NCBI GenBank assembly: GCA_014729555.1
Contig: WJJT01000036.1
Span: 1-61,564 of the forward strand
DNA length: 61,564 nucleotides
Reading direction: 5' to 3'
From: Candidatus Woesearchaeota archaeon
Lineage (GTDB): Archaea; Nanobdellota; Nanobdellia; Woesearchaeales; ARS49
Shown: positions 1-61,564 of the stretch, one piece after another
How positions within the stretch are numbered: the stretch's first letter is position 1
Layout of the letters: every line of letters begins with the position of its first letter
The notes under the pieces: model-generated
Told to the model about the DNA's origin: nothing
Databases searched by the model: none
What the model saw: only the letters and a program-made list of their open reading frames with translations
Position numbers and translations under genes: made by a program

Positions 1-395
1 CTTGCTACATCGATGTCGGCTCTTCCTATCCTGGCAGTGCATAAGCTGCCAAGGGTGAGGGGGTTCACCTATCAAAAGGGATCGTTAGCTGGGTTCACAA
101 CGCTGTGAGGCAGTTGGTATAATATCTACTGGAGATGTTAGACGTCTGAGGGGAAGGACGCCATAGTACGAGAGGAACTGGCGTTCGAGGCCACTAGTCT
201 ACCGGTTATCTGACAAGGTATCAAGCCGGGCAGCCACGCCTTGGGGGATAAGTCCTGAAAGCATCTAAGGATGAAGCCCTCCTCGAAAAGAGACATCTTA
301 GAACATAGCTAAAAGAGCTGTTTGATGGGATCGGCGTGTAAGCGCAAAGGTAACGATGCGTTCAGCGTGCGATTTCCAACGTTCATCCCCAGTAT
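1..395 (+). rRNA. rrl: 3'-terminal ~0.4 kb of large-subunit (23S) rRNA (domains V-VI), truncated by the window start; 3' boundary approximate
   Basis: Universally conserved LSU strings read directly: CGATGTCGGCTCTTCC at 11-26 (peptidyl-transferase central loop), sarcin-ricin loop AGTACGAGAGGAAC at 165-178, GAAAGCATCTAAG at 257-269. No long ORF. Confidence 0.9.
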
Positions 396-500
396 TTTTG
401 GTCTAGCACGGTTTCATTTAATTTTTTAAGAAAATGAACGCAAACACATTTAATCCGTTTTTGAAAGCAAAAATCATCGAGTAATTTTCATAGCGTTAGC

Positions 501-559
501 GCTCGATGATGAAAAAGATTCTTCTGATTTTATGATGATAACCGACATCGGCTGAGAGC
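501..559 (+). ncRNA. C/D box sRNA (2'-O-methylation guide), 59 nt
   Basis: C box ATGATGA 506-512, D' CTGA 524-527, C' ATGATGA 532-538, D CTGA 552-555. Guide spacers are 11 and 13 nt. Terminal stem GCTC(501-504)/GAGC(556-559). D guide 540-551 is complementary to 23S positions 10-21 of this window. Confidence 0.8.
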
Positions 560-563
560 TTAA

Positions 564-588
564 TCTTTTTTGTTTTCTTTTTTTCTTT
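564..588 (+). terminator. Oligo-T tract downstream of the sRNA / rRNA operon
   Basis: CTTTTTTGTTTTCTTTTTTTCTTT directly follows the sRNA terminal stem. Archaeal termination typically uses T runs. Confidence 0.4.
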
Positions 589-596
589 CGAAATTC

Positions 597-629
597 TTCC
601 GGATTTTTTGAGCAAAAACATATAAAGAC
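597..629 (+). promoter_or_regulatory. Promoter, member of the extended CCGGA...GCAAA..CATATAAAG family
   Basis: TTCCGGATTTTTTGAGCAAAAACATATAAAGAC. The TATA ends 23 nt before the ATG at 650. Confidence 0.55.
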
Positions 630-649
630 TTAAACATGCATTATACCAC

Positions 650-1114
650 ATGGTTACTGCACGAAACTTTAAGGATCTTGAAATTTATCATTTAGCTCAC
701 CAGTTTGTTCTCGACATTTACGAACTTGTAAAGGACTTTCCAAAATCCGAAGATAATAATTTAACTTCTCAATTACGAAGAGCTGCAACTTGCTTGCCTC
801 TCAATATTGCAGAAGGCTCTGGCGCGAATTCCAATAAAATTTTCTTGAACTTTCTTATCTTTTGCTACCGCTCCTGTCTTGAGTGCGAAGCCTGCCTGCG
901 ATTAAGCAAGGATCTTGGCTACATTAACGAGCAAAAGTTCGGCATTTATTTTGAGAAGCTCGACAGGTTCATAAGAAAGCTTTACCGCTACATGCAGTAT
1001 CTTGAGGACAGCACAGGAAACAGGAAGAAAGACAGGTCTGATTATTACAGGCAAAGCAAGCATTATTTTGATGACAATATGAAGAAAAGAAAAAGTATGC
1101 GGGCTTTATGTTAA
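650..1114 (+). CDS. Four-helix-bundle protein of the 23S rRNA intervening-sequence (S23-like) family
   Basis: N-terminal FKDLEIYHLAHQFVLDIYELVKDFPK...LTSQLRRAA.S...NIAEG pattern is typical of this family. Own promoter motif upstream. Confidence 0.7.
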   Translation: MVTARNFKDLEIYHLAHQFVLDIYELVKDFPKSEDNNLTSQLRRAATCLPLNIAEGSGANSNKIFLNFLIFCYRSCLECEACLRLSKDLGYINEQKFGIYFEKLDRFIRKLYRYMQYLEDSTGNRKKDRSDYYRQSKHYFDDNMKKRKSMRALC

Positions 1115-1154
1115 TAACAGTTCAGGTCCTTCAGACATCTAGAAGTTGCATATG

Positions 1155-1775
1155 TTACTTTCTCTTCACATCGTCTTTTATCTTCTTGACAATCTCTGGA
1201 AAAGAAGATATCTTGAAATGACCGTTCTTGCTTTTGTAGATGATGATCATTGCGTTCTTTAATTTCTTTTCATATTTTTTGGCCTGCGACACTGGAACAG
1301 TTTTGTCATCCTTTGAGAACATCAAGTAAAGATTTTTAGATTGTTTTTCGATTCTTGACAGGTCTGACTTAAGCTTAAAGCCGCCGACCAAATCTTCACC
1401 AGGCAGGGAATTATCAAACGGCGGGCAGACAAGGTATGTTGATAGGATCTTTTTTGGGAACTTGTTTTCTGACAGGTATTTTGCGAGAAAAATTCCTCCA
1501 AGAGAGTTGCCGATCAGGATAATGTTATTCTTCAGGTAAGGAAAATACCTCTCAAAAGCAATCTTCCAGTCAGAATACTTTGCATTTTCCTGCAGAGGCA
1601 TGCGCGGCTTAATGACTTCAAAGTTTTTGCCTAGTTTTTTAACCAGGTAATCACCAGACCAGCGTATTTTTTTCTTCAAAGATAGCTTTCTGGTTTTCAG
1701 GTAGTGCAGATAGTCTTTCTTGCTCCTGAAAGTCATTCCGCCGTGGATTATGAGTATTTGTGTTTTTTTTGGCAT
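1155..1775 (-). CDS. Alpha/beta serine hydrolase (YdeN/RBBP9-like)
   Basis: ILIIHGG N-terminus, nucleophile elbow GNSLGG, C-terminal NGHF. TATA-like AATTAATATAG lies about 23 nt upstream. Confidence 0.6.
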   Translation of the reverse strand: MPKKTQILIIHGGMTFRSKKDYLHYLKTRKLSLKKKIRWSGDYLVKKLGKNFEVIKPRMPLQENAKYSDWKIAFERYFPYLKNNIILIGNSLGGIFLAKYLSENKFPKKILSTYLVCPPFDNSLPGEDLVGGFKLKSDLSRIEKQSKNLYLMFSKDDKTVPVSQAKKYEKKLKNAMIIIYKSKNGHFKISSFPEIVKKIKDDVKRK

Positions 1776-1853
1776 ATGACTCGTAAAAAAACAGCACTAT
1801 ATTAATTTTTTCAAAAAACAAAAACAAAAAAACACAAAAAAACAGGAATTTGG

Positions 1854-1870
1854 GTCCTTGCGGACAGATA
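1854..1870. repeat. 17-nt repeat GTCCTTGCGGACAGATA, copy 1 (contains GTCC/GGAC mini-hairpin)
   Basis: Perfect match to 2822-2838. Similarity extends about 11 nt further, (A/G)AA(T/G)TTG(T/C)ATA. Confidence 0.8.
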
Positions 1871-1900
1871 AAATTGTATATAACATCATTAACACCATTT

Positions 1901-2740
1901 TCAGTTTTCAGAGGCAGGCTCGCGCCTTGGCCCGAAAAAAGTCTCCTCGCGCATCACCTGCACTGCGTGCTTGTCAGGAATCCTTATTGTGAATTTTGCT
2001 CCTTTGCCGTATTCGCTGTCAACAAGTATCTTTCCCCAGTGGCTTTTCACAATCCTGCGGGCAACAGCAAGCCCTATACCATGCCCTTTGCTGCCTTTTG
2101 TGGTATACCATGCATCAAATATGCGCGGCAGATCTGTTTCCTTTATGCCGCATCCGTCATCCTCAAACTCAATAAAGACATACTTTTCCTTGTGATAAGA
2201 GCGAACATAAACATTTTTAGAGCGTTCCTTAGGAAGACCCCCATAAGCATGCATTGCGTTCTGCATCATGTTTGTAAAAACAGTCTCCAGGCCCCCTGGA
2301 TATCCGTCAACCTCAGGCACATCATTCAGATCTGCAACTAACTTAATCCCTTTACTATTGTATTGAAATTCATAGAGGCTGATGACACTGTTTAACAACT
2401 GATTAAAATAGACTGTTCCTCTTGTAAACTCTCCGCGTTTTGAAAAATTAAGCAGATTCCTCATCAACTCATTTAATTTTTCTGCAGAACTAAGTATAGT
2501 GCCATACAAGAAAGCATTCTCTGTATCTCCTATTTCTTCAGCACTTCTCTTGCCTGCTTCTGCCAGGCCGATTATTGGAGTTATCAAGTTGTTGGAATCA
2601 TGCGCAACACTTGAAACAAGAAAACCCAGTACGCTGTGTTTTTCAGCACGGACGAACCTGCTTAACCTGTCTTCATCAACAGAATCATCAGGCCCAAAAA
2701 TGGCCTTCAATTCTTTTTCAATATCTGATTCTTCTGACAT
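1901..2740 (-). CDS. Sensor-less histidine kinase (DHp + HATPase_c); ORF could extend to 2848
   Basis: H-box VSSVAHDSNNLITP, N-box TNMMQNAMHA, G-boxes DDGCGI and GHGIGLAVARRIV. I prefer the start at MSEESD because the ATG at 2848 sits only about 12 nt from a TATA box. Confidence 0.8.
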   Translation of the reverse strand: MSEESDIEKELKAIFGPDDSVDEDRLSRFVRAEKHSVLGFLVSSVAHDSNNLITPIIGLAEAGKRSAEEIGDTENAFLYGTILSSAEKLNELMRNLLNFSKRGEFTRGTVYFNQLLNSVISLYEFQYNSKGIKLVADLNDVPEVDGYPGGLETVFTNMMQNAMHAYGGLPKERSKNVYVRSYHKEKYVFIEFEDDGCGIKETDLPRIFDAWYTTKGSKGHGIGLAVARRIVKSHWGKILVDSEYGKGAKFTIRIPDKHAVQVMREETFFGPRREPASEN

Positions 2741-2821
2741 CCCTATTGCACCAGGATTACTATATCCTTGTTTAGAGATTAAGATTATATAAAGGTTTGC
2801 CACAAAATAAAGTGAAAGTTT

Positions 2822-2838
2822 GTCCTTGCGGACAGATA
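2822..2838. repeat. 17-nt repeat GTCCTTGCGGACAGATA, copy 2
   Basis: Perfect match to 1854-1870. The adjacent TAGAAGTTGCATA (2837-2849) also recurs at 1140-1152. Confidence 0.8.
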
Positions 2839-2886
2839 GAAGTTGCATAGAGAAACTTTATAAATCGCAGCAGGATTTCTTTAATC

Positions 2887-3855
2887 ATGATATGCCTTGG
2901 AATAGAATCAACAGCACACACGTTCGGAGTAGGTATTGTTACGTCTGAAGGGAAAATATTAGCTAATGCTAAAAAAGTATTTACAACAGAGACAGGCGGA
3001 ATGATTCTTCGTGAAGTTGCAAAGCATCATGAGAAAATTTGTGATTCTGTTGTTTCAGAAGCTATGGAAAAGGCCAATGTTAATTGGGATAAAATAGATT
3101 TGATTGCTTATTCACGCGGGCCTGGATTAGCACCTGCACTTAAAGTTGGAAAAGATTTAGCAAAAAAGTTGAGTTCTGAACATAATAAACCTATTATTGG
3201 AGTGAATCACTGTGTTGCACACTTAACAATTGGTCAATTATGCACTGGTGCAAAAGATCCTGTATTTCTTTATGTTTCTGGAGTTAACACGCAGGTAATT
3301 GCAATTGCCGGCGGAAAGTTCAGGATATTCGGTGAGACACTAGACATTGGAATAGGAAATGCGCTGGATAAATTCGGCCGTGAAGCAGGATTAGGATTTC
3401 CAGCAGGACCAAAGATAGAGGAACTGGCTGAAAAAGGAAAATACATAGAAATGCCGTATGTTGTAAAAGGAATGGACACTTCATTTGCCGGCCTTGTTAC
3501 AAAAGCAACACAATTATTGAAAAAAGGAGAGAAGATTGAAGATGTTTGCTGCGCATTTCAGGAAACTGCATTTGCAATGGTTACAGAGGTCTCTGAAAGA
3601 GCTTTAGCTCACTGTGAGAAAAAAGAATTGTTATTGATTGGCGGTGTTGCAGCAAATAAAAAATTATGTTCTATGCTAGATAAAATGTGCAAACAGAGAA
3701 ATGCTAAGTTTTTTGCAGTTCCTCTTGAATATGCAGGTGACCAGGGTGCAATGATTGCGTGGCAAGGAATTCTTGAACAAGGAAAAAGCAAGGAGATAGA
3801 AATAGATATCTATCCTTATGAAAGAACAGACACAATAGAAGTTGTCTGGGATTAA
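2887..3855 (+). CDS. kae1: tRNA N6-adenosine threonylcarbamoyltransferase Kae1 (not fused to Bud32)
   Basis: MICLGIESTAHTFGVGIV..., GVNHCVAHL, YVSGVNTQVI and GGVAANKKL are Kae1/TsaD ASKHA motifs. Confidence 0.9.
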   Translation: MICLGIESTAHTFGVGIVTSEGKILANAKKVFTTETGGMILREVAKHHEKICDSVVSEAMEKANVNWDKIDLIAYSRGPGLAPALKVGKDLAKKLSSEHNKPIIGVNHCVAHLTIGQLCTGAKDPVFLYVSGVNTQVIAIAGGKFRIFGETLDIGIGNALDKFGREAGLGFPAGPKIEELAEKGKYIEMPYVVKGMDTSFAGLVTKATQLLKKGEKIEDVCCAFQETAFAMVTEVSERALAHCEKKELLLIGGVAANKKLCSMLDKMCKQRNAKFFAVPLEYAGDQGAMIAWQGILEQGKSKEIEIDIYPYERTDTIEVVWD

Positions 3856-3873
3856 ATAGAAAAAAATTATTTT

Positions 3874-4152
3874 TTACGTTTTTCTTCTGTCGTTTGGGTG
3901 CGGTATTCCATACAGCTGCTTGCTTTTGCAAGCAAGATCGTCATTTGCTCCAATAACTCTTATTGAAACAATGTTCCCGCTTTCATTGATTACCATCCCC
4001 CACCTTTCACTATAGACACCACCCAGATCTATCCGCGCGATTTCGCCGTCTCGAGCTTGTTCTTCTGGTGATTTCCAATCTGTTACTGGTTCTCCTAGAC
4101 CTTTCATTAATTTCTTCAAAACATCACTTATATCTGAATCTTCTTCACTCAT
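3874..4152 (-). CDS. Hypothetical small acidic protein
   Basis: 92-aa ORF with normal composition, in a gap between supported genes. No recognised motif. Confidence 0.4.
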   Translation of the reverse strand: MSEEDSDISDVLKKLMKGLGEPVTDWKSPEEQARDGEIARIDLGGVYSERWGMVINESGNIVSIRVIGANDDLACKSKQLYGIPHPNDRRKT

Positions 4153-4294
4153 TTTTGTACCTCCTATTTTTTTAAAATATTATTATTTGGTGATAACTAT
4201 AAATTCAAGAAAAAGTATAAGTATTTTGCATATATGCATATGTATACATATTCTTTTAGAAAACTTTAAATAATAGCTAAACTAACTGCACAGT

Positions 4295-5176
4295 ATGGCT
4301 AAAAGAAAGCTGATAAAGTTTGGAAAAGCAAGCTATATGACCATTCTGCCAAAGAAATGGATAGATTCTCAACAATTGAAAGAAGGGCAGATGCTGAATA
4401 TAGAATTCAAAGACAACATACTAACTATAAGTCCTGCTGAAATCAAAATTCCTGAGAAAATCAAGAGAATTGAATTTTCCAAAGATGAATATCTCAAATT
4501 ATTGAGGGATAAGATCATTACTGCATACCTTAATGGATTCACAACTATTAAAATCTCGTTTGAAGAAGTTCTTACTAAAAAACAACTGGGAATGATAAAT
4601 GAAGCATTAAGAAGATGTACTGGATTGTCTATCAGCTCTCAAACAGAAAAATCTGTGACTATCAAAGATTTGTTGGATGAAACAAAAATAAGTGATATAA
4701 ACCAGCAATTAACGACAGCAAAGATGAGCCTTAGAAACTGCTTTTTCTCCTTGGAAGAACACCTACAAAAAAAAGCAAACTTTGAATCAGCACAACCAGT
4801 AGAACTGGCAACAAATTCATTATATCTTGCGATAAGATCATCTGCAATAACCAGAGAGGAAAAATACTCTTATTTTCTAATTTTCAATAATATGCTAACA
4901 ATATTACAGACAATGTACAATATAGCTGACTTGAAACCAGATAAAGTAGTGATAAACAAAATGAATGAAATAAAAGAAGTATATGACAAAACTTTCTTTG
5001 TGCTATTAAATAAAGATACTAAAAAATTAAAGGAACTGAACAGAATAAGAAAAAACATAAAAACAGAGTACAAAAAGTTAATAGGAAGCAAAAATTCTAA
5101 CACTGCTCTTGTGGGAGCGTACTGCAGAAGAATTCTTTATCTGTTAGGCATCATATCTGAACTTAGTTTAGATTAA
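4295..5176 (+). CDS. AbrB/SpoVT-domain regulator with PhoU-like helical C-terminal region
   Basis: N-terminal KLIKFGKASYMTILPKKWIDSQQLKEGQML.I is a swapped-hairpin AbrB motif. The helical remainder resembles archaeal PhoU-type regulators. Confidence 0.6.
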   Translation: MAKRKLIKFGKASYMTILPKKWIDSQQLKEGQMLNIEFKDNILTISPAEIKIPEKIKRIEFSKDEYLKLLRDKIITAYLNGFTTIKISFEEVLTKKQLGMINEALRRCTGLSISSQTEKSVTIKDLLDETKISDINQQLTTAKMSLRNCFFSLEEHLQKKANFESAQPVELATNSLYLAIRSSAITREEKYSYFLIFNNMLTILQTMYNIADLKPDKVVINKMNEIKEVYDKTFFVLLNKDTKKLKELNRIRKNIKTEYKKLIGSKNSNTALVGAYCRRILYLLGIISELSLD

Positions 5177-5862
5177 GGAACATCAACAAAAGTAGCTCTT
5201 TTTTTCCAGTTCTGCAAAGGGATTTCACCAAAATCACAATCCTTGCAAGTCCAGTCAAGATAAATCCAGTCATCATTCTTCAGGGTGCCTGGAGCATCTG
5301 CAATCTTGACGCGAACATAAGCATGCCTGGCAATAAAAACAAGCTGTGCATCAATGCCGATAGCCTCCTGAAGAGACGCAAGGGCAATAGAACCAGACTC
5401 ACAATCCCCGCCGCCTGCAACAAGAAACTCCTTAGGATCCTCAACATACTCAACACCCTGCGGGTCTGAAACATACTCATAATTATCCCGCAGGAAATAA
5501 AACAAAGCCTTAGAGTAACAGAGCAGGCCCTCTTTACAGGAAGCAGTCACAATCTTGTTGGCAGTGAGCTTAATCTTCTGGTCAGAAGGATTAACCAACT
5601 CCTTTAAATCCTCCTGACTGACAGAATTCTTTGGCTCTGAAACATCCTTCTCCATGCCATGAGCCAGGGCCTTTCCGACAGAGGTAATCCTCTTAGGCTC
5701 TTCATACGCCCTGATCCATTGGTAAGGAAACATATACAGAATCACAATCATCACAAGAAAAAGCCCTACAAGTAGCCAGACCCATTTTCTTGACTTGTGC
5801 TCTCTGTGCGGCTCTTTATCAATTTTTCTCGCTTCCTTCAGGACGTCCTCAGGCGTCATCAA
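5173..5862 (-). CDS. Membrane-anchored transglutaminase-like (papain-fold) protein
   Basis: One N-terminal TM helix. GGGDCESGSIALASL (Cys), ARHAYVRV (His) and YLDWT (Asp) lie in the order expected for the transglutaminase core. Confidence 0.5.
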   Translation of the reverse strand: MMTPEDVLKEARKIDKEPHREHKSRKWVWLLVGLFLVMIVILYMFPYQWIRAYEEPKRITSVGKALAHGMEKDVSEPKNSVSQEDLKELVNPSDQKIKLTANKIVTASCKEGLLCYSKALFYFLRDNYEYVSDPQGVEYVEDPKEFLVAGGGDCESGSIALASLQEAIGIDAQLVFIARHAYVRVKIADAPGTLKNDDWIYLDWTCKDCDFGEIPLQNWKKRATFVDVP

Positions 5863-6062
5863 ATAAACAGAGTGAAGAAGGATATATAAATTTATGCAAA
5901 AAGCATGTGCACTGCGCGCTTGGTTTTGCTTCTTTAACTGAGTGTTTCTCAGATTTATTTTTATTATAATCTTTTCTGGAGAGCTTTGCAGGCGCTATCA
6001 CACGCCTTTTTAAAAAAAAACAAAGCGTACTGTCTTGTAGAAAGAAAGGCAAATTTATTTTT

Positions 6063-6446
6063 TTACTTCTTTTTTTTCAGCCCTGTAAGGAACTTCTTAA
6101 AGCCAGATGATTTTTTCTTGGATTTCTTTTTAGCCTTTTTTTTTGTTTTCTTCGCCTTTTTCTTTGGCTTCTTTTTTGCTTTTTTTGGCTTCTTTTTTGC
6201 TTTTTTTGGCTTCTTTTTTGCTTTTTTTGGCTTCTTTTTTGCTTTTTTCCCGGCTTTTTTCTTAGGCTTTGACTTTGTTTTCCTGCTCACTGCAGGCTTT
6301 GTAAGAGGCATTTTTTCCTCTACAACAGGAGCGAGTGGCTCGAAAATCAAGCCGCAGTCCCTGCAGATAATCTGCTCTCTTACAGTGCCGTGTATTATGT
6401 TCGTGCTTCCACAGTCAGGGCATGAAGTTATTTCCTTTAAGTCCAT
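6063..6446 (-). CDS. TFIIB/TFB-type zinc-ribbon protein fused to a ~75-aa poly-lysine tail
   Basis: CPDCGSTNII....ICRDCGLIF is a Cys4 ribbon like the TFB N-terminus, but no cyclin folds follow. The tail is KKPKKAK repeats. Confidence 0.75.
   Translation of the reverse strand: MDLKEITSCPDCGSTNIIHGTVREQIICRDCGLIFEPLAPVVEEKMPLTKPAVSRKTKSKPKKKAGKKAKKKPKKAKKKPKKAKKKPKKAKKKPKKKAKKTKKKAKKKSKKKSSGFKKFLTGLKKKK
6166..6249. repeat. Four tandem copies of a 21-nt unit GGCTTCTTTTTTGCTTTTTTT (coding KKPKKAK on the minus strand)
   Basis: Unit starts at 6166, 6187, 6208 and 6229. The first three units are identical. Confidence 0.9.
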
Positions 6447-6528
6447 AGTGTGATTTCCTGATAAAACTGGTATATAAATGTTGTGGCAGTTAGTATTTAT
6501 TTTTTATATAAAAATTAAATTTGTTAAT

Positions 6529-6753
6529 TTACTCGAATTCAGAAATATAGTGCTGCGCAACAATGTGGCCGCTGAAATTCCTGCACAGAGTTAACAACTC
6601 CAGAAGCTTGCACACTGCGAGGCCGTGCGTATTCAACAGCTTTCTGCCCTGTGCATCAAGCGGCGGCCAGCTGCTTATCAGCTTTGAAGCCAGCTCCTGG
6701 TCTTTTCTGTAATAAGCAGTATAGCAAATGTTGAAATACTCACTGCATTTCAC
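6529..6753 (-). CDS. Doubtful GTG-initiated 74-aa ORF with an RNxxxH (HEPN-like) string; possibly a gene remnant
   Basis: CRNFSGH near the C-terminus. The upstream frame stays open except for one TAG. The region looks GC-richer than its flanks. Confidence 0.25.
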   Translation of the reverse strand: MKCSEYFNICYTAYYRKDQELASKLISSWPPLDAQGRKLLNTHGLAVCKLLELLTLCRNFSGHIVAQHYISEFE

Positions 6754-6899
6754 GACAAAATCAAGCAGGCCCTAACTGCCCAGGCCCAGCAGAGCTGCAC
6801 AGGTATGTAAAAGGTGAAGAAGAAATAACCGCTAAATATACAGACCATGTTTCAGAATGCAAAAAATACTGCCAGCCAGCAACAAAGATATTAAGTGAA

Positions 6900-8780
6900 T
6901 CAGCTTAAGCTGATCTGCTTAAGCAAATCCTCCTTGCCTTTCCAGTCAAGAGCCTCCTTAAGAACCTCTATAATATTACCAACAGCAATAATTTTTACTT
7001 TCTTTAATTTTTCCTTGTCAACAATAATGTCCTTCATGTTAGACTTAGGAACCAATACTTTCTTCATGCCAGCCTCAATAGCAGCCTCAACCTTGGCAGA
7101 GACACCCCCAATTGGAAGAACCTCTCCACGCACTGACAAAGAACCAGTCATTGCAGTATCCTGCTTAACAGGAATCTCCTTTAAAGCAGACAAAATAGAG
7201 GTAGCAACAGCAATAGAGGCAGAATCACCCTCAACCCCCTCATAAGTCTGCAGGAACTGAACATAAATATCATAATCCTTAAGTTCCTGGCCAAAAAACT
7301 TCCTGACAATAGCAGAGACATTCTTGACAGCCTCTTTGGCAATAGTGCCAAGCTTTCCAGTGGCAATAACCTCCTTCTCTTTACCGCCAGGAGTGACCTC
7401 TGCCTCAATAGGCAAAACAATTCCAGAGAAAGTGCTAGCACCGCCCATAACAGCAAGACCATTAACACGGCCAACCTGCTCGCCCTCTGAAACAATGATA
7501 TCATACTCCTTTTTCCGTTCAATAAACTTGTCAGCAATCTGCTTTTCAAGAGGCCTTGCAATCTTCTTGGCAGCCTCAACATGAGCCTTTGTAACAAGCT
7601 TGGATTTTTTCTCAAGAGACAAATCACCAGCAGCCCTGATTAAACCACCCAACTCCCTGAATCTAAGGGTCAAGTGATTCTTCCTGTTAGCCATCTTCCT
7701 GGCTTCCTCAATAACAGCAAGAACAGCATCCTTATTGAAATGAGGAATCTTGCCGTCTTTCTTGATTTCCTGAGCAACAAACCTCGCAACTTTTGCTCTG
7801 TTTTCTTCAGTATCAATCATTGTATCCTTCATATAAACCTCATAACCATAACCCCTTATTCTTGACCTCAAAGCAGGATGCATGTGCTGAACAGTCTCAA
7901 CATTACCCGCAGCAACAAGAACAAAATTACAAGGAACCGGCTCTGTCCTCACCATTGCTCCAGAAGAGCGCTCTGACTGTCCTGTAATAGAGTATTTTCC
8001 CTCCTGCAATGCAGTCAGCAATTCCTGCTGAGTAGCAGGAGCCAAAGTAGCAATCTCATCCACAAACAAAACACCCATGTTAGCCTTGTGAATCATTCCA
8101 GCAACAACACGCTCATGCGCAGGAGTGCCGAGCCCTCCAGACTGCAGAGGATCGTGCAAAATATCTCCAAGCAAAGCACCTGCATGAGCACCGGTTGCAT
8201 CCCAGAATGCTGCTTTCTTTTTTCCAAAATTATCAACAATAACCTTAGGAAAACTAACCTTTGTGCCAAGGCCTCTTTTTCCTAAATTCAGGAAAATAAC
8301 AAAAGCTGCCAAGAAAAGCATTCCGCCTAAAAACATGGCAGTAAACATAATAGCACCGCCAGTAGGGCCAATCTCTTTAGTGTAGTGTGAACGAGCCCAC
8401 CACGGCATAATCATAGCCAAAATAAGCAAAGCAAACATCAGGATATTCTGAAACCTGAAAAAAGAATTATTCTTTAATCTTGACTGCTGAACAATCTCCC
8501 TGCCATGGCCAGCAGGAACAACACGAATCATGGGCTGATTTTCATCATTAGGATTAGGGTAAGAAATTATATCTTTCAAGCTCTCTTTTGGGAGAAGCTC
8601 TGCTAATGCAAGCCCAAGCATGGACTTTCCAGTGCCAGGCTCTCCAATCAATAAAACGTGCCTTCTCTGCTGAGCAGCCTTTCTGACAATCTCAACAGCC
8701 TCTTCCTGGCCAATCACCTGCTCTGCAACATTAGCAGGAACATTGATTTCTTTAGTAGATTTAAAATTAAGCTTTTTCAT
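6900..8780 (-). CDS. lonB: Archaeal membrane-bound Lon protease (LonB)
   Basis: Walker A GEPGTGKS, two TM helices inserted in the AAA+ module, C-terminal Lon protease domain with [16 protein letters not shown] (Ser) and ...KVEAA (Lys). Confidence 0.9.
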
Positions 8781-8947
8781 CGTGAATAAAAAGAAGGCGG
8801 TCATTTATAAAGGTTTGCTATACTGAAATCAGCCATATTTGACCACTCTTAAGTGGTTAAATACCGAAAGATTTAAATACTACTGCTGCTTTGACTCTCT
8901 ATAGAACTATGCGTTTATAATAATGATTTAAAAAAACAGAGGCTACA

Positions 8948-10816
8948 ATGATAAAAGTAACAGCAAACACAGAGTGGATGGTGGATGACAGAAAATCACT
9001 TTCTGAGAAAGGATACACACCACAACCAAACAGGCTTCTGCCTAACAGCTATCATGACCAGGCTCCTTTTCGCGACGGAGAGCTGGATGACCAAACAGAA
9101 ATCGCTGTTTTTGCAGGAGGAGATGATGATTCTAAAAGACTTGCTGTCAGGATGGCAAAAGAGGCAGTCAGCCTGGGCAAGACAGTAGACCTGTATTACA
9201 GGCCGCATTGGATGCCTACCCAGGAAAGGCTGCCATCAGAACAAGGCAACACATTCCATGCAACAGCCACTGACACTGCAGCATTATCAGACATTGTTAA
9301 AGGACTGAACAGCCCCACAGCCAGAACAAAAAAATTAAGACAGGTGGACGACCTTGCAGCAGACCTGCAAGGAAAACAGTATGGCAGCACATTTGTTGTC
9401 GGAACATACTGGAACAGATCAATTCCTGAGATAAGAGAGCTGGGAAAGCTTACAGGATATTTTGCAAGCGCAGTAGACTGCGAAAAAGGAAACAGCTTCT
9501 TTGCACACTTCATGGAGAGATACCTGCTTGAAATGACAGACGAAATCAGGACTGTTGATTCAAAAAACAGGCAGGTGCTTGAGGACAGGCACAATAGCTT
9601 AAACAAAGACATTATTTTTGTGCATGAACAAGACAGTCCGCTGAAAGGGCTTAAAGTATTGTTCTTACCAGAATTCGACCTTAAGTTAGACATGGTTCCA
9701 AGATGGAGGGCAGAATGGCCTGCAACAAACCTGGGAGACTATGGAATAAGATACAGAGTAAGAGGTGCAGTAGAGGGCCAGACATACAGGCCCACTAAAG
9801 AAGAAAGAAGACAAGACCCAAACAGGGCAAATGTTGAGATAGACCACACAAAATCCGAAGATTCACTAAGAAGAGTAATGCCAGACATAGACTGGGCAGA
9901 TGTAATAGTGTTCCAGAGAACAAGCAACATGTTCTCAAAAAAAGTATTTGACTATGCAAAGGCAACAGGCAAGCCAATAGGATATGACATAGACGACCTG
10001 ACATTCGGGGACAGAGCAATCCCTGTATTCAAGACTATGGGCATTGACAAGAGAGTTGAGGAACAGATGAGGGACGCAGACTTTGTGACAGTAAGCACAG
10101 AGGCGCTAAGAAATGAAGCTGCAAAAGTCCGCGGAAGCACAGACAGCATATTTCAGATAAGAAACAGGCTCCAGCTAAAAGAGCTTGCAAAAATAAAATC
10201 AAGAAAACACGAAGAGAGACACAATGATATTAGAATAGGCTGGGCAGGCGGAAGCGTACACAAGCCAAAACTGCTAGAATCAAAAAGCATGGTGCATGAC
10301 TTATATGACAAGTACGGCCATGAGGTTACATTTGTACTTAAAGGATTTGATCCACAATCAACTCATTTCCAGGAAATCTGCGATGCATTCAGAGAAGGCG
10401 GAAGAGATGTGAGAATAGAGGGATACGGATACACCCCCACAAAGAGCTGGACAGACTATTACAGGGACCTTAAGGCACTTGACCTGGACATATTCTTTGC
10501 ACCAGCAAGAGATGACTCTGAACACTATGGAAAGAGCGAGCTAAAATACCTTGAAGCAACACACACGGGTGTGCCAATAGTAACACCTGCAGTGGGTGAA
10601 CACGCATGCGTGATAAAGCACGGAATCAATGGCATGCTTGCAGACGTGAAAGACATGAACAACACAATGTTTGCTTGCATAGACCAGCTGATCCAGAATC
10701 CTGCACTAAGAGACAAAATCACAAGAAATGCAAGAAGAAGAATTGCAAAAGATTATGACGTCAGCAAAAGCGGAGAGGAACTGCACAACCTGCTAAGACA
10801 GGTATTACAAAAATAA
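8948..10816 (+). CDS. Large protein with a C-terminal GT-B (family 1-like) glycosyltransferase domain; N-terminal half unassigned
   Basis: IGWAGGSVHKPKL... and ELKYLEATHTGVPIVTP.VGEHACVI.HG.NG.L resemble the GT1 C-terminal nucleotide-sugar binding half. Confidence 0.5.
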   Translation: MIKVTANTEWMVDDRKSLSEKGYTPQPNRLLPNSYHDQAPFRDGELDDQTEIAVFAGGDDDSKRLAVRMAKEAVSLGKTVDLYYRPHWMPTQERLPSEQGNTFHATATDTAALSDIVKGLNSPTARTKKLRQVDDLAADLQGKQYGSTFVVGTYWNRSIPEIRELGKLTGYFASAVDCEKGNSFFAHFMERYLLEMTDEIRTVDSKNRQVLEDRHNSLNKDIIFVHEQDSPLKGLKVLFLPEFDLKLDMVPRWRAEWPATNLGDYGIRYRVRGAVEGQTYRPTKEERRQDPNRANVEIDHTKSEDSLRRVMPDIDWADVIVFQRTSNMFSKKVFDYAKATGKPIGYDIDDLTFGDRAIPVFKTMGIDKRVEEQMRDADFVTVSTEALRNEAAKVRGSTDSIFQIRNRLQLKELAKIKSRKHEERHNDIRIGWAGGSVHKPKLLESKSMVHDLYDKYGHEVTFVLKGFDPQSTHFQEICDAFREGGRDVRIEGYGYTPTKSWTDYYRDLKALDLDIFFAPARDDSEHYGKSELKYLEATHTGVPIVTPAVGEHACVIKHGINGMLADVKDMNNTMFACIDQLIQNPALRDKITRNARRRIAKDYDVSKSGEELHNLLRQVLQK

Positions 10817-10820
10817 TTCT

Positions 10821-11354
10821 TTAGTCAGCCTGACCGCCAGACGGAGGAGGCGGAGCAGGTCCTGGCTCTTTCTTTTTTTCAGGCCTAAGCAAATACCAGC
10901 CAATCAAGAGAAATAATAACAGGATAATCAATATTTCATCAATGTATTTGCTCCAGTAATACAAATCAAGCAGGCCAGAAAAGCTCAATAAATAAAGCAG
11001 CAGGATTACAACAAGAACTATTGCAACAGGCAACAGGTATTTTTTGCTTTTTTCCTCTGTAACACCAAAAAAACTGATAAAAACCATCAGGAGCAATGCG
11101 CCAATAACCACAAGAACCAGGTAATTCAAGGCAACATTCATGACACCTGTAACAGCAGAAGAGACAGCACCAATCAATGCAATGACCAATGCAACAACAG
11201 CATTAAAACGGCTCTTGGGCTTTCCTTTTTCACTGCCTAAAATCATGGTCTTCTCAAGAAGAGCATAAACAACAGCAAAAATAAGCATAAATGGAATAAT
11301 AAACTCCCAGATTCCGTAGTAATCTAAAAATTTTATTGCATCAACAAGCACCAT
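10821..11354 (-). CDS. Polytopic membrane protein, paralog of 11390-12169; C-terminus PGPAPPPPSGGQAD
   Basis: Shares GIWEFIIPFMLIFAVVYALLEKT...PKSRFNAVVALVIALIG with the neighbouring gene. Confidence 0.7.
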   Translation of the reverse strand: MVLVDAIKFLDYYGIWEFIIPFMLIFAVVYALLEKTMILGSEKGKPKSRFNAVVALVIALIGAVSSAVTGVMNVALNYLVLVVIGALLLMVFISFFGVTEEKSKKYLLPVAIVLVVILLLYLLSFSGLLDLYYWSKYIDEILIILLLFLLIGWYLLRPEKKKEPGPAPPPPSGGQAD

Positions 11355-11389
11355 ATACAGAAAGTTAATGCTCTTGTTTATAAATATTT

Positions 11390-12169
11390 TTATCTGACCT
11401 GCCCTTTAGCCATAAGCTCCTGAATAGTCTCTTTTGAAAGATTCTTAATAACTTCGTTCATATCCTTCACAGTAAATTTACCAGAAGCCGCAGCAGGATG
11501 CTGCATTACACCAGAAAGAATCTCGCGCTTGGCATTTTCTGACAGGCCTGACAGGAATTTATCCAAATCAACAGGAGAAGAACCGCCCTCAGGCTCTTGC
11601 TCTTTTTCCTCTTCTGCCCCTCTCTTCTTTTTTTCTTCAGCTTTCTTCTTTTTAGATTTCTTTTTTTCCTCTTCTGTCAACTCTTTCTTTCCTTTGCGAA
11701 GGATAATCCAGAGAATAAGAAAGAAAATAATCAGCCCTACAATAACACCCTCATACCTTCTCAAGGCATTCCAGTCAAGATAATCAAACACTCCAAGCAC
11801 GTATAAAGAGGCAGTGCCAAAAACAAGCACAGCAATTGCCATGAAATACCATTTTTTGTGGAATTCCTGAAAACCAAAAAAACCAAAAATAACAGCAATG
11901 CACACTGCAACAAGAATCAAGATAACAATCATCTCAGAGAAAACGTTGATTACATTAAGTGTATCAACAGCAATCAAAACAATGAATCCTGTGACAACAG
12001 CAAGCATTGCGTTAAAGCGGTGCTTTGGAGTGCCGTCTGGATCTGCACCCAAAACCTTTGTGCGCTCAAGAATAGCATAAGTGACAGTGAAAACAAGAAT
12101 AAACGGCAGAACAACATCCCAGAGGCCAAGCCTCCCTAAAAATGCAATAACATCCTGAACAAGAGCCAT
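11390..12169 (-). CDS. Polytopic membrane protein paralog with a K/E-rich cytoplasmic tail
   Basis: GLWDVVLPFILVFTVTYAILERT...PKHRFNAMLAVVTGFIV aligns to the previous gene. Starting at MALVQDV removes the overlap with the upstream gene. Confidence 0.7.
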   Translation of the reverse strand: MALVQDVIAFLGRLGLWDVVLPFILVFTVTYAILERTKVLGADPDGTPKHRFNAMLAVVTGFIVLIAVDTLNVINVFSEMIVILILVAVCIAVIFGFFGFQEFHKKWYFMAIAVLVFGTASLYVLGVFDYLDWNALRRYEGVIVGLIIFFLILWIILRKGKKELTEEEKKKSKKKKAEEKKKRGAEEEKEQEPEGGSSPVDLDKFLSGLSENAKREILSGVMQHPAAASGKFTVKDMNEVIKNLSKETIQELMAKGQVR

Positions 12170-12171
12170 TA

Positions 12172-12969
12172 TTAATCCTCTTTTTGGCAGACACCAAAAA
12201 ACTCGCACTGGCCAGTTGAATACTTGCAGAGACCAGAAGGCCTCTTAGGGTAATCAGTCATATTATCTGACTCTGTTTTTTGATGAATCAACTCAATCTC
12301 CTTCCTAGCAAACTCAAGTAATTGCTTGTCTACTTTAATAAATTTTGGTTTATCTTTCAAGAAGTAAATACCTGCAAAATCAGGCAGTTCACCATGAAGC
12401 TCTTGATATAATAAAGCATAAATAGCTAACTGCAGCCTGTGATCCCCAAGATTAAAAGAACTGCTTGTCTTGTAATCCATGATGCGAATCTGGTCATTGA
12501 ATTTCTCAACAGCATCAATATAACCACGCACATTGAAAACCTTGCTCAAATAGAACTTTTCTCTGGCTGGAGTTAAAAGCCTGAAACGCTCCTCAAAAGA
12601 GCCTTTTTGAGAGAGCAATTCATTAGAAAAATGCTCAAGCCAGTTAAAAAGCATCAAAAGAGTTTCCTCAAAATAAAACTGGTTCTGGTCAGATGAGATG
12701 TCTAAATTTTTAAGTTTAGGCTTTGCAGCAGCCCACTCCTGAAACAACAACTCCTGCAGCACTGTAGTTAACCTCTGCTTGAAATTATCCAGAGTTAGGT
12801 CTTGCAAAGGAATATCAAAGAATTTCTCCAAAACAGAGTGGGCAATATTACCCCGTATCTGATGAATGTTTGGAAGAGTCTCTAACTGCCGGATATATTG
12901 ATAAAAATACTTTCTAGGACACTGATGATACAGCTTAATAGAACTTGGAGATTGCACCCTTTTTGCCAT
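12172..12969 (-). CDS. Stand-alone Cas4-like PD-(D/E)XK nuclease with a 4-Cys (Fe-S) signature
   Basis: N-terminal Cys in YHQCPRKYFY, GYIDAV, MDYKTS, QLAIYALLY (QxxxY), C-terminal CKYSTGQCEFFGVC. No CRISPR or cas neighbours. Confidence 0.7.
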   Translation of the reverse strand: MAKRVQSPSSIKLYHQCPRKYFYQYIRQLETLPNIHQIRGNIAHSVLEKFFDIPLQDLTLDNFKQRLTTVLQELLFQEWAAAKPKLKNLDISSDQNQFYFEETLLMLFNWLEHFSNELLSQKGSFEERFRLLTPAREKFYLSKVFNVRGYIDAVEKFNDQIRIMDYKTSSSFNLGDHRLQLAIYALLYQELHGELPDFAGIYFLKDKPKFIKVDKQLLEFARKEIELIHQKTESDNMTDYPKRPSGLCKYSTGQCEFFGVCQKED

Positions 12970-13036
12970 TACAAAAGGTTTTTAGGGGTTGTTTATATGT
13001 TTTATGATTATTGAAAACATATGTTTGTAAAGCTTT

Positions 13037-13083
13037 CGGAAAATTCTCAAAAGAGCATATAAAGAACAAAAACAATAAAAAGT
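13037..13083 (+). promoter_or_regulatory. Promoter-bearing direct repeat A (left flank of PIN/RHH cassette 1)
   Basis: CGGAAAATTCTCAAAAGAGCATATAAAGAAC... matches 13752-13797 with 3 substitutions and a 1-nt indel. The TATA ends 22 nt before the ATG at 13086. Confidence 0.7.
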
Positions 13084-13085
13084 CA

Positions 13086-13451
13086 ATGAAAATCTACATT
13101 GATACAAATATTTATCTTGATTATCTTTTAGAAAGAAGGAACAAATATGGAAAAGACCTGAGCAGGCCTGCATTTGAGGTTTTCAAGAGAGCTGCTGCAT
13201 GCGAGTTTCATATTATATTGTCATATCACCTTTTAAACGAATTGCATGCAAATATCAAAGAAAGCGATACATACATGCTCTTGAAATTTCTCAAGAAGAA
13301 ACTCATACTTATAGAGGATGAACAAGGATATAAAGGTGATGAAAAGCATGCAGTTCTTGCAAAAAAAGCCGGAGCAGACTTGATAGTGACAAGAGACAAA
13401 AAACACTTTTGTGATTTTTCAACCAAGGCCGTATTGCCGGAAGAGCTCTGA
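13086..13451 (+). CDS. PIN-domain (VapC-like) nuclease 1
   Basis: MKIYIDTNIYLDY (Asp1), central acidic residues, C-terminal DLIVTRDKKHF. Start chosen at the ATG 22 nt after the TATA. Confidence 0.7.
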   Translation: MKIYIDTNIYLDYLLERRNKYGKDLSRPAFEVFKRAAACEFHIILSYHLLNELHANIKESDTYMLLKFLKKKLILIEDEQGYKGDEKHAVLAKKAGADLIVTRDKKHFCDFSTKAVLPEEL

Positions 13452-13700
13452 AGGAGTCATTTTCTTAAGCTCTGCTTTTGCTTTCTTCTGTTCTGCCTTT
13501 GTGAGCAAACGGCCTTTGCCCCTGAGCATCTCAAGGCCGCGGATTGCTTTCTTTTTCTCGTATTCATCAATGCTTTTCCTTATTGCATCACGGATGAACT
13601 CTGTCATGTTCGCAAACATGCCTGTCTTGACTATCTCATTCATGCGCTTCTTAAGCTCTTTTTCCAACCTTAAATGAACTAATTCTCCCATATGTATCAA
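13419..13700 (-). CDS. Ribbon-helix-helix (CopG-like) protein 1, convergent with PIN 1
   Basis: VHLRLEKELKKRMNEIV....NMTEFIRDAIRKSI is an RHH pattern. Its 3' end overlaps the PIN gene by 33 nt. Confidence 0.7.
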   Translation of the reverse strand: MIHMGELVHLRLEKELKKRMNEIVKTGMFANMTEFIRDAIRKSIDEYEKKKAIRGLEMLRGKGRLLTKAEQKKAKAELKKMTPSELFRQYGLG

Positions 13701-13751
13701 GGGTATACATAAATGATATATAAAGATTTTGGTTTATAGTCGGAAAAAATC

Positions 13752-13797
13752 CGGAAAATTCTCAGAAGAGCATATAAAGAATAAAAACAAAAAAAGT
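13752..13797 (+). promoter_or_regulatory. Promoter-bearing direct repeat B (right flank of cassette 1)
   Basis: Near-identical to repeat A. TATA lies 23 nt before the ATG at 13802. Confidence 0.7.
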
Positions 13798-13801
13798 TTC
13801 T

Positions 13802-14104
13802 ATGAATGAAAAAATGCTCTTGATAACTGCACTGGCTTGCATTATTCTGGGGCTTCCTGTACTGTATATTGCTTCAAAGTTTGTCTCTTCAGATGATCCA
13901 AGAGTTCTAACTGAATTAGTTGGAGTGGTTGAGAGAGTGAGTGCTAAAGAAAAAGTGACAATAATCTCTGTAAAACCAATCACAAACATTCCTGTGGTTG
14001 CATTTGATGATTTGAATGTCAAGAAAGGAGAGAAGATAAAAGTGAAAGGGCAGCTGAAAAGCTATAATGGAAAATTGGAGTTTGTGGCGGATGAACTAAG
14101 ATAG
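13802..14104 (+). CDS. Membrane-anchored OB-fold protein
   Basis: N-terminal TM helix, then VGVVERVS....VKGQLKSYNGKLEF, which is OB-fold-like (tRNA_anti-like). Confidence 0.5.
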   Translation: MNEKMLLITALACIILGLPVLYIASKFVSSDDPRVLTELVGVVERVSAKEKVTIISVKPITNIPVVAFDDLNVKKGEKIKVKGQLKSYNGKLEFVADELR

Positions 14105-14126
14105 TTTTATATATAATGCAAAACCA

Positions 14127-14729
14127 ATGCAATCTATGAAAATATACCTGATAAGGCATGGTGAAACCACAGGAGACATTGAAGACAGATACGGCGGGGA
14201 CTACGAGGACCACCTGACTGAAAAAGGCAAACAGCAGTCAAAAGAATTAAGCCAGAAACTCAAGGGCAAGGGTATTGAAATAGTCTACCACAGCCCGAGA
14301 ATAAGAGCAACTGAAACAGCAAACATTATTGCACAGGCTCTTGGCCTTGATAAAGAGATTGTCCAGGACTTAAGAGAAAGAAATGCTTATGGTATTCTGA
14401 CAGGCCTGACGAAAAAAGAAGCCCTTGAAAAATATCCTGCAGAGATTGCTGAATTAAAAAGAGACAAAAAGCGCCACAAAGTAAAAAATTCTGAGGATTA
14501 TGACCATTTCAAAGAGAGAGTAACTAAAGCACTAGATGAAGTCACAAAAAATGAAAAATACTCAACAATTGCAATCATAACTCACGGAGGGCCAATCAGC
14601 TGCATTGTGCGAGAGATTCTAAAAGCAGGGGAATTGAAAAAGCTGGGCGACTGTGCAATACTTGAACTCAAACGAAAAGATAATAATTACCAGCTTATAA
14701 GCATGGATGGTGCTGAATTAGAGGATTAA
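14127..14729 (+). CDS. Histidine phosphatase (phosphoglycerate mutase family)
   Basis: IYLIRHGETTGD catalytic RHG motif, plus ITHGGPI. Confidence 0.8.
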   Translation: MQSMKIYLIRHGETTGDIEDRYGGDYEDHLTEKGKQQSKELSQKLKGKGIEIVYHSPRIRATETANIIAQALGLDKEIVQDLRERNAYGILTGLTKKEALEKYPAEIAELKRDKKRHKVKNSEDYDHFKERVTKALDEVTKNEKYSTIAIITHGGPISCIVREILKAGELKKLGDCAILELKRKDNNYQLISMDGAELED

Positions 14730-14731
14730 AA

Positions 14732-16108
14732 ATGCAACTTCAATCAACAAATCCAGCCACGGCAGAGATAATTAAAGAATTTGATTCTGCCACAAAAGAA
14801 GAGGTGCAGAATTCCATAAAAAGAGCAAAAGCTGTACAAAAAAACTGGGCTAAACTAGATAAAAAAGAGAGAATCGCGATTATACTGAAATTAAAAGAAG
14901 TATTAGAAAGCAACAAGAATGAACTTTTTTCCATAGTTCAACAAGAAGCAGGCTATCCTCCAGAAGAAACAGAAGCAGTTTTCCTTGACATTCTCGCAGG
15001 AATTGATTATTATTGCGAGAGATACCAAAAAATAAAGAATATTAATTTTCCATTAAGCGATGAAACTCAACCAGAAACAACAGCAGAGGTTCAGCTAATC
15101 CCACAGGGAGTAGTAGGACATATAGGTATCTGGAACTATCCTTTTTGGCAGACAATGATTACTGCAATTCCTGCTTTATTAACAGGAAATACTGTAGTCT
15201 ATAAACCTTCTGAGTATGTATCGCTAACAGGATTAAAAATTGCAGAGTTTATTCACCAAGCAGGTATCCCCGAAGATGTGTATATACCTGTGTTAGGCGG
15301 GTCAGATGTGGGCCGACAAATCGTCTCTTCTGATATTGATGCGGTTGTCTTTACAGGCGGCATTGATGTGGGGAGAGAGATTATAAAAAATGCAGGAATA
15401 AAGCCACTTATTTTAGAGCTAAGCGGAAATGATGCTGCAATTATTTGCAGTGATTGCGACTTAAAGCAAACTGTGAGAGGAATCGCATATGGGGCGTTTC
15501 TTCACTCAGGGCAGTGCTGCATAAGAATCAAGAGAGTCTATGTAGTAAAAAATATTGCTGACAACTTTATTAAAGAATTTGTAGCGTATTCAAAAAAGCT
15601 CAAGATGGGGGAGCAGATAACACCAATAATCAGAGAGGACGCGCGAAAAAACGTGCATAGGGTTGTAGAGGATGCAGTATCACAAGGTGCAGAATTATTA
15701 TTAGGGGGAAATATCCCTAAAGGAAATGGTTTCTATTACCCTGCAACAATACTGCAGATAAAAGATGATAACTTAGAAGTTGTTAAGAAAGAAACCTTTG
15801 GGCCGGTATGTTCAATAAGAGTTGTGGAGAACGAAGATGAAGCAATCCAGCTTGCGAATAGCACAGAGCATGGTCTTGGTGGCACTGTATGGACCCAGAA
15901 TTATAAAAAAGGAAAAGATATTGCTGAGAAACTGGAGACAGGGACTGTGTGGATAAATGATTCTAATATCCCTTTGGTATGCGGTGAATATACCCAAGGA
16001 ATGAAAAGTTCAAGCATTGCCTCTTCACAAGAAAGAATAAGGATGTTTCTCAAGAAAAGAAATATTATTTCGTTTAATTCAAACAAGTGTAGAGATTGGT
16101 GGTTTTAG
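14732..16108 (+). CDS. NAD(P)-dependent aldehyde dehydrogenase family protein
   Basis: WNYPFWQ, KPSE, FTGG...G, ELSGND, catalytic Cys in GQCCIRIKRVYV, KETFGPV. Confidence 0.85.
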   Translation: MQLQSTNPATAEIIKEFDSATKEEVQNSIKRAKAVQKNWAKLDKKERIAIILKLKEVLESNKNELFSIVQQEAGYPPEETEAVFLDILAGIDYYCERYQKIKNINFPLSDETQPETTAEVQLIPQGVVGHIGIWNYPFWQTMITAIPALLTGNTVVYKPSEYVSLTGLKIAEFIHQAGIPEDVYIPVLGGSDVGRQIVSSDIDAVVFTGGIDVGREIIKNAGIKPLILELSGNDAAIICSDCDLKQTVRGIAYGAFLHSGQCCIRIKRVYVVKNIADNFIKEFVAYSKKLKMGEQITPIIREDARKNVHRVVEDAVSQGAELLLGGNIPKGNGFYYPATILQIKDDNLEVVKKETFGPVCSIRVVENEDEAIQLANSTEHGLGGTVWTQNYKKGKDIAEKLETGTVWINDSNIPLVCGEYTQGMKSSSIASSQERIRMFLKKRNIISFNSNKCRDWWF

Positions 16109-16642
16109 ATGCAAGAGATGGAAGTAAAAGTAATTGACATCAACAAAGAAGAGATAATCAAAAAATTATTGGAATTAGGCGCTGAAAAAGTATTTGAGGG
16201 AGACATACAAGCAAGCTCTTATGATTTTGAGGATAACCGATTGGCAAAAGACCACGCATTCATCAGATTAAGGAAAAAAGGAGACAAGACATTCCTGACA
16301 TACAAGAAAAAGATAAATCAAGATTATGCAAAAGTTATGCAAGAGCTAGAGACAGAAGTAAAAGACTTTGATGAGATGCAAAAAATACTTCTTGCAGCTG
16401 GATTAAAGGCTGCAAAGGATCTTGACAGAAAGAAAAGGACATCTTTCCAGATTGATAACATATTGTTTGAGATAGACGAACATGAAAACGTTCCTGCTTA
16501 CATGGAGATAGAAGCTCCTACTTTAGACCTGATAAATGAATATGTTGAGAAGCTGGGGCTTGACAAGGAAAAAGTAAAAACCTGGACAGGAAAAGAACTA
16601 CTGGAGCACTATGGAATCAAAGTTGATTTCATGAGAGTCTGA
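16109..16642 (+). CDS. CYTH-domain protein (CyaB-like class IV cyclase / triphosphatase fold)
   Basis: N-terminal EVKV (ExExK-type), IRLRKKGDK.FLTYKKK, FEIDEH....YMEIE. Confidence 0.7.
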   Translation: MQEMEVKVIDINKEEIIKKLLELGAEKVFEGDIQASSYDFEDNRLAKDHAFIRLRKKGDKTFLTYKKKINQDYAKVMQELETEVKDFDEMQKILLAAGLKAAKDLDRKKRTSFQIDNILFEIDEHENVPAYMEIEAPTLDLINEYVEKLGLDKEKVKTWTGKELLEHYGIKVDFMRV

Positions 16643-16677
16643 AAATCCTCCGGAAAAATCTGGCAAAGGCATATAAA
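16639..16677 (+). promoter_or_regulatory. Promoter-bearing direct repeat C (left flank of PIN/RHH cassette 2)
   Basis: CTGAAAATCCTCCGGAAAAATCTGGCAAAGGCATATAAA is 39/39 identical to 17417-17455. TATA ends 22 nt before the ATG at 16700. Confidence 0.8.
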
Positions 16678-16699
16678 AACAAATTTCTAAAATTAATTC

Positions 16700-17119
16700 A
16701 TGCAAAAATACTATCTTGATGCCTGCATCTGGATTGATTATTTTGAGAACAGGAAAGACAGGTTCAGGCCGCTTGGAGAATGGGCATTAGACCTAATCAA
16801 AAAAATCATTGAAGACGATGCTTTAATTCTTTACTCAGAATTAGTTGAAGAAGAGTTAAGCACAAGATATTCACCAAGAGAGATCAGTGCGATATTAAAT
16901 ATTGTTCCTTCTGAAAAACTTGTTAAGGCAGAAATATCTGACGGCCAAATCAGAGAATCAATGCACATATCTAAACAGTCAAATATTCCCAAAAAAGATG
17001 CATTGCATGCAATACTTGCAAGAGACAATAATGCAGTGCTTGTAACAAGAGACAAACATTTTCAGGAGCTGCAAAAAAGCAACATTATCAAAAAACCAGA
17101 AGAAATTAATCTAGATTAA
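16700..17119 (+). CDS. PIN-domain (VapC-like) nuclease 2
   Basis: YYLDACIWIDY, EEEL, DALHAILA, VLVTRDKHF. Same architecture as PIN 1. Confidence 0.7.
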   Translation: MQKYYLDACIWIDYFENRKDRFRPLGEWALDLIKKIIEDDALILYSELVEEELSTRYSPREISAILNIVPSEKLVKAEISDGQIRESMHISKQSNIPKKDALHAILARDNNAVLVTRDKHFQELQKSNIIKKPEEINLD

Positions 17120-17369
17120 TTCTGTGTTTTTTTGCAATTTTCCGGAATGCAAGCTCTCCTGCCATTTCATCACTCATCCTTGCCTTTCCTTTAAGGCTTC
17201 CTTTCAGGGCAGCAAGTTTTCTCAAGGCTTCTTGTTTTTCCTGCTCTGTCAATTTATGCCTGATAGCGTCCCTGATAAATTCAGTTCTTGTGCTATACAT
17301 GTTCTTCTTTAGACTTTTGTCAAGTGCTTTAAGAAGTTCAGTATCCAGTTTCAAGGTTATTGCTTCCAT
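17106..17369 (-). CDS. Ribbon-helix-helix (CopG-like) protein 2, convergent with PIN 2
   Basis: MEAITLKLDTELLKALDKSL....TRTEFIRDAIRHKL. Overlaps PIN 2 by 14 nt at the 3' ends. The longer TTG-started ORF to 17489 would run through promoter repeat D, so it is unlikely. Confidence 0.7.
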   Translation of the reverse strand: MEAITLKLDTELLKALDKSLKKNMYSTRTEFIRDAIRHKLTEQEKQEALRKLAALKGSLKGKARMSDEMAGELAFRKIAKKHRINLD

Positions 17370-17416
17370 GGTAATACTTAATATATACAAAGTATTTAAG
17401 CCTTTCGTTGGAATTG

Positions 17417-17455
17417 CTGAAAATCCTCCGGAAAAATCTGGCAAAGGCATATAAA
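17417..17455 (+). promoter_or_regulatory. Promoter-bearing direct repeat D (right flank of cassette 2)
   Basis: 39/39 identical to repeat C. TATA ends 22 nt before the ATG at 17478. Confidence 0.8.
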
Positions 17456-17477
17456 GACTATTTTCTGTAAATATTAA

Positions 17478-18674
17478 ATGATATGGCAATTAATACTCGC
17501 AATAACAATAGGAATCATCTGTGGAATAATCACTGGATTGACACCAGGAATACACATAAACTTAGTTTCAGTATTGATTGTTAGCCTTAGCTCAATATTC
17601 CTGGAATACACATCTGCATTATTTTTAGCCACAATCATCATTTCAATGGGGGTAACACACACATTTCTTGACTCAATCCCATCAATATTCCTGGGAGCTC
17701 CTGATTCTGACACAGTAATGGCAGTCCTGCCAGGACACAAGCTGTTGTTTCAGGGCTTGGGCTGGGATGCAGTAAGGCTTACTGTAATTGGTTCTTTGCT
17801 TTGCCTGCTTCTTTGTGTTGCAGTAATACCAGCACTTGTGCTTGTTTTTCCGATTTTATATTCACTGATTAAGAACTATATAGGGTATCTCCTGATTTTA
17901 ATGGTTGGATTCATCATTCTAAAAGACAGCAAAAAGATTTGGGCAATTATCATATTTGTTCTTTCTGGAACACTTGGATTGATTGTTTTAAACTCAGAAA
18001 TATCACAGCCATTGTTTCCAATGCTTTCAGGGATGTTTGGAATATCTGCATTGATTATTTCATTATTCAACAAAGTAGAGGTTCCAACACAAGTAGACGA
18101 AGAATATGTGCAGGTAAGCATCGGAGAATACATCAAAAGCTTGATTGGCGGGGTCTTCTCAGGCAGTTTTGTAGCACTGTTTCCAGGAATAGGGGCTGCA
18201 CAGGCAGCAGCAATGTCAACAGTATTGTTCAAAGTAAAAGAATATGGCTACCTGATTTTAGTGGGAGGCATCAACACTGTGAACTTTATTATCGCACTGG
18301 TCACTGTTTATACTTTAGACAAAGCAAGAAACGGAGCAATAGTTGCAGTAATGGAAATATTAGCAAATATGGATATGGCCAGATTAGTCACATTTGCAGC
18401 AGTTGCATTGATTGCAGGAGGAATTGCCACGATTTTAACATTAAAGATTGCAAAACTTTTTGCATTCATGATAGAGGAAATTGATTACAAGATAATATCC
18501 TTTTTGATTATGTTATTTATCATTGGACTTGCGTTCTACTTATCCGGCTCAACAGGATTACTGGTGTTACTGATAAGCACTGCAATAGGAATAGTGCCAC
18601 AGATAACAGGAGCGTGCAGAAGCAATGCAATGGGGTGCCTTTTACTGCCAGTAATAGTATTTTACCTGCTTTAA
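17478..18674 (+). CDS. Polytopic membrane protein, TctA/DUF112-like
   Basis: About 10 predicted TM helices. GLTPGIHINL and GAPDSDTVMAVLPGH resemble TctA-family motifs. Confidence 0.5.
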   Translation: MIWQLILAITIGIICGIITGLTPGIHINLVSVLIVSLSSIFLEYTSALFLATIIISMGVTHTFLDSIPSIFLGAPDSDTVMAVLPGHKLLFQGLGWDAVRLTVIGSLLCLLLCVAVIPALVLVFPILYSLIKNYIGYLLILMVGFIILKDSKKIWAIIIFVLSGTLGLIVLNSEISQPLFPMLSGMFGISALIISLFNKVEVPTQVDEEYVQVSIGEYIKSLIGGVFSGSFVALFPGIGAAQAAAMSTVLFKVKEYGYLILVGGINTVNFIIALVTVYTLDKARNGAIVAVMEILANMDMARLVTFAAVALIAGGIATILTLKIAKLFAFMIEEIDYKIISFLIMLFIIGLAFYLSGSTGLLVLLISTAIGIVPQITGACRSNAMGCLLLPVIVFYLL

Positions 18675-18719
18675 AATCACAATAATTAAATACACAAACA
18701 ACAAATACATAAAAAAGCA

Positions 18720-18908
18720 ATGGCAAAAAAACCAAAAAGACCTAGCCTTTTAAGGCATGCTGTTATTGCGTTCATTGTATTTCTAATAACAGCCATGCTT
18801 GCAGCAGAAATAGTAAGAACAGTAGTCTGGCCAAGCCTGATGATAGGAGTGATTGCAGGAATAATAGCAGGCATAATCACGCTTGTGGTGCTAAGGAAAA
18901 ATAAGTGA
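18720..18908 (+). CDS. Small two-TM membrane protein
   Basis: 62-aa ORF with a basic N-terminus and two hydrophobic helices, in an otherwise empty gap. Confidence 0.45.
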   Translation: MAKKPKRPSLLRHAVIAFIVFLITAMLAAEIVRTVVWPSLMIGVIAGIIAGIITLVVLRKNK

Positions 18909-18950
18909 ACCATAGAAAAGCTTAAATAAAACACAAGCACAAAAACAGCC

Positions 18951-19745
18951 ATGGCAACATCACAGGACTACATCAAAAGATTCTTTGCAGGAATGCAGCA
19001 GAGAAACAGAGTTCTACTTGACAAACTGAGTAATAAACAAAAGATTGATGAAAGAATAAAGCAAAGAGGCAAAATACGTGATATAGACATTGCCAGACTA
19101 ACTGCACTAATCGGAGAAGACAGCAAAGCAAGAAAAGGCAAGCTGGAAGACCAGTCAATAAGATACCTCTTATGGAAATCAGCAAAAAGCGCAGATTTTC
19201 TTGCGAAATGGAAAAACCGATTAACTCAAGAAATTTACACAGGCTTTAATCCAGCAAAAGAAACAGATAAAGAAATTGCAGAAGAATTAGAAAGCTACCT
19301 GGACTGGATATCAGAACAGCTCTTAAACATCAAACTATACGCAACAGAATTTGAGGAAATATACGAACAAGAGATAAAATACCTGGCAAGCACGCAGACA
19401 GTAACAGGATACCTGCAAAACGTGAAGCAAGAAGAAATTCTTTTGACTGCTTCCACTGAATTCAGAGACAAACTTATTGAAAAAGCAAAACCGCGCATGA
19501 ACAAAATACTCTACTTAACCAAGAAAAACCCAGCAACAGCAGTATTCGCGGCATTCATGGCATTCACATTTGTTTGTTTACCACTGCTGCCAGGCTCATT
19601 TGCCCCAAAATCAGAAGAAATCCCCTTATTCCCCATATTTGCAGCAATAGCAACAGTATTATACGCAACCACCAAGGGAAAGAACATATTATCAGACATC
19701 CAGGCAACACTGGAAAGATTACAGAAAGAAGTCTGGACAGACTAA
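18951..19745 (+). CDS. Hypothetical helical protein with a C-terminal membrane hairpin
   Basis: 264-aa ORF with normal composition and two hydrophobic segments near the C-terminus. Confidence 0.6.
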   Translation: MATSQDYIKRFFAGMQQRNRVLLDKLSNKQKIDERIKQRGKIRDIDIARLTALIGEDSKARKGKLEDQSIRYLLWKSAKSADFLAKWKNRLTQEIYTGFNPAKETDKEIAEELESYLDWISEQLLNIKLYATEFEEIYEQEIKYLASTQTVTGYLQNVKQEEILLTASTEFRDKLIEKAKPRMNKILYLTKKNPATAVFAAFMAFTFVCLPLLPGSFAPKSEEIPLFPIFAAIATVLYATTKGKNILSDIQATLERLQKEVWTD

Positions 19746-19822
19746 AAAAACCAGAAGCCAATTCTATAAGTTTTAAATACACGTGATTTTCAGCCAGAAA
19801 TACAGTGACTGAAGAGAAAGAA

Positions 19823-20074
19823 ATGCAAACAATCTATGCCTTTGTTAAAAAATACAGGGCAGAAAAGGATATACAGCCAATACCAGGCCATAAATTCGAG
19901 CCGTCCTGCATAATAATGGGGGAAGGGCGTAACCTGCTGTACTGCCAATTGGTTGCCACATCAGAAGGCACAGGCAGCTGGAGAGAACTCCAGCACTCAG
20001 ACATAAGACAGCTGGTACTGAAAGAGATAGAAAAAAAACAAACAAAAACTTTAAAAACAGCGAATTCTTGCTAG
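19823..20074 (+). CDS. Hypothetical small protein
   Basis: ORF fills an intergenic gap. No motif recognised. Start uncertain (GTG 19805 or ATG 19823). Confidence 0.3.
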   Translation: MQTIYAFVKKYRAEKDIQPIPGHKFEPSCIIMGEGRNLLYCQLVATSEGTGSWRELQHSDIRQLVLKEIEKKQTKTLKTANSC

Positions 20075-20224
20075 TTAGTATGACAGCTAAACATAAAGCA
20101 CTGGATTTAAAAAATGTCCTGATTAGCTGGCGCTCTATCTTCTCAGCATAAACGCAGAAATTCTACAGCGACAGCTCTATACCCATAGAGCTGATTCTAT
20201 AATACACTACAAAAGGTGATTCAA

Positions 20225-21139
20225 ATGGCATTACCACACGTCATACAAATGCAGCTTATCAAAAAGCGAATAAAAGGAAAAGAAGGAAAACAAAAAATCA
20301 ATGAACTCAAGCAAATAATGCAGGAACTTCCAGGATACAAGTCAGGGCATTATGCTGACATAAGAAAATGGATCCAGGAAGAGATTGCAAAGACCAAGAC
20401 CAGGACAAAAGTAAAGCACCAGGACTGGATAGGAGTCAAGAAAGAGGGTGCAGCCCAGATTGTGCTAGTCGGAGCTCCGAACATAGGAAAGAGCTCCCTG
20501 CTAAAAGCACTCTCAGACATACAGATAAAAGTAGCAAACTATGCATTCACAACACTTAAACCAATACCTGCAATAATAAAATATGAAGGAACTGAGGTCC
20601 AGTTGGTTGAGATTCCCGGACTGATTAAAGGAGCCCATGAAGACAAAGGAGGAGGAAAAAGGCTCCTGGGAATAATCCGCGGAGCAGACGGAATAATCCT
20701 GATGCATGACCTGAGCAGGAATACAGATGAAGTCAAGATAATCCTGAATGAGCTGGATGAAGCCGGAATAGAGAAGCCGATGATAATCGCAGCAAACAAG
20801 ATAGATCTAGGAACAGAAAACCTGGAGAGCCTGAGAAAGGAATTTCCAGACAAAATAATCATTCCAGTATCTGTAAAGCAGGGAATCGGACTGGAAAAGC
20901 TGAAAAAGCAGGCCTGGAATCTAACAGGACTCATAAAAGTCTACACAAAAGACAAGAAACAGCCAATTGCCCTGCCAAAAGGAGCAACTGTCAAGCAATT
21001 GGCTGAAAAGATCCACAAGGACTTTGTGAAGAGATTCAAGTTCGCGATAATAACAGGAACAAGCGCAAAATTCCCAAAACAGAGAGCAGGATTAGGGCAT
21101 GTATTAGAGGACGGAGATGTAACAGAGATAATAACATAG
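20225..21139 (+). CDS. DRG/Obg-family GTPase with a C-terminal TGS domain
   Basis: G1 GAPNIGKSS, G2 FTTL, G3 EIPGL, G4 NKID, TGS-like C-terminus. GGTGA Shine-Dalgarno 6 nt upstream of the ATG at 20225. Confidence 0.8.
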   Translation: MALPHVIQMQLIKKRIKGKEGKQKINELKQIMQELPGYKSGHYADIRKWIQEEIAKTKTRTKVKHQDWIGVKKEGAAQIVLVGAPNIGKSSLLKALSDIQIKVANYAFTTLKPIPAIIKYEGTEVQLVEIPGLIKGAHEDKGGGKRLLGIIRGADGIILMHDLSRNTDEVKIILNELDEAGIEKPMIIAANKIDLGTENLESLRKEFPDKIIIPVSVKQGIGLEKLKKQAWNLTGLIKVYTKDKKQPIALPKGATVKQLAEKIHKDFVKRFKFAIITGTSAKFPKQRAGLGHVLEDGDVTEIIT

Positions 21140-21181
21140 AAAACACAACCTTTTTAAACACCCTGTTACTCCACTAAAGCC

Positions 21182-21445
21182 ATGAAGGCAAGAATAACCA
21201 ATTTCAGGGGAAGCAGAAGGATAAAGACAGGAAACCAGATGATACTAGAGATAGAAGGAATAGACAGCAAGGAAAAAGCAGAAAAAATAATTGGAAAAAC
21301 AGTGAGCTGGACTGCTCCTGGAAAGAAAAAGACAACAATAAAAGGGAAAGTCTCTGCAGTGCATGGAAACAGCGGAGCTGTAAGAGCTGTCTTTGAGAAA
21401 GGACTGCCAGGACAGGCAATCGGGCAGGAAGTCAAGATAGAATAA
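21182..21445 (+). CDS. rpl35ae: Ribosomal protein eL33 (L35Ae)
   Basis: 87 aa. ...FRGSRR....NQ.ILEIEG..S.E.A...IGK.V.W....G....GK..A.HGNSGAVRA.F. .LPGQAIG..V matches the L35Ae pattern. Confidence 0.85.
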   Translation: MKARITNFRGSRRIKTGNQMILEIEGIDSKEKAEKIIGKTVSWTAPGKKKTTIKGKVSAVHGNSGAVRAVFEKGLPGQAIGQEVKIE

Positions 21446-21462
21446 TTCTTAAGGTGAAAAAG

Positions 21463-21708
21463 ATGGGGGAACTAACTGATATAGTACTTACGGCATCAGC
21501 GATTGTGGCAGGCTCTCATACAGCTGCAACACTCGGCAAGGCATATGCAAGATACAGGATAACACAAGAGTATTATCCAACAAAAAGCTTTTTGGAGAGA
21601 CTTCCAAGATGCGTTTACAAGCGAGCTGCAAAGCCAGAGACACTAACATACACAGCAACAATAAGCATACTTGCAATGCTGGCATACTACACTCTTAGAA
21701 ATATTTAA
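21463..21708 (+). CDS. Hypothetical small membrane protein
   Basis: GGTGA Shine-Dalgarno before the ATG at 21463. Two hydrophobic segments. Confidence 0.4.
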   Translation: MGELTDIVLTASAIVAGSHTAATLGKAYARYRITQEYYPTKSFLERLPRCVYKRAAKPETLTYTATISILAMLAYYTLRNI

Positions 21709-21735
21709 ATATTACAAGATTAATTAAGGATTAAT

Positions 21736-22320
21736 ATGGCCAAAAAAAAGGTGACTTTAGAAGAAATAAACAAAAAACTAGACAATCTTTCTAAAACACT
21801 CAAAAAATGCCTTTTATTAGAAGAAAAAATAGCAGCAGAAGAGCACGAAGAGCTGCAGAAAGAACTGGAAGAGCTAAAAATGCTGGAGCGCCTGGAAGAA
21901 AACCTGGAAAAAAGAGGCCCTCACCCGCTCAAAAAAATAACATACAAAGACTTTGCAAAAGGCGCACTTGGAGCATTCATAGGGATAGTGGCGCACTATA
22001 CCGTCATCTATGGAATACACATAGCAGAAAAGCTCACAATAACCAGGGCAACAATACTGTTCATACTAGCCTATGTTCTGGGAGGAGTATTTCTGTATGC
22101 AACAGGATTCCGGAAAGTAAGCACAAGACTGATCTGGTTCCTTCCAGTGAGACTGACAGTCTTATACGGAATATCGCTTGTGATGAGTGTTGCAGTATTA
22201 TACCTGTTCTTCCCAGACTTCATACACCACTTCTTCTGGGAAGGCTACAAGCAGGTGGCAGCAGTCACGCTCACAGCATTAATAGGAGCATGCACAGCAG
22301 ACCTCATAGGAAAAGAATAA
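21736..22320 (+). CDS. Membrane protein with an N-terminal coiled-coil segment
   Basis: E/K-rich helix followed by about 4 TM helices. Confidence 0.6.
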   Translation: MAKKKVTLEEINKKLDNLSKTLKKCLLLEEKIAAEEHEELQKELEELKMLERLEENLEKRGPHPLKKITYKDFAKGALGAFIGIVAHYTVIYGIHIAEKLTITRATILFILAYVLGGVFLYATGFRKVSTRLIWFLPVRLTVLYGISLVMSVAVLYLFFPDFIHHFFWEGYKQVAAVTLTALIGACTADLIGKE

Positions 22321-22323
22321 AAA

Positions 22324-22641
22324 ATGCCAAAATCAAAAGAAAGCCCGGCAGAAATTAAAAAAGCAGTTATAGACCTCCTCCTGAAAAGAGATGTAAGAGA
22401 CCAGCCACTGCTTGACCTGGCAGTGCTTGAGCCAGGAATAATGCAGGAAAACGTGCTCAAGAGAATTACCCATCTTAACAGGGTAGTGGACACGCAAATC
22501 AAAACAAAAGGAGCCACACCAAGCCTGAAGGCACAAAAAAAGATAATCACAGAAATAATAAAAGAGATAGAAAAAGAAGACACAACAAGCCAAAAACTAA
22601 AAGAACTGCTTAGAGAGCTAAAGGCAGTATGCATTGAATGA
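22324..22641 (+). CDS. Hypothetical protein
   Basis: 105-aa ORF 3 nt after the preceding stop, so operon-like packing. Confidence 0.5.
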   Translation: MPKSKESPAEIKKAVIDLLLKRDVRDQPLLDLAVLEPGIMQENVLKRITHLNRVVDTQIKTKGATPSLKAQKKIITEIIKEIEKEDTTSQKLKELLRELKAVCIE

Positions 22642-22666
22642 CCCTCAAAAACAAGACAATCTGATT

Positions 22667-23092
22667 CTACTTAAGCCAAGCAGGCATCATATGAGCAACA
22701 AAAGGCCAGACATAAGGGGCGGCAACAACAAGGGCGCCAATCAATGCACTGTGAAACCATGTTTCTTTCATGCCAACACTGACCCCTCCTACAGAACCCT
22801 TTATTGCAGCACTAGCACCATGAATCTTAACCATAGTAATAAAACCCACTCCAATCTGAAACACAATAGGGTATTGTATCAAAGGAATACTCTGCAAAAA
22901 AGAAAACGTGCTGTAAATAAAGGCAGCATTCATAGTGAAAAACACTGCAATGACTGCATAAACCAAGGCGTGCATCATGTGGCCAAACCTGTGCGTAGGA
23001 ACAGTGACATCCCTGTGCAAAAGAATTGTCTCATAAATACCGATAATCAAGCCAATCAACAATGCAGGAAATATAACAATTTCGGCCATCAA
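22667..23092 (-). CDS. Polytopic membrane protein with several His residues
   Basis: Four or five TM helices. AAAGGTGA Shine-Dalgarno before the ATG and a TATA/CCCG motif upstream. The overlapping plus-strand ORF 22634-23233 has junk composition. Confidence 0.65.
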   Translation of the reverse strand: MMAEIVIFPALLIGLIIGIYETILLHRDVTVPTHRFGHMMHALVYAVIAVFFTMNAAFIYSTFSFLQSIPLIQYPIVFQIGVGFITMVKIHGASAAIKGSVGGVSVGMKETWFHSALIGALVVAAPYVWPFVAHMMPAWLK

Positions 23093-23171
23093 GTATCACC
23101 TTTTTCGATAATACTTAAGAACTCTGGCTTAACTGTATATAAATTTTTCGGGAAAAACAGGGTTTTTCAGC

Positions 23172-23537
23172 TTACTCGCTTTTTTCAGAAGGAAAGCCTT
23201 CTGGCCAGTCAAAAACTTCATTGTTTCGCCTAATTTCAAGCTCATCAAGCCAGGCAAGATCCTCTATCGACAGCTTATCTGACCGGTTTCCATCACCAGT
23301 GTCACACCTCAACAGAACTGCAGGCCATTTTCCAGGGTGCTTAAGCCTTCCATTAAGCTCCATCTCTTTCTGGCGAGCAACATATCTTTGCAATGTATCT
23401 TTATCTTCAAACGGATAATTCCATTCTCTAAATTCGTCATTGCTTCCGCCAAAGCCAAAAGGACAGCAAGCATTAAGAGTCAACATTCCTGCATAAAGCG
23501 CGTGCATTGGTCTCATTTCATATCCTAGTATTTTCAT
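23172..23537 (-). CDS. Hypothetical protein, first gene of the candidate system block
   Basis: 121-aa ORF with normal composition, divergent from the FHA-caspase gene. No motif recognised. Confidence 0.55.
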   Translation of the reverse strand: MKILGYEMRPMHALYAGMLTLNACCPFGFGGSNDEFREWNYPFEDKDTLQRYVARQKEMELNGRLKHPGKWPAVLLRCDTGDGNRSDKLSIEDLAWLDELEIRRNNEVFDWPEGFPSEKSE

Positions 23538-23594
23538 TTTGAATTACGCCCCACAATTATATTTACTATCAAACGGTGATTATTTAAAAAGATT

Positions 23595-23636
23595 GCGGAA
23601 GATTTGCGGGTTTTTAGAGGATAAACATATAAAAAC
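23595..23636 (+). promoter_or_regulatory. Promoter of the FHA-caspase gene (TTGCGGGTTTTT...CATATAAAA)
   Basis: TATA ends 23 nt before the ATG at 23657. The upstream CGGGTTTTT element also occurs in the kinase promoter. Confidence 0.55.
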
Positions 23637-23656
23637 GAAAAAACAACATTAAAAGC

Positions 23657-24712
23657 ATGCAAGAGATAGCAAGATGGAAAATACGGCCTTCAGCAGTCGG
23701 AGACATATACGGAAAAAACCTTGAGCTGGAGAGAAGAATAATACCAGTATACAAGCCAATACTAATAGGCACATTAGCAGGGCATTTTCAAGACAATAAA
23801 GGAGAGTGGAGCTATGAGCTTCTTGAGATAGATGAAGAGACAAACAACACACTAATTAAGAGAATGCTTCAAAAAAAGCCTCAGCTGGAGAGTGTTGTGA
23901 ACAATGCAGGGTTTCAGCAGGTTCTCAGGATAAATCCCGCCAGATACAGGCACATATCCAGGTTTCATGCAATACTGGGCACAAAACAGGGTAATTTGTA
24001 CATTGCAGACCTAGAGAGCAAGAATGGCATATACACAGGCCTGCCTGCAGAACAAACACGCTCTGCAATACTGCGAGATGGACAGATAATATACTTAGGC
24101 GGCAAAGCAAAAGACAGTGCGCAGATAAAAGTACATGAAGCAATTAGTAAGGCATATGCACTGCTTGTAGGAGTTGATTACAAAAACCAGAACAGCAAAG
24201 TAATTGAAAAAGAGATTTGGCAAATAGATCAAATGCTCAGAAAACTGGGCGTGCCGTATGAATGCAGAACATTAAAACACAGCCATGCAACAAAAGAAAA
24301 CATCACAAGTTATCTGCAAAGAGCAGAAAGCCTGCCAGAAAACAACCTTTTCTTTTTCTTTTGTGGCGCACATGGAAGCAAAGCAGCAATATCGTCAGCA
24401 GATGGAAAGCTTGCAAAACAAGAGCTGGCCGGGCTGCTGAACAGGATACAAGCAAAAAAAATCATGATAATAGACATATGCCATGCCTGGGGCGGCTGGC
24501 AGGAGCTTGACCTTGACAGCGGGCTGTATTTTTTCTCTTCACAAGAAGAGGAAACAGCAAAATGGGGGGGATTCACACCAGGATTAGCAGAAAGAATTGC
24601 AGAATTACTAAACAAAAAAGAGCCAATTGACATGAAACAAATAAGAATCAATGACCTGGCAAGAGCGCACACACCAGCAAAAAAAGGAAACAAGTCAATA
24701 ATACTGTATTAA
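23657..24712 (+). CDS. FHA domain fused to a caspase-like (peptidase C14 fold) domain
   Basis: FHA: ISRFHAIL and ESKNGIYTG. Caspase-like: ALLVGVDYKN (strand 1), FFFCGAHG (catalytic His) and MIIDICHAWGG (catalytic Cys), in the canonical order and spacing. Confidence 0.7.
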   Translation: MQEIARWKIRPSAVGDIYGKNLELERRIIPVYKPILIGTLAGHFQDNKGEWSYELLEIDEETNNTLIKRMLQKKPQLESVVNNAGFQQVLRINPARYRHISRFHAILGTKQGNLYIADLESKNGIYTGLPAEQTRSAILRDGQIIYLGGKAKDSAQIKVHEAISKAYALLVGVDYKNQNSKVIEKEIWQIDQMLRKLGVPYECRTLKHSHATKENITSYLQRAESLPENNLFFFFCGAHGSKAAISSADGKLAKQELAGLLNRIQAKKIMIIDICHAWGGWQELDLDSGLYFFSSQEEETAKWGGFTPGLAERIAELLNKKEPIDMKQIRINDLARAHTPAKKGNKSIILY

Positions 24713-25986
24713 TCAAAAATCTCGCTTATTTTCAGAAAAACATAATGCAAGGCAAGAGTTGCAAACCCTGCAAAAGAACCGCTTCCGATAACACGCGTAT
24801 ACTCATTAAAATAATCAAGAAAAGAATCAGGCAGAATGCCATACACTGCCCCTCCAAGAAGAGTGCCTGTAACAGCACCAGCCACACCAAATGCATTGGC
24901 CTGATCTATAGTCAGATTAATATCCAGCCTCTTGGATTCCAGGCTTACAGCAGCAACATTAAACAAAGTACCTGAAAAAGAGCTAATGCCTGCAGAGCAA
25001 AGAGTCTCAGTAACACTATAACTAAAACCAGTTGCAGTGAAATACAACATAGCAGCAGCAACAGGAGCATACATCATGCATGCAACAATACATCCAATAC
25101 CCCTGCCTGAAACATCATGCTTATCAACCGCAGGCTCTTGTTTTACAGGAGATGCATAAGGCATGTCCCACTCACCAGGTGTCTGGGCTGCCCTGAGTGC
25201 ATTACGCATCTCTGAAGCGCTCTGAAACCTCTCACCAGGATTCCTGCTCCTGCTCTTCAGAATAATATCATCCAGTCTTTTGTCACCAACAGACTCATAA
25301 GTATATAACGGCTCGTCACCAGTAAGCATCTTATAGAGCACAGTACCAACAGAAAAAACATCAGATCTTGCATCTGCACTTCCCTGCATCTGCTCAGGAG
25401 CCATATAAGCAATAGTGCCGACAACCCTGCTCCTCAAGTCTTCATCAATATCCCCAAGACTGTGCTCTAACTCCTTGCCAGCAAGATTAGGATTAGTGAT
25501 TGTTGCCCAGGAACTCCTTATTTTTCTCTTGTAATCCTTGAACAAGCCAAAATCAGCAAGCTTTGCAAAACCTTTTTTATCAAACAAGATATTCTCAGGC
25601 TTGATATCCCTATGAATAATACCCCTGCTATGCGCGTAATCCAGGCCCTTCAGGACATTAACCGCAATATCAACAGCAGCGCCCTTTTCAAGTGCAGTGA
25701 CATTAACCCTGTCAGCAAGGCTTTTGCTGCACAACTCCATTTCAATATAATTTCTGCCCTCATCTTCACCACAGCTATACACTTCAACAATATTAGGGTG
25801 GCCTTTAAGCCTCATCAAGACCTCTGCCTCTTTATCTGCAGAAGGGTTTGGCTTTGTAAATACCTTGCAGGCAACCTTTTTGCAGGCAGTCATGCTTAAG
25901 GCTTCATAAACATCACTAAAAGCACCCCTTCCAATACGCTCATCAAGCGCGCAGTTTCCTATCATCTTTCCAGACAAGTTTTCCAT
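24709..25986 (-). CDS. Hanks-type Ser/Thr protein kinase with a C-terminal multi-TM domain
   Basis: GRGAFSDV glycine loop, VACKV, HRDIKPENILF, DFG, AYMAPE, then about 130 aa of hydrophobic helices. 4-nt 3' overlap with the FHA-caspase gene. Confidence 0.9.
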   Translation of the reverse strand: MENLSGKMIGNCALDERIGRGAFSDVYEALSMTACKKVACKVFTKPNPSADKEAEVLMRLKGHPNIVEVYSCGEDEGRNYIEMELCSKSLADRVNVTALEKGAAVDIAVNVLKGLDYAHSRGIIHRDIKPENILFDKKGFAKLADFGLFKDYKRKIRSSWATITNPNLAGKELEHSLGDIDEDLRSRVVGTIAYMAPEQMQGSADARSDVFSVGTVLYKMLTGDEPLYTYESVGDKRLDDIILKSRSRNPGERFQSASEMRNALRAAQTPGEWDMPYASPVKQEPAVDKHDVSGRGIGCIVACMMYAPVAAAMLYFTATGFSYSVTETLCSAGISSFSGTLFNVAAVSLESKRLDINLTIDQANAFGVAGAVTGTLLGGAVYGILPDSFLDYFNEYTRVIGSGSFAGFATLALHYVFLKISEIFD

Positions 25987-26004
25987 GAAAAAACGTCTGG
26001 TTTT

Positions 26005-26034
26005 ATTCTTTATATGCCTTTGCCAGAAAAACCC
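26005..26034 (-). promoter_or_regulatory. Promoter of the kinase gene (CGGGTTTTTCTGGCAAAGGCATATAAAGA on the minus strand)
   Basis: Shares 21 identical nt (TCTGGCAAAGGCATATAAAGA) with repeat D at 17437-17457. TATA lies 23 nt before the ATG. Confidence 0.6.
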
Positions 26035-26139
26035 GAAATATTTGCGAAAAAACTGAAAATCTGAAAACTTGCCATCAGAGCGAAATATTTATATAGAAAA
26101 TAAATAGAGTTGAGTATAATATAGAAAAGAGATGAATAA

Positions 26140-28467
26140 ATGGCAATACTTGATAATTTAATGAGTATTTATCAGTCTTATCCCTGGGTATTTGACGGAA
26201 TAATCATATGTGTCCTGCTGGGCGTGTTGTTCAGAATTCTTTTTGAAAAAGGAAAGATAGGAGATGAAAAACAAGCCAAAAAACTAGGCGGAATATTCGG
26301 ATTCTTCCTCGGCATAGCAATGATCGGCTACATGCAGTACAGAGGCTGGACACTGTTCATTGACGGCGGGCCATGGGTTTTTTCAATCGTGATAATATCA
26401 TTAGTTCTTGTTTTATGGGCAGTCATGGATGGCCTGCTAAAGCACGAACACAGGTCAGTAACACTGCCATTAGCATTTGTGGTTGCAACAATGCTAATCT
26501 ATGCATTCCTGAACTTTGTCCCATCATACATGGCAGGAGTCGGTAACTTGTTTGGTGATTCTGTCTGGATATGGCATCTCATCATGTGGTGTTTAATGAT
26601 ATTCATACTTTTCTGGGCGTTACTTGGCATGATGGCAGGAGGAATGCCAAAAGCAGGAGAGGGATTTTGGGGTGCAGTAGGAGGAGCAATAAAAGCACCA
26701 TTCAAGGCAGCAGGCTGGGGGCTTGAAGGGGCAGGCGACATCTATGACTGGTGGAAAGACAAGAGAGCAGACAGAAAAAGAAGAGCCGCAGCAAGAGAAA
26801 AGCCAGCAGACACACCAGAAGAAACTGAAAAAATAGATACAGACACAGACACAGACCTTGCAGATGCAAGCGAAGAAGCAGAAAAAACAGACAAGGCGCT
26901 TGATGCTGCAAAAGCAATAAGCTCAGCACTTGCAAAAGTGCTCAATGAAATAAGAGCATCTGCAAACGGAGCAAGGCAGTTTCCTGCAGAATTCAAGCCA
27001 GAAAACTACAGTAACATAAGCAAATGGCTGAAGGCAAAACAAGGTGAATTAAATTCAGAAAAAAAGAGCTTTGATGGAATAAAACTTGTTGAAAAGCTAA
27101 TCAATGCACAAGAAGCACTGCAGAAAGCAAAAGCAGATGTTAATGCAGAACTGCAGAAAATAGGCACATATACAAAAATAAATGAAGCAATCACAAAAAT
27201 AGGCCAGATAAGTGATGACAATCCAGAAAAGGCGCGGCTGCTTGCAGACGCACAGGCAGAACAAAAGCATCTTGCACAAATAGTCTCAGGACTGCAGGCA
27301 GTAATAAAACCATTTGAAGACGCAATAAATGAAATCCTAAAAAAAGAAGAACTTGCCCAGACAAAATCAAAAATAGAGGAATTAGACAACCACATAACAG
27401 CACTGCAGGCACTATTGCCAGCAGTAATCAAAGACCTTGCAGAACTGGGAAAAGAGATTCCAGAAGAGGCAAAAAAACCACTTCAAGACAAGATCAAGCC
27501 AAACTGCGACAAAATAATCACTTCAGCAACAAACGCAATAGAAACACTCGGAACACTAAACAAAGTCATTATAGACGGGCGGCTAAAACAAGGAGTGATT
27601 GCAGCAGAAGCTGCAATAACAAGATTTATTGAAAGCAAAAAAATATACATAAAAGACTTTGTGCAATTACAGGCAGACGTTGACGCACTGCTTGCAAGAA
27701 TCAATCAAATCCTGTCAAAACAAATGTCACCAAAAGAAAAGACAACAATGGTCACAGCACTTGATAACATAAAAAACACAATAGCAACACAAAAAAACGA
27801 ACTTCTCACACTGATAACAGAAGCAGAAAAATTCATCAAAGCCATCAAAAAAGCATGGGAGATACAGACAGAGACAAAAAGAAAGATGGAGACAGATATA
27901 GCAATAACAGAAAAAAAGACAACAGAAGAACTCATAAAACAACAAGAAGAAGAGGCCAGAGCACAGATAACAGCAGCAATAGAAGCAGCAAAAAAAGAGC
28001 AGACAGACACAGTAAAAATCCTTACTGCAGGAGCAGCAACAGTCAAAAAAGCAAAATCAGAGCTTGTGACAGCAAGAAACATGCTCTCACAGCTGGTGCA
28101 GAAAACAGCAGGAAAAAGAAGGAAAAATGCAGAAATACTCCTAAAAAACCTGAATTACATGCTTGAAGAAGAAGAGGAAATACAAAAAGGCCTGAACTTT
28201 CTTCGAGACTATGAAAAATATATAATAGACACAGTGCTGGCAAGAACAGAACTGCCAAAAACAAAAAGAAAAATAGGCTCAGTAATATACGAATTAAGAA
28301 ACAAAATAATCAAGCCGCTTAAAGAAATCGTGCAGATGCTTGACGAAGAACTCATATTCCTGACAAAAGAAGAAAAAGAATTAACTGCAGAGCCTATCTC
28401 GCCGCCACCACCATCAGGAGCAGCCACAAGACCAATAGAAATGCCTGTGCCTCCACCGCCAGCCTAA
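26140..28467 (+). CDS. 775-aa protein: N-terminal ~190-aa multi-TM domain, ~500-aa coiled coil, proline-rich C-terminus (PPPPSG...PPPPA)
   Basis: Hydrophobic helices in residues 1-190, then a long heptad-like A/E/K/L/Q-rich sequence. No catalytic motif. Confidence 0.8.
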   Translation: MAILDNLMSIYQSYPWVFDGIIICVLLGVLFRILFEKGKIGDEKQAKKLGGIFGFFLGIAMIGYMQYRGWTLFIDGGPWVFSIVIISLVLVLWAVMDGLLKHEHRSVTLPLAFVVATMLIYAFLNFVPSYMAGVGNLFGDSVWIWHLIMWCLMIFILFWALLGMMAGGMPKAGEGFWGAVGGAIKAPFKAAGWGLEGAGDIYDWWKDKRADRKRRAAAREKPADTPEETEKIDTDTDTDLADASEEAEKTDKALDAAKAISSALAKVLNEIRASANGARQFPAEFKPENYSNISKWLKAKQGELNSEKKSFDGIKLVEKLINAQEALQKAKADVNAELQKIGTYTKINEAITKIGQISDDNPEKARLLADAQAEQKHLAQIVSGLQAVIKPFEDAINEILKKEELAQTKSKIEELDNHITALQALLPAVIKDLAELGKEIPEEAKKPLQDKIKPNCDKIITSATNAIETLGTLNKVIIDGRLKQGVIAAEAAITRFIESKKIYIKDFVQLQADVDALLARINQILSKQMSPKEKTTMVTALDNIKNTIATQKNELLTLITEAEKFIKAIKKAWEIQTETKRKMETDIAITEKKTTEELIKQQEEEARAQITAAIEAAKKEQTDTVKILTAGAATVKKAKSELVTARNMLSQLVQKTAGKRRKNAEILLKNLNYMLEEEEEIQKGLNFLRDYEKYIIDTVLARTELPKTKRKIGSVIYELRNKIIKPLKEIVQMLDEELIFLTKEEKELTAEPISPPPPSGAATRPIEMPVPPPPA

Positions 28468-28469
28468 TT

Positions 28470-30239
28470 CTAAGCAGCAGAAAGCTTTTTATTGCAGTCA
28501 TCCAGGTTTTGTTTTGCTTGTGCAAGCCTTGTCACAGCAACCTTGTTCTCAGGATTCTGAACAAGCTCCTGCTCAACAGCAGCAACTGCCTTTTGATAAT
28601 GCACTCTGGCAGACTTGTAATCCTGACTGTGCTCATAGAAAATATTACCAAGATTATTATGCGCAACACACCTGATTAAATTATCCTTAGGTTCTGTAGC
28701 AAGGAATTTAGCATAAACCTTCTGCTTAAGCTCATACGGGGCATTATTCTCCTTAAGAGCATGCATCCAGCCCCAGATCTCTTTCTGGTGCTCTGCCTTG
28801 ACCTCATCAAGCATCTGGCTGTATCTGTCATCCTCATCCTCAAGAGTAGGCAATGAAGCCTCCTCTGGCTCATGCCAAGGAGCATTAACTTTCTTTCTGT
28901 CCTGACCTACACGACTGCCGGACTTTGCCTCTTCAATCAAGTCTGAAACAAGAACAGCAAGTTTTTTGCCTCTTGAACGCAATTCCTGCAGCTGCTCATT
29001 ATCATTAAATTCGGCATTCTGCGCAAAAGCACTCTCTATAAAAGCATACCACTCTGCAACACTATCGCCAAGCTCAGCAAACCTGGCACTGTATTGCGCG
29101 AATAAAGCATCATATTCCTCTCTCATCTGAGCACTGTCTTTTTTTGCTTTGTCTCTTTCCTGCTCAAGACCTGCGCTCTTCTCAGAAAGCGTCACAATAT
29201 TTTCATCTGCTTCAAGAAGCTGTCCCTGCAATTTATCAATCTCCTGCATGTACTCATGCTCTGCATACATAAGCTTTTCCTGCAAGTCCTTGATTTCAGC
29301 AGCACTTAGCTTTTGATCATGCTCATTAGCAAGAATCCTTTCCTGTAATTCCTGCATTTCAGCCTGCTTGTACTCTAATGTTTGAGCAAGATCTAACTGC
29401 AAGTTTTTTTTGTCCTCTTCAAAAACAGCTTTACCTGCTTCAAGACCAGAAACTCTTTGTTTTAAAGTATCATTTGCAAGTGTAACACTTCTACAGGCAT
29501 GGCCAGCCTCTGTCAGTTCTGTCTCAAGTTCTGCTTCTCTTGCCTCAATTACTGATTTTTCAGCTGCCTGGGCTGTTTTATCAGCCTCAAGCTTAGCAAC
29601 GTCTCTTGCAAGAGCTTCTTTTTGACCTGCAACTTTCTCTTTATCTGCCTGGACTTCTGCTTTTGCAGCCTTTGCATCAAGCACTTCATCCTCAAGCATG
29701 TTTATCTTCTTTTTACAGGCATGCCTGACCTGAGTCTCAACGTGTTCACCTATTGTAAAAATATTATTAAGCGCGTCAATAAAAGCAGTTTCATCATATT
29801 TTCTAAGCCTGGGCTCATTATTCAAAAGATACATTGCAATATTTTCTGCAGCATTCTTCAAGAAAGGCTGAACATTGTGCGGATTTATGTTGCTTGGATC
29901 AATTCCGGCAAGATCCTCTGCTTCTACCAAAATTCTCGGAATACAGGCCCTGGCAGCCTTTAAAATGCTTTCAGAGGCACTTGCCTCGCCTGTTCCATCT
30001 TCTTTGTCTTTTTTCTCAACAAGACGGAAAACAACCCTTTCAACAAGGCCTCTCTCATCTGGCGTGACACTGTAAGAAGGCTTTTTCTGCACACCTTTCA
30101 ACTCTTCAGGTGTAAAATACTCTTTGATTTCACTTCTAGGAATATAATGCGCTGCAAGATCAGCAACAGCACTATGCAAATCTTGAAATGTTCTTAATGG
30201 ATTTTCTGATTTTTGTGATTTTTTATTTTTTTTTGCCAT
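28470..30239 (-). CDS. 589-aa acidic coiled-coil protein with a C-terminal TPR-like hairpin (paralog set member 4)
   Basis: Basic N-terminal peptide MAKKNKKSQK, central coiled coil, C-terminal AHNNLGNIFYEHSQDYKSARVHYQKAV. Its stop is 2 nt from the stop of the convergent 775-aa gene. Confidence 0.8.
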   Translation of the reverse strand: MAKKNKKSQKSENPLRTFQDLHSAVADLAAHYIPRSEIKEYFTPEELKGVQKKPSYSVTPDERGLVERVVFRLVEKKDKEDGTGEASASESILKAARACIPRILVEAEDLAGIDPSNINPHNVQPFLKNAAENIAMYLLNNEPRLRKYDETAFIDALNNIFTIGEHVETQVRHACKKKINMLEDEVLDAKAAKAEVQADKEKVAGQKEALARDVAKLEADKTAQAAEKSVIEAREAELETELTEAGHACRSVTLANDTLKQRVSGLEAGKAVFEEDKKNLQLDLAQTLEYKQAEMQELQERILANEHDQKLSAAEIKDLQEKLMYAEHEYMQEIDKLQGQLLEADENIVTLSEKSAGLEQERDKAKKDSAQMREEYDALFAQYSARFAELGDSVAEWYAFIESAFAQNAEFNDNEQLQELRSRGKKLAVLVSDLIEEAKSGSRVGQDRKKVNAPWHEPEEASLPTLEDEDDRYSQMLDEVKAEHQKEIWGWMHALKENNAPYELKQKVYAKFLATEPKDNLIRCVAHNNLGNIFYEHSQDYKSARVHYQKAVAAVEQELVQNPENKVAVTRLAQAKQNLDDCNKKLSAA

Positions 30240-30240
30240 A

Positions 30241-31284
30241 TTACTCTGCCTCTGCTGTGACTGTGTTTTCTTTTAATTGATTTTCATAAAACTCAACATT
30301 ATGCTCAAGCATGCCCCACTTATGCAGTGATTCTGCACAGGGGTTTTTAATTAGTTCAGTCTTGCTCACTTGTCTGGCTCTTCTTGCATAATTGAATGCT
30401 TTCTCACACTCGCCCCTGCCTGCGCTTGTCTCTGCCAGTTCACTCAAAACATAAACCAAAACCTCCTTGTCTTTTGACTTACAGCCCTTAGCACCTGCAT
30501 AGGCTTCAAAAACATAATTCCTGAACTCTTCTGCCTCCTGCTTTTCAGCATCAGGGGCAGTTGCATAAGCAGTATCAACCTCTTCAAGAGCCTTTTCCCA
30601 AAAACACCTGTTCTTTTCATCAATAACAATTTTTTCACCAGATGCAAGCTGCAGGATTACAGAATATTTCTCAGTAACACTAACTCCTTCATATGGCTGT
30701 ACATTGCAATCAGAAGCTTCTGACGTACTGTCAAGCACAGACTCAAGCTGCTCTTCAGAATCAGGAGCCTCTACATCTTTAAGCTGTTCTGTTTTTGTGC
30801 CAACAATAACCGTATCATCAGTATCATCAAGGTCCTCTATAACCCGCGTTTCCAGCGCAGCAACATACTCTCTTTCTTGTTTTGAAGGCCCTGCTGGAAT
30901 CGCAGTCTTTGTATCATGAATATCTGTTTCAGCAGGAGGAAAATCCTGTTCAGGCGCAGATTCCTCTTGATGAGTTTTCTGCAATCTACCAGGCTGATCA
31001 CTAGTGCCTGCAAATTCCTGCACTTTATCAAACCCCACCAGATTAGGATCTGTGCCACTACTGACTTTTTCTGCCATACAATCAGCCGTATCTCTTTCCA
31101 GTTCGTCATCCTCAAATGCAGCAGGAGCTGGTGCACATAATTCAGGAACATGGGTTATATTTCTAGGATCAACTTCAGGAGCTGGCTCTGCCTTTTCCCT
31201 GGCTTTATCAGCTGCTCTTTTCTTTAATGTTCCTGTCCAAGCAGATGGCCTGCTCACCTTTTTTGGCCTTTTTCTCTGAGTCAT
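30241..31284 (-). CDS. Acidic protein with a C-terminal TPR-like hairpin (paralog set member 3)
   Basis: MTQRKRPKK basic N-terminus, D/E/T-rich middle, C-terminal VLVYVLSELAETSAGRGECEKAFNYARRAR. Confidence 0.75.
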   Translation of the reverse strand: MTQRKRPKKVSRPSAWTGTLKKRAADKAREKAEPAPEVDPRNITHVPELCAPAPAAFEDDELERDTADCMAEKVSSGTDPNLVGFDKVQEFAGTSDQPGRLQKTHQEESAPEQDFPPAETDIHDTKTAIPAGPSKQEREYVAALETRVIEDLDDTDDTVIVGTKTEQLKDVEAPDSEEQLESVLDSTSEASDCNVQPYEGVSVTEKYSVILQLASGEKIVIDEKNRCFWEKALEEVDTAYATAPDAEKQEAEEFRNYVFEAYAGAKGCKSKDKEVLVYVLSELAETSAGRGECEKAFNYARRARQVSKTELIKNPCAESLHKWGMLEHNVEFYENQLKENTVTAEAE

Positions 31285-31376
31285 TTTAGTCTTTACCCAC
31301 AAACTATGGTTTTTTACCACTATTTGGTAGTATTACTCATATATAAAGCTTTTGGTTTTGAGGGGTTTGTTGGGGT

Positions 31377-32648
31377 TTATTCCTTTATTTCAGCCCTGTA
31401 AAACGCAAGATTCTCTTCAGCCTCTTTCAAGTTATCAGATAATTTCTCCTTGCACAAGTTCCTTGCCCTTGCTGCATAAGACTCTGCCTCTGCTTTTTTG
31501 CCGTCATCATAAGCTGAACCAGCCAGTTCACTCAAAACAAAATACATAACTTCAGGATCTCTTGAGGCTGCAATGCTATACAATTCAAAAGCACACCTTC
31601 TTACTTCTGAAACATACTGCGCCATAAAAGCAGAATCATTAATCTCATCAGCAGCAGGAACATCAGCAACTGCATCAGACAACTCATTCAATAAATTCTC
31701 TGCTTTTTCATCAAGGCCTGCAGGAGCTTCTTTTGCCTGCCTTGCCTCTGCAACAGCATTTTCTGCAGACTGCTTGTAACCAGCAACTTGTGCCTTGTAA
31801 GCCTTAACAACAGACATAATTTTATCCAGAGTTTTAATGTAACTTAACACTTCAAGAGCATGCTCAACACTTGGAGTTTCTGGCTCCTGCTCTTCTTGCT
31901 TTTTCCTGAAAATAGCAGTAACTGCAGAATCTTTAGCACTCTTTACCTTTCCAACAATCCAGTCAATTGTGCTGTCTTTTGCATCAGGCTCAGCAGCTTC
32001 AGGCTCTTGCTCTAAAACCTCTGCTGCAACTGCATCAAGCTTTTTACAGAGTGTATCAAATGCATTCTTAAGACCATCATATGGCTTTGCAGCATCTTTC
32101 AGGCTGGAAATCTTATTCCTTAGCCCGGTGATATTAGCCTGGTAAGTTTTAAACAGCCCTAAAAGCTCTGCAAACTCTCGGCCCTCTGCTGCACCTGAAG
32201 GAAAAACTTCAGCCAGCAGAGCTCTAATATAATCATCACGTGCATTGACCTGATCTTCAAGTTCCTGATATTCCTCTGTATCTTGTATATCTAAAACAGA
32301 CATTTCTTCGGGCTGCTCAGGCACTTTGACAGCAAGCTGATCCTGCATACCAGTAATCTTTGTTTGCATTTGCTTAAATTCTTCAGCAAGCTGTGTTTTC
32401 TCAGCTTTATTTAAGCCATATTTATGAACAATTGTTATTGTCTTTTTATCAGGATCTGTTAGGAGTGTAACCATCTCAACCCTAAGCTCATTATCCTCTG
32501 TCCAGAAATCAGGTGTATTCACAACATCAGATTTATTTAACATCTCATAGCCTTTATCTGAAAATTGCTTGGCAAAATCATCAAAATTGGTTTTCCTGCC
32601 TATGTGAGCTCCTAGTTCCCCGTCTTCCCAGGACTTATGTTCATCCAT
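31377..32648 (-). CDS. Acidic coiled-coil protein with a C-terminal TPR-like hairpin (paralog set member 2)
   Basis: C-terminal VMYFVLSELAGSAYDDGKKAEAESYAARAR aligns with member 3. Start ATGGATGA overlaps the upstream stop. Confidence 0.75.
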   Translation of the reverse strand: MDEHKSWEDGELGAHIGRKTNFDDFAKQFSDKGYEMLNKSDVVNTPDFWTEDNELRVEMVTLLTDPDKKTITIVHKYGLNKAEKTQLAEEFKQMQTKITGMQDQLAVKVPEQPEEMSVLDIQDTEEYQELEDQVNARDDYIRALLAEVFPSGAAEGREFAELLGLFKTYQANITGLRNKISSLKDAAKPYDGLKNAFDTLCKKLDAVAAEVLEQEPEAAEPDAKDSTIDWIVGKVKSAKDSAVTAIFRKKQEEQEPETPSVEHALEVLSYIKTLDKIMSVVKAYKAQVAGYKQSAENAVAEARQAKEAPAGLDEKAENLLNELSDAVADVPAADEINDSAFMAQYVSEVRRCAFELYSIAASRDPEVMYFVLSELAGSAYDDGKKAEAESYAARARNLCKEKLSDNLKEAEENLAFYRAEIKE

Positions 32649-33837
32649 CTTTAGCCTCTGCAAAATAATCCTTGAATTTCTGGATCTCTGCCTTTATTGA
32701 TTCTTTGCTTTCTTCTGGTGCAAGATCAAGAGCTGTCTGGCATAATGATTCTGCCTTCTTCAACTGCTCTTTTGCTAATTTTTCTTCGCCTTCTTGTGAA
32801 TAGGAATCACTAAGAATCCCATGCAGATAAGCCTGCTGAACAAGCTCAACTGGGTCTGCGGGAGAAAGTGCAAGACTATATCCTGCTTGATCTGCCTCTT
32901 CTTTCAGGCTGGTTATTACCTCAACAAGGTATGGAACTGGCTCTTTTCTTAACCTGGTTTTATCAAGTTCCTTTCCTATTAAATACTGGGGCATATTGCT
33001 AAGCGCAGGTGCATGCTTTTGATTTTCATGGCCATAATCTGCAATCCTGTTTTTTTGCTGTAGTAATTTATCAAGCGCATATGCAGCAACTTTGCCTTCT
33101 GAATCAGATGCATTTGTTACCAAACTAGACAAAAATTCTTTTTCATCTGGAAAATGCTCAAGAAGCCCTTGGTACAGCCTCTGTATTAGTTTCCGCTGCG
33201 TAATTGCTGCCAGTATCGTGTCTGAAAATATATCTTTGTAAGATTCTTTTTCTTCTTCTGGCTTTTCCCCTTTATTATCTGCATCCTTCAGGCTATCTGC
33301 ATAATCAATCCTGCATCTTGCATCTGCAACTGTATCAGGAACTATCTTTGCAAGGCAGTCCATCAGTTTGTTATACTTATCATTTGCAGTATCTTCTTTA
33401 CTATGTGCTTTCATAAGAGCTCCTTGAACACGGGCCTCAAAGTGTTTTGCATTCTCTATGGTCACCCGCAGAACTTCCTTAAACATAAAATCCTCTCTTG
33501 ATTCTGAAGGACTGCCATCTGCACGCGCTAAGATTTCAGCAGCCTCAGTCTCACCTGCATAGTCTTCTAAAATTCTTTTATTGCTTTTGCATAAATCTAC
33601 GACAGAAAGAATAAATGTCTGCAATTCTTCAAAAGCCTCAAACTGCCGCACCCTGCTCTGCGCTGCCTCTGCATCTTGTTTGTACCGTTGCTTTTTAAGA
33701 TTAGAGTCTCTTATTTTCTTTTCTAGATCAGCAATGATCTCAGCATCAGGTCTACGAAACATACTGATTGCTCTTGCAAGAATACTAAGTCTAGGTTTTT
33801 TCTGTCTATTTTCATCAGGCATTTTTTTTTCAGCCAT
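32641..33837 (-). CDS. Acidic helical protein with a C-terminal TPR-like hairpin (paralog set member 1)
   Basis: Basic N-terminus ...RQKKPRLS, C-terminal AYLHGILSDSYSQEGEEKLAKEQLKKAESL. Confidence 0.75.
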   Translation of the reverse strand: MAEKKMPDENRQKKPRLSILARAISMFRRPDAEIIADLEKKIRDSNLKKQRYKQDAEAAQSRVRQFEAFEELQTFILSVVDLCKSNKRILEDYAGETEAAEILARADGSPSESREDFMFKEVLRVTIENAKHFEARVQGALMKAHSKEDTANDKYNKLMDCLAKIVPDTVADARCRIDYADSLKDADNKGEKPEEEKESYKDIFSDTILAAITQRKLIQRLYQGLLEHFPDEKEFLSSLVTNASDSEGKVAAYALDKLLQQKNRIADYGHENQKHAPALSNMPQYLIGKELDKTRLRKEPVPYLVEVITSLKEEADQAGYSLALSPADPVELVQQAYLHGILSDSYSQEGEEKLAKEQLKKAESLCQTALDLAPEESKESIKAEIQKFKDYFAEAKDG

Positions 33838-33960
33838 ATCACACCAACCAAGTACTACTTAATAATTACGAATAAGTAAAATAGCTAAAATAGCGACTGT
33901 ATAAAAAGATTATGGTTTAAGAACAATATAAATACCGAAAAATAAAAGAAATAAAATGGC

Positions 33961-34152
33961 TTACTTAACAAGCCACATATGCAAACCAATCAAAGCAATG
34001 ACAATAGGCCATATTGTCAAGCCGCCTGTGCTCAGGTATCCAAGGTCAGCAGCCATGAACCAAAGGCCAACCAATAGAACAAGAATTCCAAACCAGCCAG
34101 GGCACTTTCCTGGTGAGCAGATCATTCCCATGCTTTTTTTCTTAGCCATCAA
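33961..34152 (-). CDS. Small two-TM membrane protein
   Basis: 63-aa ORF with a basic N-terminus and two hydrophobic helices. Confidence 0.4.
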   Translation of the reverse strand: MMAKKKSMGMICSPGKCPGWFGILVLLVGLWFMAADLGYLSTGGLTIWPIVIALIGLHMWLVK

Positions 34153-34316
34153 ATCACCTCAAATTAATTTAATTAAACATTAAATCCACAAACGCAATAT
34201 ATAAATTTTTCGCCAAAAACCTTGTTTTCTTGAATTTAGAACTTGGACAAGCTCTAATTTTCGCTTGACTTAAGAAGAAAAGTTTAAATACTATGCTTTT
34301 CCTTGTCCTGAGTACA

Positions 34317-35060
34317 ATGGCAAAAAAAGAAAAAGAAAAAAAGAAACTGACACTCACAAAAAAACCAAAAAACCCCACAGTCATAGAGGGCTTCCCAGGC
34401 ATAGGGCTTGTTGGCACAATAGCCACAGGATTCCTGATAGACCACCTTAAGTGCGAAAAGATAGGAAGTTATTTTTTTGAGACAGTGCACACACCCTCAA
34501 TGGTGGCAATACATGAATGCAAGATGGTAGACCCAGTAGGCATCTACTATAACAAGAAAAGCAACATTGTAATAATACATGCAATAACAAGCGCAGCAGG
34601 GCTTGAATGGCAGGTAGCAGAGCTGATAATAGACGTGTGCAAGCAGTTAGAGGCAAAAGAGCTTGTGACACTAGAAGGGGTAGGGTCAACAGGAGAACCC
34701 TCTGGAAAAGACACAAAAGCATTCTATTTCACAAAAGACCCTGCATTATCAAAGAAGCTGGACAAGCTGGGGCACAAGTGCCTGAATGAAGGAATAATCG
34801 TTGGCTCAACAGCTGCAATACTCCTGAAGTCACCCTTCAAGACAACATGCCTGTTTGCAGAGACACACACAAAAATGCCTGACAGCAAGGCAGCAGCACA
34901 AATAATAGAATTAGTGGACGATTACCTTGGGCTGAAAGTAGACCCAAAACCGCTGCTAAAACAGGCAGAAGAGTTTGAGAAAAAACTAAAGCAGATAGTC
35001 CAGCATGGTGAGAAAGCCCAAAAACTGAAGAAACAGAAAAAGTTCACTTACATAGGCTAA
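34317..35060 (+). CDS. PAC2-family proteasome assembly chaperone-like protein
   Basis: VIEGFPGIGLVGTIATGFLIDHL is the PAC2 N-terminal signature. Length is about 247 aa. Confidence 0.7.
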   Translation: MAKKEKEKKKLTLTKKPKNPTVIEGFPGIGLVGTIATGFLIDHLKCEKIGSYFFETVHTPSMVAIHECKMVDPVGIYYNKKSNIVIIHAITSAAGLEWQVAELIIDVCKQLEAKELVTLEGVGSTGEPSGKDTKAFYFTKDPALSKKLDKLGHKCLNEGIIVGSTAAILLKSPFKTTCLFAETHTKMPDSKAAAQIIELVDDYLGLKVDPKPLLKQAEEFEKKLKQIVQHGEKAQKLKKQKKFTYIG

Positions 35061-35070
35061 GGCGGGAAAG

Positions 35071-35598
35071 ATGAACAAAACAATAGCTTCTTTATTCGGG
35101 AAATTATCAGATATTATGCCAAGATATTTCCAAGCAGAAGAGGTGGCGCACTTTAAAAATGTGGAAGAATTGAATAATTTTAGCCGTCTATTCCAACAGT
35201 ATCTAGAACTAGGAGGCTGGATGAATGATTCAACACAGCGAGAACTGGACAAAATATTAACTAAAGACGAAAAATTGCTTAAAAAAGTAAAGAAAAACGC
35301 AGCATTAATACGCTCAGAATTTGAAAAACTAAAAAAACAAGGAAAAATAAGCCAAGAATTCTTAAAAACAAGTCCGCCAGCCTACCACAACCCGCAGCTT
35401 TTTGAGGGTGATAAAATTGAAAAAATAGTAGACACAGCATTAGAGGCAATGAGCAACCTGTCTATGCTTTATAATCAATACGGGCGCAAAAACATGGCTA
35501 AAGTTGTAAAAGATTCTAAATCATATCTCAGACAAATACAAAACCAGCTTGTTATATTGCGCGGAATATTACTAGAAGTTCTAGAGAAAAAGAAATAA
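35071..35598 (+). CDS. Hypothetical helical protein
   Basis: 175-aa ORF 10 nt after the preceding gene. Confidence 0.5.
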   Translation: MNKTIASLFGKLSDIMPRYFQAEEVAHFKNVEELNNFSRLFQQYLELGGWMNDSTQRELDKILTKDEKLLKKVKKNAALIRSEFEKLKKQGKISQEFLKTSPPAYHNPQLFEGDKIEKIVDTALEAMSNLSMLYNQYGRKNMAKVVKDSKSYLRQIQNQLVILRGILLEVLEKKK

Positions 35599-35859
35599 AC
35601 TCACTTTTTCTTTAATTTGTTATTCTAAGCCAGTATTCCTGGGTTTAAGCCTAATCCAGAACCACTGTTAAAACTACCCAAAATTACCTCAAAGCCAGTG
35701 ATTGAGAATACCTATTTTTCACGCCTTGTTAGCCAAAAATCTAATGGTGCCTAAACCTCGCCGCTCTTAAATTCAGGGATTTTCCCTGCATTAATATTCA
35801 AATTTTTCCTGGAAACAATTGTTCGCTCTTGTTATCCTCACTTTTCAAAGGTGGAAAAA

Positions 35860-35975
35860 TTTGGTTAGTATTTCAGAATATATTTTATAATATTACTTTT
35901 GTATTATGTTTTTTATTATGTGTTTAAGTTAGTCTATTGTGTTTTAATCAATGTTTTGTTTAATTTATCTCGTAA
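35860..35975. other. AT-rich block of roughly 115 bp (candidate DNA unwinding element)
   Basis: TATATTTTATAATATTACTTTTGTATTATGTTTTTTATTATGTGTTTAAG... Flanked by CCTCACTTTT (35836-35845) and its inverse AAAAGTGAGAGTT (36088-36100). Confidence 0.4.
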
Positions 35976-45248: not shown

Positions 45249-46127
45249 ATGCATCCATCGAACAGCGGAACTTCAAAACAGATAAATGAGCTCAGAAAAG
45301 AAATACAAGAGCTAAGAAAGAGTCTTAACCAGATTAACGACCAAAAAGAAGCACTCTTTGACAAGCGTGAAAAGCTTGGAAAAGAAATCATTTCTCTCAT
45401 CAATACCACAAAAAATCTAAGAAAAAAAAGAGATGAACTAACCACGTCTGTAAAAGAATTCAAGAAAGAAAGAAAAAATCTTAATGAACACATAACCAAA
45501 AAAATAGAGAACATCAAAAAACTGAACAAAGAGAAAAAAGACCTTGAACGCAAAAAAGGAATAAAAGAAAGCCCGTCCCAGCTCAAGAGAGAGATAGAGG
45601 GAATAGAATTCAAGATAGAAACCAGCGCGCTAAGCTTTGACAAAGAACAAAAACTGATGAAGCGGCTCAAGGAATTAAAGAAAAAATTCAAGGAATTAAC
45701 AGAAATGAGCGGGGTGTGGGAATCAACACACGGCCTGTCCAAAGAAATAGATGAAGAAAAGAAAAAAGCAGACGAATACCACAAAAAAATACAAGACCTT
45801 GCAAAAGAGAGCCAGGAAAAACACGAAACAAGCATAGAAAACTCCAAAAAAATACAAGAACTCAAAGAAAAAGAAGAAAAAGTCAAGAAAGAAATAACAG
45901 AGAAAAAAGAAGAAATAAACAAAGTCAATGAGAAGCTGAAAGAGAAACTACAGCAAATAGGCGAGCTTGATGCAACCTATAAAGAAGAGAAAAAAGTCAA
46001 ACAAGAGAAACAAGAGAAAAAACGCAAAAAAACAATATCAGAAAGACAAAAAGAAGTTGAAGACAAACTAATAAGAGGTGAAAAGTTAACAACAGAAGAT
46101 TTGCTTGTTATGCAGAATATTGATTAG
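45249..46127 (+). CDS. K/E-rich coiled-coil protein (archaeal conserved coiled-coil type)
   Basis: 292 aa of continuous heptad-like K/E/L sequence. The antisense ORF 45227-45928 is a low-complexity shadow. Confidence 0.7.
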   Translation: MHPSNSGTSKQINELRKEIQELRKSLNQINDQKEALFDKREKLGKEIISLINTTKNLRKKRDELTTSVKEFKKERKNLNEHITKKIENIKKLNKEKKDLERKKGIKESPSQLKREIEGIEFKIETSALSFDKEQKLMKRLKELKKKFKELTEMSGVWESTHGLSKEIDEEKKKADEYHKKIQDLAKESQEKHETSIENSKKIQELKEKEEKVKKEITEKKEEINKVNEKLKEKLQQIGELDATYKEEKKVKQEKQEKKRKKTISERQKEVEDKLIRGEKLTTEDLLVMQNID

Positions 46128-46138
46128 AAATAAAAAAA

Positions 46139-46357
46139 TTACTTCTTCTTTTCCTTTTCCTCATTCTTACTAGCAGACTCAAACTCTGTGTATTTGCATT
46201 TTCCGCAGTAAGAACGGCCTTTGTGCTTTGCCATGAAGAATCCCTGGCCGCATTTTGGGCAGGATTTTCTCTTTCTCTCCAAGGAATCTCCTTTTTTCTC
46301 GAAAAAATCAGCAGTCTTGACAGGCTTTCTCTTTCTTCTCGGCTTTTTTTCTCCCAT
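46139..46357 (-). CDS. rps27ae: Ribosomal protein eS31 (S27ae)
   Basis: CPKCGQGFFMAKHKGRSYCGKCKYT zinc ribbon. Follows S24e, as in the conserved archaeal order. Confidence 0.85.
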   Translation of the reverse strand: MGEKKPRRKRKPVKTADFFEKKGDSLERKRKSCPKCGQGFFMAKHKGRSYCGKCKYTEFESASKNEEKEKKK

Positions 46358-46839
46358 TATTCAGCACCTTCCTTTTTCTCTTCAGGCTTAGCCTCTTCCT
46401 TAGGAGCTTCTTCTTTTTTTGACTCTTCTTTAGGTTCTTCTTTCTTCTCTTCAGGCTTTGCTTCTTCCTTTTTCTCAGGAGCAGCCTCTTCTTTCTTCTC
46501 TTCCTTAGGAGCCTCAGCAGGCTTAGCCTCTTCTTCAGCCTTTTTCTTAGCCTCAGCAGCCTTTTTCTCTTTCTCTAACTGCTTCTTGGGCTTTGGCTCA
46601 ATCCTGTCAAGCTCTTCCTTTGAATTGTAAACAAAAGCAGTGAAATCTGCCTGGTGAGAGCCAAGAGTATTCCTAATCTTCCGCATCTTAACAACAGAAG
46701 GCTCAATCTTCATCTGAGAAGCAATGCCCTGCGCAACCTGCTCATTAGAGGGCGTAGTACCATCAAAAGAAACAGTGCCAGATACCTCAATCCTTGACAA
46801 CAAGGGATTTTCCTTTTTTTCCTTTATTTCTATCTTCAT
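46357..46839 (-). CDS. rps24e: Ribosomal protein eS24 with a ~60-aa K/E/P-rich C-terminal extension
   Basis: KENPLLSRIEV...V.F.G.TPS.......IA........VV...I....G.......A.VY.S is the S24e core, followed by KEEAKPEEKK-type repeats. Confidence 0.85.
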   Translation of the reverse strand: MKIEIKEKKENPLLSRIEVSGTVSFDGTTPSNEQVAQGIASQMKIEPSVVKMRKIRNTLGSHQADFTAFVYNSKEELDRIEPKPKKQLEKEKKAAEAKKKAEEEAKPAEAPKEEKKEEAAPEKKEEAKPEEKKEEPKEESKKEEAPKEEAKPEEKKEGAE

Positions 46840-46840
46840 T

Positions 46841-47026
46841 TTAAGTCACTTTTATAGCATATTCTCCCTTAACTTTTGCACCAAGCTTTTCTGCAATCAC
46901 AGACTTGTTGGCATCAATAATATACAATCTTCCCTTCCAGTTAGTAATGAACTGAGAGCCCTTGCAGACAGGACACTCATCACCCTCAACAAAAATCTTG
47001 CAATTCTTGCATGCTTTTTTCTTCAT
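46841..47026 (-). CDS. spt4: Transcription elongation factor Spt4 (RpoE'')
   Basis: KACKNCK......CPVCKG Cys4 ribbon, then W.G...I.D...S.IA. 61 aa. Confidence 0.85.
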   Translation of the reverse strand: MKKKACKNCKIFVEGDECPVCKGSQFITNWKGRLYIIDANKSVIAEKLGAKVKGEYAIKVT

Positions 47027-47619
47027 TTTTTCTTACCTTCTGATTTTTTTGCAGCAGGCTTTTTTGTTTCCTTGGCCTGTTTTTCCTTGCCTTCTTCCTC
47101 AATCCACTCCAGCTTGCCAAGACCCTGCTGCCGCATTGTCAAACCAATCTTTGGATTAGTGATGTCCTTGAATGAAACTGCAATCACCCTTGCCCTGCAA
47201 AGGTCACCAACTTTCAGGACCTTCTTGCTGTCCCTTCCAGTCAGGACCTTTTCCTTTGCAAAACTCACAAAATCATCCATTGTCTGGCTGATGTGAATCA
47301 TGCCGTCAACAGGACCCATTGTGAGGAAAGCACCAAAATCAGCAATATCCTTAATCCTTCCAACAACAACCTCCTGCAATTCAGGCTTAAAAGCAATAAT
47401 CTCAAATGTTGTCTCATAATACGAAGCGCCGTCACCAGGAATGATTACACCCTCGCCAATATCCGTAACATTCACAATATCAATAACAAAGCCAAGCTCT
47501 GCATTAGTCAAGCCGTTATATTTCAGCTTGACAGACTTCAGAACTGCCTCCTTGACATCCAAATTAAAATACATCGGAGGCACCCTGATATGGTCTTTTA
47601 ACTCAATTCTGTAAAACAT
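47023..47619 (-). CDS. rpoE: RNA polymerase subunit Rpo7 (E') with S1 domain and short K-rich tail
   Basis: MFYRIELKDHIRVPP..F N-terminus, and S1 domain GRIKDIADFGAFL..GPVDGMIHISQ. ATGA overlap with spt4. Confidence 0.9.
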   Translation of the reverse strand: MFYRIELKDHIRVPPMYFNLDVKEAVLKSVKLKYNGLTNAELGFVIDIVNVTDIGEGVIIPGDGASYYETTFEIIAFKPELQEVVVGRIKDIADFGAFLTMGPVDGMIHISQTMDDFVSFAKEKVLTGRDSKKVLKVGDLCRARVIAVSFKDITNPKIGLTMRQQGLGKLEWIEEEGKEKQAKETKKPAAKKSEGKKK

Positions 47620-47705
47620 TTTTTAATCCTCGCCTGCATCAACACAGGAAGGCATTGTTTCAGAAACCCCCTGCATCTCACTATACCTTAAGAATAAAGA
47701 GGTGT

Positions 47706-49346
47706 TTAAAAAGGTTGTGTTTTTAACCTTGAAACCAGCTCGTGCAAAATATCCTTTGTCAAAAGATTAAAAGTGTATTTTCCTCTTTTCTCACGCTCAA
47801 GACGCCCAGCAGACTCCAACTTTCGGACCGTGTTGCTGACACGCGCCTTATTCCAGCCAAGAGCATCTGCAATCTGGGTATTTGAAGCCCAAATGCAATC
47901 TTCATTAGCTTCAGCTCCATCTTCTCTAAGGGCCTTGACAAAAGAAGCCTCATCTGTAACAGGACTTGCAGTATCAACCGGAGCAGAACTTCTTTTTTGC
48001 ATTTGCTCGTATTCTATTAATTTCTTTTGCGTACTCCTGAATGCTTTTTCCAACTCAGTTATCTCAGCAACAACAGGATTCTCAGGTAAAGCCCTAAGAT
48101 ACTCTGGGCTCTGCCTTAACTCAATAATCTGATTATTAATATCCCTTGCTTCTGCCTCTGCTGTTTCAATCAGATGAGGCAGGGTCTTTTCAGTGAGCTG
48201 CATGATTTGCTCATCAAGACTGTCAACAGAAAGACCGCATGTTTCATAAACTGCCCTGAAATCACTGCAAATATCAAGAGCCTCTGCAATCTTATCCTGG
48301 TCATCAACAGACAACTGCTCTGGATCAACACCAACACAGGCATAAATGCGCTCAAGAGCCTTAAGAACAGAGGGTTCTTGCTTAACAGGCTGTTCTGGCT
48401 CAGGCTTTGTTTTAGATTTTGATGTCTTTGCAGGCGCACCCTTTTCTTCCTGCTCAAGCAATGCAGCAAGAGCCGCGCCATTGCCCAAGGCAGTCTCTGC
48501 CCCAACAAGATTTCTCTGAACAAACTTTCTGAATTCTGCCTTATCATGTGAAGTATAACCATTCCTTGGCTCCCATTTTGCAGAAGCCTTATTTTTCCCA
48601 TTGTATGCCGACTTGAACAGATTAAAAGCAGGATCAAACCACATAACCTCAACATTATTAAGTTTCAGGCGCTGGCCAGTGATAGTCTCAGTACCAACAA
48701 CATTCTCAGCAGTCAAAACAGAATACAATTCTGCTGCAATATTCATCACATCCTTATCACTTGAAAGAATATACACTTTCTTGTCCTGCAAAACAGACTG
48801 TGCAAAAGCATAAGCAACAAGACGTTCATCAGGCTCGTCACCAGAACTTGGCTCTTTCTTAAGTTCTGGAAAATCAACAACAAGCTTGCGAATAATATGT
48901 TTCATTGCAGAAAAAACCTTGTCTTCTTCTGCAGACTTTTCAAAATCAACTCTCTTTGGACTATTAACCTGTTCTTCAAGCTTCTGGTATGAATCAATAA
49001 GACAGGAGTATAAAGACGTGCTGCCAGAAGAATGCTGAATCTCGCTTATTACTCCTGCTATACCATCATTCATTTCCTCCCTGATATCTTTTGGCACAAG
49101 CACCCTGTCAGCAGGAAAATCCCTTAGATTTGACTCAAGAGCAGCATTGTACTTAAGAATATGCCCAATATTAGCTCCAGGCACGCCCTTCAGGTGCCTG
49201 CTGTCAGTCCAAGGAATAACATTATTATCAAGAACAACAAGACCCTGCCGGGGAATTGCCTTAAGATACCGTGTGCATGCCTCCAGCTTTTCAGGAGGGG
49301 CATCATACAAATGAAAATATTGCTTTTTTGCTGGCTTCATTTTCAC
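47706..49346 (-). CDS. 546-aa PIN-like domain + helical linker + C-terminal winged-helix protein
   Basis: LVVLDNNVI (Asp), DIREEM, DERLVAYA and ILSSDKDVMNIA lie in PIN order. C-terminal NTQIADALGWNKARVSNTVRKLESAGRLEREKRGKYTF is a MarR-like wHTH. Confidence 0.6.
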   Translation of the reverse strand: MKMKPAKKQYFHLYDAPPEKLEACTRYLKAIPRQGLVVLDNNVIPWTDSRHLKGVPGANIGHILKYNAALESNLRDFPADRVLVPKDIREEMNDGIAGVISEIQHSSGSTSLYSCLIDSYQKLEEQVNSPKRVDFEKSAEEDKVFSAMKHIIRKLVVDFPELKKEPSSGDEPDERLVAYAFAQSVLQDKKVYILSSDKDVMNIAAELYSVLTAENVVGTETITGQRLKLNNVEVMWFDPAFNLFKSAYNGKNKASAKWEPRNGYTSHDKAEFRKFVQRNLVGAETALGNGAALAALLEQEEKGAPAKTSKSKTKPEPEQPVKQEPSVLKALERIYACVGVDPEQLSVDDQDKIAEALDICSDFRAVYETCGLSVDSLDEQIMQLTEKTLPHLIETAEAEARDINNQIIELRQSPEYLRALPENPVVAEITELEKAFRSTQKKLIEYEQMQKRSSAPVDTASPVTDEASFVKALREDGAEANEDCIWASNTQIADALGWNKARVSNTVRKLESAGRLEREKRGKYTFNLLTKDILHELVSRLKTQPF

Positions 49347-49395
49347 GACAAAAAAAAGCAGGCCATTTAAAAAGCTTGTGGTTATTCACCCCTTA

Positions 49396-49803
49396 TTAGT
49401 GAGAAACAAGTTTTAAGTGGCTTTTCTGGCGCAGCACAACAACAGAAATGCCTTTTTGTTTCAGTTTCCTCTTTAACTCAGCATCTGTTGTTGCAACAAT
49501 CGTGTCCCTGCCTGCAATATCAAGAATCAATTCATCAACAATCCTGTCTTTTTTTGTCTTGATTGACGGAATCTTCTTAGCCTTCAGGATGGCCTTTGCC
49601 AGTTTAGCATCTGCCTTGGACTTGCCTTTCTGGCTTTCAATTATGTTATCCAGCTCATCAAGAGTCTTGTCAATAACATAAATTTTATAAGGAAAATCAA
49701 GGATTCTTTTCAGCTCCTCCACATAATCAACCTTATGACTAGCACAGTGAATCAAAAAATCAGTGTCCAGTATTACTGCCTTTACCATATGCCTTAATGT
49801 CAT
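49396..49803 (-). CDS. Fcf1/Utp24-like PIN-domain endonuclease
   Basis: AVILDTDFLIH....K, and IVATTDAELKRKLKQKGISVVVLRQK is typical of archaeal Fcf1 homologs. Confidence 0.75.
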   Translation of the reverse strand: MTLRHMVKAVILDTDFLIHCASHKVDYVEELKRILDFPYKIYVIDKTLDELDNIIESQKGKSKADAKLAKAILKAKKIPSIKTKKDRIVDELILDIAGRDTIVATTDAELKRKLKQKGISVVVLRQKSHLKLVSH

Positions 49804-50365
49804 GACGTATCCTGTCGTAACATTCAGGAGCTAAAAAGTAATCAAATATAAGATTTGCCCTTCCAAACTGAATCTTGTCACCTGGCTTAATAACAGTTCC
49901 CGGAGGATTTGGCTTTATCATTTTATTATTCACTTTAGTCCCGCAGGTTGAATCCACATCAACCAATACAAAACCGCCTGAAATCCTCTTAAGATAAGCA
50001 TGAAGCTTTGATACAGACTGGTCTGGCACAGTAATCTGGACATTTGAATCATACATATTCCTTCCAATACCAATCCTGTCCTTAAATACCCCTTGTATTA
50101 TCTCCTGGAGCTCCAGGTTAGAAGGGATACCAAATACAAGAACACCTCTTGGATCGCCATCACTCATGACAAGAAACTGCTGCAGTGTCTTAAAACCATC
50201 TCCCTGTGCAGTGCTGCTTACACCATGGCCATATAAAAAATCATGACTGCAGAACCTGTGCGTAAATACATCTCTAGTGACATAACCAGGAGCCTCTGGA
50301 TCTGCAATCAATCTCTCTAAGACAGCAAGACCCCAGGGCATTATTATGCCTTTTTCATCATCCAT
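49760..50365 (-). CDS. Protein with a canonical C-terminal FHA domain
   Basis: IGIGRN....VSKLHAYL....DSTCGTKVNNK....GDKIQFG. Start at MDDEKG. Confidence 0.75.
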   Translation of the reverse strand: MDDEKGIIMPWGLAVLERLIADPEAPGYVTRDVFTHRFCSHDFLYGHGVSSTAQGDGFKTLQQFLVMSDGDPRGVLVFGIPSNLELQEIIQGVFKDRIGIGRNMYDSNVQITVPDQSVSKLHAYLKRISGGFVLVDVDSTCGTKVNNKMIKPNPPGTVIKPGDKIQFGRANLIFDYFLAPECYDRIRHDIKAYGKGSNTGH

Positions 50366-50411
50366 TAATACCCACCAAAAACAAGAAAGTATCTGCACTA
50401 TATAAAACATT

Positions 50412-51194
50412 CTAAAGTTTATTATACATTTTCAGGGTCTTTACAGCATCACCAAACGTGTCAGGGCTCTCGTTTATGATTCTTATGCCAAACCTATATT
50501 TCTTAACCCACTGCAGAACCTCCTGGATGTCTTTTTCAGGCGTTAACACGTGCCTTTTCTCACCCTTAGGCCCCCATTCAATACCAGACATGTGCGCTGT
50601 CAAGGGCTTAAACTTAAACTTCTTCATCATGTCAAAAACATACTTCCAGTTAACCTTTCCGCGATAAGCTGCCTTGAGATGCGCAAAATCAAAACAAGCA
50701 GCACACTTTGTATCCTTGTGCAGCTGATACAATTCATCAATTGTTCCAAAAGAGGAATCCCTGCCCATGAGCTCTGGAGCAAGCATGACCTTCCACTTGC
50801 TATCCTTGATTACATCCTGCATATCCTTTATAGCCTTTTTGATGCCCTCATACGCCTGAAGTCTAGTTAATTTGCCATAATAACCAGCATGAAAAACAAT
50901 ATACTTTGCACCAAGATAATGCCCTCTTTCTGCACTTGTAAGAATCCTCTTTTTAGAGGCAGCAATCTTTGACTTGTCTGCAGAAACAAGATTAATATAA
51001 TACGGGCAGTGAACACTCAAGTCAATCTTAAACTTCTTTGCAGCCGCACCAACTGTCTTAGCAATCTTATTGCTATTCATATAAATTGCATGAGTGAAAG
51101 TTACTTCTGCACAACCAAGCCCTGCATCCTTAAACCTCCTGAAATTAGATTCATAATCAGAACCAATGCCTCCAGGACCAAGACAAACCCTCAT
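50412..51194 (-). CDS. nfo: Endonuclease IV-like TIM-barrel (AP endonuclease family 2)
   Basis: SVHCPYYINLVS, IVFHAGYY and FDFAHL metal-ligand-like motifs. Confidence 0.65.
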   Translation of the reverse strand: MRVCLGPGGIGSDYESNFRRFKDAGLGCAEVTFTHAIYMNSNKIAKTVGAAAKKFKIDLSVHCPYYINLVSADKSKIAASKKRILTSAERGHYLGAKYIVFHAGYYGKLTRLQAYEGIKKAIKDMQDVIKDSKWKVMLAPELMGRDSSFGTIDELYQLHKDTKCAACFDFAHLKAAYRGKVNWKYVFDMMKKFKFKPLTAHMSGIEWGPKGEKRHVLTPEKDIQEVLQWVKKYRFGIRIINESPDTFGDAVKTLKMYNKL

Positions 51195-52384
51195 TTTTTA
51201 GCAATAAAAAACTTATCCTTGAAAGAGGACACAACAGTGGAGAGAATAATCGAGTACAGGATAAAAGCAAGAGTGACATCAAGAACAATACTGATGCCAG
51301 GAATATAATAAATAGTCCCAGGAGTGTTGTATATAGCCAATAGAAACACAACAGCAGCAGTAGAGATGCCCTTAGGAGCATTAAGAGTGATAAACCAAAT
51401 CTCCCTTGGCTTTAGCTTCTCTTTCCTGAAGCTGGCGATAACAGCAATATACCTCACCAGCAAATAAGCAGCAAACAGCAAAAGAGACCTTATGAAAAAC
51501 TCTGCAGTCAAGGGAATCTTTATAGTCAAGCCAAGCAGTATAAAAACAAAAATAAAAAAAGCCTTTGTCAAGACAGACTCAACAGACAAGACCTCCGCCT
51601 TTTCCCTGACAGAGACATTGCCAAAGAAAATACCCAGAGTAATCACAGCAAGAACGCCGTTGCCGTGCAGGTTCTCCGCCAAAACATAAGCAAGCAAAGA
51701 AGCAATAATAACCGCCAATGGAGAGTAAAGCGGAGAATACCTCTTCTGCATAACCTTAAACAAAATAATGCCAACAAAAATACCAGCACCAATGCCAACA
51801 ACAAACTTTGTCAAAAAAGGAACAATCAACTCAACAACACCAGAAATCTGGGACTGGCCCTGTGTAAAATCAATGATGACAAAAGGAAGCAAAACATTCA
51901 AAGGAGTGTTAAAAACAGACTCAAGCTTAAGAATAGCAATAACCTTGTTCTTGGCCTCCTGCAGAATCGAGAGAACAATATCAGGGCTGGTGCCAAGAGT
52001 GATGGTGACAAACAGCAAAGCAAGAACAATAGGAATGCCAAGCAAAAGCTTTGTGGCAAGAGTAAAAACAACAAGACTCAAAACAGTAAGGATGCCAACA
52101 AATTTCAGGGCCTTGATAGAAAAAGTATCCAGCTCCTTTAAGCGCAGTTTTGAAGAACTGTCAAAAACAATCAAAGCCAGTGCAAGCAGGCTCACAGCAG
52201 TAAGAAAAGTAGTAGGAAACTGAATCAAGGGCTTTCCCTGATAAGTCAAAAAACCAAAAACAATACCAACAAGAATCAAAACAAGAATCTCAGGCAGGTT
52301 CAAACGCTTGGCCAAAAGAGAAAACAGCACCCCTATCAATAAGACAACTGAAATCGCTGTGAGTATGGACAGTGCTTCTACCAT
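51191..52384 (-). CDS. Cation:proton antiporter (CPA-type Na+/H+ exchanger)
   Basis: About 11 TM helices. N-terminal ...LLAKRLNLPEILVLILVGIVFG is typical of the family. Confidence 0.6.
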   Translation of the reverse strand: MVEALSILTAISVVLLIGVLFSLLAKRLNLPEILVLILVGIVFGFLTYQGKPLIQFPTTFLTAVSLLALALIVFDSSSKLRLKELDTFSIKALKFVGILTVLSLVVFTLATKLLLGIPIVLALLFVTITLGTSPDIVLSILQEAKNKVIAILKLESVFNTPLNVLLPFVIIDFTQGQSQISGVVELIVPFLTKFVVGIGAGIFVGIILFKVMQKRYSPLYSPLAVIIASLLAYVLAENLHGNGVLAVITLGIFFGNVSVREKAEVLSVESVLTKAFFIFVFILLGLTIKIPLTAEFFIRSLLLFAAYLLVRYIAVIASFRKEKLKPREIWFITLNAPKGISTAAVVFLLAIYNTPGTIYYIPGISIVLDVTLAFILYSIILSTVVSSFKDKFFIAKK

Positions 52385-52466
52385 TATTACCCCTTTTTTA
52401 AAGAATTAATTCGGTACTAGTATATTTAAATTTTGCTTTTTAATGACAAATCAGGCAAAATTTAAA

Positions 52467-52513
52467 ATATGTGAACTTTTCCTTTTTAAATACCAAAACA
52501 AAAGTTCACATAT
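52467..52513. promoter_or_regulatory. 14-bp perfect inverted repeat ATATGTGAACTTTT / AAAAGTTCACATAT, 19-nt spacer, overlapping the cca TATA box
   Basis: Arms at 52467-52480 and 52500-52513. The right arm runs into CATATAAAAAG. Confidence 0.6.
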
Positions 52514-52551
52514 AAAAAGATTTTTATACCTCATTCTTACTATGTCTTATA

Positions 52552-53778
52552 ATGAAGAAAATACTCAAACAAGTGCTTGAAGAGATAAAGCCAGAGAAAG
52601 AGAAAGTAAAAGAAGTAGAGGAATTTCTAAAGAAACTAAATTCTGAGATTAAAAAACACAAAATAAAGGCAAAAGCAGTTGCAGGAGGGAGCTATGCAAA
52701 AAAAACATGGTTAAAAGGGGATTATGACGTTGATATCTTTGTGAAATTTGGCATGAAATACAGGGATAAAGACCTAAGCAGGATGCTTGCAAAAGTGCTC
52801 AAGAAATTCAAGCCAGAGACAATACACGGAAGCAGGGATTACTTCTGGGTCAAGAACCTCATAAAATTCGAGATAGTGCCTGTCCTGGATATCAAGAAAG
52901 CAGAACAAGCGCAAAATGTAACAGACTTCTCACCACGACATGTTAAATGGGTAAACACAAAAGGCAAAAAATACAAGGATGACATAAGGCTGGCCAAGAG
53001 ATTCATGAAAGTCAACGGAGTATACGGCGCAGAAAGCTACATACACGGGTTCTCAGGGCATGTGGTTGACATTCTTGTCATATATTACAAAGGATTCATG
53101 CCAATGCTCAGGGCAGCAGCAAAATGGAAGCCAAAAGTAATAATAGACCCCACAGGAAAAATAGGGAGAAAAGCACCACTTGTGCTGAACAAAAGCAAGA
53201 TACAGGGGCCCTTAATTGTTATTGACCCGGTGCAGCCAGACAGGAATGCAGCAGCAGCAGTGAACAAGAAAAACTTTGATTATTTCATCCAGTGCGCAAA
53301 AAAATTCCTGAAAAAACCAGCAAAAGAATTCTTTGAATACAAGAAATTCGATAAAGACTATTTCAAGAAAAAAGGAAAACTTTTGATGGTAGAAGTAGAT
53401 GTACCAGAAGGAAAAGAAGACCCAACAGGAGCAAAACTGATGAAAGCATACCATTTCATAAGAAAAAAACTCAAAGACTTTGAGCCGATAGAGGGCGGAT
53501 GGAGCTGGGACAAGCAGAAAAAAGCCACATTCGGGTATGTGCTGAAAAAAGACAGGCTGCCAGCAACATACGAAAGACAAGGGCCTCCAGCAGAGATGAA
53601 AGAGGCAGTCAAGGAATTCAAAAAAGCACACAAAAAAACAAAAACAAAAAAAGGACACATAACCGCAGAGATAAAACACAAACACAGAAACCTGAAAAAA
53701 TACCTTGAAAAAGAGGTATTTCCGTCAGAATACATGAAAGACAAGGTGAAAAAGTGCAGAATCAAATCCTTATCCTAA
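52552..53778 (+). CDS. cca: Archaeal class I CCA-adding enzyme
   Basis: GGSYAKKTWLKGDYDVDIFV nucleotidyltransferase motif, and RDYFWV... Confidence 0.85.
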   Translation: MKKILKQVLEEIKPEKEKVKEVEEFLKKLNSEIKKHKIKAKAVAGGSYAKKTWLKGDYDVDIFVKFGMKYRDKDLSRMLAKVLKKFKPETIHGSRDYFWVKNLIKFEIVPVLDIKKAEQAQNVTDFSPRHVKWVNTKGKKYKDDIRLAKRFMKVNGVYGAESYIHGFSGHVVDILVIYYKGFMPMLRAAAKWKPKVIIDPTGKIGRKAPLVLNKSKIQGPLIVIDPVQPDRNAAAAVNKKNFDYFIQCAKKFLKKPAKEFFEYKKFDKDYFKKKGKLLMVEVDVPEGKEDPTGAKLMKAYHFIRKKLKDFEPIEGGWSWDKQKKATFGYVLKKDRLPATYERQGPPAEMKEAVKEFKKAHKKTKTKKGHITAEIKHKHRNLKKYLEKEVFPSEYMKDKVKKCRIKSLS

Positions 53779-54224
53779 TCGGGCTTACATTATTACCGTT
53801 CCTAGAACTAAGGGCAAGCATACCCTACGGAATACTGAATACCGACTTAAACTGGATGGCAGTGTTTATTACCTGTGTGATTACAAACATAATATTAGCA
53901 CCAATAATTTATTTTTTGCTTGACAAGGTGATTCATTTTTTCTTTTTTATCAAGCCATTCAAGAAAGTGTATGATTACTACATTATCAAAACACAGAAAA
54001 AAATCCACAAATACGTGGAAAAATACGGAGAAATAGGAGTCACGCTCTTTATAGCAGTGCCCTTGCCAGGCTCTGGAGTTTATTCAGGGGCGCTTGCAGC
54101 ATACATATTAGGGCTAAGCTACAAGGACTTCCTCAAGGCAGCAGCAACAGGGGTATTAATAGCAGGAGTCATTGTGACAGCAATAAGCCTGACAGGAAAC
54201 GAAGCATTTAAATTCCTGATATGA
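53754..54224 (+). CDS. Small membrane protein (Sm_multidrug_ex/COG2426-like)
   Basis: LLPFLELRASIPYGI and VPLPGSGVYSGA motifs, 4 TM helices. Confidence 0.5.
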   Translation: MQNQILILIGLTLLPFLELRASIPYGILNTDLNWMAVFITCVITNIILAPIIYFLLDKVIHFFFFIKPFKKVYDYYIIKTQKKIHKYVEKYGEIGVTLFIAVPLPGSGVYSGALAAYILGLSYKDFLKAAATGVLIAGVIVTAISLTGNEAFKFLI

Positions 54225-54238
54225 ACTAAGGTGTGATA

Positions 54239-55210
54239 ATGTTCAAAACAATAATAGAGAAGCTAAATGCAAAACTAAATGACCACGGCAAAAGCATCAT
54301 ACTAAATAACAACACAGCTGTGCGAATAGACAAAAACCAGTTCTACAGCATAGCAGACAAAACAGCCAAAAGAACAGCTTTTGTAGACGGAGGAAATGCA
54401 GAAATACTTGGGGGTGGAAATTTTTCCTTACAATTACTAAGAATATACGCAGGAATATTTGAAAACAACAAAAGAATCAAGCAGAAAAAAACAGAATTTT
54501 ATTTGCTTGTAACTGCAAAACACAAGAATGGCAGGATATTCTATGACACAGAGGCATTTAACACACATCTACGCATTGACAAAGAATTCAATGCATTTGA
54601 ACAAGGACTCTCAGAACACGGACACAAAGCAGAACCAAACAAGATAGCAGAATCAGCCAGAAAAATAACAGAACTACACATCGCAGAAGAGCTTGCAACT
54701 GAACTAGAATCAGGAGATATCATTGTTCGGGACGGAGACCTGACAGAAGGAACAGAGCAGGAGAAAAAACAAATAGAAAAACTACAAGAAAAATCACAAG
54801 GAAAAGGGATTATTGTAGCAGGATTGTCAAAAACAACAAGTTTATTGACTGACTCTGGAAACAGTGCATCAGCTGTGCTTAACAAAATCGGGCCTTCCTG
54901 CGCCTGGTATTATCCTGCAACAAACAACATTGGATTTACAAAGCTAAACAAAAACTCCAACTATGTCTTTAGATTAGATTTCCTTATGCCAGACAAGCTC
55001 GCAGACATATTAGGAGGTCTTAAGGCAAACTCAAAAGATGCCTGCTTTATAGGGTATCCTTACGGCCTAATAGATGCAGACAGGTTTGCGCGCGTTACAA
55101 CAAAAGAAAAAGAGAAGCTGAAACTGATGCTGATGAGCAAAGGAGGAGAGAATTTCAGGGCTCATCTGGCAAGCATAGATGCTCATGAGATACTTAACAA
55201 GATAGTTTAA
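54239..55210 (+). CDS. NurA-like nuclease domain protein
   Basis: AFVDGGNAEI, IIVRDGDL and IVAGLSKTTSLL lie in the order of NurA motifs. No HerA neighbour. Confidence 0.45.
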   Translation: MFKTIIEKLNAKLNDHGKSIILNNNTAVRIDKNQFYSIADKTAKRTAFVDGGNAEILGGGNFSLQLLRIYAGIFENNKRIKQKKTEFYLLVTAKHKNGRIFYDTEAFNTHLRIDKEFNAFEQGLSEHGHKAEPNKIAESARKITELHIAEELATELESGDIIVRDGDLTEGTEQEKKQIEKLQEKSQGKGIIVAGLSKTTSLLTDSGNSASAVLNKIGPSCAWYYPATNNIGFTKLNKNSNYVFRLDFLMPDKLADILGGLKANSKDACFIGYPYGLIDADRFARVTTKEKEKLKLMLMSKGGENFRAHLASIDAHEILNKIV

Positions 55211-55302
55211 TTACTTTTGAATAATAACAAAATTTTATATACGTTGTTTCAGAAAACACTCTTTATAAAAAGATTAAATACAACAAAACGGAGGTTATAA
55301 AA

Positions 55303-55632
55303 ATGGACTCAAAACTAGGACACTGGGCATTCATCGCAGGCATCCTGATAGCAGTAATAGCCGGACTAGTGCCTGCATGGAACACCCCAACAGTTATGTG
55401 GATACTGGTAATCTTAGGATTAGTAGTAGGACTAATGAACATAACTGCAAAAGAAACAGTTGAATTCCTTGTAGCAACAATAGCACTAGTGCTAATCGGA
55501 ACAGCAGGAATACAGACACTGCCTGCACTAGGAGAAATAGTCACAGCAATACTGGAAAACATTGTAGCATTTGTAGCACCAGCTGCATTAATAGTAGCAT
55601 TAAAAGCAATCTATGAACTGGCAAGGAAATAG
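55303..55632 (+). CDS. Small three-TM membrane protein
   Basis: 109 aa, hydrophobic. TATA-like TTTATATAC upstream. Confidence 0.6.
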   Translation: MDSKLGHWAFIAGILIAVIAGLVPAWNTPTVMWILVILGLVVGLMNITAKETVEFLVATIALVLIGTAGIQTLPALGEIVTAILENIVAFVAPAALIVALKAIYELARK

Positions 55633-55634
55633 AC

Positions 55635-56021
55635 TTATTTTTTTATTTTTTTTTCTAATTCTAACAAATATTCAGAAAGAGGTCTTGCAGGCTTTAATAC
55701 ATCTAGAATATAAGCAAAATTCTCTCTACACCACAAATTCGGCATTTGCTCATGTAACTGCCTAAGCACTTCAACAGCACGCGGATGGTCATCAGGAAAT
55801 CTATCAGTCAAGTCATCAAACTCAACCTGGGTAAGGATATCTTCCATATCAAAAAAATGCCCTGCGCGGGTATGAATCTGCAGCCTTAAACCTGCAATAT
55901 TTGCATGCCGGTATATTGTGCCATAAACAAAAGTATAATCCTGCTTGAAATCACACTCGCCTGCAGCAGCACAAACTATCTTATGCTCTTCTTCTGAACC
56001 CAACAATATACTGTGAGTCAT
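55635..56021 (-). CDS. Hypothetical protein
   Basis: 128-aa ORF with normal composition. Confidence 0.5.
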   Translation of the reverse strand: MTHSILLGSEEEHKIVCAAAGECDFKQDYTFVYGTIYRHANIAGLRLQIHTRAGHFFDMEDILTQVEFDDLTDRFPDDHPRAVEVLRQLHEQMPNLWCRENFAYILDVLKPARPLSEYLLELEKKIKK

Positions 56022-56059
56022 AAAAGATCATAGAAACACTTGATTTTTAAAACTGATGG

Positions 56060-56698
56060 TCACTGCCCAAATTTCCCCTTCAGAGGAACAAACATAAAAT
56101 CACCTAACTTCTCAGGATGAAGCTCTCCCTTGACCATTCTTGCGCGAACAAGGACCTGGCCAGACAAAGGACCGACAGGAATCACGATAACACCACGCTC
56201 CTTAAGCTGAGAAGCAAGAACCTCAGGTATCTCTGGAGCAGCAGCAGTGCAGATAATCCTATCATACGGCGCCTCTTTAAGATAACCCTTAGAGCCATCA
56301 CCCTGAATAACCTCAACATTCTTTATATTACACTGCTTAAGATTCTCTTTTGCAAAATGAACAAGCTCAGAAATACGCTCAACAGTTATGATCTTGCCCT
56401 TTAAACCGACAATCTCAGCCATCAAGGCAGCATTATAACCAGAACCAGCACCAATCTCCAAAACCTTCATGCCAGGACCAAGCTCAAGAGCCTCAAGCAT
56501 CATCACAACAGCAGTGGGCTGGGAAATAGTCTGCTCTTTCTGAATAGGCAAAGGAACATCCTTGTAAGCATCAGACCTGAATTCCTTTAAAACAAAAAAT
56601 TCCCGCTTTACTTTCTTGAAAGCACTAAAAATACCAGGGTTCCTGACAATACCCTCTTTTCTCCAGTAATCAATCAAGAGCTGTTTCTGGTTCTGCAT
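56060..56698 (-). CDS. pcm: Protein-L-isoaspartate O-methyltransferase
   Basis: QTISQP, VLEIGAGSGYNAA SAM motif, GDG..G. .APYDRI. Confidence 0.9.
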   Translation of the reverse strand: MQNQKQLLIDYWRKEGIVRNPGIFSAFKKVKREFFVLKEFRSDAYKDVPLPIQKEQTISQPTAVVMMLEALELGPGMKVLEIGAGSGYNAALMAEIVGLKGKIITVERISELVHFAKENLKQCNIKNVEVIQGDGSKGYLKEAPYDRIICTAAAPEIPEVLASQLKERGVIVIPVGPLSGQVLVRARMVKGELHPEKLGDFMFVPLKGKFGQ

Positions 56699-56842
56699 TT
56701 TATAAATAACAATAAAAGGATTATATAATCTTTTCGGAGAAATAACCCATGTACAGTTTTTGCAAGATGTTGCAAAAGCAACAACATAATTTTAAAGCAA
56801 ACTTTATATACCCTATCCAAAACATATTTTAAAAATAAAAAA

Positions 56843-57751
56843 ATGGAATTACTAATAACCAGCGCACCGGTCTTTATAATAATAGCAATAGGCGCACTGG
56901 CAAAATGGCTGAAAATAGCAGATGACAAATGGATAGACATACTAAATAAATTTGCGTTATACATAGGATTCCCTGCCTTAATCTTCACAAGTCTTGTAAG
57001 CCTTGAAAGCAGCGCAGCAATTGATTACCCCTTATTCTTATTTAACTCGCTGCTGCTTATAGCCGCCTTTGCCACGATATACATCATACTCAACCGGCTA
57101 AGGGTTAAAAAAGACATAAGAAACTGCTACCTTATGTGCGCGGTGTTTGGAAACGTAGCATACTTCGGGTTTCCATACATCACGCCAATCATACAAGACT
57201 CTGGCGGAATGGTGAGCATAATCGTGGCATCTGGACTTGTGCTAATGTTCACAATGGGATTATGGGTCTTGGAAAACTCACGAAGCAAAAAAGCAAGCCT
57301 AGCAGGAACCATAAAAAAAATAATCAAAAATCCCCTGCTAATAGCAGTAATCCTGGGCGTAGTATTTGTACACTTGAACATCACGCCGCCCCAAGTCTTA
57401 GAAAACTCATTAAGCATGCTTGCAAAAGGAGCATCCCCTGTGGTTTTATTTGCTTTAGGAATATTCCTGGTAAGAAAAATAGAATACAACAAGAAATTAC
57501 CCCATTCAGTGATAATCACAGCAATAAAACTAATAGCACTTCCTGCAGTATTCATGGCAGCAGGCGTATATTTATTTAAAGAAACATCCTACCCAATAGC
57601 AGTAATAGAAGCAGGAATGCCAACAGCACTAACCTGGTTTGCACTATCACAAATCTACCCCATGAACAAAACAATAGTTGTGTATACAATAATAATAAGC
57701 ACAATACTTTCTGTAATAACACTCCCAATCATAACAACCCTACTTCTATAA
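56843..57751 (+). CDS. AEC-family (auxin efflux carrier-like) transporter
   Basis: About 10 TM helices, 302 aa. N-terminal ...PVFIIIAIGALAKWLKI is typical of the family. Confidence 0.6.
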   Translation: MELLITSAPVFIIIAIGALAKWLKIADDKWIDILNKFALYIGFPALIFTSLVSLESSAAIDYPLFLFNSLLLIAAFATIYIILNRLRVKKDIRNCYLMCAVFGNVAYFGFPYITPIIQDSGGMVSIIVASGLVLMFTMGLWVLENSRSKKASLAGTIKKIIKNPLLIAVILGVVFVHLNITPPQVLENSLSMLAKGASPVVLFALGIFLVRKIEYNKKLPHSVIITAIKLIALPAVFMAAGVYLFKETSYPIAVIEAGMPTALTWFALSQIYPMNKTIVVYTIIISTILSVITLPIITTLLL

Positions 57752-57801
57752 TAATAACATTTAAATACCAATAGTGCAGAAGAACACATATAAAAAGAGG
57801 T

Positions 57802-60207
57802 ATGCGCTTGGTATCCAAAGACAAGAAGTTCATTCTATGGTTTGACGAAGTCAACATGAAAGACGTAGGCCTGGTAGGAGGAAAAAACGCCTCACTAGGA
57901 GAGATGTACCAGGAACTAACCAAGAAAAAAATCAATATTCCATACGGATTTGCAGTCACAGCATATGCCTACAGATATCTGCTTGAGAAAGCAGGCGTAG
58001 AAGACGAAATAGAACAGGCACTAAAAGGGCTGAACATAAAAGACATAAGAAACCTCTCAACAAGAGGCAAAAAAGTCAGGGACATAATCAGAAAATGCGA
58101 TTTCCCCCCAGAATTACACAAAGCAATAACAGAGGCATATCACAAACTAAGCAAGAAATACAAAACAAAAAACACAGATGTTGCAGTAAGAAGCAGTGCC
58201 ACTGCAGAGGATCTTCCAGAAGCCTCATTTGCAGGACAGCAGGAAACATACCTTAACATACACAATGAAAAAGCACTGATTTCTGCATGCAAAAAATGCT
58301 TTGCATCATTATTCACAAACAGGGCAATAGCATACAGAGAAGAAAAAGGATTTGACCACTTCAAAGTCTACCTATCAATAGGAGTGCAGAAAATGGTACG
58401 GTCTGACAAGGCAAGCTCTGGGGTCATGTTCACACTAGACACTGAAACAGGATTTGACGACGTAGTATTTGTAACAGCAAGCTGGGGACTGGGAGAGAAT
58501 GTAGTGCAGGGAGCAGTAAACCCAGATGAATTCCACATATTCGAGCCAACACTATTGAAAGGCTACAAGCCAATCATAACAAAATCACTCGGCAGCAAAA
58601 GCAAGACAATGATATATGCAAAAGGAAAAGAGCCGACAAAAAACACAAACACGCCGATAAAGAAACAAAAAGAATTCTGCCTAAAAGATGAAGAAGTGCT
58701 GCAATTAGCAAAATGGGCAGGCACAATAGAAAAACACTACACAAAGAAAAAAGGAACCTGGACACCAATGGACATAGAATGGGCAAAAGACGGAAAATCA
58801 AGCAAGCTATATGTAGTGCAGGCAAGGCCAGAAACAGTGCAGAGCCAGAAACAAAGACACACACTAAAGGAATACAAGATCAAAGAAAAAGGAGAAATCA
58901 TAACAACAGGAAAAAGCGTAGGAAGCAAGATAGCAAACGGCAAAGCAGCAGTAATAAAAAACGTAAAAGAAATCGAGAAATTCAAGCCAGGACAAATACT
59001 TGTAACAGAGATGACAGACCCAGACTGGGTGCCAATCATGCGACAGGCAGCAGCAATAGTGACAGACAAAGGGGGCCGCACTTGCCACGCCGCCATTGTA
59101 TCAAGAGAGCTGGGAATACCCTGCATAGTCGGAACAACAGAGGCAACAAGCAAAATAAAAAACAAACAGTCAATCACAACAGACTGCTCACAAGGAGAGG
59201 AAGGACTCATATACAAAGGAGAGCTCAAATTTGAAATCAAAAAAACAAATATCAAGAACTTTCCAAAAACAAAAACAAAAGTAATGATGAACATAGGAAG
59301 CCCAAACGAGGCATTTGAGCTGAGCTTTATACCTAATTCTGGAGTTGGATTGGCCAGAGAAGAGTTTATAATCAATTCTTACATCAAGATACACCCAATG
59401 GCATTAATAGACTACAAAAAAATGCCAAAACACACAAAGAAAAAAATAGACGCACTGACACAAGGGTATAAAGACAAAAAACAATTCTTCATAGACAAAC
59501 TCGCAAGAGGAGTAGGAACAATAGCAGCAGCATTCTACCCAAACGATGTAATTGTAAGAATGAGTGACTTTAAATCAAATGAATATGCTAATCTGATTGG
59601 GGGCAAATTATATGAACCAAAAGAAGACAACCCCATGATAGGATGGAGAGGGGCTTCTCGTTATTACAACCCAAAATACGCACCAGCATTTGCACTGGAA
59701 TGCAAGGCGCTCAGGAAAGTACGCGAAGAATTCGGGCTAATGAACGTGAAAATAATGATACCTTTCTGCAGAACAGTAAAAGAAGGCAAGAAAGTCATAA
59801 AAGAAATGAAGAAAAACGGGCTAGAGCAGGGCAAGAACGGGCTGCAGGTATATGTAATGTGCGAGATACCATCAAATGTGGTATTAGCAGATGAATTCTC
59901 AAAAGTGTTTGACGGATTCTCAATAGGAACAAATGACCTGACACAGCTGACACTTGGCTTGGACAGGGATTCTGAGTTAGTTGCTGATTTGTATGATGAA
60001 AGAAATGAAGCAGTAAAGGACTTGGTTCATTATGTTATAGATAAGGCTAAAAAGAACAAAAGAAAGATAGGATTATGCGGAGATGCGCCAAGCACATACC
60101 CTGAATTCGCCCAGTTCCTGGTTGAATGCGGAATAGATTCTATATCCTTATCTCCAGACGCAGTAGTCAAGACAACACTGGCTATTGCAGAGATGGAGAA
60201 AAATTAA
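57802..60207 (+). CDS. ppsA: Phosphoenolpyruvate synthase
   Basis: FILWFDEVNMKDVGLVGGKNASLGEM, phospho-His loop GGRTCHAAIVSRELGIP, C-terminal GICGD-type CGDAPS. Confidence 0.95.
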   Translation: MRLVSKDKKFILWFDEVNMKDVGLVGGKNASLGEMYQELTKKKINIPYGFAVTAYAYRYLLEKAGVEDEIEQALKGLNIKDIRNLSTRGKKVRDIIRKCDFPPELHKAITEAYHKLSKKYKTKNTDVAVRSSATAEDLPEASFAGQQETYLNIHNEKALISACKKCFASLFTNRAIAYREEKGFDHFKVYLSIGVQKMVRSDKASSGVMFTLDTETGFDDVVFVTASWGLGENVVQGAVNPDEFHIFEPTLLKGYKPIITKSLGSKSKTMIYAKGKEPTKNTNTPIKKQKEFCLKDEEVLQLAKWAGTIEKHYTKKKGTWTPMDIEWAKDGKSSKLYVVQARPETVQSQKQRHTLKEYKIKEKGEIITTGKSVGSKIANGKAAVIKNVKEIEKFKPGQILVTEMTDPDWVPIMRQAAAIVTDKGGRTCHAAIVSRELGIPCIVGTTEATSKIKNKQSITTDCSQGEEGLIYKGELKFEIKKTNIKNFPKTKTKVMMNIGSPNEAFELSFIPNSGVGLAREEFIINSYIKIHPMALIDYKKMPKHTKKKIDALTQGYKDKKQFFIDKLARGVGTIAAAFYPNDVIVRMSDFKSNEYANLIGGKLYEPKEDNPMIGWRGASRYYNPKYAPAFALECKALRKVREEFGLMNVKIMIPFCRTVKEGKKVIKEMKKNGLEQGKNGLQVYVMCEIPSNVVLADEFSKVFDGFSIGTNDLTQLTLGLDRDSELVADLYDERNEAVKDLVHYVIDKAKKNKRKIGLCGDAPSTYPEFAQFLVECGIDSISLSPDAVVKTTLAIAEMEKN

Positions 60208-60211
60208 GAAA

Positions 60212-60676
60212 ATGAAAACAATCGGAATACTGATGGCAGAGCACAGAGTGATAGAGAAAATGCTTTCTCAGATTGATGAAAAGCCGGTTGGCAGCATAAT
60301 TGAATTCTTCAGGATTTATGCAGACGCAATACACCACGGCAAAGAAGAAGACATACTGTTCAGCAAGCTGGCAGGAAAAGAAATAAAAAAAGAACACCAA
60401 GAAATAATGAACAAACTGCTTGAAGAACACCAAAAAGGAAGAGAGATAATAAGCAGAATAGAAAGCAACAAGGGCAATGACAAGATAGTAAAGGAATGCA
60501 AACAAGAACTGCTTGAATTATACCCGCAGCACATAGAGACAGAAGACAAGCACTTCTTTATGCCAGCAAAAGAATACTTCACAGAAGAAGAGCAGAAACA
60601 GATAGATGAAGAAAGCAGGGAATTTGACAAAAAACAAGACAAGAAAAAATACGAAGAGATGCTCAAGGCTCAATAA
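60212..60676 (+). CDS. Hemerythrin-like domain protein
   Basis: MAEHRVIEKM, HHGKEEDILF, HIETEDKHFF (His/Glu/Asp metal ligands). Confidence 0.7.
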   Translation: MKTIGILMAEHRVIEKMLSQIDEKPVGSIIEFFRIYADAIHHGKEEDILFSKLAGKEIKKEHQEIMNKLLEEHQKGREIISRIESNKGNDKIVKECKQELLELYPQHIETEDKHFFMPAKEYFTEEEQKQIDEESREFDKKQDKKKYEEMLKAQ

Positions 60677-61556
60677 CACAGACAGACTTGCTCAAAGACT
60701 TATGCAAATAATAACAGAATTCCTGCTTTGACTTTAATTTAGCAGACTTAATGAACTTCTTGTGGTTAATAAAGCTTGGAAAACAAATAACTGCACGCTT
60801 TTTTAATATTTTCCTGAGGTTTTTCAGGAACTCTGAGTATAATTTTTCCAAGTCAACCTTTCTAGAGCTTCTTGCATACGGCAGGTCTGTAACAAAATAG
60901 TTGTACTTGATTTTAATCTTAGTGGCATCCTTTTTCCTCAAATCATATTTAACCTTGGAATGCTTCAGGTTCTTGTCAGCACGCTCAAGCATCAATTCAT
61001 CAATATCATAACCTATCGCCCTGAAATCCATCAAGCCAGCCTCAATTAATATACCTCCTGTGCCGCAAAAAGGGTCTACAATAGTGTTTTGTGTTGATAT
61101 TGCACCAGTAAGGTTAACCAGGCACCTTGCAAGCCGTGGATGCAAAGAAGTGGGATGAAGCCTGGGGCGCAGGTGAGCCTTTCTCTCTTCAAAAGGCTCA
61201 TCCATCTTGTCAACCAACAAACCACAGTGCACATCATCTTTTGTAAAATAAAAATGAAACTCTGTCTTAGGCCTGACCAGGTCAACCAGCGGCTTATCAA
61301 GAAAATCCCATAAAAAATCAGCAATAACAACATCCTTAGGGTGATTCTTTCCAAAAGTGCGCACACAAAAAGAACGCGCATAGTGCTTGTTCCAATCAAA
61401 CTTCTTAATCTTGTCAAACAAGACAGCCTTTTTGCAGGAAAACAAGTGCTGATAAACAGCCTTTGTGTAAGCCAAACGCCTGAAATATGTTTTATTAGTA
61501 TCAATAAAAAGTAGGTTATCATCCATACAAGCCTTTCCAGGAAAGATAGAGAGCAC
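60663..61556 (-). CDS. Trm11/Trm-G10-like tRNA guanine-N2 methyltransferase; N-terminus may extend beyond the window
   Basis: DPFCGTGGILIEAGL SAM motif I, GYDID, and TDLPYA catalytic motif. Confidence 0.7.
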   Translation of the reverse strand: MLSIFPGKACMDDNLLFIDTNKTYFRRLAYTKAVYQHLFSCKKAVLFDKIKKFDWNKHYARSFCVRTFGKNHPKDVVIADFLWDFLDKPLVDLVRPKTEFHFYFTKDDVHCGLLVDKMDEPFEERKAHLRPRLHPTSLHPRLARCLVNLTGAISTQNTIVDPFCGTGGILIEAGLMDFRAIGYDIDELMLERADKNLKHSKVKYDLRKKDATKIKIKYNYFVTDLPYARSSRKVDLEKLYSEFLKNLRKILKKRAVICFPSFINHKKFIKSAKLKSKQEFCYYLHKSLSKSVCVIEP

Positions 61557-61564
61557 TTCTGCCC

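What the first reader, a model, noticed from the sequence alone, without database searches (positions are those of the whole stretch)
471..590. C/D box sRNA just 3' of the 23S rRNA, with a guide complementary to the peptidyl-transferase loop of that 23S
Canonical boxes and a terminal stem are present (see feature 501-559). The D guide (540-551, AACCGACATCGG) pairs with window positions 10-21 of the 23S (TCGATGTCGGCT). That is nine contiguous Watson-Crick pairs plus one G-U, then one mismatch and one further pair. By the N+5 rule the modified residue would be the U of CGAUGUC at window position 14. From my recollection of E. coli numbering this is near 2504, in the domain V central loop. A guide RNA co-located, and probably co-transcribed, with its own rRNA target is notable. 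A 9-bp inverted repeat (473-481 / 502-510) could sequester the C box in the precursor. The D' guide (AAAAGATTCTT) has no target in this window.
Basis: partly seen in the sequence, partly recalled or inferred. Interest (0 to 1): 0.65.

Follow-up and report, generated by a model that had tools for sequence, protein, structure and literature searches.

The report
Archaeal methylation guide RNA beside 23S
A real-looking archaeal box C/D guide RNA gene lies just after the 23S rRNA gene and is predicted to direct ribose methylation of U2504 in the ribosome's catalytic centre, but it is an ordinary member of a known RNA class and its position beside the rRNA is a recent, lineage-specific insertion.

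Summary
Window 501-559 (+) has a complete box C/D sRNA layout: a 4-bp terminal stem at the correct k-turn offset, then C, D', C' and D boxes. This layout occurs once in 61.5 kb and never in 300 simulated windows. The D guide forms 10 contiguous pairs with window 10-19, and the N+5 rule points to U14, which is E. coli U2504.

The same guide in the same register occurs in unrelated archaea: crenarchaeal sRNAs, the published Ignicoccus sR204, and two low-GC archaeal contigs. In those two contigs the guide differs by one base, and that base matches a 23S variant (CGCUG) found in relatives.

The co-transcription idea is not supported. Five close Woesearchaeota-like relatives have the same 23S end and the same downstream gene but no sRNA. 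The sRNA lies in a unique insert of about 130-160 nt, beyond a T-run that follows the 23S processing stem in every relative examined. Other sRNAs aimed at U2504 are not linked to rRNA. The 9-bp inverted repeat exists but is not beyond chance. The D' guide target is unresolved.

Verdict: a new member of a known kind, of moderate interest.

The parts
1..398 (+). 3' 398 nt of the archaeal 23S rRNA (domain V central loop to the 3' end); this is the target RNA
   Evidence: Rfam RF02540 LSU_rRNA_archaea, 372.7 bits, model positions 2586-2987, cut at the 5' end
10..19 (+). Target site UCGAUGUCGG (E. coli U2500-G2509). U14, equivalent to U2504, is the predicted 2'-O-methylated residue
   Evidence: Ten contiguous pairs with guide nucleotides 551-542; duplex energy -16.8 kcal/mol; p about 0.003-0.004; E. 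coli motif position
389..417 (+). 3' strand of the 23S processing helix (CCAGUAUUUUUGGUCUAGCACGGUUUCAU), inferred by homology
   Evidence: In L086 and L085 the homologous 3' flank co-folds with the 23S 5' flank (-52 and -48.5 kcal/mol) and the helix ends at ...UUUCAU just before the T-run. The flank is conserved in the window, L083, L097, L098 and L101
418..427 (+). UUAAUUUUUU, with T6 at 422-427: the likely rRNA-operon terminator (inferred)
   Evidence: A run of at least 5 T directly after the processing stem in all relatives: L083, L097, L098-L100, L101, L085, L086, L103, L104, L105. Oligo-T termination in archaea is as cited in PMC3491384
429..500 (+). Lineage-specific spacer upstream of the sRNA. 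It holds a box-A-like CATTTAAT (447-454, a duplicate of 415-422), a T5 run (458-462), the left copy of a flanking direct repeat (458-477) and the left arm of the 9-bp inverted repeat (473-481)
   Evidence: Absent from L083, L097, L098 and L101; repeats
501..559 (+). Box C/D sRNA gene, 59 nt
501..504 (+). 5' strand of the terminal stem (GCUC), pairing with 556-559 (GAGC). G505, A506 and U507 form the 3-nt k-turn bulge
   Evidence: Read from the sequence; loose scan with the k-turn offset
506..512 (+). C box AUGAUGA
513..523 (+). D' guide AAAAGAUUCUU (11 nt); target unresolved
   Evidence: The best candidate is 16S GAGAAUCU(U/C)AC in five relatives, but 14% of shuffled guides do as well. A perfect 9-nt complement lies at 562-570
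524..527 (+). D' box CUGA
532..538 (+). C' box AUGAUGA, 4 nt after the D' box (k-loop)
539..551 (+). D guide UAACCGACAUCGG (13 nt). Nucleotides 542-551 pair with the 23S; A547 is the N+5 position
   Evidence: The same guide core and register occurs in L009, L039, L087, L096, L094, L092 and L095
552..555 (+). D box CUGA
556..559 (+). 3' strand of the terminal stem (GAGC)
560..588 (+). T-rich trailer and terminator: T6 at 566-571, T4 at 573-576, T7 at 578-584. Positions 562-570 are complementary to 512-520
   Evidence: The stretch aligns with the post-23S T-rich stretch of L098
605..621 (+). Right copy of the imperfect direct repeat that brackets the sRNA module. It is part of the conserved promoter cassette of the IVP gene (TATA CATATAAAG at about 619-627)
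   Evidence: Local alignment of 458-477 with 605-621, score reached by 38 of 2000 shuffles; promoter cassette

Best explanation
Window 501-559 (+) is a genuine box C/D sRNA gene of a Woesearchaeota-like (DPANN) archaeon.

Inferred mechanism, taken from the well-studied archaeal C/D RNP:
- L7Ae binds the terminal C/D k-turn and the internal C'/D' k-loop.
- A Nop5 dimer and two fibrillarins assemble on the RNA.
- The D guide (542-551) forms a 10-bp duplex with 23S nucleotides 2500-2509 (window 10-19) while domain V is still unfolded.
- Fibrillarin then 2'-O-methylates the residue paired to the fifth guide nucleotide upstream of box D. That residue is U14, equivalent to U2504, in the peptidyl-transferase-centre ring.

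Genomic setting:
- The gene lies in a lineage-specific insert of about 130-160 nt. The insert sits in a hypervariable spacer between the T-run that follows the 23S processing stem and the promoter of the next gene.
- Its adjacency to the target gene is therefore recent and probably incidental.
- It may be made from a weak promoter of its own (box-A-like TTTAAT at 449-454) or by read-through of the T6 and T5 runs. This is not resolved.
- It ends at its own T6/T7 terminator (566-584).

What is shown: the sequence architecture, the complementarity, the recurrence of the guide in other archaea, and the absence of the gene in relatives.
What is inferred: expression, RNP assembly and methylation.
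For: - Complete C/D/D'/C' architecture with a correctly offset terminal stem.
- It is unique in 61.5 kb, and 0 of 300 simulated windows contain such a site.
- About 35-40 Rfam C/D families align end to end below threshold.
- Ten box-anchored pairs with the genome's own 23S, p about 0.003-0.004.
- The same guide core CCGACAUCGG+CUGA in the same register occurs in crenarchaeal C/D sRNAs (L009 Sulfolobales, L039 Zestomicrobium, L087, L096).
- It also occurs as the D' guide of the RNA-seq-detected Ignicoccus hospitalis sR204, whose published predicted target is 23S U2778 in alignment numbering. The offset of about 274 gives E. coli U2504 (PMC4644070).
- L092 and L095 (archaeal, GC 27-34%) carry ACCGACAGCGG+CUGA. 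This differs from the window's guide only at the base opposite position 2503, and it matches the CGCUG 23S variant seen in L085, L086 and L101.
- The gene lies in an intergenic spacer, on the rRNA strand, and is followed by oligo-T runs.
- DPANN archaea are known to use C/D RNPs. N. equitans has 26 sRNAs plus fibrillarin NEQ125 and Nop56 NEQ342, and its C/D sRNA genes are described as mobile (PMC3491384).
- Insertion footprint: the element is absent in L083, L097, L098-L100 and L101, and an imperfect direct repeat flanks it.
Against: - There are no expression or modification data.
- The gene is not conserved at this locus in the five nearest relatives. It was not found by two collection-wide pattern scans apart from distant analogues. 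Purifying selection on this copy is therefore not demonstrated.
- The guide spacers are 11 and 13 nt rather than the canonical 12 and 12.
- The D' guide has no convincing target.
- No L7Ae, Nop5 or fibrillarin gene was found among about 50 ORFs of the window. However, 61 kb is only a small part of a genome.
- The target lies within the first 21 nt of the contig, and related contigs break or vary at exactly this place.
- The guide/23S covariation for L092 and L095 could not be verified within one genome.
Confidence: 0.72

Rival explanations
1. One reading: the sRNA is part of the rRNA primary transcript. It would be released from the 3' trailer after cleavage of the 23S processing stem. It would act in cis, or at least be produced in step with the nascent 23S it methylates. 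The 473-481/502-510 hairpin would hold the C box inactive in the precursor.
For: - The sRNA is on the same strand, only about 100 nt beyond the 23S end.
- No strong TATA box lies at -26 from position 501.
- In N. equitans most C/D sRNAs lack promoters of their own and are processed from longer transcripts (PMC3491384).
- Two perfect 9-bp inverted repeats link the sRNA's 5' part to both flanks. Jointly they occur in about 3.5% of simulations. The left arm would be transcribed only from an upstream start.
- The T-rich stretch after the sRNA aligns with the post-23S T-stretch of L098. The sRNA may therefore have been inserted upstream of the ancestral terminator.
Against: - T6 (422-427) and T5 (458-462) lie between the 23S and the sRNA. 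A T-run directly after the processing stem is conserved in all ten relative loci, where no sRNA follows.
- The linkage is not conserved in any relative.
- Analogous U2504 guides elsewhere are not linked to rRNA.
- A single 9-bp inverted repeat is expected in 20% of random spacers.
Confidence: 0.2
2. It is a non-functional relic or a chance look-alike: a recently transposed or duplicated sRNA copy, or a fortuitous box arrangement, that is not expressed or not assembled into an RNP.
For: - It is present only in this lineage among those sampled.
- Spacer lengths are 11 and 13 nt.
- The D' guide is an orphan.
- The surrounding spacer is a patchwork of short duplications.
Against: - All four boxes are perfect consensus and the terminal stem is intact.
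- The guide matches the genome's own 23S variant over the maximum useful 10 bp and in the exact register used by independent archaeal sRNAs.
- 0 of 300 simulated windows produce such an architecture.
- A decaying copy would be expected to show box or guide mutations.
Confidence: 0.08
3. It is a C/D RNP that acts mainly as an rRNA folding or processing chaperone rather than as a methylation guide. It would hold the 2500-2509 strand open during domain V assembly. Alternatively, its D' guide would pair with its own 3' trailer or with 16S.
For: - The D' guide is complementary to 562-570 and weakly to a conserved 16S segment.
- Dennis et al. discuss roles of archaeal C/D guides in the folding and structural stabilisation of rRNA (PMC4644070).
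Against: - The duplex is in the canonical N+5 register with a canonical D box. Nothing in the sequence suggests the RNP would be methylation-dead.
- The D' matches are not better than chance.
Confidence: 0.05

Closest known systems
Ignicoccus hospitalis C/D box sRNA sR204 (Dennis et al. 2015, PMC4644070)
   Same: It has the guide core GCCGACAUCGG followed by a box. The published predicted target, 23S U2778 in alignment numbering, corresponds to E. coli U2504, the same nucleotide.
   Different: In sR204 the guide is the D' guide, next to a degenerate D' box (AGGA). Its other guide targets G2744, which lies nearby in 23S. It comes from a hyperthermophilic crenarchaeon and is not adjacent to the rRNA operon as far as is reported. 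No sequence homology is evident outside the guide and boxes.
Crenarchaeal C/D sRNA family found here (L009 Sulfolobales MAG, L039 Ca. Zestomicrobium, L087, L096)
   Same: The D guide (A/G)UCCGACAUCGG+CUGA has the same 10-bp duplex, register and N+5 residue. The overall 12-4-3-7-12-4 layout is the same.
   Different: The D' guide is different (GAGCUCCCCUUC). These sRNAs are not next to rRNA, belong to a different phylum, and have canonical 12-nt spacers where the window has 11 and 13.
Low-GC archaeal sRNAs L092 and L095 (metagenome contigs)
   Same: The C' box, D guide and D box are almost identical to the window's (GACCGACAGCGG CUGA). They probably share ancestry in the D-guide half.
   Different: One guide base (G instead of U) matches the CGCUG 23S variant rather than CGAUG. 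The D' guide is different. L092 lies 30 nt upstream of tRNA-Ala(UGC) and L095 lies between protein genes. The proteins are only about 40% identical to those of the window's clade.
Nanoarchaeum equitans C/D box sRNAs (Randau 2012, PMC3491384)
   Same: They come from a DPANN archaeon with a reduced genome that keeps compact C/D sRNAs and the RNP proteins. Many lack promoters of their own. Gene mobility, insertion at gene borders and tRNA-sRNA dicistrons are reported.
   Different: No N. equitans sRNA in the Dennis supplement contains the CGACAUCG core. N. equitans sRNAs reportedly lack paired termini, whereas this one has a 4-bp stem.
C/D guide inside the tRNA-Trp intron of Haloferax volcanii and other euryarchaea (from my own knowledge)
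   Same: It is the precedent for a guide encoded in the same transcript as its target.
   Different: In that case the linkage is conserved and the guide lies inside the precursor. Here the linkage is lineage-specific, and T-runs separate the guide from the target gene.
Bacterial protein-only modifications of the same strand: Cm2498 (RlmM), m2A2503 (RlmN), Psi2504 (RluC) (from my own knowledge; RlmM is the subject of PMC3488215)
   Same: The same PTC strand, 2498-2504, is a modification hotspot. U2504 itself is modified in E. coli.
   Different: The chemistry differs (pseudouridine versus the predicted 2'-O-methyl) and the enzymes are stand-alone rather than RNA-guided.

Membership tests
Archaeal box C/D sRNA (2'-O-methylation guide) | C box RUGAUGA near the 5' end and D box CUGA near the 3' end | tested here: met
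   AUGAUGA at 506-512 and CUGA at 552-555
Archaeal box C/D sRNA (2'-O-methylation guide) | Terminal k-turn: a short canonical stem, a 3-nt bulge, and tandem G-A pairs between the C and D boxes | tested here: met
   501-504 pairs with 556-559 (4 bp) with G505, A506 and U507 bulged. G508-A509 lies opposite G554-A555. Judged by sequence geometry only
Archaeal box C/D sRNA (2'-O-methylation guide) | Internal D' and C' boxes separated by a 3-9-nt loop (k-loop) | tested here: met
   CUGA 524-527, UUUU, AUGAUGA 532-538
Archaeal box C/D sRNA (2'-O-methylation guide) | Guide spacers of about 12 nt between the boxes; total length about 50-60 nt | tested here: inconclusive
   The spacers are 11 and 13 nt and sum to 24 as in relatives with 12+12. 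Box-to-box length is 50 nt against 48-49 in L092, L095 and L009. Length with the stem is 59 nt
Archaeal box C/D sRNA (2'-O-methylation guide) | A guide forms at least 9-10 bp with rRNA or tRNA directly upstream of box D or D', placing a conserved residue at N+5 | tested here: met
   The D guide forms 10 contiguous pairs, with U14 (U2504) at N+5; p about 0.003-0.004. The D' guide does not meet this feature
Archaeal box C/D sRNA (2'-O-methylation guide) | The same target site is guided in other archaea | tested here: met
   L009, L039, L087, L096, L094, L092 and L095; I. hospitalis sR204 with target U2778
Archaeal box C/D sRNA (2'-O-methylation guide) | Genes for L7Ae, Nop5 and fibrillarin are present in the genome | not testable with these tools
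   None was found among about 50 ORFs of the 61.5-kb window. The rest of the genome is not available. The proteins are present in the DPANN archaeon N. equitans
Archaeal box C/D sRNA (2'-O-methylation guide) | Expressed as a stable small RNA, with 2'-O-methyl present at the predicted residue | not testable with these tools
   No transcriptome or modification data are available
Any specific Rfam C/D family (for example sR2 RF01139, sR5 RF01304, snoPyro_CD RF00095) | Score at or above the family's gathering threshold | tested here: not met
   The best scores are 24.0 bits against a threshold of 42 (sR2), 23.4 against 40 (sR5) and 20.5 against 45 (snoPyro_CD). It is generic C/D and belongs to no curated family
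Cis-encoded guide, co-transcribed with its target (as in the tRNA-Trp intron C/D) | Guide and target lie in one primary transcript | tested here: inconclusive
   They are on the same strand, about 100 nt apart, but T6 (422-427) and T5 (458-462) intervene. The T-run after the processing stem is conserved in all relatives
Cis-encoded guide, co-transcribed with its target (as in the tRNA-Trp intron C/D) | The linkage of guide and target gene is conserved among relatives | tested here: not met
   The sRNA is absent from the 23S-IVP spacer of L083, L097, L098-L100 and L101, and from the 23S flanks of L085, L086 and L103-L105. Analogous sRNAs are unlinked to rRNA

The most novel reading that the evidence does not exclude
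The sRNA module is a freshly mobilised C/D guide gene that landed inside the terminator region of the rRNA operon. It is bracketed by short direct repeats (458-477/605-621 and 418-428/560-571). It is now made by read-through as part of the pre-rRNA 3' trailer, so the guide for PTC residue U2504 is delivered in cis with its nascent target. The two 9-bp inverted repeats would form a precursor structure that masks the C box and the D' guide until processing. If so, this would be a snapshot of sRNA gene mobility in archaea and the first guide embedded in an rRNA operon.
Probability: 0.15. Interest if true: 0.6.

Novelty: new member of a known kind. Interest (0 to 1): 0.35.

Why it matters
C/D box guides are poorly catalogued outside thermophiles, and almost not at all in uncultured DPANN archaea. 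This example shows that a small-genome, mesophile-like Woesearchaeota lineage probably still invests in RNA-guided methylation of the catalytic-centre nucleotide U2504. Crenarchaea target the same site, and bacteria modify it with a protein enzyme.

Two further points would interest specialists:
- The 2503/2504 dinucleotide varies naturally in this clade (AU, CU, AC), and guide variants exist that match at least two of these versions. This offers a natural covariation test of guide function.
- The presence/absence pattern with flanking repeats is a rare, clean example of a recent C/D sRNA gene insertion. It bears on the open question of how these genes move.

None of this changes the current understanding of the family.

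Tried and rejected
- Exact look-up of the window's IVP protein found nothing on record. The source genome and the rest of its rRNA operon could therefore not be retrieved.
- The genome-contig scan with TGATGAN{28,52}CCGACATCGGCTGA returned 82 stretches. About 80 were chance bacterial matches, including a repeat in one alphaproteobacterial MAG, and only 2 were real archaeal sRNAs. The window's genome is not among the GTDB representatives.
- The metagenome scan returned 10 stretches. Five have a C/D layout; the other five (L088-L091 and L093) lack a C' box and were set aside as chance.
- The D' guide target was searched in the window rRNA fragment and in the 16S, 23S and tRNAs of five relatives. 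The best hit was 8-9 pairs on 16S (E. coli about 974-984), which is not better than shuffled guides.
This is uninformative given the small coverage.
- Linking L092 and L095 to the CGCUG-type 23S lineages by shared proteins failed. Only a LonB-like ATPase is shared, at 36-47% identity, so they are distant.
- Literature searches for 'Um2504', for C/D sRNAs downstream of 23S, and for Woesearchaeota or DPANN with fibrillarin found nothing relevant.
- MFE folding of 399-640 gave z = -0.17, so there is no global structure signal. K-turns are not captured by such folding in any case.
- The bacterial promoter/terminator scanner was not used because it does not model archaeal signals.
- A covariance model was not built. 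Outside the boxes and one guide the sequences share nothing, and regular-expression scans already covered the held loci.
Full report
**1. What is in the sequence**

Window 1-398 is the 3' end of an archaeal 23S rRNA. It matches Rfam LSU_rRNA_archaea at 372.7 bits, model positions 2586-2987. The window has no 5S rRNA and no tRNA.

At 501-559 on the same strand the sequence reads as follows:
- GCUC, 501-504
- G, 505
- AUGAUGA, the C box, 506-512
- AAAAGAUUCUU, the D' guide, 513-523
- CUGA, the D' box, 524-527
- UUUU, spacer, 528-531
- AUGAUGA, the C' box, 532-538
- UAACCGACAUCGG, the D guide, 539-551
- CUGA, the D box, 552-555
- GAGC, 556-559

The four terminal pairs (501-504 with 556-559) start one nucleotide before the C box. 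This leaves G505, A506 and U507 as the 3-nt bulge of a k-turn, which is the geometry expected for L7Ae binding. That expectation rests on established knowledge of C/D k-turns.

**2. Is it more than chance?**

- A strict regular expression for the four boxes with 9-14-nt guides finds only this site on both strands of the 61.5-kb window.
- A looser scan, with degenerate internal boxes and a stem of at least 3 bp at the k-turn offset, also finds only this site.
- The strict expression gave no match in 300 first-order Markov simulations of the window.
- In Rfam E-value mode roughly 35-40 different C/D families align full length to about 501-559. All fall below their gathering scores (sR2 24.0 bits, sR5 23.4, snoPyro_CD 20.5). 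This is the expected signature of a C/D RNA whose guides belong to no curated family.
- Guide nucleotides 551-542 pair with window 10-19 (UCGAUGUCGG) as 1 G-U plus 9 Watson-Crick pairs, at -16.8 kcal/mol.
- A box-anchored run of at least 10 pairs against the 398-nt fragment was reached by 61 of 20000 random guides and 74 of 20000 shuffled guides.

**3. Which nucleotide is targeted**

The fifth guide nucleotide upstream of box D (A547) pairs with U14. The motif CGAUGUCGGCU lies at 2500-2510 in a 2903-nt E. coli RefSeq 23S copy. That copy carries small indels relative to the reference. Using the canonical landmarks ho5C2501, m2A2503, Psi2504 and G2505 (from my own knowledge), the motif is C2501-U2511. 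U14 is therefore U2504, in the PTC ring.

**4. The same guide elsewhere**

*Genome scan.* A scan of 185,579 species-representative genomes returned mostly chance bacterial matches. It also returned two true C/D sRNAs with the D guide AUCCGACAUCGG+CUGA, one in a Sulfolobales MAG and one in Ca. Zestomicrobium of the Desulfurococcaceae.

It found:
- two more members of that crenarchaeal family (L087, L096);
- L094, with guide CACCGACAUCGA;
- L092 and L095, two orthologous sRNAs on archaeal contigs of 27-34% GC, with guide GACCGACAGCGG+CUGA.

*Published precedent.* The supplement of Dennis et al. 2015 lists the RNA-seq-detected Ignicoccus hospitalis sR204. It contains GCCGACAUCGG before its D' box and has the predicted target '23S U2778'. 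The paper equates alignment position 2880 with E. coli C2606. U2778 is therefore U2504.

The site is thus an already predicted C/D target in Crenarchaeota, and the register is identical in all cases (alignment A2).

**5. A natural covariation**

The 23S of relatives is not invariant at this site:
- The window reads CGAUG, and the L098 contig, which begins at AUGUCGG, is consistent with it.
- L085, L086 and L101 read CGCUG (the equivalent of A2503C).
- L103, L104 and L105 read CGACG (the equivalent of U2504C).

The window's guide matches its own AU version. The L092/L095 guide differs at exactly the base opposite 2503. It gives 10 contiguous pairs with the CU version and a mismatch with the AU version.

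This is what guide/target co-evolution predicts. I could not show it within one genome, because L092 and L095 are only distantly related to the Woesearchaeota loci. Both positions tolerate mutation in vitro in E. coli ribosomes (PMC7049736).

**6. Organism and context**

The window's genes are archaeal: LonB, Kae1, RpoL, L1, L10, P1, L35Ae, PAC2 and the CCA-adding enzyme. GC content is about 40%.

The gene after the sRNA (650-1114) is a PF05635 '23S rRNA IVP' four-helix-bundle protein. Its homologues at 50-86% identity are named Woesearchaeota, Nanoarchaeia, Nanoarchaeota or Aenigmarchaeota by their sources. I therefore assign the window to a DPANN archaeon of the Woesearchaeota type.

Contigs carrying the closest homologues share the 23S 3' end, the flank GGUCUAxCACGGUU(U)CAxUUAAUUUUUU and the IVP promoter cassette. 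These contigs are L083 (86% identity), L097 and L098-L100 (84%) and L101 (77%). None has the sRNA. Their spacers are about 15-65 nt or, in L101, hold a DUF2087 gene.

L085 and L086 have one or two extra genes in the same place. L103-L105 have the IVP gene convergent with the 23S.

The spacer is therefore hypervariable. The window's 429-559 (or 429-588) is a lineage-specific insert. Two imperfect direct repeats bracket it:
- 458-477 and 605-621, a score reached by 38 of 2000 shuffles;
- UUAAU(C)UUUUUU at 418-428 and 560-571.

These repeats suggest an insertion or duplication footprint. This fits the 'mobile C/D box sRNAs' idea raised for N. equitans (PMC3491384).

**7. Co-transcription**

In L086 and L085 the 23S 5' and 3' flanks co-fold into the processing helix, whose 3' strand ends at ...UUUCAU. 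By homology the window's 389-417 is that strand.

It is followed at once by UUAAUUUUUU (T6 at 422-427). All ten relative loci have a run of at least 5 T at this place. In archaea an oligo-T run there is the expected terminator (cited in PMC3491384). A second run (T5 at 458-462) follows.

Read-through cannot be excluded. No strong TATA box sits 26 nt before position 501. The best candidate is the box-A-like TTTAAT at 449-454, which would start transcription near 476-480. The genome's usual promoters look like TTTATAAA or CATATAAAG.

I estimate about 20% for co-transcription. Whichever promoter is used, the T6 and T7 runs at 566-584 end the unit before the IVP promoter.

**8. The inverted repeat and the D' guide**

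The 9-bp repeat 473-481/502-510 is exact. A second exact 9-bp repeat links 512-520 (the last A of box C plus the D' guide) to 562-570 in the trailer.

One such repeat occurs in 20% of simulated spacers and two in 3.5%. The pair is mildly suggestive of a precursor structure (MFE -25.9 kcal/mol for 466-575).

The D' guide's best rRNA match is 16S GAGAAUCU(U/C)AC, at about E. coli 974-984, in all five relatives' 16S genes. However, 14% of shuffled guides do as well. It remains an orphan.

**9. Mechanism, known relatives and novelty**

The most likely function is the textbook one: an L7Ae/Nop5/fibrillarin RNP that methylates the 2'-OH of U2504 during large-subunit assembly. Nothing in the sequence argues for a different mechanism.

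It meets every sequence-level criterion for an archaeal C/D sRNA, with one small exception: the spacers are 11 and 13 nt instead of 12 and 12. It belongs to no curated Rfam family. The presence of the RNP proteins and expression could not be tested.

The target is already predicted in Crenarchaeota. C/D RNPs are documented in the DPANN archaeon N. equitans. The adjacency to the 23S is not conserved.

I therefore file it as a new member of a known kind, with moderate interest. The points worth following up are the guide/target covariation at a variable PTC dinucleotide and the clean insertion polymorphism.

Noticed in passing
window 650-1114; L083 295-759; L085 7412-7876; L086 6264-6728; L103-L105 about 10001-10468: The PF05635 '23S rRNA intervening-sequence protein' (four-helix bundle) gene lies beside the 23S 3' end in every Woesearchaeota-like relative fetched. 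It is co-oriented in eight loci and convergent in three. The family is named for genes inside bacterial 23S intervening sequences, so a conserved archaeal linkage to the 23S end is curious.
   Followed up: partly
window 13-14; L085 about 6057-6058; L086 about 5393-5394; L101 8-9; L103 about 11096, L104 about 11522 and L105 about 10919 (minus strand): The PTC dinucleotide equivalent to E. coli A2503-U2504 varies within this clade. It is AU in the window and L098, CU in L085, L086 and L101, and AC in L103-L105. These residues line the binding pocket for phenicol, lincosamide, pleuromutilin and oxazolidinone drugs. Several contigs break within 12 nt of this site.
   Followed up: partly
window 599-628, 16640-16679, 17418-17457, 26007-26046 (minus strand): A promoter cassette of about 40 nt (...UCCGGAAAAAUCUGGCAAAGGCAUAUAAAGA) recurs upstream of four unrelated genes: IVP, a PIN-domain gene, TctA and a Ser/Thr kinase. 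A weaker copy lies before the FHA-domain gene at 23657. The 18-mer core gave 4 hits against 0.18 expected. The cassette is also conserved upstream of the IVP gene in relatives.
   Followed up: partly
L092 11638-11685 and 11717-11788: A C/D sRNA with the variant U2504 guide lies 30 nt upstream of tRNA-Ala(UGC). This could be a dicistronic sRNA-tRNA unit like the tRNA-sRNA precursors described in N. equitans.
   Followed up: no
L085 2724-6495; L086 2779-5830: The L085 23S spans 3771 nt. Both L085 and L086 diverge from the window right after GGCAGUGCAGAA, in the helix 91 region, which suggests rRNA insertions or introns. L086 has no tRNA in its 16S-23S spacer, whereas L085 has one.
   Followed up: no
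window 512-520 / 562-570 and 458-477 / 605-621: The D' guide is perfectly complementary over 9 nt to the sRNA's own 3' trailer. An imperfect direct repeat of 17-20 nt brackets the sRNA module. These may be a precursor structure and an insertion footprint respectively; neither is proven.
   Followed up: partly
window 35600-36530: This stretch of about 0.9 kb has no ORF of 70 aa or more and no credible Rfam match (the best is ARRPOF at 19.6 bits against a threshold of 127). Its nature is unknown.
   Followed up: partly
window 6111-6248 and 38559-38682: Two tandem repeats were found: a T-rich 21-nt unit in about 4-6 copies (98% matches over 6159-6248), and a 66-nt unit in 1.9 copies in an ORF-poor stretch. 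Neither was examined further.
   Followed up: no

What the first reader, a model, noticed from the sequence alone, without database searches (positions are those of the whole stretch)
13037..17455. Two convergent, 3'-overlapping PIN/RHH cassettes, each flanked by direct repeats that carry a complete promoter
Cassette 1 is repeat A (13037-13083), PIN(+), RHH(-), repeat B (13752-13797). Cassette 2 is repeat C (16639-16677), PIN(+), RHH(-), repeat D (17417-17455). C and D are 39/39 identical. A and B differ by 3 substitutions and one indel over about 47 nt. Each repeat contains a TATA box 22-23 nt before an ATG. The left copy therefore drives the PIN gene and the right copy drives the resident downstream gene. 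Classical VapBC operons are co-directional with the antitoxin first. Here toxin and RHH genes converge and overlap by 33 and 14 nt, which implies antisense or transcriptional-interference coupling. The flanking repeats look like a target (promoter) duplication made on cassette insertion, or a recombination-prone cassette system.
Basis: partly seen in the sequence, partly recalled or inferred. Interest (0 to 1): 0.7.

Follow-up and report, generated by a model that had tools for sequence, protein, structure and literature searches.

The report
Promoter-bracketed convergent PIN/RHH toxin cassettes
Two small toxin-antitoxin-like gene pairs in a Woesearchaeota (DPANN archaeon) chromosome have an unusual tail-to-tail layout, and each sits between two copies of one special promoter, and related genomes show these pairs are gained and lost at exactly those promoter copies.

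Summary
PIN1 (13086-13451,+)/RHH1 (13419-13691,-) and PIN2 (16700-17119,+)/RHH2 (17106-17369,-) converge and overlap by 33 and 14 nt. Each pair is bracketed by direct repeats carrying CATATAAA 22-23 nt before an ATG.

The repeats are not private to the cassettes. They belong to a lineage-specific promoter family, P: two CGRAAA boxes, a spacer and CATATAAA, with fixed CGG-N16-TATA spacing. The window holds 7 copies against 0 expected, three of them at unrelated genes. Any two members are about 60-90% identical. The flanking pairs are still the most similar non-orthologous pairs.

Eight related haplotypes and an outgroup show both sites were ancestrally empty (PD-(D/E)XK | one P | OB^TctA). Cassettes are present or absent independently. 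Empty sites carry one P copy, which in one relative is a left/right chimera. The core of the flanking copies evolves in concert.

The tail-to-tail PIN/RHH layout held in all 19 modules inspected, from a family of at least 788 proteins in Woese-/Nanoarchaeota.

Best reading: VapBC-like modules with separate promoters, inserted at the leaderless ATG. PIN captures the resident promoter and a trailing P copy re-drives the displaced gene. P x P recombination causes loss and homogenisation. Toxicity, neutralisation and antisense coupling are untested. This is a new variant of a known kind.

The parts
13017..13085 (+). Promoter copy A (P family). CGG is at 13037 and CATATAAA at 13056-13063, ending 22 nt before the PIN1 ATG. 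This is the ancestral resident promoter of the OB gene, now driving PIN1.
   Evidence: Its TATA-to-ATG segment matches the single OB promoter of empty-site relatives L039 and L129.
13086..13451 (+). PIN1, a 121-aa PIN-domain (VapC-like) putative toxin, probably leaderless.
   Evidence: Pfam PIN_3 at 32 bits against a cutoff of 27. The acidic residues D, E, D and TRD are conserved. NCBI record MBD3304149.1.
13419..13691 (-). RHH1, a 90-aa ribbon-helix-helix protein with a roughly 45-aa C-terminal tail. It is the putative antitoxin. It converges on PIN1 with a 33-nt 3' overlap.
   Evidence: Pfam RHH_1 at 23.4 bits against 20.5. It is paired with a PIN1-type gene in every relative.
13692..13739 (-). 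RHH1's own promoter. The TATA box is TTTATATA on the minus strand at 13717-13724, about 25 nt before the ATG. A 7-nt inverted repeat (13691-13697 / 13705-13711) is a candidate operator.
   Evidence: The role is inferred from position.
13740..13801 (+). Promoter copy B. Box 1 is at 13740-13751, CGG at 13752 and CATATAAA at 13771-13778, 23 nt before the OB ATG. It is a chimera: the upstream flank is orthologous to B of relatives, while the core and TATA-to-ATG segment are of the A type.
   Evidence: Upstream flank: 26/29 against L002_B. TATA-to-ATG segment: 10/23 against L002_B but 17-18/23 against A-type copies.
13802..14104 (+). Resident small membrane/OB-fold gene (100 aa). In the ancestral state it formed an operon with TctA.
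   Evidence: OB abuts or overlaps TctA in more than 20 distant relatives.
14105..16642 (+). His_Phos, aldehyde dehydrogenase and CYTH genes. This variable block is inserted between OB and TctA relative to the ancestral junction.
   Evidence: The block is absent in L001-L006, L128 and L129. L007 has only the aldehyde dehydrogenase. L037-L039 have a 228-aa minus-strand gene instead.
16639..16699 (+). Promoter copy C. CGG is at 16651 and CATATAAA at 16670-16677, 22 nt before the PIN2 ATG. The CYTH stop codon TGA lies inside its first box.
16700..17119 (+). PIN2, a 139-aa PIN-domain putative toxin.
   Evidence: Pfam PIN at 38.5 bits against 23.6. It belongs to a family of at least 788 proteins at E<=1e-5.
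17106..17369 (-). RHH2, an 87-aa RHH putative antitoxin. It converges on PIN2 with a 14-nt overlap that lies inside an 18-nt perfect palindrome (17104-17121).
17370..17416 (-). RHH2's own promoter with an inverted repeat (17373-17384 / 17385-17396), a candidate operator.
   Evidence: The region is conserved next to RHH2 in L007, L037 and L040.
17417..17477 (+). Promoter copy D. CGG is at 17429 and CATATAAA at 17448-17455, 22 nt before the TctA ATG. Its boxes, spacer and TATA are 39/39 identical to C. Its TATA-to-ATG segment is orthologous to D of L040 (21/22).
17478..18674 (+). Resident TctA-family membrane gene, displaced from its ancestral OB-TctA operon.
600..649 (+). P-family promoter without a cassette, upstream of the 23S_rRNA_IVP gene.
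23607..23656 (+). P-family promoter without a cassette, upstream of the FHA-domain gene.
25987..26035 (-). P-family promoter without a cassette, upstream of the Ser/Thr kinase gene. It shares CTGGCAAAGGCATATAAAGA with C/D.

Best explanation
The region holds two paralogous VapBC-like modules, each a PIN nuclease toxin plus a ribbon-helix-helix antitoxin. They belong to a DPANN-wide family whose hallmark is a tail-to-tail gene pair with overlapping 3' ends and two separate promoters.

How each module is built:
- PIN is read, probably as a leaderless mRNA, from a composite promoter P. P consists of two CGRAAA boxes about 12 nt apart, an 8-nt BRE-like spacer and CATATAAA, ending 22-23 nt before the ATG.
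- RHH is read from its own ordinary TATA promoter, which carries a cassette-specific inverted repeat (presumed autoregulation).

How the cassettes sit in this clade:
- P is a dispersed promoter family of about 70 bp.
- A cassette is inserted exactly between a resident P copy and the ATG of the resident gene. PIN therefore captures the resident promoter.
- A second P copy at the far end of the cassette, just beyond the RHH promoter, re-drives the displaced gene. This is why each cassette is bracketed by direct repeats.
- The two copies then recombine. This homogenises their cores (C=D 39/39; B converted to the A type). It can also delete the cassette and leave one hybrid promoter. Re-insertion by the same route is possible.

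Shown: the anatomy, the family-wide layout, the presence/absence polymorphism, the polarity (insertions), the chimeric promoters and the concerted evolution of the core.

Inferred: promoter function, leaderless starts, RHH neutralising PIN, the recombination mechanism (homologous, with no dedicated recombinase), and any antisense effect of the overlapping transcripts.
For: Domains and paralogy: with catalytic D7/E52/D100/TRD conserved.

Tail-to-tail layout:
- It holds in 19/19 modules.
- These include distant family members from seven further contigs, a third cassette in L040 and a tandem pair in L127.

P family:
- CGG-N16-CATATAAA occurs 7 times in the window against 0 expected.
- A 34-member alignment gives the consensus tcGaAAAtcTTcCGGAAAATTCT.G.AAAagCATATAAAGA.
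- The strict pattern is found in only two related Woesearchaeota genomes (6 and 3 copies) plus scattered single hits elsewhere.
- In those relatives it precedes three more PIN genes and a YafQ/RelE-type operon.

Polarity:
- Outgroup L129 is PD-(D/E)XK(-) | one P copy | OB^TctA.
- More than 20 distant relatives have OB abutting TctA.

Patchy presence:
- Cassette 1 is present in the window, L001-6, L128, L037 and L040, and absent in L039, L007 and L129.
- Cassette 2 is present in the window, L007, L037 and L040, and absent in L001-6, L128, L038, L039 and L129.

Chimeric promoters:
- The single L007 promoter matches L040_P1 in the upstream flank (25/28) and the B type in the TATA-to-ATG segment (17/23, against 9/23 for P1).
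- Window B matches L002_B in the upstream flank (26/29) but the A type in the TATA-to-ATG segment.
- Window C and D are 31/31 identical in boxes plus spacer, while each TATA-to-ATG segment follows its own orthologue (22/22 and 21/22).

Quartet test: sites supporting orthology lie in the outer flanks, and sites supporting within-genome similarity lie in the core.

Ranking: C-D ranks first of 528 family pairs, and A-B ranks third, behind two orthologous pairs.

Partner coupling: the C-terminal tail of the partner is conserved with the PIN subtype. The L011 partner is 39% identical to RHH1 over 57 aa, and its PIN is 38% identical to PIN1.
Against: - There is no expression, toxicity or binding data.
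- PIN and RHH score far below NCBIfam VapC/VapB cut-offs (18 against 80; 23 against 60).
- The family background identity of P is high, so part of the flanking similarity is simply shared promoter consensus.
- The right-hand copy at site 1 differs from the left copy in most relatives, so a clean duplication-on-insertion signature is absent.
- The way the first insertion was made is unknown. At the promoter-less OB^TctA junction, P x P homologous recombination cannot explain it.
- Distant family members mostly lack flanking promoter repeats, so bracketing is a clade-specific feature and not intrinsic to the module.
- Oligo-T runs after the stop codons are frequent but not universal, and they are expected by chance in an AT-rich, Lys-rich context.
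Confidence: 0.6

Rival explanations
1. This is the first reader's main reading: a classical mobile-element insertion. A transposase or integrase inserted each cassette into a promoter and duplicated the target, so the flanking repeats are target-site duplications.
For: Direct repeats flank both cassettes. Empty sites hold a single copy. In L037 the two copies around cassette 2 share an identical 30-nt stretch that includes the TATA-to-ATG segment. A distant cassette (L119) is flanked by an unrelated 58-nt direct repeat at 84% identity.
Against: - No transposase or integrase was found among 40 window proteins scanned, or among the genes next to the cassettes in any haplotype.
- There are no terminal inverted repeats.
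- The repeat length and the identical tract differ between lineages.
- At site 1 the right copy differs from the resident promoter in L002, L037 and L128.
- The ancestral site 2 had no promoter to duplicate.
- The same element occurs at three cassette-free genes in the window.
Confidence: 0.12
2. A purely regulatory reading. The repeats are simply members of one regulon's promoter class, kept similar by selection for the same transcription factor. They play no part in cassette gain or loss, which happens by ordinary indels.
For: P copies precede unrelated genes: 23S_rRNA_IVP, FHA, kinase, OB and TctA. Any two members are 60-90% identical. The CGG-N16-TATA-22 nt-ATG geometry is strictly conserved.
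Against: - The spacer and core variants are specific to each pair and are not genome-wide (A/B CAAAAGAG/CAGAAGAG; C/D GGCAAAGG).
- Flanking copies are more alike than their orthologues in the core.
- L007's single promoter joins the flank of one copy to the TATA-to-ATG segment of another.
- All presence/absence breakpoints fall within P copies, between the upstream flank and the ATG.
Confidence: 0.18
3. The two genes are not a toxin-antitoxin pair. RHH is an independent small transcription regulator (CdrS/aCcr1/NikR-like) and PIN is a housekeeping RNase. They are neighbours only because the genome is compact.
For: RHH1 and RHH2 give weak NCBIfam hits to CdrS, aCcr1 and the NikR N-terminal domain. 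The genes are on opposite strands with separate promoters, unlike known type II TA systems (TADB 3.0 text).
Against: - The two genes co-occur strictly and keep a 3' overlap in 19/19 modules, across PIN identities down to about 26%.
- They are gained and lost together.
- The RHH carries a roughly 45-aa C-terminal tail whose type follows the PIN subtype.
- Modules sit next to ParE/MazE, HEPN/NTase and further PIN/RHH modules in other genomes.
- Their patchy distribution is not that of housekeeping genes.
Confidence: 0.1

Closest known systems
VapBC type II toxin-antitoxin systems (PIN-domain VapC with an RHH/AbrB-type VapB)
   Same: The toxin has a PIN domain with the conserved acidic residues. 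The partner has an N-terminal ribbon-helix-helix domain and a C-terminal tail. The genes are small, patchily distributed and often clustered with other TA modules. The nearest solved relatives by profile are VapC proteins (7by2, 6a7v; E about 1e-3).
   Different: The genes are on opposite strands and tail-to-tail with overlapping 3' ends. Each has its own promoter, so there is no antitoxin-first operon. [quoted passage not shown] Scores are far below the curated VapB/VapC model cut-offs.
Type I toxin-antitoxin loci with convergent, 3'-overlapping antisense RNAs (for example Bacillus subtilis yonT/SR6, PMC5848175; txpA/RatA, from my own knowledge)
   Same: Toxin and antidote are transcribed convergently with overlapping 3' ends, so the two transcripts should be partly complementary.
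   Different: Here the antisense partner encodes a DNA-binding protein of 87-90 aa, and the toxin is a 121-139-aa nuclease and not a small membrane peptide. No RNA-level effect has been shown.
Integron gene cassettes, including TA cassettes of chromosomal superintegrons (from my own knowledge)
   Same: Small one- or two-gene units are gained and lost at fixed positions. They form arrays (three cassettes in L040) and are bounded by a repeated element.
   Different: There is no integrase and no attC-type imperfect inverted-repeat site. The repeated element is a complete promoter in direct orientation, and each cassette brings its own transcription signals.
Short dispersed repeats that carry outward-facing promoters (for example Neisseria Correia elements or IS-borne promoters, from my own knowledge)
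   Same: A sequence of about 70 bp is repeated around the genome and supplies a promoter to whatever gene lies downstream.
   Different: P has no terminal inverted repeats or transposase. It is fused at a fixed distance to a leaderless ATG. It also appears to be the native promoter of conserved genes, because the outgroup OB gene has it.

Membership tests
VapBC (type II TA) | The toxin is a PIN-domain protein with conserved acidic active-site residues. | tested here: met
   Pfam PIN/PIN_3 above the gathering score for both proteins. D7, E52, D100 and T116-R117 are invariant in the 9-sequence alignment.
VapBC (type II TA) | The antitoxin has an N-terminal DNA-binding domain (RHH, AbrB, PhD or HTH) and a C-terminal toxin-binding extension. 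| tested here: met
   RHH_1 above the gathering score for both proteins, at residues 4-41 of 87-90 aa. The C-terminal tail is conserved within each subtype. The binding function of the tail is inferred.
VapBC (type II TA) | The two genes are tandem on the same strand in one operon, usually antitoxin first. | tested here: not met
   The genes are convergent with a 6-33-nt 3' overlap in 19/19 modules. Same-strand tandem genes are the typical arrangement according to TADB 3.0.
VapBC (type II TA) | The proteins match curated VapC/VapB family models. | tested here: not met
   NCBIfam TA_toxin_VapC scores 18 bits against a cutoff of 80. TA_anti_VapB_Sulfo scores 23.1 and 16.7 bits against 60.
VapBC (type II TA) | The toxin inhibits growth and is neutralised by direct binding of the antitoxin. 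| not testable with these tools
   This needs expression and interaction assays.
VapBC (type II TA) | The antitoxin, or the complex, represses its own promoter through an operator. | tested here: inconclusive
   Cassette-specific inverted repeats lie between the RHH TATA box and the ATG (13691-13711; 17373-17396). Similar palindromes occur in distant members. No binding data exist.
Type I TA (antisense RNA antitoxin) | The toxin is a small hydrophobic peptide, and the antitoxin is a non-coding antisense RNA. | tested here: not met
   The toxin is a 121-139-aa PIN protein and the antisense gene encodes an RHH protein. No Rfam family matches in 12900-17600.
Integron gene cassette | An IntI tyrosine recombinase and attC recombination sites bound the cassettes. 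| tested here: not met
   No integrase was found among 40 window proteins or among neighbours in related loci. The bounding repeats are direct promoter copies without attC-like inverted-repeat structure.
Transposon / IS insertion with target-site duplication | A transposase, terminal inverted repeats, and a fixed-length exact duplication of the target. | tested here: not met
   There is no transposase and no terminal inverted repeats. The identical tract varies (39 nt in the window C/D, 30 nt in L037 C/D, 27 nt in L002 A/B), and the copies are chimeric.

The most novel reading that the evidence does not exclude
PIN/RHH modules of this clade are 'promoter-hopping' selfish cassettes. They move between members of a dispersed family of leaderless promoters by recombination at the promoter itself. 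This may go through an excised circle carrying one hybrid P copy. On insertion the toxin gene takes over the resident promoter, and the cassette donates a replacement copy so that the host gene stays expressed. The tail-to-tail layout, with each gene's Lys-rich C-terminus encoding the oligo-T terminator of its partner, would couple toxin and antitoxin expression at the RNA level. Together this would be a protein-protein TA class that current TA-finding pipelines cannot detect.
Probability: 0.3. Interest if true: 0.8.

Novelty: new variant of a known kind. Interest (0 to 1): 0.62.

Why it matters
TA prediction pipelines assume that protein-protein TA genes lie in tandem on one strand. A large, consistently tail-to-tail PIN/RHH family in DPANN archaea would therefore be missed systematically. 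It would also need a different control logic: separate promoters, and possibly antisense coupling in place of translational coupling or conditional cooperativity.

The promoter bracketing shows how a selfish two-gene module can insert in front of a host gene without silencing it, by borrowing one promoter and supplying another. It also gives a concrete, sequence-defined example of dispersed promoter copies acting as recombination substrates that reshape gene order in very small genomes.

The P element itself is a strongly conserved archaeal promoter architecture with an upstream tandem-box site. It marks a small regulon (TA toxins, FHA/kinase signalling genes, a transporter) and offers a handle for finding its regulator in an uncultivated lineage.

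Tried and rejected
1. Generic promoter consensus. I read the upstream regions of all 75 called genes. Most have TTTATATA or TTTAAATA boxes without CGG boxes, and only 7 carry P. P is therefore a subclass, not the generic promoter. Its high internal identity does weaken the 'duplication' argument.

2. Transposase or integrase. None was found among the 40 window proteins scanned or among neighbours in relatives. About 35 mostly small ORFs of the window were not scanned.

3. Known RNA families in 12900-17600. None matched.

4. Carriage on plasmids, phages or viral contigs. PIN2 gave no tblastn hit in PLSDB or INPHARED, and no confirmed hit in IMG/VR.

5. RHH as the factor that binds the P boxes. 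I rejected this as the main idea by inference. P is shared by cassettes whose RHH beta-strand residues differ, and each RHH promoter has its own distinct inverted repeat.

6. Domain swap in the L011 partner. It looked as if it lacked the RHH domain, but the orthologue in L124 keeps a weak RHH match. L011 is more likely N-terminally truncated or has a mis-called start.

7. A tRNA next to an orphan P copy in L013. The sequence looks tRNA-like by eye, but ARAGORN and Rfam find nothing.

8. Literature. I found no description of convergent PIN/RHH TA modules or of a Woesearchaeota promoter motif. The held library is incomplete, so this is not proof of absence.

9. The window's own genome is not among the GTDB representatives scanned, so I could not make a genome-wide census of P in the source organism.


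Full report
**Source.** The window is a 61,564-nt contig of a Candidatus Woesearchaeota (DPANN) MAG. The proteins of the region are MBD3304149-MBD3304157, and NCBI labels PIN1 and RHH1 'hypothetical protein'. The surrounding genes are chromosomal housekeeping genes: ribosomal proteins L1 and L10, undecaprenyl-diphosphate synthase, TsaD, Lon and an RNA methyltransferase.

**Observation.**
- PIN1 is 13086-13451 (+) and RHH1 is 13419-13691 (-). They overlap by 33 nt.
- PIN2 is 16700-17119 (+) and RHH2 is 17106-17369 (-). They overlap by 14 nt.
- All four proteins pass the Pfam gathering scores for PIN/PIN_3 or RHH_1.
- The two PINs (26% identity) and the two RHHs (45%) are paralogues.
- C and D are 39/39 identical. 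A and B differ by 2 substitutions and one indel.
- CATATAAA ends 22-23 nt before the ATG in all four copies.
- The shared core has 4 hits in the window and none in 100 shuffles.

**What the repeats are.**
- All four copies are related to each other. They share a fixed geometry, CGG-N16-CATATAAA, which occurs 7 times in the window against 0 expected.
- The other three copies lie before a 23S_rRNA_IVP gene (600+), an FHA gene (23607+) and a Ser/Thr kinase gene (26035-).
- Thirty-four copies from the window and relatives give the consensus tcGaAAAtcTTc CGGAAAATTCT.G.AAAag CATATAAA GA... This is two CGRAAA boxes about 12 nt apart, an A-rich spacer next to the TATA box, the TATA box, and then 22-23 nt to an ATG.
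- That distance places the expected archaeal start site at or near the ATG, so these genes are probably leaderless. This is an inference from the known TATA-to-TSS spacing in archaea.
- Most other promoters in the window have ordinary TTTATATA or TTTAAATA boxes without the CGG boxes. I call the special class P.
- A scan of one genome per GTDB species with the strict pattern found it repeatedly only in two related Woesearchaeota MAGs (6 and 3 copies). It also found 19 single hits in unrelated organisms, about the number expected by chance.
- In those MAGs, P precedes three more PIN genes of the same family and a YafQ/RelE-type operon, as well as loci with no obvious ORF.
- P is therefore a clade-specific promoter class. 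It is enriched at TA toxins but not exclusive to them.
- Any two members are typically 60-90% identical. The median is 27/39 over boxes plus TATA, and unrelated pairs reach 35/39.
- C-D (39/39) ranks first of 528 pairs. A-B (41/46) ranks third, behind two orthologous pairs.

**Comparative genomics.** Exact-protein look-ups and a metagenome scan with a TctA alignment gave eight haplotypes of this locus in close relatives (TctA 83-94% identical), an outgroup, and about 70 distant loci.
- *Ancestral state.* In the outgroup L129 (TctA 71%) the order is Lon(-), glycosyltransferase, PD-(D/E)XK(-), one P promoter, then OB overlapping TctA. In more than 20 distant relatives OB abuts or overlaps TctA. 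Both cassette sites were therefore ancestrally empty, and OB-TctA was an operon with no internal promoter.
- *Cassette 1* is present in the window, L001-L006, L128, L037 and L040. It is absent in L039 (PD-(D/E)XK | one P | OB) and in L007.
- *Cassette 2* is present in the window, L007, L037 and L040. It is absent in L001-L006 and L128 (OB^TctA). It is also absent in L038 and L039 (OB | 228-aa minus-strand gene | one P | TctA).
- *L040* has three cassettes with a P copy at every junction: P-PIN1-RHH1-P-PIN3-RHH3-P-OB-P-PIN2-RHH2-P-TctA.
- *The OB/TctA junction* is a hot spot with at least six different fillings.

**Junction anatomy** (alignments; segment identities).
- *Site 1, left copy.* The left copy (A) is the resident promoter. 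Its upstream flank and its TATA-to-ATG segment match the single promoter of L039 and L129.
- *Site 1, right copy.* The right copy (B) in L002, L128, L037 and L040 has a different TATA-to-ATG segment (GATAATTTACAG...). It was therefore not copied from the target. It belongs to the inserted DNA, next to the RHH promoter.
- *Window B is a chimera.* Its upstream flank is orthologous to B (26/29 against L002_B). Its core and TATA-to-ATG segment are of the A type (10/23 against L002_B; 17-18/23 against A-type copies). This indicates gene conversion from A.
- *The single L007 OB promoter is also a chimera.* It joins the upstream flank of L040's first copy (25/28) to a B-type TATA-to-ATG segment (17/23 against L002_B; 9/23 against L040_P1). 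That is what deletion of the intervening cassettes by recombination between P copies would leave.
- *Site 2.* The single promoter of L038 matches L037's left copy upstream (20/29 against 7/29). It matches both L037 copies downstream. The two L037 copies share an identical 30-nt stretch.
- *Window C and D.* They are identical over boxes, spacer and TATA (31/31 plus 8/8). Each keeps the TATA-to-ATG segment of its own orthologue in L040 (22/22 and 21/22).
- *Quartet counts.* Sites supporting orthology lie in the outer flanks. Sites supporting within-genome similarity lie in the core. The flanking copies recombine with each other.

**The module itself.**
- A profile of nine PINs finds 788 proteins at E<=1e-5, named as Woesearchaeota, Nanoarchaeota or 'archaeon' where a source gives a name.
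- Seven distant members were fetched with context. All have a partner gene of 72-92 aa on the opposite strand. It carries an RHH Pfam hit in most places and no Pfam hit in L124, L118, L126 and one of the two L127 modules. It overlaps the PIN 3' end by 8-30 nt.
- With the close relatives this makes 19 of 19 modules convergent.
- Partner subtype follows PIN subtype.
- Modules sit beside ParE/MazE and HEPN/NTase modules, and next to a second PIN/RHH pair, in other genomes.
- Each RHH gene has its own TATA box about 25 nt before its ATG and a cassette-specific inverted repeat there.
- Oligo-T runs of at least 5 lie within 5-25 nt after the PIN stop in about two thirds of modules. A similar share have one after the RHH stop on the other strand. 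These runs are often encoded by the partner's conserved Lys-Lys codons (KKPEEL and AKK). If they terminate transcription, as oligo-T does in archaea, the two mRNAs end inside each other's coding region. This is suggestive only, because such runs are common in AT-rich DNA.
- Flanking promoter repeats are mostly absent from distant members. L119 has an unrelated 58-nt flanking repeat and L121 a weak 19-nt one. Where the next gene is on the other strand, the right end keeps only the boxes (L011, L124) or nothing (L022).

**Interpretation.**
- The pair is best read as a VapBC-like toxin-antitoxin module with a non-canonical tail-to-tail, two-promoter design.
- In this clade the module lies between a resident P promoter and its leaderless gene, and it carries a second P copy that keeps the displaced gene expressed.
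- The two copies are substrates for recombination, which homogenises them and removes cassettes.
- How the first insertion is made is not resolved. This is especially so at the promoter-less OB^TctA junction, and at site 1, where the junction lies at the ATG and not in the core.
- No recombinase is associated.

**Comparison with known systems.**
- The module is not a member of VapBC as usually defined, because the operon criterion and the curated model scores fail. It probably works like one.
- It shares convergent 3'-overlapping transcription with some type I systems, but both products are proteins.
- It resembles integron cassettes in its array behaviour, but it lacks an integrase and attC.

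**Limits.**
- Everything on function is inferred.
- The source genome could not be surveyed as a whole.
- About half of the window's small ORFs were not scanned for domains.
- The literature search covered only the held open-access library.

Noticed in passing
L001 11013-20366 and L003 (Yap200.bin2.134, JAHWHZ010000002.1): TctA is cut to 285 aa. It is followed by a block of small ORFs with a serine resolvase (PF00239) and a D5_N/DUF5906 primase. The otherwise near-identical L002 has the full 398-aa gene and the normal downstream genes. This looks like an integrated plasmid or virus inside TctA.
   Followed up: no
L013 4592-4830 versus L025 2559-3176: At syntenic positions upstream of a convergent ftsZ, L025 has a P promoter driving a 79-aa + 79-aa YafQ/RelE-type pair. 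L013 has the P promoter followed by no ORF. Instead it has a tRNA-like sequence (GCCGGCG...CGCCGGC) preceded by a partial copy of that sequence's 5' part. ARAGORN and Rfam find no RNA gene there.
   Followed up: partly
window 17104-17121: An 18-nt perfect palindrome (AATTAATCT|AGATTAATT) spans the PIN2/RHH2 overlap, so both proteins end in INLD. The palindrome is not conserved in L037, L040 or L007.
   Followed up: partly
L119 2887-2944 and 3732-3789: A distant PIN/RHH cassette is flanked by a 58-nt direct repeat (84% identical) unrelated to P. The right copy lies at the 3' end of a ParE gene, so there it is not a promoter for a downstream gene.
   Followed up: no
L127 1-3181 (GCA_016928115.1): Two PIN/RHH convergent modules lie in tandem directly after a nucleotidyltransferase/HEPN pair, forming a small TA island. 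Each junction has a CGGAA-type box but a different TATA box.
   Followed up: partly
L125 623-3229: A 157-aa family member with a convergent RHH lies two genes from a Sigma70_r2/r4 protein. The contig may therefore be bacterial, which would mean transfer outside archaea.
   Followed up: no
window 36628-37462: Another convergent, overlapping pair (32 nt): a 163-aa ORF with no Pfam hit (+) and a 124-aa HTH protein (-). Neither is a PIN or an RHH.
   Followed up: partly
window 23607-26035: The FHA gene and the Ser/Thr kinase gene converge and overlap by 4 nt. Each is driven from a P-class promoter at the outer end. The arrangement is conserved in L002 and L128.
   Followed up: no
L007 2208-2621 versus window 16700-17119: PIN2 of L007 is only 47% identical to the window's PIN2, although RHH2 is 81% identical. 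The first roughly 30 residues and the C-terminus are nearly identical, while the middle is replaced. This suggests a mosaic or recombinant toxin gene.
   Followed up: no
window 16640-16642 and L040 7164-7166: The stop codons of two different upstream genes (CYTH in the window, OB in L040) are the TGA inside the first box of promoter copy C (CTGAAAATCC). The cassette's left promoter copy therefore abuts unrelated genes at the same nucleotide.
   Followed up: partly

What the first reader, a model, noticed from the sequence alone, without database searches (positions are those of the whole stretch)
23172..33837. Candidate undescribed system: FHA-caspase fusion, Hanks kinase, membrane coiled-coil giant and four paralogous acidic coiled-coil proteins
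Eight consecutive, tightly packed genes span 10.7 kb. Only two carry enzymatic signatures: a Ser/Thr kinase with a C-terminal membrane domain, and a phospho-Thr reader (FHA) fused to a caspase-like protease domain. The remaining genes are a 121-aa unknown, a 775-aa protein (multi-TM domain, about 500 aa of coiled coil, proline-rich end) and four tandem acidic proteins of 348-589 aa. Three of those four (the 398-, 348- and 589-aa proteins) have basic N-terminal peptides, and all four share a C-terminal TPR-like hairpin. Stops of convergent genes overlap or abut: FHA-caspase and kinase overlap by 4 nt, and the 775-aa and 589-aa gene stops are 2 nt apart. The kinase and FHA-caspase promoters share a CGGGTTTTT...CATATAAA element. 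This architecture suggests a membrane-associated, phosphorylation-gated scaffold or protease switch. Possible roles include conflict or abortive infection, cell-surface or host-attachment control, or a cortical cytoskeleton. I do not recognise it as any named system.
Basis: partly seen in the sequence, partly recalled or inferred. Interest (0 to 1): 0.85.

Follow-up and report, generated by a model that had tools for sequence, protein, structure and literature searches.

The report
Archaeal kinase, FHA-caspase and variable scaffold cluster
A small group of uncultured Woesearchaeota (DPANN archaea) carries a conserved but fast-evolving gene cluster: a membrane protein kinase, a caspase-like protease fused to a phospho-threonine-reader (FHA) domain, and a set of membrane-tethered helical proteins with no known relatives; it matches no described system and its function is still inferred.

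Summary
The gene cluster is real. All eight ORFs sit at the stated coordinates. The 425-aa protein is a Hanks kinase with every catalytic motif and four C-terminal hydrophobic segments. The 351-aa protein has an FHA domain and a caspase fold with an invariant His-Cys pair.

The 775-aa protein has five transmembrane helices, a cytoplasmic rod and a conserved proline-rich tail.

"Four paralogous coiled-coil proteins" is only partly right. Only the 347- and 423-aa proteins are demonstrably homologous, through their C-termini. The 347-aa protein is an acidic, proline-rich protein and not a coiled coil. The shared TPR-like ending is well supported for three of the four and is motif-level only for the fourth.

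The neighbourhood is syntenic in roughly ten lineages of one Woesearchaeota clade, and the unknown proteins have almost no relatives elsewhere. The kinase/FHA-caspase pair also occurs alone in a different context, so it is the core module.

A new result: the cluster evolves much faster than its flanks, and modules have been exchanged between lineages by recombination.

Best reading: a phosphorylation-recruited caspase-like protease acts on a membrane-anchored scaffold. No named system fits.

The parts
23172..23537 (-). g1, 121-aa unknown protein. A peripheral member, possibly co-transcribed with the 141-aa membrane gene downstream.
   Evidence: ORF. No family hit. Orthologues are 45-48% identical in L001 and L006, and absent in L007, L011 and L005.
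23607..23633 (+). Promoter element CGGGTTTTT-N10-CATATAAA, ending 23 nt upstream of the g2 ATG.
   Evidence: Conserved upstream of g2 in L001, L006, L007, L011 and L013.
23657..24712 (+). g2, FHA plus caspase-like (clan CD, C14-type) protease, 351 aa.
   Evidence: FHA 31 bits. PADLOC caspase 1e-6. Peptidase_C14 in 7 of 8 orthologues. Foldseek to caspases, E 3e-6, probability 1.0. H239, G240 and C275 invariant, with D/E at -2 from Cys.
24709..25986 (-). g3, Hanks-type Ser/Thr kinase with a four-segment C-terminal membrane domain, 425 aa.
   Evidence: Pkinase 5e-46. All catalytic motifs present, hydrophobic segments at 296-417. Orthologues P0009-P0016.
26009..26035 (-). Second copy of CGGGTTTTT-N10-CATATAAA, ending 22 nt upstream of the g3 ATG.
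   Evidence: Conserved in L001, L006 and L013.
26081..26139 (+). g4 promoter (perfect BRE/TATA consensus CGAAATATTTATATA) plus a roughly 45-nt leader that is near-identical between lineages.
26140..28467 (+). g4, 775 aa: five-TM anchor (1-165), Gly-rich and polybasic juxtamembrane stretch, roughly 540-aa hypervariable cytoplasmic rod, conserved Pro-rich C-terminal tail.
   Evidence: Heptad segments. TM domain 72-86% identical against rod 22-34% between lineages. Total length conserved at 774-814 aa.
28470..30239 (-). g5, 589-aa acidic protein: conserved N-terminal domain (about 170 aa), variable coiled-coil middle, conserved C-terminal domain ending in a TPR unit.
   Evidence: Alignment A3. 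Only 6 true homologues in 1.84e9 representatives. The next hits are TPR proteins matching residues 489-562. Recombinant mosaic.
30241..31284 (-). g6, 347 aa (ATG start): basic N-terminal peptide, acidic Pro-rich region without heptad segments, C-terminal helical module homologous to that of g7. Absent in the L007 lineage.
31377..32648 (-). g7, 423 aa: small N-terminal alpha/beta domain, helical middle (about 150-200 aa shorter than its orthologues), C-terminal five-helix TPR-like module.
   Evidence: AlphaFold model with residues 312-422 at pLDDT 70-92. TPR_10 E 0.05. Only 4 homologues in 5.8e9 clusters. Alignment A4.
32641..33837 (-). g8, 398-aa acidic helical protein with a basic amphipathic N-terminal helix and a C-terminal TPR-like motif.
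   Evidence: Hydrophobic moment 0.61-0.77 in three of four lineages. Relation to g5-g7 is motif-level only.
33961..34149 (-). 62-aa LiaF-TM-like membrane protein upstream of g8 on the same strand, with a perfect-consensus promoter at 34198-34212. A possible ninth member or part of the backbone.
   Evidence: LiaF-TM, 6e-4, below cut-off. Near-identical in L006, L007 and L014. Promoter.
22667..23092 (-). 141-aa multi-TM protein adjacent to the cluster in every syntenic locus, with a perfect-consensus promoter at 23136-23150. Membership uncertain.
   Evidence: 76-86% identity. Promoter. Absent next to the pair in L012.

Best explanation
This is a lineage-specific, chromosomally fixed module in which threonine phosphorylation recruits a caspase-like protease to a membrane-anchored helical scaffold.

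**Shown**
- A catalytically complete, membrane-embedded Hanks kinase (g3) is paired tail-to-tail with an FHA-caspase fusion (g2) that has an intact His-Cys dyad.
- Next to them lie a five-TM protein with a long cytoplasmic rod (g4) and three or four acidic helical proteins, each ending in a TPR-like module (g5-g8).

**Inferred**
1. The kinase phosphorylates itself and/or scaffold proteins on Thr at the inner membrane face.
2. The FHA domain docks g2 onto a phospho-Thr site. The resulting local concentration activates the protease, as proximity-induced dimerisation activates caspases.
3. The protease probably cleaves after basic residues. The evidence is an acidic residue two positions before the catalytic Cys, as in metacaspases and paracaspases. 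It would cut one or more of the neighbour-encoded proteins. Candidate sites are the polybasic stretch next to the g4 membrane anchor and the basic N-terminal peptides of g5, g6 and g8.
4. Cleavage would release or remodel the scaffold. The TPR-like ends may dock on a common ligand such as the conserved Pro-rich tail of g4.

The biological role remains open: cell-envelope or host-contact organisation, or a conflict function. The hypervariable, recombining modules point to an interface under diversifying pressure.
For: - Domain calls and catalytic residues.
- The 3'-3' overlap of g2 and g3 recurs in L006 and L012, and the two genes abut or overlap in L001, L007 and L013.
- g2 and g3 share a conserved promoter element.
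- g4 always lies next to the pair, in seven lineages, down to 26% g4 identity.
- The g3/g4 divergent intergenic region is conserved.
- Cytoplasmic topology of the g4 rod and kinase domain.
- TPR-like C-termini.
- g8-g7 and g6-g5 are separated by 1-2 nt.
- All cluster genes, enzymes included, share raised divergence and dN/dS (0.2-0.47 against 0.07-0.12 in the flanks), as if evolving as a unit.
- The g4 rod, g5 C-terminus and g7 C-terminus co-vary in which lineage they resemble.
Against: - There is no direct evidence for any interaction, phosphosite or cleavage.
- The flanks are equally syntenic, so neighbourhood conservation is weak evidence of coupling.
- The pair occurs without g4-g8 in L012.
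- The canonical phosphate-binding Arg of the FHA "GR" motif is not conserved, and the FHA half of the model has low confidence.
- No phosphatase lies in the cluster or window.
- No Thr is invariant in all lineages in a convincing FHA-ligand context.
- The P1 specificity is argued from one motif and from my own knowledge.
- The g4 rod and g5 C-terminus are physically adjacent, so part of the co-variation could be linkage alone.
Confidence: 0.35

Rival explanations
1. These are two unrelated units that are merely neighbours. The first is an autonomous two-gene signalling module: the kinase plus the FHA-caspase, whose substrates are encoded elsewhere. The second is a separate structural operon set (g4, g8-g7, g6-g5) forming a cortical or membrane cytoskeleton-like scaffold.
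For: - The pair is found alone, 38-47% identical, in a different context in L012.
- Promoters differ. g4 and the flanking small membrane genes have consensus BRE/TATA, while g2 and g3 share their own element.
- Whole-region synteny includes housekeeping flanks.
- g4 length is conserved (774-814 aa) despite sequence turnover, as expected for a structural spacer.
Against: - g4 is never seen without the adjacent pair in seven lineages.
- Both halves share the unusual fast-evolving behaviour, in contrast to the flanks.
- The divergent g3/g4 intergenic region is tightly conserved.
Confidence: 0.25
2. This is a conflict system: anti-viral (abortive-infection-like) or aimed at host-symbiont antagonism. 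The hypervariable rods and TPR proteins act as sensors or decoys. The kinase transduces the signal, and the FHA-caspase is the effector that cleaves cellular or invader proteins.
For: - Module hypervariability between close relatives: g4 TM 88% against rod about 30%.
- Uneven synonymous divergence that indicates repeated allele exchange.
- Raised dN/dS.
- Caspase, kinase, FHA, TPR and coiled-coil domains recur in prokaryotic conflict systems (PMC7159879, PMC8195603).
- The PADLOC caspase and kinase models hit.
Against: - The locus is fixed, single-copy and at the same chromosomal site in all lineages. It sits between housekeeping genes, not in a variable island.
- No NTPase, nuclease, pore-former, toxin or mobile-element gene lies inside it.
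- There are no relatives on viral contigs or in PHROGs.
- Gene-wide dN/dS stays below 1.
- The PADLOC kinase hits are generic kinase-domain matches.
Confidence: 0.25
3. The unknown ORFs are annotation artefacts or decaying genes, and only the kinase and the FHA protein are functional.
For: There are no family hits for six of the eight ORFs, and the middle regions are of low complexity.
Against: - Long intact ORFs are maintained in every lineage, with conserved terminal domains.
- dN/dS is 0.2-0.47, well below 1.
- Gene order and tight coupling are conserved.
- The g7 C-terminal module has a confident AlphaFold model.
Confidence: 0.03

Closest known systems
Sulfolobus archaellum regulatory network (FHA protein ArnA, vWA protein ArnB, Hanks kinases ArnC/ArnD)
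   Same: It is an archaeal Hanks-type kinase plus FHA phospho-Thr reader signalling system, with phosphorylation-dependent complex formation (PMC5007285; PMC6509490).
   Different: ArnA carries a zinc finger rather than a protease, and its partner is a vWA protein. The output is transcriptional repression of the archaellum. There is no caspase, no membrane rod and no TPR-ended acidic proteins. There is no sequence relationship beyond the domains.
Bacterial membrane Hanks kinase plus FHA scaffold circuits (T6SS PpkA-Fha1-PppA; mycobacterial PknA/B with FhaA/FipA and the coiled-coil protein Wag31). From my own knowledge.
   Same: A membrane kinase and an FHA adaptor control the assembly of a membrane-associated machine or coiled-coil scaffold encoded nearby.
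   Different: Those circuits have no protease fused to the FHA domain. A PP2C phosphatase is normally present there, and none is present here. The scaffolds are unrelated.
Prokaryotic caspase homologues (orthocaspases, metacaspases; structure GSU0716, PDB 3BIJ)
   Same: The caspase fold is shared (one search includes 3bij). So are the His-Cys dyad and the D-x-C-H-type motif. Orthocaspases cleave after basic residues (PMC6426788 abstract).
   Different: Here the domain is short (about 185 aa), fused to an N-terminal FHA domain and paired with a kinase. The window protein itself is below Pfam C14 detection. I found no FHA-caspase fusion described in the papers searched.
Clan-CD proteases that cleave a neighbour-encoded substrate in defence systems (type III-E TPR-CHAT/Csx29 cleaving Csx30; bacterial gasdermin with its caspase-like protease). 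From my own knowledge.
   Same: A caspase-like protease is encoded beside its probable substrates, TPR modules are involved, and activation is by recruitment.
   Different: Those systems are triggered by an RNA-guided complex or an unknown phage cue, not by a kinase. No CRISPR, gasdermin or sigma-factor partner is present here.
NTPase-centred conflict systems with caspase, kinase, FHA, TPR or coiled-coil components (Kaur et al. 2020, 2021)
   Same: The domain vocabulary overlaps, and components evolve fast (PMC7159879, PMC8195603).
   Different: The defining MoxR/vWA, GTPase or STAND NTPase and the effector-associated domains are all absent. This locus is not mobile and is not found in organisms with a multicellular habit.
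Phosphorylation and caspase cleavage of eukaryotic intermediate filaments and lamins. An analogy only, from my own knowledge.
   Same: Rod proteins with basic heads are regulated by kinases and cut by caspases to dismantle a membrane-apposed scaffold.
   Different: No homology is detected. The archaeal proteins lack intermediate-filament signatures.

Membership tests
Hanks-type (eukaryotic-like) Ser/Thr protein kinase | A Pkinase domain above the Pfam threshold, with the Gly-rich loop, VAxK Lys, HRD, DFG and APE motifs. | tested here: met
   PF00069, 157.6 bits against a cut-off of 31.7. Motifs at residues 19, 38, 125, 145 and 196.
FHA domain | A match to PF00498 above the gathering score. | tested here: met
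   31 bits against 20.7 for g2. All 8 family members match, best E 1.2e-12.
FHA domain | The canonical phospho-Thr-binding residues (Gly-Arg, Ser-x-x-His, Asn). | tested here: inconclusive
   S101-R102-x-H104 and N123 are invariant. The "GR" arginine is not conserved (candidate G38-T39; R91 is lost in P0008 and L012). The N-terminal half is split by a roughly 55-aa insert and is modelled at low pLDDT.
Caspase-fold cysteine protease (clan CD, Peptidase_C14) | The caspase/hemoglobinase fold. | tested here: met
   Foldseek against PDB: caspase-11, -7, -1, -8 and GSU0716, E 3e-6 to 1e-5, probability 1.0, target-normalised TM-score (TMt) 0.5-0.65, with pLDDT 73-93 over residues 165-300.
Caspase-fold cysteine protease (clan CD, Peptidase_C14) | A catalytic His (HG) and Cys (D-x-C-H) dyad, conserved. 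| tested here: met
   H239-G240 and C275 are invariant in 8 sequences, with D/E at -2. They are also kept in L012.
Caspase-fold cysteine protease (clan CD, Peptidase_C14) | A sequence match to PF00656 at the Pfam threshold. | tested here: inconclusive
   g2 itself has no hit at E 0.1 or better. Seven of 8 orthologues hit (best E 2.6e-7) and 6 hit the related C13 family. Whether the gathering score was passed is not reported.
Tetratricopeptide repeat (C-termini of g5-g8) | A match to TPR profiles or TPR proteins, and a helix-turn-helix repeat structure. | tested here: inconclusive
   - g5 residues 489-562 hit multi-TPR proteins at E 7e-7 to 6e-4 in a 1.84e9-protein search.
- g7: TPR_10 E 0.05; AlphaFold five-helix module; Foldseek best hits are 14-3-3 and KLC1-TPR, but E is 0.035 or worse.
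- g6 is homologous to g7.
- g8 is motif-level only.
- None passes a Pfam cut-off in the window.
Known anti-phage defence systems (PADLOC-DB 2.0) | The system-specific component set. | tested here: not met
   Only generic kinase models (PD-T4-6, mad6, PglW and others) and a caspase model hit. The coiled-coil hits to LmuB and JetC are weak noise.
NTPase-centred ternary or STAND conflict systems (Kaur et al.) | A MoxR/vWA, GTPase or STAND NTPase core with effector-associated domains. | tested here: not met
   No NTPase, vWA or effector-associated domain was detected in any of the eight proteins or the immediate flanks.
ArnA/ArnB-type archaeal FHA module | A ZnF-FHA protein with a vWA partner. | tested here: not met
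   Pfam finds no zinc finger or vWA domain.
SMC/Rad50-like coiled-coil ATPases | ABC ATPase head domains flanking the coiled coil. | tested here: not met
   There are only weak coiled-coil-region matches (TIGR02169, 19.9 bits against a cut-off of 729; JetC 2e-4) and no head domains.
Mobile element or provirus | Integrase or transposase genes, att repeats, viral relatives, variable presence. | tested here: not met
   - None lies inside the cluster.
- The 31-nt direct repeat flanking it (23136 and 34198) is a shared promoter of two small membrane genes.
- No viral-contig relatives.
- Same site in all lineages.

The most novel reading that the evidence does not exclude
This would be a previously unrecognised class of archaeal system. 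A phospho-threonine-recruited caspase-like protease proteolytically switches a membrane-tethered coiled-coil/TPR scaffold. The scaffold's rod and docking modules are kept hypervariable by cassette-like recombination between lineages. That would make it a DPANN conflict or host-interface apparatus, and the first kinase-gated caspase circuit in archaea.
Probability: 0.2. Interest if true: 0.85.

Novelty: new variant of a known kind. Interest (0 to 1): 0.62.

Why it matters
- **A new wiring of known parts.** Kinase-FHA signalling and caspase-like proteases are each known in prokaryotes. A reader domain fused directly to a caspase fold and paired with its kinase would tie phosphorylation to limited proteolysis in one step. 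That logic is otherwise associated with eukaryotic cell-death and cytoskeleton control, and here it appears in an archaeon.
- **Cost to a reduced genome.** The cluster takes 10.7 kb in DPANN symbionts, whose genomes are typically small (own knowledge). It is retained in every lineage of the clade. Its parts nevertheless evolve several-fold faster than neighbouring genes and are swapped between lineages. This suggests an important and contested function, such as host contact, envelope organisation or virus defence.
- **Orphan proteins.** Six of its proteins have essentially no relatives among billions of sequences, so it is a concrete entry point into DPANN "dark matter".
- **Testable predictions.** It makes specific predictions about kinase activity, phospho-dependent docking, P1 specificity and cleavage of neighbour-encoded proteins.

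Tried and rejected
- **Family libraries.** Pfam, NCBIfam, PHROGs and PADLOC on all eight proteins gave only kinase, FHA and weak caspase hits. Matches to LmuB, JetC, SMC, Rab11-FIP3, Tup_N and similar are sub-threshold coiled-coil noise.
- **PDB sequence search with g2.** It found only a weak FHA hit.
- **Foldseek of the g7 model.** Nothing was significant: 14-3-3 and KLC-TPR at E 0.035 or worse, RMSD over 20 Å. This was not used as evidence of 14-3-3-like phospho-binding.
- **HmpF hit.** A precomputed PF28019 (HmpF) hit on the L014 g5 orthologue could not be reproduced with the local Pfam copy. I treat it as a coiled-coil artefact.
- **Wider searches.** The g4 profile found only 3 loci in 185,579 species genomes and 3 in the metagenome collection. 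The viral scans were empty.
- **Island boundaries.** The 31-nt direct repeat flanking the cluster (23136 and 34198) was rejected as att sites. It is the shared BRE/TATA promoter of two small membrane genes and is close to the general consensus.
- **Cluster-specific operator.** This idea for the g2/g3 promoter element was weakened by a third copy at 600-626.
- **Invariant Ser/Thr.** The search for candidate phosphosites gave nothing convincing.
- **Literature.** Searches for FHA-caspase or FHA-metacaspase fusions and for Woesearchaeota kinases found no description.

Full report
**Origin and layout**

The window is an archaeal contig. The 3' end of the 23S rRNA lies at 1-398. Its proteins are deposited as Candidatus Woesearchaeota archaeon, a DPANN lineage.

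The eight ORFs of the finding are present at the stated coordinates:

| Gene | Coordinates | Strand | Size |
|---|---|---|---|
| g1 | 23172-23537 | - | 121 aa |
| g2 | 23657-24712 | + | 351 aa |
| g3 | 24709-25986 | - | 425 aa |
| g4 | 26140-28467 | + | 775 aa |
| g5 | 28470-30239 | - | 589 aa |
| g6 | 30241-31284 | - | 347 aa from the ATG used by orthologues |
| g7 | 31377-32648 | - | 423 aa, the NCBI start |
| g8 | 32641-33837 | - | 398 aa |

- The g2 and g3 stops overlap by 4 nt.
- The g4 and g5 stops are 2 nt apart.
- g8-g7 and g6-g5 are separated by 2 nt and 1 nt.
- Base composition does not differ from the rest of the window.

**The two enzymes**

g3 is a Hanks kinase (Pkinase E 5e-46).
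- It has every catalytic motif.
- It has an unusually long activation segment.
- Four hydrophobic, Gly/Ala-rich segments lie at 296-417.

g2 carries an FHA domain above the Pfam threshold. Its C-terminal half is a caspase-fold domain:
- It hits the PADLOC caspase model at 1e-6.
- Seven of eight family members hit Peptidase_C14 and six hit the related C13 family.
- An AlphaFold model (pLDDT 73-93 over residues 165-300) matches caspase-11, -7, -1 and -8 and the bacterial GSU0716 at Foldseek probability 1.0.
- H239-G240 and C275 are invariant. An acidic residue sits two positions before the Cys.

One caveat applies. The FHA Ser-Arg-x-His and Asn are invariant, but the canonical "GR" arginine is not. 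The FHA half is also interrupted by a roughly 55-aa helical insert and is modelled poorly. Phospho-Thr binding is therefore inferred, not shown.

**The non-enzymatic proteins**

*g4*
- It has five TM segments. The charge distribution places the N-terminus outside and the long C-terminal part in the cytoplasm.
- After the anchor come a Gly-rich and polybasic stretch, about 540 aa of largely helical rod with heptad segments, and a conserved Pro-rich tail.

*g5-g8*
- All four are acidic.
- Only the g6 and g7 C-termini are demonstrably homologous (BLAST 7e-9; hhalign 97%, E 8e-11).
- g5 and g8 align to them in register at a TPR-like motif, but only at E 0.005-0.03.

*Support for the TPR-like ending*
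- An exhaustive HMMER search of g5 against 1.84 billion representatives found only six true homologues. The next hits were bona fide multi-TPR proteins matching residues 489-562.
- One g5 orthologue (L011) has four canonical TPR repeats inserted.
- The g7 model has a confident five-helix C-terminal module. Its Foldseek matches (14-3-3, KLC-TPR) are not significant.

*Other features*
- g6 is proline-rich and acidic, without heptad segments in any lineage.
- g7 and g8 orthologues contain coiled-coil segments that the shortened window versions largely lack.
- g8 starts with a basic amphipathic helix in three of four lineages.
- No family library recognises g1 or g4-g8.

**Distribution**

g2, g3 and g7 have only 8, 8 and 4 close cluster-level relatives among 5.8 billion clusters. 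All the contigs recovered show the same order:

DRG GTPase - L35Ae - DUF2391 - 141-aa TM protein - (g1) - g2 - g3 - g4 - g5 - (g6) - g7 - g8 - 62-aa TM protein - PAC2.

- g1 and g6 are missing in the most divergent lineage (L007/L010), where the 833-aa protein is the g7 orthologue. g1 is also absent from L005/L011, whose contigs end before the g6 position.
- The profile scans found nothing outside this clade: three loci in 185,579 species genomes and three in the metagenome set. No viral relatives were found.
- An orthologous pair (47% and 38% identity) lies convergent, with the same 4-nt overlap, in an unrelated neighbourhood in L012. There the kinase carries an extracellular coiled-coil region instead of the four-segment domain. 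No g4-g8 homologues lie on that 12.9-kb contig.
- The kinase/FHA-caspase pair is therefore the conserved core. The scaffold genes are an association specific to this clade.

**Regulatory sequence**

- CGGGTTTTT-N10-CATATAAA lies 22-23 nt upstream of both the g2 and g3 start codons. It is kept in orthologous loci.
- A 1-mismatch copy precedes an unrelated 23S-rRNA-intervening-sequence protein gene at 600-626. The element is therefore not exclusive to the cluster.
- g4, the 141-aa gene and the 62-aa gene carry the only three perfect matches in the window to a BRE/TATA consensus. This suggests strong expression.
- The g4 leader is nearly identical across lineages whose g4 proteins are only about 40% identical overall.

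**Evolutionary behaviour (a new observation)**

| Comparison | Result |
|---|---|
| Flanking proteins between lineages | 68-93% identical |
| Cluster proteins between lineages | 15-82% identical |
| g4 TM domain among four lineages | 72-86% |
| g4 rod, window against L001 | 83% |
| g4 rod, every other pair | 22-34% |
| L011 against L007, flanks | 92-93% |
| L011 against L007, g4 TM region | about 88% |
| L011 against L007, g4 rod | about 30%, with a sharp boundary near residue 230 |
| g5 residues 1-400 | closer to L006 |
| g5 residues 401-520 | closer to L001 |
| g7 C-terminus | follows L001 |

Synonymous divergence is uneven in the same way:
- For L011 against L007, dS is about 0.5 in the flanks and the g4 TM domain but 1.78 in the rod.
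- For the window against L001, dS is 0.74-1.19 in the flanks but 0.33 in the g4 rod and 0.40 in the g7 C-terminus.
- This pattern requires exchange of modules by recombination. Faster amino-acid change alone cannot produce it.

Gene-wide dN/dS is 0.2-0.47 in the cluster against 0.07-0.12 in the flanks. The genes are under purifying but weaker or partly diversifying constraint. These estimates come from pairwise Nei-Gojobori counts on few genomes and need formal tests.

**Interpretation**

- *What the data establish.* This is a conserved, cytoplasm-facing, membrane-associated gene set. It has an active-looking kinase, a catalytically intact caspase-like protease with a phospho-reader domain, a membrane-anchored rod, and helical proteins ending in TPR-like modules.
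- *My preferred mechanism (confidence 0.35).* The kinase creates phospho-Thr marks at the membrane. These recruit and concentrate the FHA-caspase, which then cleaves neighbour-encoded scaffold proteins.
- *P1 specificity.* Cleavage is probably after basic residues, by analogy with metacaspases and paracaspases (own knowledge; orthocaspase specificity is in the PMC6426788 abstract).
- *Attractive candidate sites.* These are the polybasic juxtamembrane stretch of g4 and the basic N-terminal peptides of g5, g6 and g8. None has been tested.
- *First rival (0.25).* The two halves are merely neighbours.
- *Second rival (0.25).* The locus is a conflict system, favoured by the hypervariability. Against it are the fixed chromosomal position, the absence of an NTPase, nuclease or pore-former, and the absence of mobile-element signatures.

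**Comparison with known systems**

- The locus works most like kinase/FHA circuits: Sulfolobus ArnA/B/C (PMC5007285), and the bacterial T6SS and mycobacterial division circuits.
- It also resembles clan-CD proteases that cut neighbour-encoded substrates.
- It fails the defining features of each (see the membership table).
- The NTPase-centred conflict systems that use the same domain vocabulary (PMC7159879, PMC8195603) are excluded because no NTPase is present.
- I found no description of an FHA-caspase fusion in the searchable literature.

I therefore rate the locus a new variant of known kinase/FHA and caspase-like signalling. The chance that the whole assembly is a categorically new system is about 0.2.

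Noticed in passing
window 26680-32000 (g4 rod, g5, g7); loci L001, L006, L007, L011, L014: The cluster is a hot-spot of diversification and recombination. The g4 rod is 22-34% identical between lineages whose g4 TM domain is 72-88% identical and whose flanks are 74-93% identical. g5 is a mosaic of L006-like and L001-like parts. dS differs 3- to 5-fold between adjacent modules.
   Followed up: yes
window 49760-50410 (-): A second FHA-domain protein (216 aa; FHA E 4.5e-14) with canonical GR, SxxH and a variant STCGT motif lies 16 kb away. It sits downstream of a 546-aa unknown protein (47706-49346). It is another possible partner of the kinase.
   Followed up: partly
window 33961-34149 (-) and 34198-34212: A 62-aa membrane protein with a sub-threshold LiaF-TM match lies just upstream of g8 on the same strand. 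It is near-identical in L006, L007 and L014 and has a perfect BRE/TATA consensus promoter.
   Followed up: partly
window 22667-23092 (-) and 23136-23166; 34198-34228: A 141-aa multi-TM protein with conserved His residues borders the cluster in every syntenic locus. Its promoter and that of the 62-aa gene form a 31-nt direct repeat (84% identical) that brackets the whole cluster 11,062 nt apart. I read this as shared promoter architecture, not att sites.
   Followed up: partly
window 600-626 (+), upstream of ORF 650-1114: A third copy (1 mismatch) of the CGGRTTTTT-N10-CATATAAA promoter element precedes a 23S-rRNA-intervening-sequence protein gene, just downstream of the 23S rRNA 3' end.
   Followed up: partly
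window 26096-26139; same place in L001, L006, L007, L008: The g4 leader (GAAAATAAATAGAGTTGAGTATAATATAGAAAAGAGATGAATAAATG) is nearly invariant across lineages, although the g4 proteins are only 28-40% identical overall. It may be a regulatory or translation-control element.
   Followed up: no
L011 12457-14916 (-): The g5 orthologue here is 819 aa and carries four canonical TPR repeats (TPR_11 E 1.4e-20) inserted in the middle. This shows modular gain of TPR units in this family.
   Followed up: partly
L012 2570-5613: This is a variant of the core pair in another context. The kinase (652 aa) has a TM helix, about 270 aa of apparently extracellular coiled coil and a second TM helix. Neighbours include a TM-anchored TPR protein, a metallophosphoesterase and an HATPase_c protein.
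   Followed up: partly
L001 2743-5733 and L002/L003 2055-5747, against window 17478-18674: In two related lineages, a tyrosine-integrase, NikA-like and plasmid-like gene set sits next to a truncated TctA gene (107-131 aa). The window and L005 have an intact 398-aa TctA. This is probably an integrated element, unrelated to the cluster.
   Followed up: no
L008 (CAZXEZ010000013.1): A contig with the same Woesearchaeota-type synteny (g4 N-terminus 81% identical) is deposited as an "uncultured Methanosarcinales" MAG. It is probably mis-binned. It could also hint at co-occurrence with a methanogen host.
   Followed up: no
L014 7307-9394: The precomputed annotation lists a PF28019 (HmpF, a cyanobacterial coiled-coil motility protein) hit on the g5 orthologue. 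This was not reproducible with the local Pfam copy and is probably coiled-coil bias.
   Followed up: partly
window 1901-2848 (-): A soluble HisKA+HATPase_c histidine kinase (315 aa) is encoded in the same window, so the organism has both signalling types. A similar one lies near the core pair in L012.
   Followed up: no

What the first reader, a model, noticed from the sequence alone, without database searches (positions are those of the whole stretch)
23657..25986. FHA domain fused to a caspase-like protease, convergent with and overlapping a membrane Ser/Thr kinase
The 351-aa protein has FHA signatures (SRFH, SKNG) in its N-terminal half. Its C-terminal half has ALLVGVDY, FFFCGAHG and IIDICHAWGG, which match the strand-1 / His / Cys layout of C14 caspase-fold proteases. 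A pThr-binding module fused directly to a caspase-like effector, beside the only kinase in the window, implies protease recruitment or activation by phosphorylation. The two genes converge with a 4-nt overlap, so their transcripts must be antisense at the 3' ends. No PP2C phosphatase lies nearby.
Basis: partly seen in the sequence, partly recalled or inferred. Interest (0 to 1): 0.8.

Follow-up and report, generated by a model that had tools for sequence, protein, structure and literature searches.

The report
Kinase-paired FHA–caspase-like protease in Woesearchaeota
A tiny symbiotic-type archaeon encodes a caspase-like cysteine protease fused to a phospho-signalling (FHA) domain, and this gene is always found next to its own Ser/Thr kinase; that makes it a compact, testable candidate for kinase-controlled proteolysis in archaea, although similar domain pairings are already catalogued in bacteria.

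Summary
ORF 23657..24712 (+) encodes a 351-aa protein with an N-terminal FHA domain (Pfam 31 bits). Its C-terminal domain is a compact clan-CD/C14 caspase fold: Pfam C14 22.0 bits when scanned alone, profile-vs-PDB hits to GSU0716 and metacaspases-4/9, AF2 pLDDT 95.6, Foldseek caspases at probability 1.0. H239 and C275 are invariant in 47 relatives and align with the metacaspase His/Cys motifs. The convergent 425-aa ORF is an intact Hanks-type kinase with a TM anchor, and the two stop codons overlap (TTAA).

New here:
- All 9 distinct loci of this clade have a kinase gene immediately adjacent, in four arrangements (convergent, convergent in an unrelated neighbourhood, co-directional, divergent). 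None of 5 outgroup FHA–C14 loci does.
- This kinase-linked clade has lost the canonical FHA phosphate-binding Arg (T39) and gained a ~60-residue loop insert, so pThr dependence is uncertain.
- The 4-nt overlap is ordinary for this genome and is not conserved.
- Bacterial caspase–FHA and caspase–Pkinase fusions are already listed in a 2012 survey supplement.

Verdict: a real two-gene kinase / FHA–orthocaspase-like module specific to Woesearchaeota-type archaea; a new variant of a known kind, of moderate interest.

The parts
23657..24712 (+). FHA-C14 gene (351 aa + stop)
   Evidence: ORF. 100% identical to an NCBI protein named 'FHA domain-containing protein [Candidatus Woesearchaeota archaeon]'. 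N-terminus conserved in homologues.
23657..24136 (+). FHA domain, residues ~1-160 (Pfam core match 98-148 = nt 23948-24100)
   Evidence: PF00498 31-33 bits. AF2 beta-sandwich strands at 7-15, 21-23, 35-38, 53-57, 88-92, 105-161.
23771..23773 (+). Thr39 codon at the position of the canonical FHA phosphate-binding Arg ('GR' -> 'GT')
   Evidence: G38 is invariant in 47 sequences. The next residue is R in the outgroup (K in P0017) and T/M/A/S in the kinase-linked clade.
23774..23917 (+). Clade-specific insert in the FHA beta3-beta4 loop (residues 40-87, includes helices 60-81)
   Evidence: ~60 residues between the GR column and S101 in the clade, against ~32 in the outgroup. Helices in the AF2 model.
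23957..24025 (+). Retained FHA signature loops S101-R102-x-H104 and S121-K122-N123
   Evidence: Invariant or nearly invariant in A1/A2.
24143..24709 (+). Caspase-hemoglobinase (Peptidase C14-like) domain, residues ~163-351
   Evidence: PF00656 22.0 bits. PADLOC caspase E 1e-6. Profile vs PDB: 3bij 3e-11, AtMC4 3e-9. Foldseek caspases/GPI8/legumain/MALT1 at prob 1.0. pLDDT >90.
24371..24373 (+). Predicted catalytic His239 (AHG motif, just after strand 231-237)
   Evidence: Invariant in A1 and A3, >=90% in A2. Aligns with YSGHG of AtMC4, MC9 and GSU0716.
24479..24481 (+). Predicted catalytic Cys275 (IIDICHAWGG, just after strand 267-273)
   Evidence: Invariant in 47 sequences. Aligns with DSCHSGG of AtMC4; the 6w8r chain has Ala in this column.
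24709..24712 (.). TTAA: overlapping stop codons of the convergent genes
24709..25986 (-). Hanks-type Ser/Thr kinase gene (425 aa + stop)
   Evidence: Pkinase 157.6 bits. K41, E53, HRD125-127, K129, N132, DFG145-147, APE196-198 conserved in orthologues.
25393..25554 (-). Extended activation segment (DFG145...APE198), with conserved SSW-x-T162-x-T164-N165-P166 insert
   Evidence: S158, T162, T164, N165, P166, T191 invariant in 6 close orthologues. N165/P166 >=90% across partner kinases from all gene arrangements.
25033..25101 (-). Predicted TM anchor of the kinase (residues 296-318), followed by a Gly-rich hydrophobic tail
   Evidence: Kyte-Doolittle 19-residue window maximum 1.96. The L006 orthologue ends in a single hydrophobic tail.
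23627..23635 (+). TATA-like box ATATAAAAA centred ~26 nt upstream of the FHA-C14 ATG
   Evidence: Read directly from the sequence; function inferred.
26009..26015 (-). TATA-like box ATATAAA centred ~26 nt upstream of the kinase ATG
   Evidence: Read directly from the sequence; function inferred.
24679..24685 (-). T7 run on the kinase strand, 24-30 nt past the kinase stop and inside the FHA-C14 3' coding end (candidate archaeal oligo-T terminator)
   Evidence: Read directly from the sequence; function inferred.

Best explanation
This is a two-gene signalling module of Woesearchaeota-type (DPANN) archaea. It pairs a membrane-anchored Hanks-type Ser/Thr kinase with a soluble 351-aa protein in which a derived FHA domain is fused to a compact, catalytically intact caspase-fold (C14, orthocaspase/metacaspase-like) cysteine protease. 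The most likely mechanism has three steps. First, the kinase, once activated, phosphorylates itself, probably on the conserved T162/T164 of its unusually long activation segment, and/or phosphorylates the FHA-C14 protein. Second, the FHA domain docks on the kinase or on the phospho-site. Third, docking recruits, concentrates or un-inhibits the protease domain, which then cleaves its targets using H239/C275. Shown: domain identities, fold, dyad conservation, kinase catalytic integrity, and co-inheritance of the two genes. Inferred: the direction of control (kinase to protease), phospho-dependence of docking, activation by recruitment or dimerisation, the substrates and the biological role.
For: Domains: FHA 31 bits; C14 22.0 bits against GA 21.4 on the C-terminal half; C14 in 37 of 47 and FHA in 44 of 47 relatives. 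Dyad: H239/G240/C275 are the only invariant columns of the C-terminal-half alignment. They align with YSGHG and DSCHSGG of AtMC4, and the 6w8r chain has Ala in the Cys column. Both residues sit just after adjacent beta-strands, as in caspases. Kinase: all catalytic motifs are conserved. Linkage: a Pkinase gene is immediately adjacent in 9 of 9 distinct clade loci. It is convergent in the window, L001, L002-4, L005, L007 and L006; convergent in an unrelated NifU/aminotransferase neighbourhood in L017; co-directional directly upstream in L018 and L022; and divergent in L023. By contrast 0 of 5 outgroup FHA-C14 loci have one; Fisher p = 5e-4, and the loci are not fully independent. The partner kinases share a distinctive activation-segment insert with a (T/S)-N-P core, so they form one orthologous family. 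An archaeal precedent exists for a kinase/FHA pair (ST1565/ST0829, ArnA/B/C; PMC5007285).
Against: The canonical phosphate-binding Arg of the FHA 'GR' motif is Thr39 here and is lost in exactly the kinase-linked clade. In ST0829 the equivalent R164A mutation abolishes kinase interaction, so classical pThr binding is doubtful unless R102/K122 compensate. The C14 Pfam score is marginal for this sequence and is absent in the full-length scan. The metacaspase 'LRGxxxD' S1-pocket Asp is not conserved in this clade, so specificity, and possibly activity, may differ. No phosphatase partner is present in the window. No experimental or transcript data exist.
Confidence: 0.6

Rival explanations
1. The same two-gene module, but the FHA is a phospho-independent docking domain and control runs the other way or is constitutive. 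The Arg-less FHA with its helical insert binds the kinase permanently, and the protease processes the kinase, for example by releasing it from its membrane anchor or clipping its long activation-segment insert, or it processes a third protein.
For: Loss of the GR arginine and gain of a ~60-residue insert occur specifically in the kinase-linked clade. The kinase has an unusually long, conserved activation-segment insert and a linker before the TM anchor that could be cleavage targets. pTM 0.91 suggests a fixed FHA/protease arrangement.
Against: S101, R102, H104, S121, K122 and N123, the other phosphate- and peptide-contacting positions, remain conserved, which is unexpected if phospho-recognition had been abandoned. 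Conserved Thr residues are present in the kinase activation segment.
Confidence: 0.17
2. The module is an anti-virus or abortive-infection (regulated cell death) system: the kinase senses infection and unleashes the caspase-like protease to kill or arrest the cell. This concerns biological role and is compatible with the best explanation's mechanism.
For: PADLOC 'caspase' model E 1e-6, and strong kinase similarity to the PD-T4-6, MAD6 and PglW defence kinases. Caspase-like proteases and S/T kinases both recur as effector domains in prokaryotic conflict systems (PMC7159879, PMC8195603).
Against: The kinase hits are generic Hanks-domain similarity, far below the NCBIfam equivalog cutoffs. In most relatives the pair sits in a conserved housekeeping neighbourhood (DRG GTPase, L35Ae) rather than in a variable island. 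No other defence genes are adjacent.
Confidence: 0.12
3. The caspase-like domain is a non-catalytic scaffold (pseudo-protease), and the protein is simply an FHA adaptor of the kinase.
For: Marginal C14 HMM score. Loss of the metacaspase 'LRGxxxD' motif in the clade. Pseudo-orthocaspases are common in bacteria (PMC6426788).
Against: His239, Gly240 and Cys275 are invariant across 47 divergent sequences at 20% mean column identity, whereas known pseudo-variants substitute them. All 93 archaeal caspase homologues surveyed keep the dyad.
Confidence: 0.07
4. The adjacency is passive synteny with no functional link between kinase and FHA-C14.
For: In the closest relatives the whole region (DRG, L35Ae and the small membrane proteins) is syntenic, so adjacency there is uninformative on its own.
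Against: The pair persists in an unrelated neighbourhood (L017), appears inverted as a unit relative to DRG/TctA (L006), and occurs in co-directional (L018, L022) and divergent (L023) arrangements. Outgroup FHA-C14 genes lack kinase neighbours.
Confidence: 0.04

Closest known systems
Prokaryotic orthocaspases / metacaspase-like C14 proteases (e.g. Geobacter GSU0716, PDB 3bij; Microcystis MaOC1)
   Same: Caspase-hemoglobinase fold. His-Cys dyad in (S/A)HG and D-x-C-H-(A/S)-G motifs. Best profile hit in the PDB is 3bij, E 3e-11, followed by plant metacaspases 4 and 9. Commonly fused to accessory domains (PMC6426788).
   Different: Very compact (~190 residues). The accessory domain is an N-terminal FHA. 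The kinase-linked clade lacks the metacaspase 'LRGxxxD' motif. Archaeal DPANN host. Reported archaeal partner domains are FGE-sulfatase, EF-hand and Big_7, not FHA.
Sorangium cellulosum sce0912 (Bac_PepC14[7-264]|FHA[295-364]), listed in the supplement of Asplund-Samuelsson et al. 2012 (PMC3501461)
   Same: A single polypeptide combining a dyad-positive caspase homologue with an FHA domain.
   Different: Bacterial, with the opposite domain order (protease N-terminal). Not detectably related as a family to the present proteins: it did not appear in my searches. Only catalogued, never discussed or linked to a dedicated kinase.
Frankia sp. EuI1c Bac_PepC14|Pkinase fusion, and Rhizobium/Bradyrhizobium metacaspase operons containing Pkinase or FHA genes (PMC3501461 supplement)
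   Same: Association of a caspase homologue with Hanks-type phospho-signalling components.
   Different: Direct fusion to the kinase, or looser operons. Bacterial. No FHA-protease fusion with a separate, co-inherited kinase.
Archaeal kinase/FHA pairs: S. tokodaii ST1565-ST0829; S. acidocaldarius ArnC/ArnD-ArnA/ArnB
   Same: An archaeal Hanks-type kinase partnered with an FHA protein. ArnA (5a8i) is among the top PDB sequence hits for the FHA region. Interaction depends on FHA signature residues (PMC5007285).
   Different: Those FHA proteins carry Zn-ribbon/DNA-binding functions, not a protease, and they keep the GR arginine. They are Crenarchaeota, not DPANN.
FHA-gated bacterial enzymes and FHA-protease fusions (Bdellovibrio DgcB FHA-GGDEF, PMC6733907; B. 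thetaiotaomicron FHA-FHA-trypsin NP_811686.1, PMC2605481)
   Same: The same design logic: an N-terminal FHA domain placed in front of an enzymatic effector (the DgcB mechanism is from my own knowledge of that paper).
   Different: A different effector (diguanylate cyclase, serine protease). No conserved adjacent kinase is reported in those surveys.
Eukaryotic initiator caspases / MALT1 paracaspase (activation by induced proximity downstream of kinase signalling)
   Same: A caspase-fold protease whose adaptor domain brings it to an upstream signalling complex. MALT1 and caspase-8 are among the structural matches. This analogy is from established knowledge, not tested here.
   Different: The adaptor domains are DD/CARD/DED rather than FHA. 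There is no evidence here for dimerisation-driven activation.

Membership tests
Peptidase C14 / clan CD caspase-hemoglobinase fold | Significant match to the family HMM (PF00656) | tested here: met
   22.0 bits against GA 21.4, E 1.4e-4, on the C-terminal half alone. Not reported for the full-length protein. 37 of 47 relatives match, best 2.8e-16. PADLOC 'caspase' E 1e-6. Marginal for this sequence, solid for the family.
Peptidase C14 / clan CD caspase-hemoglobinase fold | Caspase-hemoglobinase alpha/beta fold | tested here: met
   AF2 pLDDT 95.6. Foldseek vs PDB: caspases, GPI8, legumain and MALT1 at prob 1.0, TM (target-normalised) 0.45-0.66.
Peptidase C14 / clan CD caspase-hemoglobinase fold | Catalytic His-Cys dyad at the canonical positions | tested here: met
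   H239 and C275 are invariant. They align to YSGHG and DSCHSGG of AtMC4, and the 6w8r chain has Ala in the Cys column. Each lies just after a beta-strand.
Metacaspase (as opposed to orthocaspase) | Recognisable p10 domain with its conserved Asp/Cys positions | tested here: inconclusive
   Residues 289-351 complete the fold. They align only weakly (non-significant second domains) with the p10-like regions of GSU0716, AtMC4 and MC9. The published p10 HMM was not available.
Metacaspase/orthocaspase | Acidic S1 pocket giving Arg/Lys P1 specificity | tested here: inconclusive
   The Asp two residues before the catalytic Cys (D273) is kept as D/E/N. The Asp of the 'LRGxxxD' motif is present in the outgroup but not conserved in the kinase-linked clade.
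Metacaspase/orthocaspase | Proteolytic activity | not testable with these tools
   Requires biochemistry.
FHA domain (PF00498) | Significant HMM match and beta-sandwich fold | tested here: met
   31-33 bits against GA 20.7. Multi-stranded beta structure over residues 1-160 in the AF2 model. Weak PDB sequence hits to Vps64 and ArnA FHA domains.
FHA domain (PF00498) | Signature residues Gly, Ser, His, Asn (G38, S101, H104, N123) | tested here: met
   Invariant or >=90% in 47 sequences.
FHA domain (PF00498) | Phosphate-binding Arg of the Gly-Arg motif | tested here: not met
   Thr39 here. T/M/A/S in the whole kinase-linked clade, R in the outgroup members (K in P0017). The equivalent R164A abolishes kinase binding in ST0829 (PMC5007285).
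FHA domain (PF00498) | Binding of phosphothreonine peptides | not testable with these tools
   Requires binding assays.
Hanks-type (eukaryote-like) Ser/Thr protein kinase | Pkinase HMM match plus intact catalytic residues (VAxK Lys, alphaC Glu, HRD, catalytic-loop Asn, DFG, APE) | tested here: met
   157.6 bits. K41, E53, H125-R-D127, K129, N132, D145-F-G147 and A196-P-E198 are conserved in orthologues.
   One TM-like segment at 296-318, KD 1.96, plus a hydrophobic Gly-rich tail. Not universal in the family: the L017 partner kinase is 285 aa and has no hydrophobic tail.
Dedicated kinase/FHA-effector gene pair | Conserved genomic linkage independent of surrounding synteny | tested here: met
   9 of 9 clade loci in four arrangements against 0 of 5 outgroup loci.
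Known anti-phage defence systems (PADLOC) | Match to a defined multi-gene system | tested here: inconclusive
   Only single-domain, generic matches (caspase; PD-T4-6, MAD6 and PglW kinases). NCBIfam equivalog cutoffs are missed by a wide margin.

The most novel reading that the evidence does not exclude
Woesearchaeota-type archaea possess a dedicated, co-evolving kinase / FHA-caspase switch. A non-canonical FHA, lacking the Arg and carrying a helical insert, recognises a lineage-specific (T/S)-N-P activation-segment insert of its partner kinase. This would be a previously undescribed mode of kinase-FHA recognition, and it would gate a caspase-fold protease. If so, it would be the first phospho-regulated proteolytic, possibly cell-fate or symbiosis-control, pathway defined in DPANN archaea.
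Probability: 0.3. Interest if true: 0.75.

Novelty: new variant of a known kind. Interest (0 to 1): 0.55.

Why it matters
How prokaryotic caspase homologues are switched on is largely unknown, and archaeal ones are rare: 93 of 11,208 in a 2019 survey (PMC6426788), and essentially unstudied. This module offers an unusually clean handle. It consists of one soluble 351-aa protein with a confidently predicted structure and one cognate kinase that is always encoded next door, so the question of whether Ser/Thr phosphorylation gates a caspase-fold protease in archaea could be tested directly in vitro. The kinase-linked clade has also lost the key FHA arginine while gaining a loop insert, which makes it a natural experiment on non-canonical FHA recognition. 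The significance is tempered because caspase-FHA and caspase-kinase combinations are already catalogued in bacteria, and because no function, substrate or phenotype can be assigned.

Tried and rejected
- Full-length Pfam scan: no C14 hit at E<=0.1. The domain had to be scanned alone.
- phmmer of the full protein against PDB sequences: only weak FHA hits, E 0.3-1.3. A profile of the C-terminal halves was needed.
- First AF2 run with 8 sequences gave a poor FHA half (pLDDT 65). It was superseded by the 47-sequence run.
- The search for related loci with the 47-sequence alignment failed because no conserved stretch was available. With the 8-sequence alignment it found only two full-length relatives among GTDB species representatives; the other seven were FHA-only bacterial hits.
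- The listing of cluster members returned no names or taxa for ten relatives.
- Literature searches for FHA plus caspase, metacaspase or orthocaspase found no paper discussing the fusion in its main text (one search was a syntax error). Only a supplement look-up found bacterial precedents.
- Model coordinates are not exposed in the sandbox, so His-Cys distance and FHA/protease interface geometry could not be measured.
- Antisense 3' overlap as a regulatory feature: rejected as non-conserved and common in this genome.
- A defence-island reading based on PADLOC hits: judged to be generic domain similarity.
- The downstream coiled-coil and membrane genes (26140-33837) as obligatory partners: rejected, because they are absent from L017, L018, L022 and L023, where only the kinase/FHA-C14 pair persists.
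Full report
**1. Observation**

The window is a complete 61,564-bp contig of a Candidatus Woesearchaeota (DPANN) archaeon. The 351-aa product is 100% identical to an NCBI protein named only 'FHA domain-containing protein', found on a contig of exactly this length. The two ORFs are as described: 23657..24712 (+), 351 aa, and 24709..25986 (-), 425 aa. The junction reads TTAA, so the stop codons overlap by 4 nt.

**2. Domain identities**

- **FHA.** Pfam finds FHA (31 bits against a cutoff of 20.7, residues 98-148) in the full-length protein.
- **C14 by sequence.** Pfam finds no Peptidase_C14 in the full-length protein at E<=0.1. Scanned alone, the C-terminal half crosses the C14 gathering score narrowly: 22.0 against 21.4 bits, E 1.4e-4. 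PADLOC's 'caspase' model gives E 1e-6.
- **C14 in the family.** An exhaustive HMMER search of 1.84 billion representatives gave 67 hits. Most are 330-370-aa proteins aligned across residues ~98-278, which spans both domains. Of 47 such proteins, 44 hit FHA and 37 hit Peptidase_C14, with a best E-value of 2.8e-16.
- **C14 against solved structures.** A profile of 20 C-terminal halves hits Geobacter GSU0716 (3bij, E 3e-11), Arabidopsis metacaspase-4 (3e-9), metacaspase-9, GPI8, TbMCA2, Yca1, caspase-1 and legumain.
- **Dyad.** In those alignments the family's 's-a-H-G' lies on 'YSGHG' and 'D-a-C-h-A-g-g' on 'DSCHSGG'. The AtMC4 chain 6w8r has Ala in exactly that Cys column, which fits my recollection that 6w8r is the catalytic C139A mutant. 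H239, G240 and C275 are the only invariant columns of that alignment. C275 and G240 are invariant, and H239 >=90% conserved, across all 47 sequences at 20% mean column identity.
- **Structure.** AlphaFold2 with the 47-sequence alignment gives pLDDT 95.6 and pTM 0.91. H239 and C275 each sit just after a beta-strand (231-237 and 267-273), as in caspases.

**3. The kinase**

The kinase scores 157.6 bits on Pkinase. K41, E53, HRD125-127, K129, N132, DFG145-147 and APE196-198 are all conserved among orthologues. It has one strong TM-like segment at 296-318, followed by a Gly-rich hydrophobic tail. Its activation segment is unusually long (DFG to APE is about 50 residues). It carries a conserved 'SSW-x-T-x-T-N-P' insert: S158, T162, T164, N165 and P166 are invariant in six close orthologues.

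**4. Is the neighbourhood meaningful?**

In the closest relatives (42-72% identity) the whole region is syntenic, including the DRG GTPase, L35Ae and the small membrane proteins. Adjacency there proves little on its own. The more distant clade members are decisive:

| Locus (protein, identity) | Arrangement |
|---|---|
| L006 (38%) | Pair still convergent and abutting, but apparently inverted as a unit relative to DRG/TctA |
| L017 (P0013, 35%) | Pair convergent and abutting in an unrelated NifU/aminotransferase neighbourhood |
| L018 (P0015, 26%) | Kinase directly upstream and co-directional, 1-nt gap |
| L022 (P0011, 38%) | Kinase directly upstream and co-directional, 21-nt gap |
| L023 (P0012, 38%) | Two kinase genes plus a Metallophos phosphoesterase, divergent upstream |

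In L023 one of the two kinases lacks HRD and DFG, so it is a pseudokinase. The partner kinases from all arrangements share the long activation segment with a (T/S)-N-P core, so they belong to one orthologous family.

By contrast, five outgroup FHA-C14 loci have no kinase within the available flanks: L015, L016, L019/L020, the P0079 contig and L021. Those loci are also archaeal, and Woesearchaeota where named. That makes 9 of 9 against 0 of 5. Fisher's exact test gives p = 5e-4, although the loci are not phylogenetically independent. I consider functional coupling of the kinase and the FHA-C14 protein well supported.

**5.

The canonical FHA Gly-Arg arginine is present in the outgroup FHA-C14 proteins (Lys in P0017). 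It is Thr39 here, and T/M/A/S throughout the kinase-linked clade. The same clade has about 60 residues between that position and S101, against about 32 in the outgroup. The extra residues are modelled as a helical hairpin, residues 60-81. The other signature positions are retained: S101, R102, H104, S121, K122 and N123.

In the archaeal FHA protein ST0829, R164A, S178A, T199A and N200A each abolish interaction with its kinase (PMC5007285). Loss of the Arg is therefore not trivial. Either R102/K122 compensate, which is inference, or docking has become partly phospho-independent and uses the insert.

**6. The overlap**

Each gene has an ATATAAA-type box centred about 26 nt upstream of its ATG. 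This is consistent with separate, near-leaderless archaeal transcripts, though that is inferred. A T7 run on the kinase strand lies 24-30 nt past the kinase stop, inside the FHA-C14 3' end. A weaker TTATTTT lies 14-20 nt past the FHA-C14 stop. Short antisense overlap of the 3' ends is therefore likely.

It is unremarkable, however. The pair 4295..5176/5173..5862 has the same 4-nt overlap, and 26140..28467/28470..30239 are 2 nt apart. In relatives the junction varies from a 1-nt gap to an 11-nt overlap, or the orientation differs altogether.

**7. Surroundings**

Among ORFs of at least 180 aa there is no second Hanks kinase and no PP2C, SpoIIE or other Ser/Thr phosphatase domain. The window does contain the following:

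- a histidine kinase at 1901..2848
- a His_Phos_1 protein at 14127..14729
- a second FHA protein with a canonical GR at 49760..50410

Downstream of the kinase lies a block of five large proteins without Pfam hits (26140-33837). The first has four N-terminal TM segments and a long coiled coil. The block is conserved in the close relatives only.

**8. Mechanism**

The best-supported reading is a kinase-coupled, catalytically competent caspase-fold protease.

- **Shown:** the domains, the fold, the dyad, kinase integrity and co-inheritance.
- **Inferred:** that the kinase acts upstream; that docking goes through the FHA onto phospho-Thr in the kinase activation segment (by analogy with PknB-type TxT loops and the ST1565/ST0829 pair); and that recruitment or relief of autoinhibition activates the protease.

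Substrates and physiological role are unknown. A defence or cell-death role is possible but unsupported beyond generic domain similarity.

**9. Comparison with what is known, and novelty**

Orthocaspases fused to assorted domains are well known. The 2012 survey's supplement already lists a Sorangium Bac_PepC14-FHA protein (opposite domain order), a Frankia Bac_PepC14-Pkinase fusion, and metacaspase operons with FHA or Pkinase genes. A Bacteroides FHA-FHA-trypsin protein is also on record. Neither the main texts of the caspase-homologue surveys nor the conflict-system papers discuss an FHA-caspase protein. The 2019 census of archaeal caspase homologues lists other partner domains. NCBIfam has no model for this protein.

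The novel elements are the archaeal (DPANN) family itself, the N-terminal and derived FHA, and the strictly co-inherited partner kinase. I classify it as a new variant of a known kind, with interest 0.55.

Noticed in passing
window 49760..50410 (-): A second FHA protein (216 aa, FHA 53 bits) with a canonical Gly-Arg motif but Cys in place of the usual Asn in the 'S-x-N-G-T' loop (DSTCGT). It is another potential client of the window's only Hanks kinase.
   Followed up: partly
window 26140..33837: A block of five large genes (775, 589, 359, 428 and 398 aa) with no Pfam or NCBIfam family. The first has four N-terminal TM segments, a long coiled coil and a Pro-rich C-terminus. The block is conserved next to the kinase in close Woesearchaeota relatives (L001, L002, L005, L007) but absent from more distant loci.
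   Followed up: partly
L023 51..4907: In this relative the FHA-C14 gene faces a divergent cluster: an active kinase (454 aa), a pseudokinase lacking HRD and DFG (307 aa), a 572-aa unknown protein and a Metallophos (PPP-like) phosphoesterase. The last is a candidate phosphatase partner that is missing from the window.
   Followed up: partly
L006 (CAZXEZ010000013.1): The MAG is labelled 'uncultured Methanosarcinales archaeon', but the contig carries the Woesearchaeota-type gene set (DRG GTPase, TctA, a 140-aa membrane protein, and the FHA-C14/kinase pair). This suggests a binning or classification error, or lateral transfer.
   Followed up: no
window 4295..5176 (+) / 5173..5862 (-): Another convergent gene pair with the same 4-nt overlap (an unknown 293-aa protein and a transglutaminase-like protein). 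Stop-codon overlap of convergent genes is a habit of this compact genome.
   Followed up: yes
window 23627..23635 (+) and 26009..26015 (-): Both genes of the pair carry an ATATAAA-type box at the same distance (~26 nt) from their ATG, which suggests leaderless transcripts and possibly co-regulated promoters.
   Followed up: no
window 1901..2848 (-): A histidine kinase (HisKA + HATPase_c). No response regulator was seen among the ORFs >=180 aa scanned.
   Followed up: no
L022 5342..7628: Downstream of the kinase/FHA-C14 operon in this relative lie an HATPase_c_2 (anti-sigma-type kinase) gene and a STAS-domain gene. These are partner-switching-like components and hint at a wider phospho-signalling neighbourhood.
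   Followed up: no
window 24679..24685: The Lys codons (AAA AAA) of the conserved C-terminal 'KKG' motif of FHA-C14 form a T7 run on the opposite strand, just downstream of the kinase stop. A coding sequence may be doubling as the partner gene's terminator.
   Followed up: no
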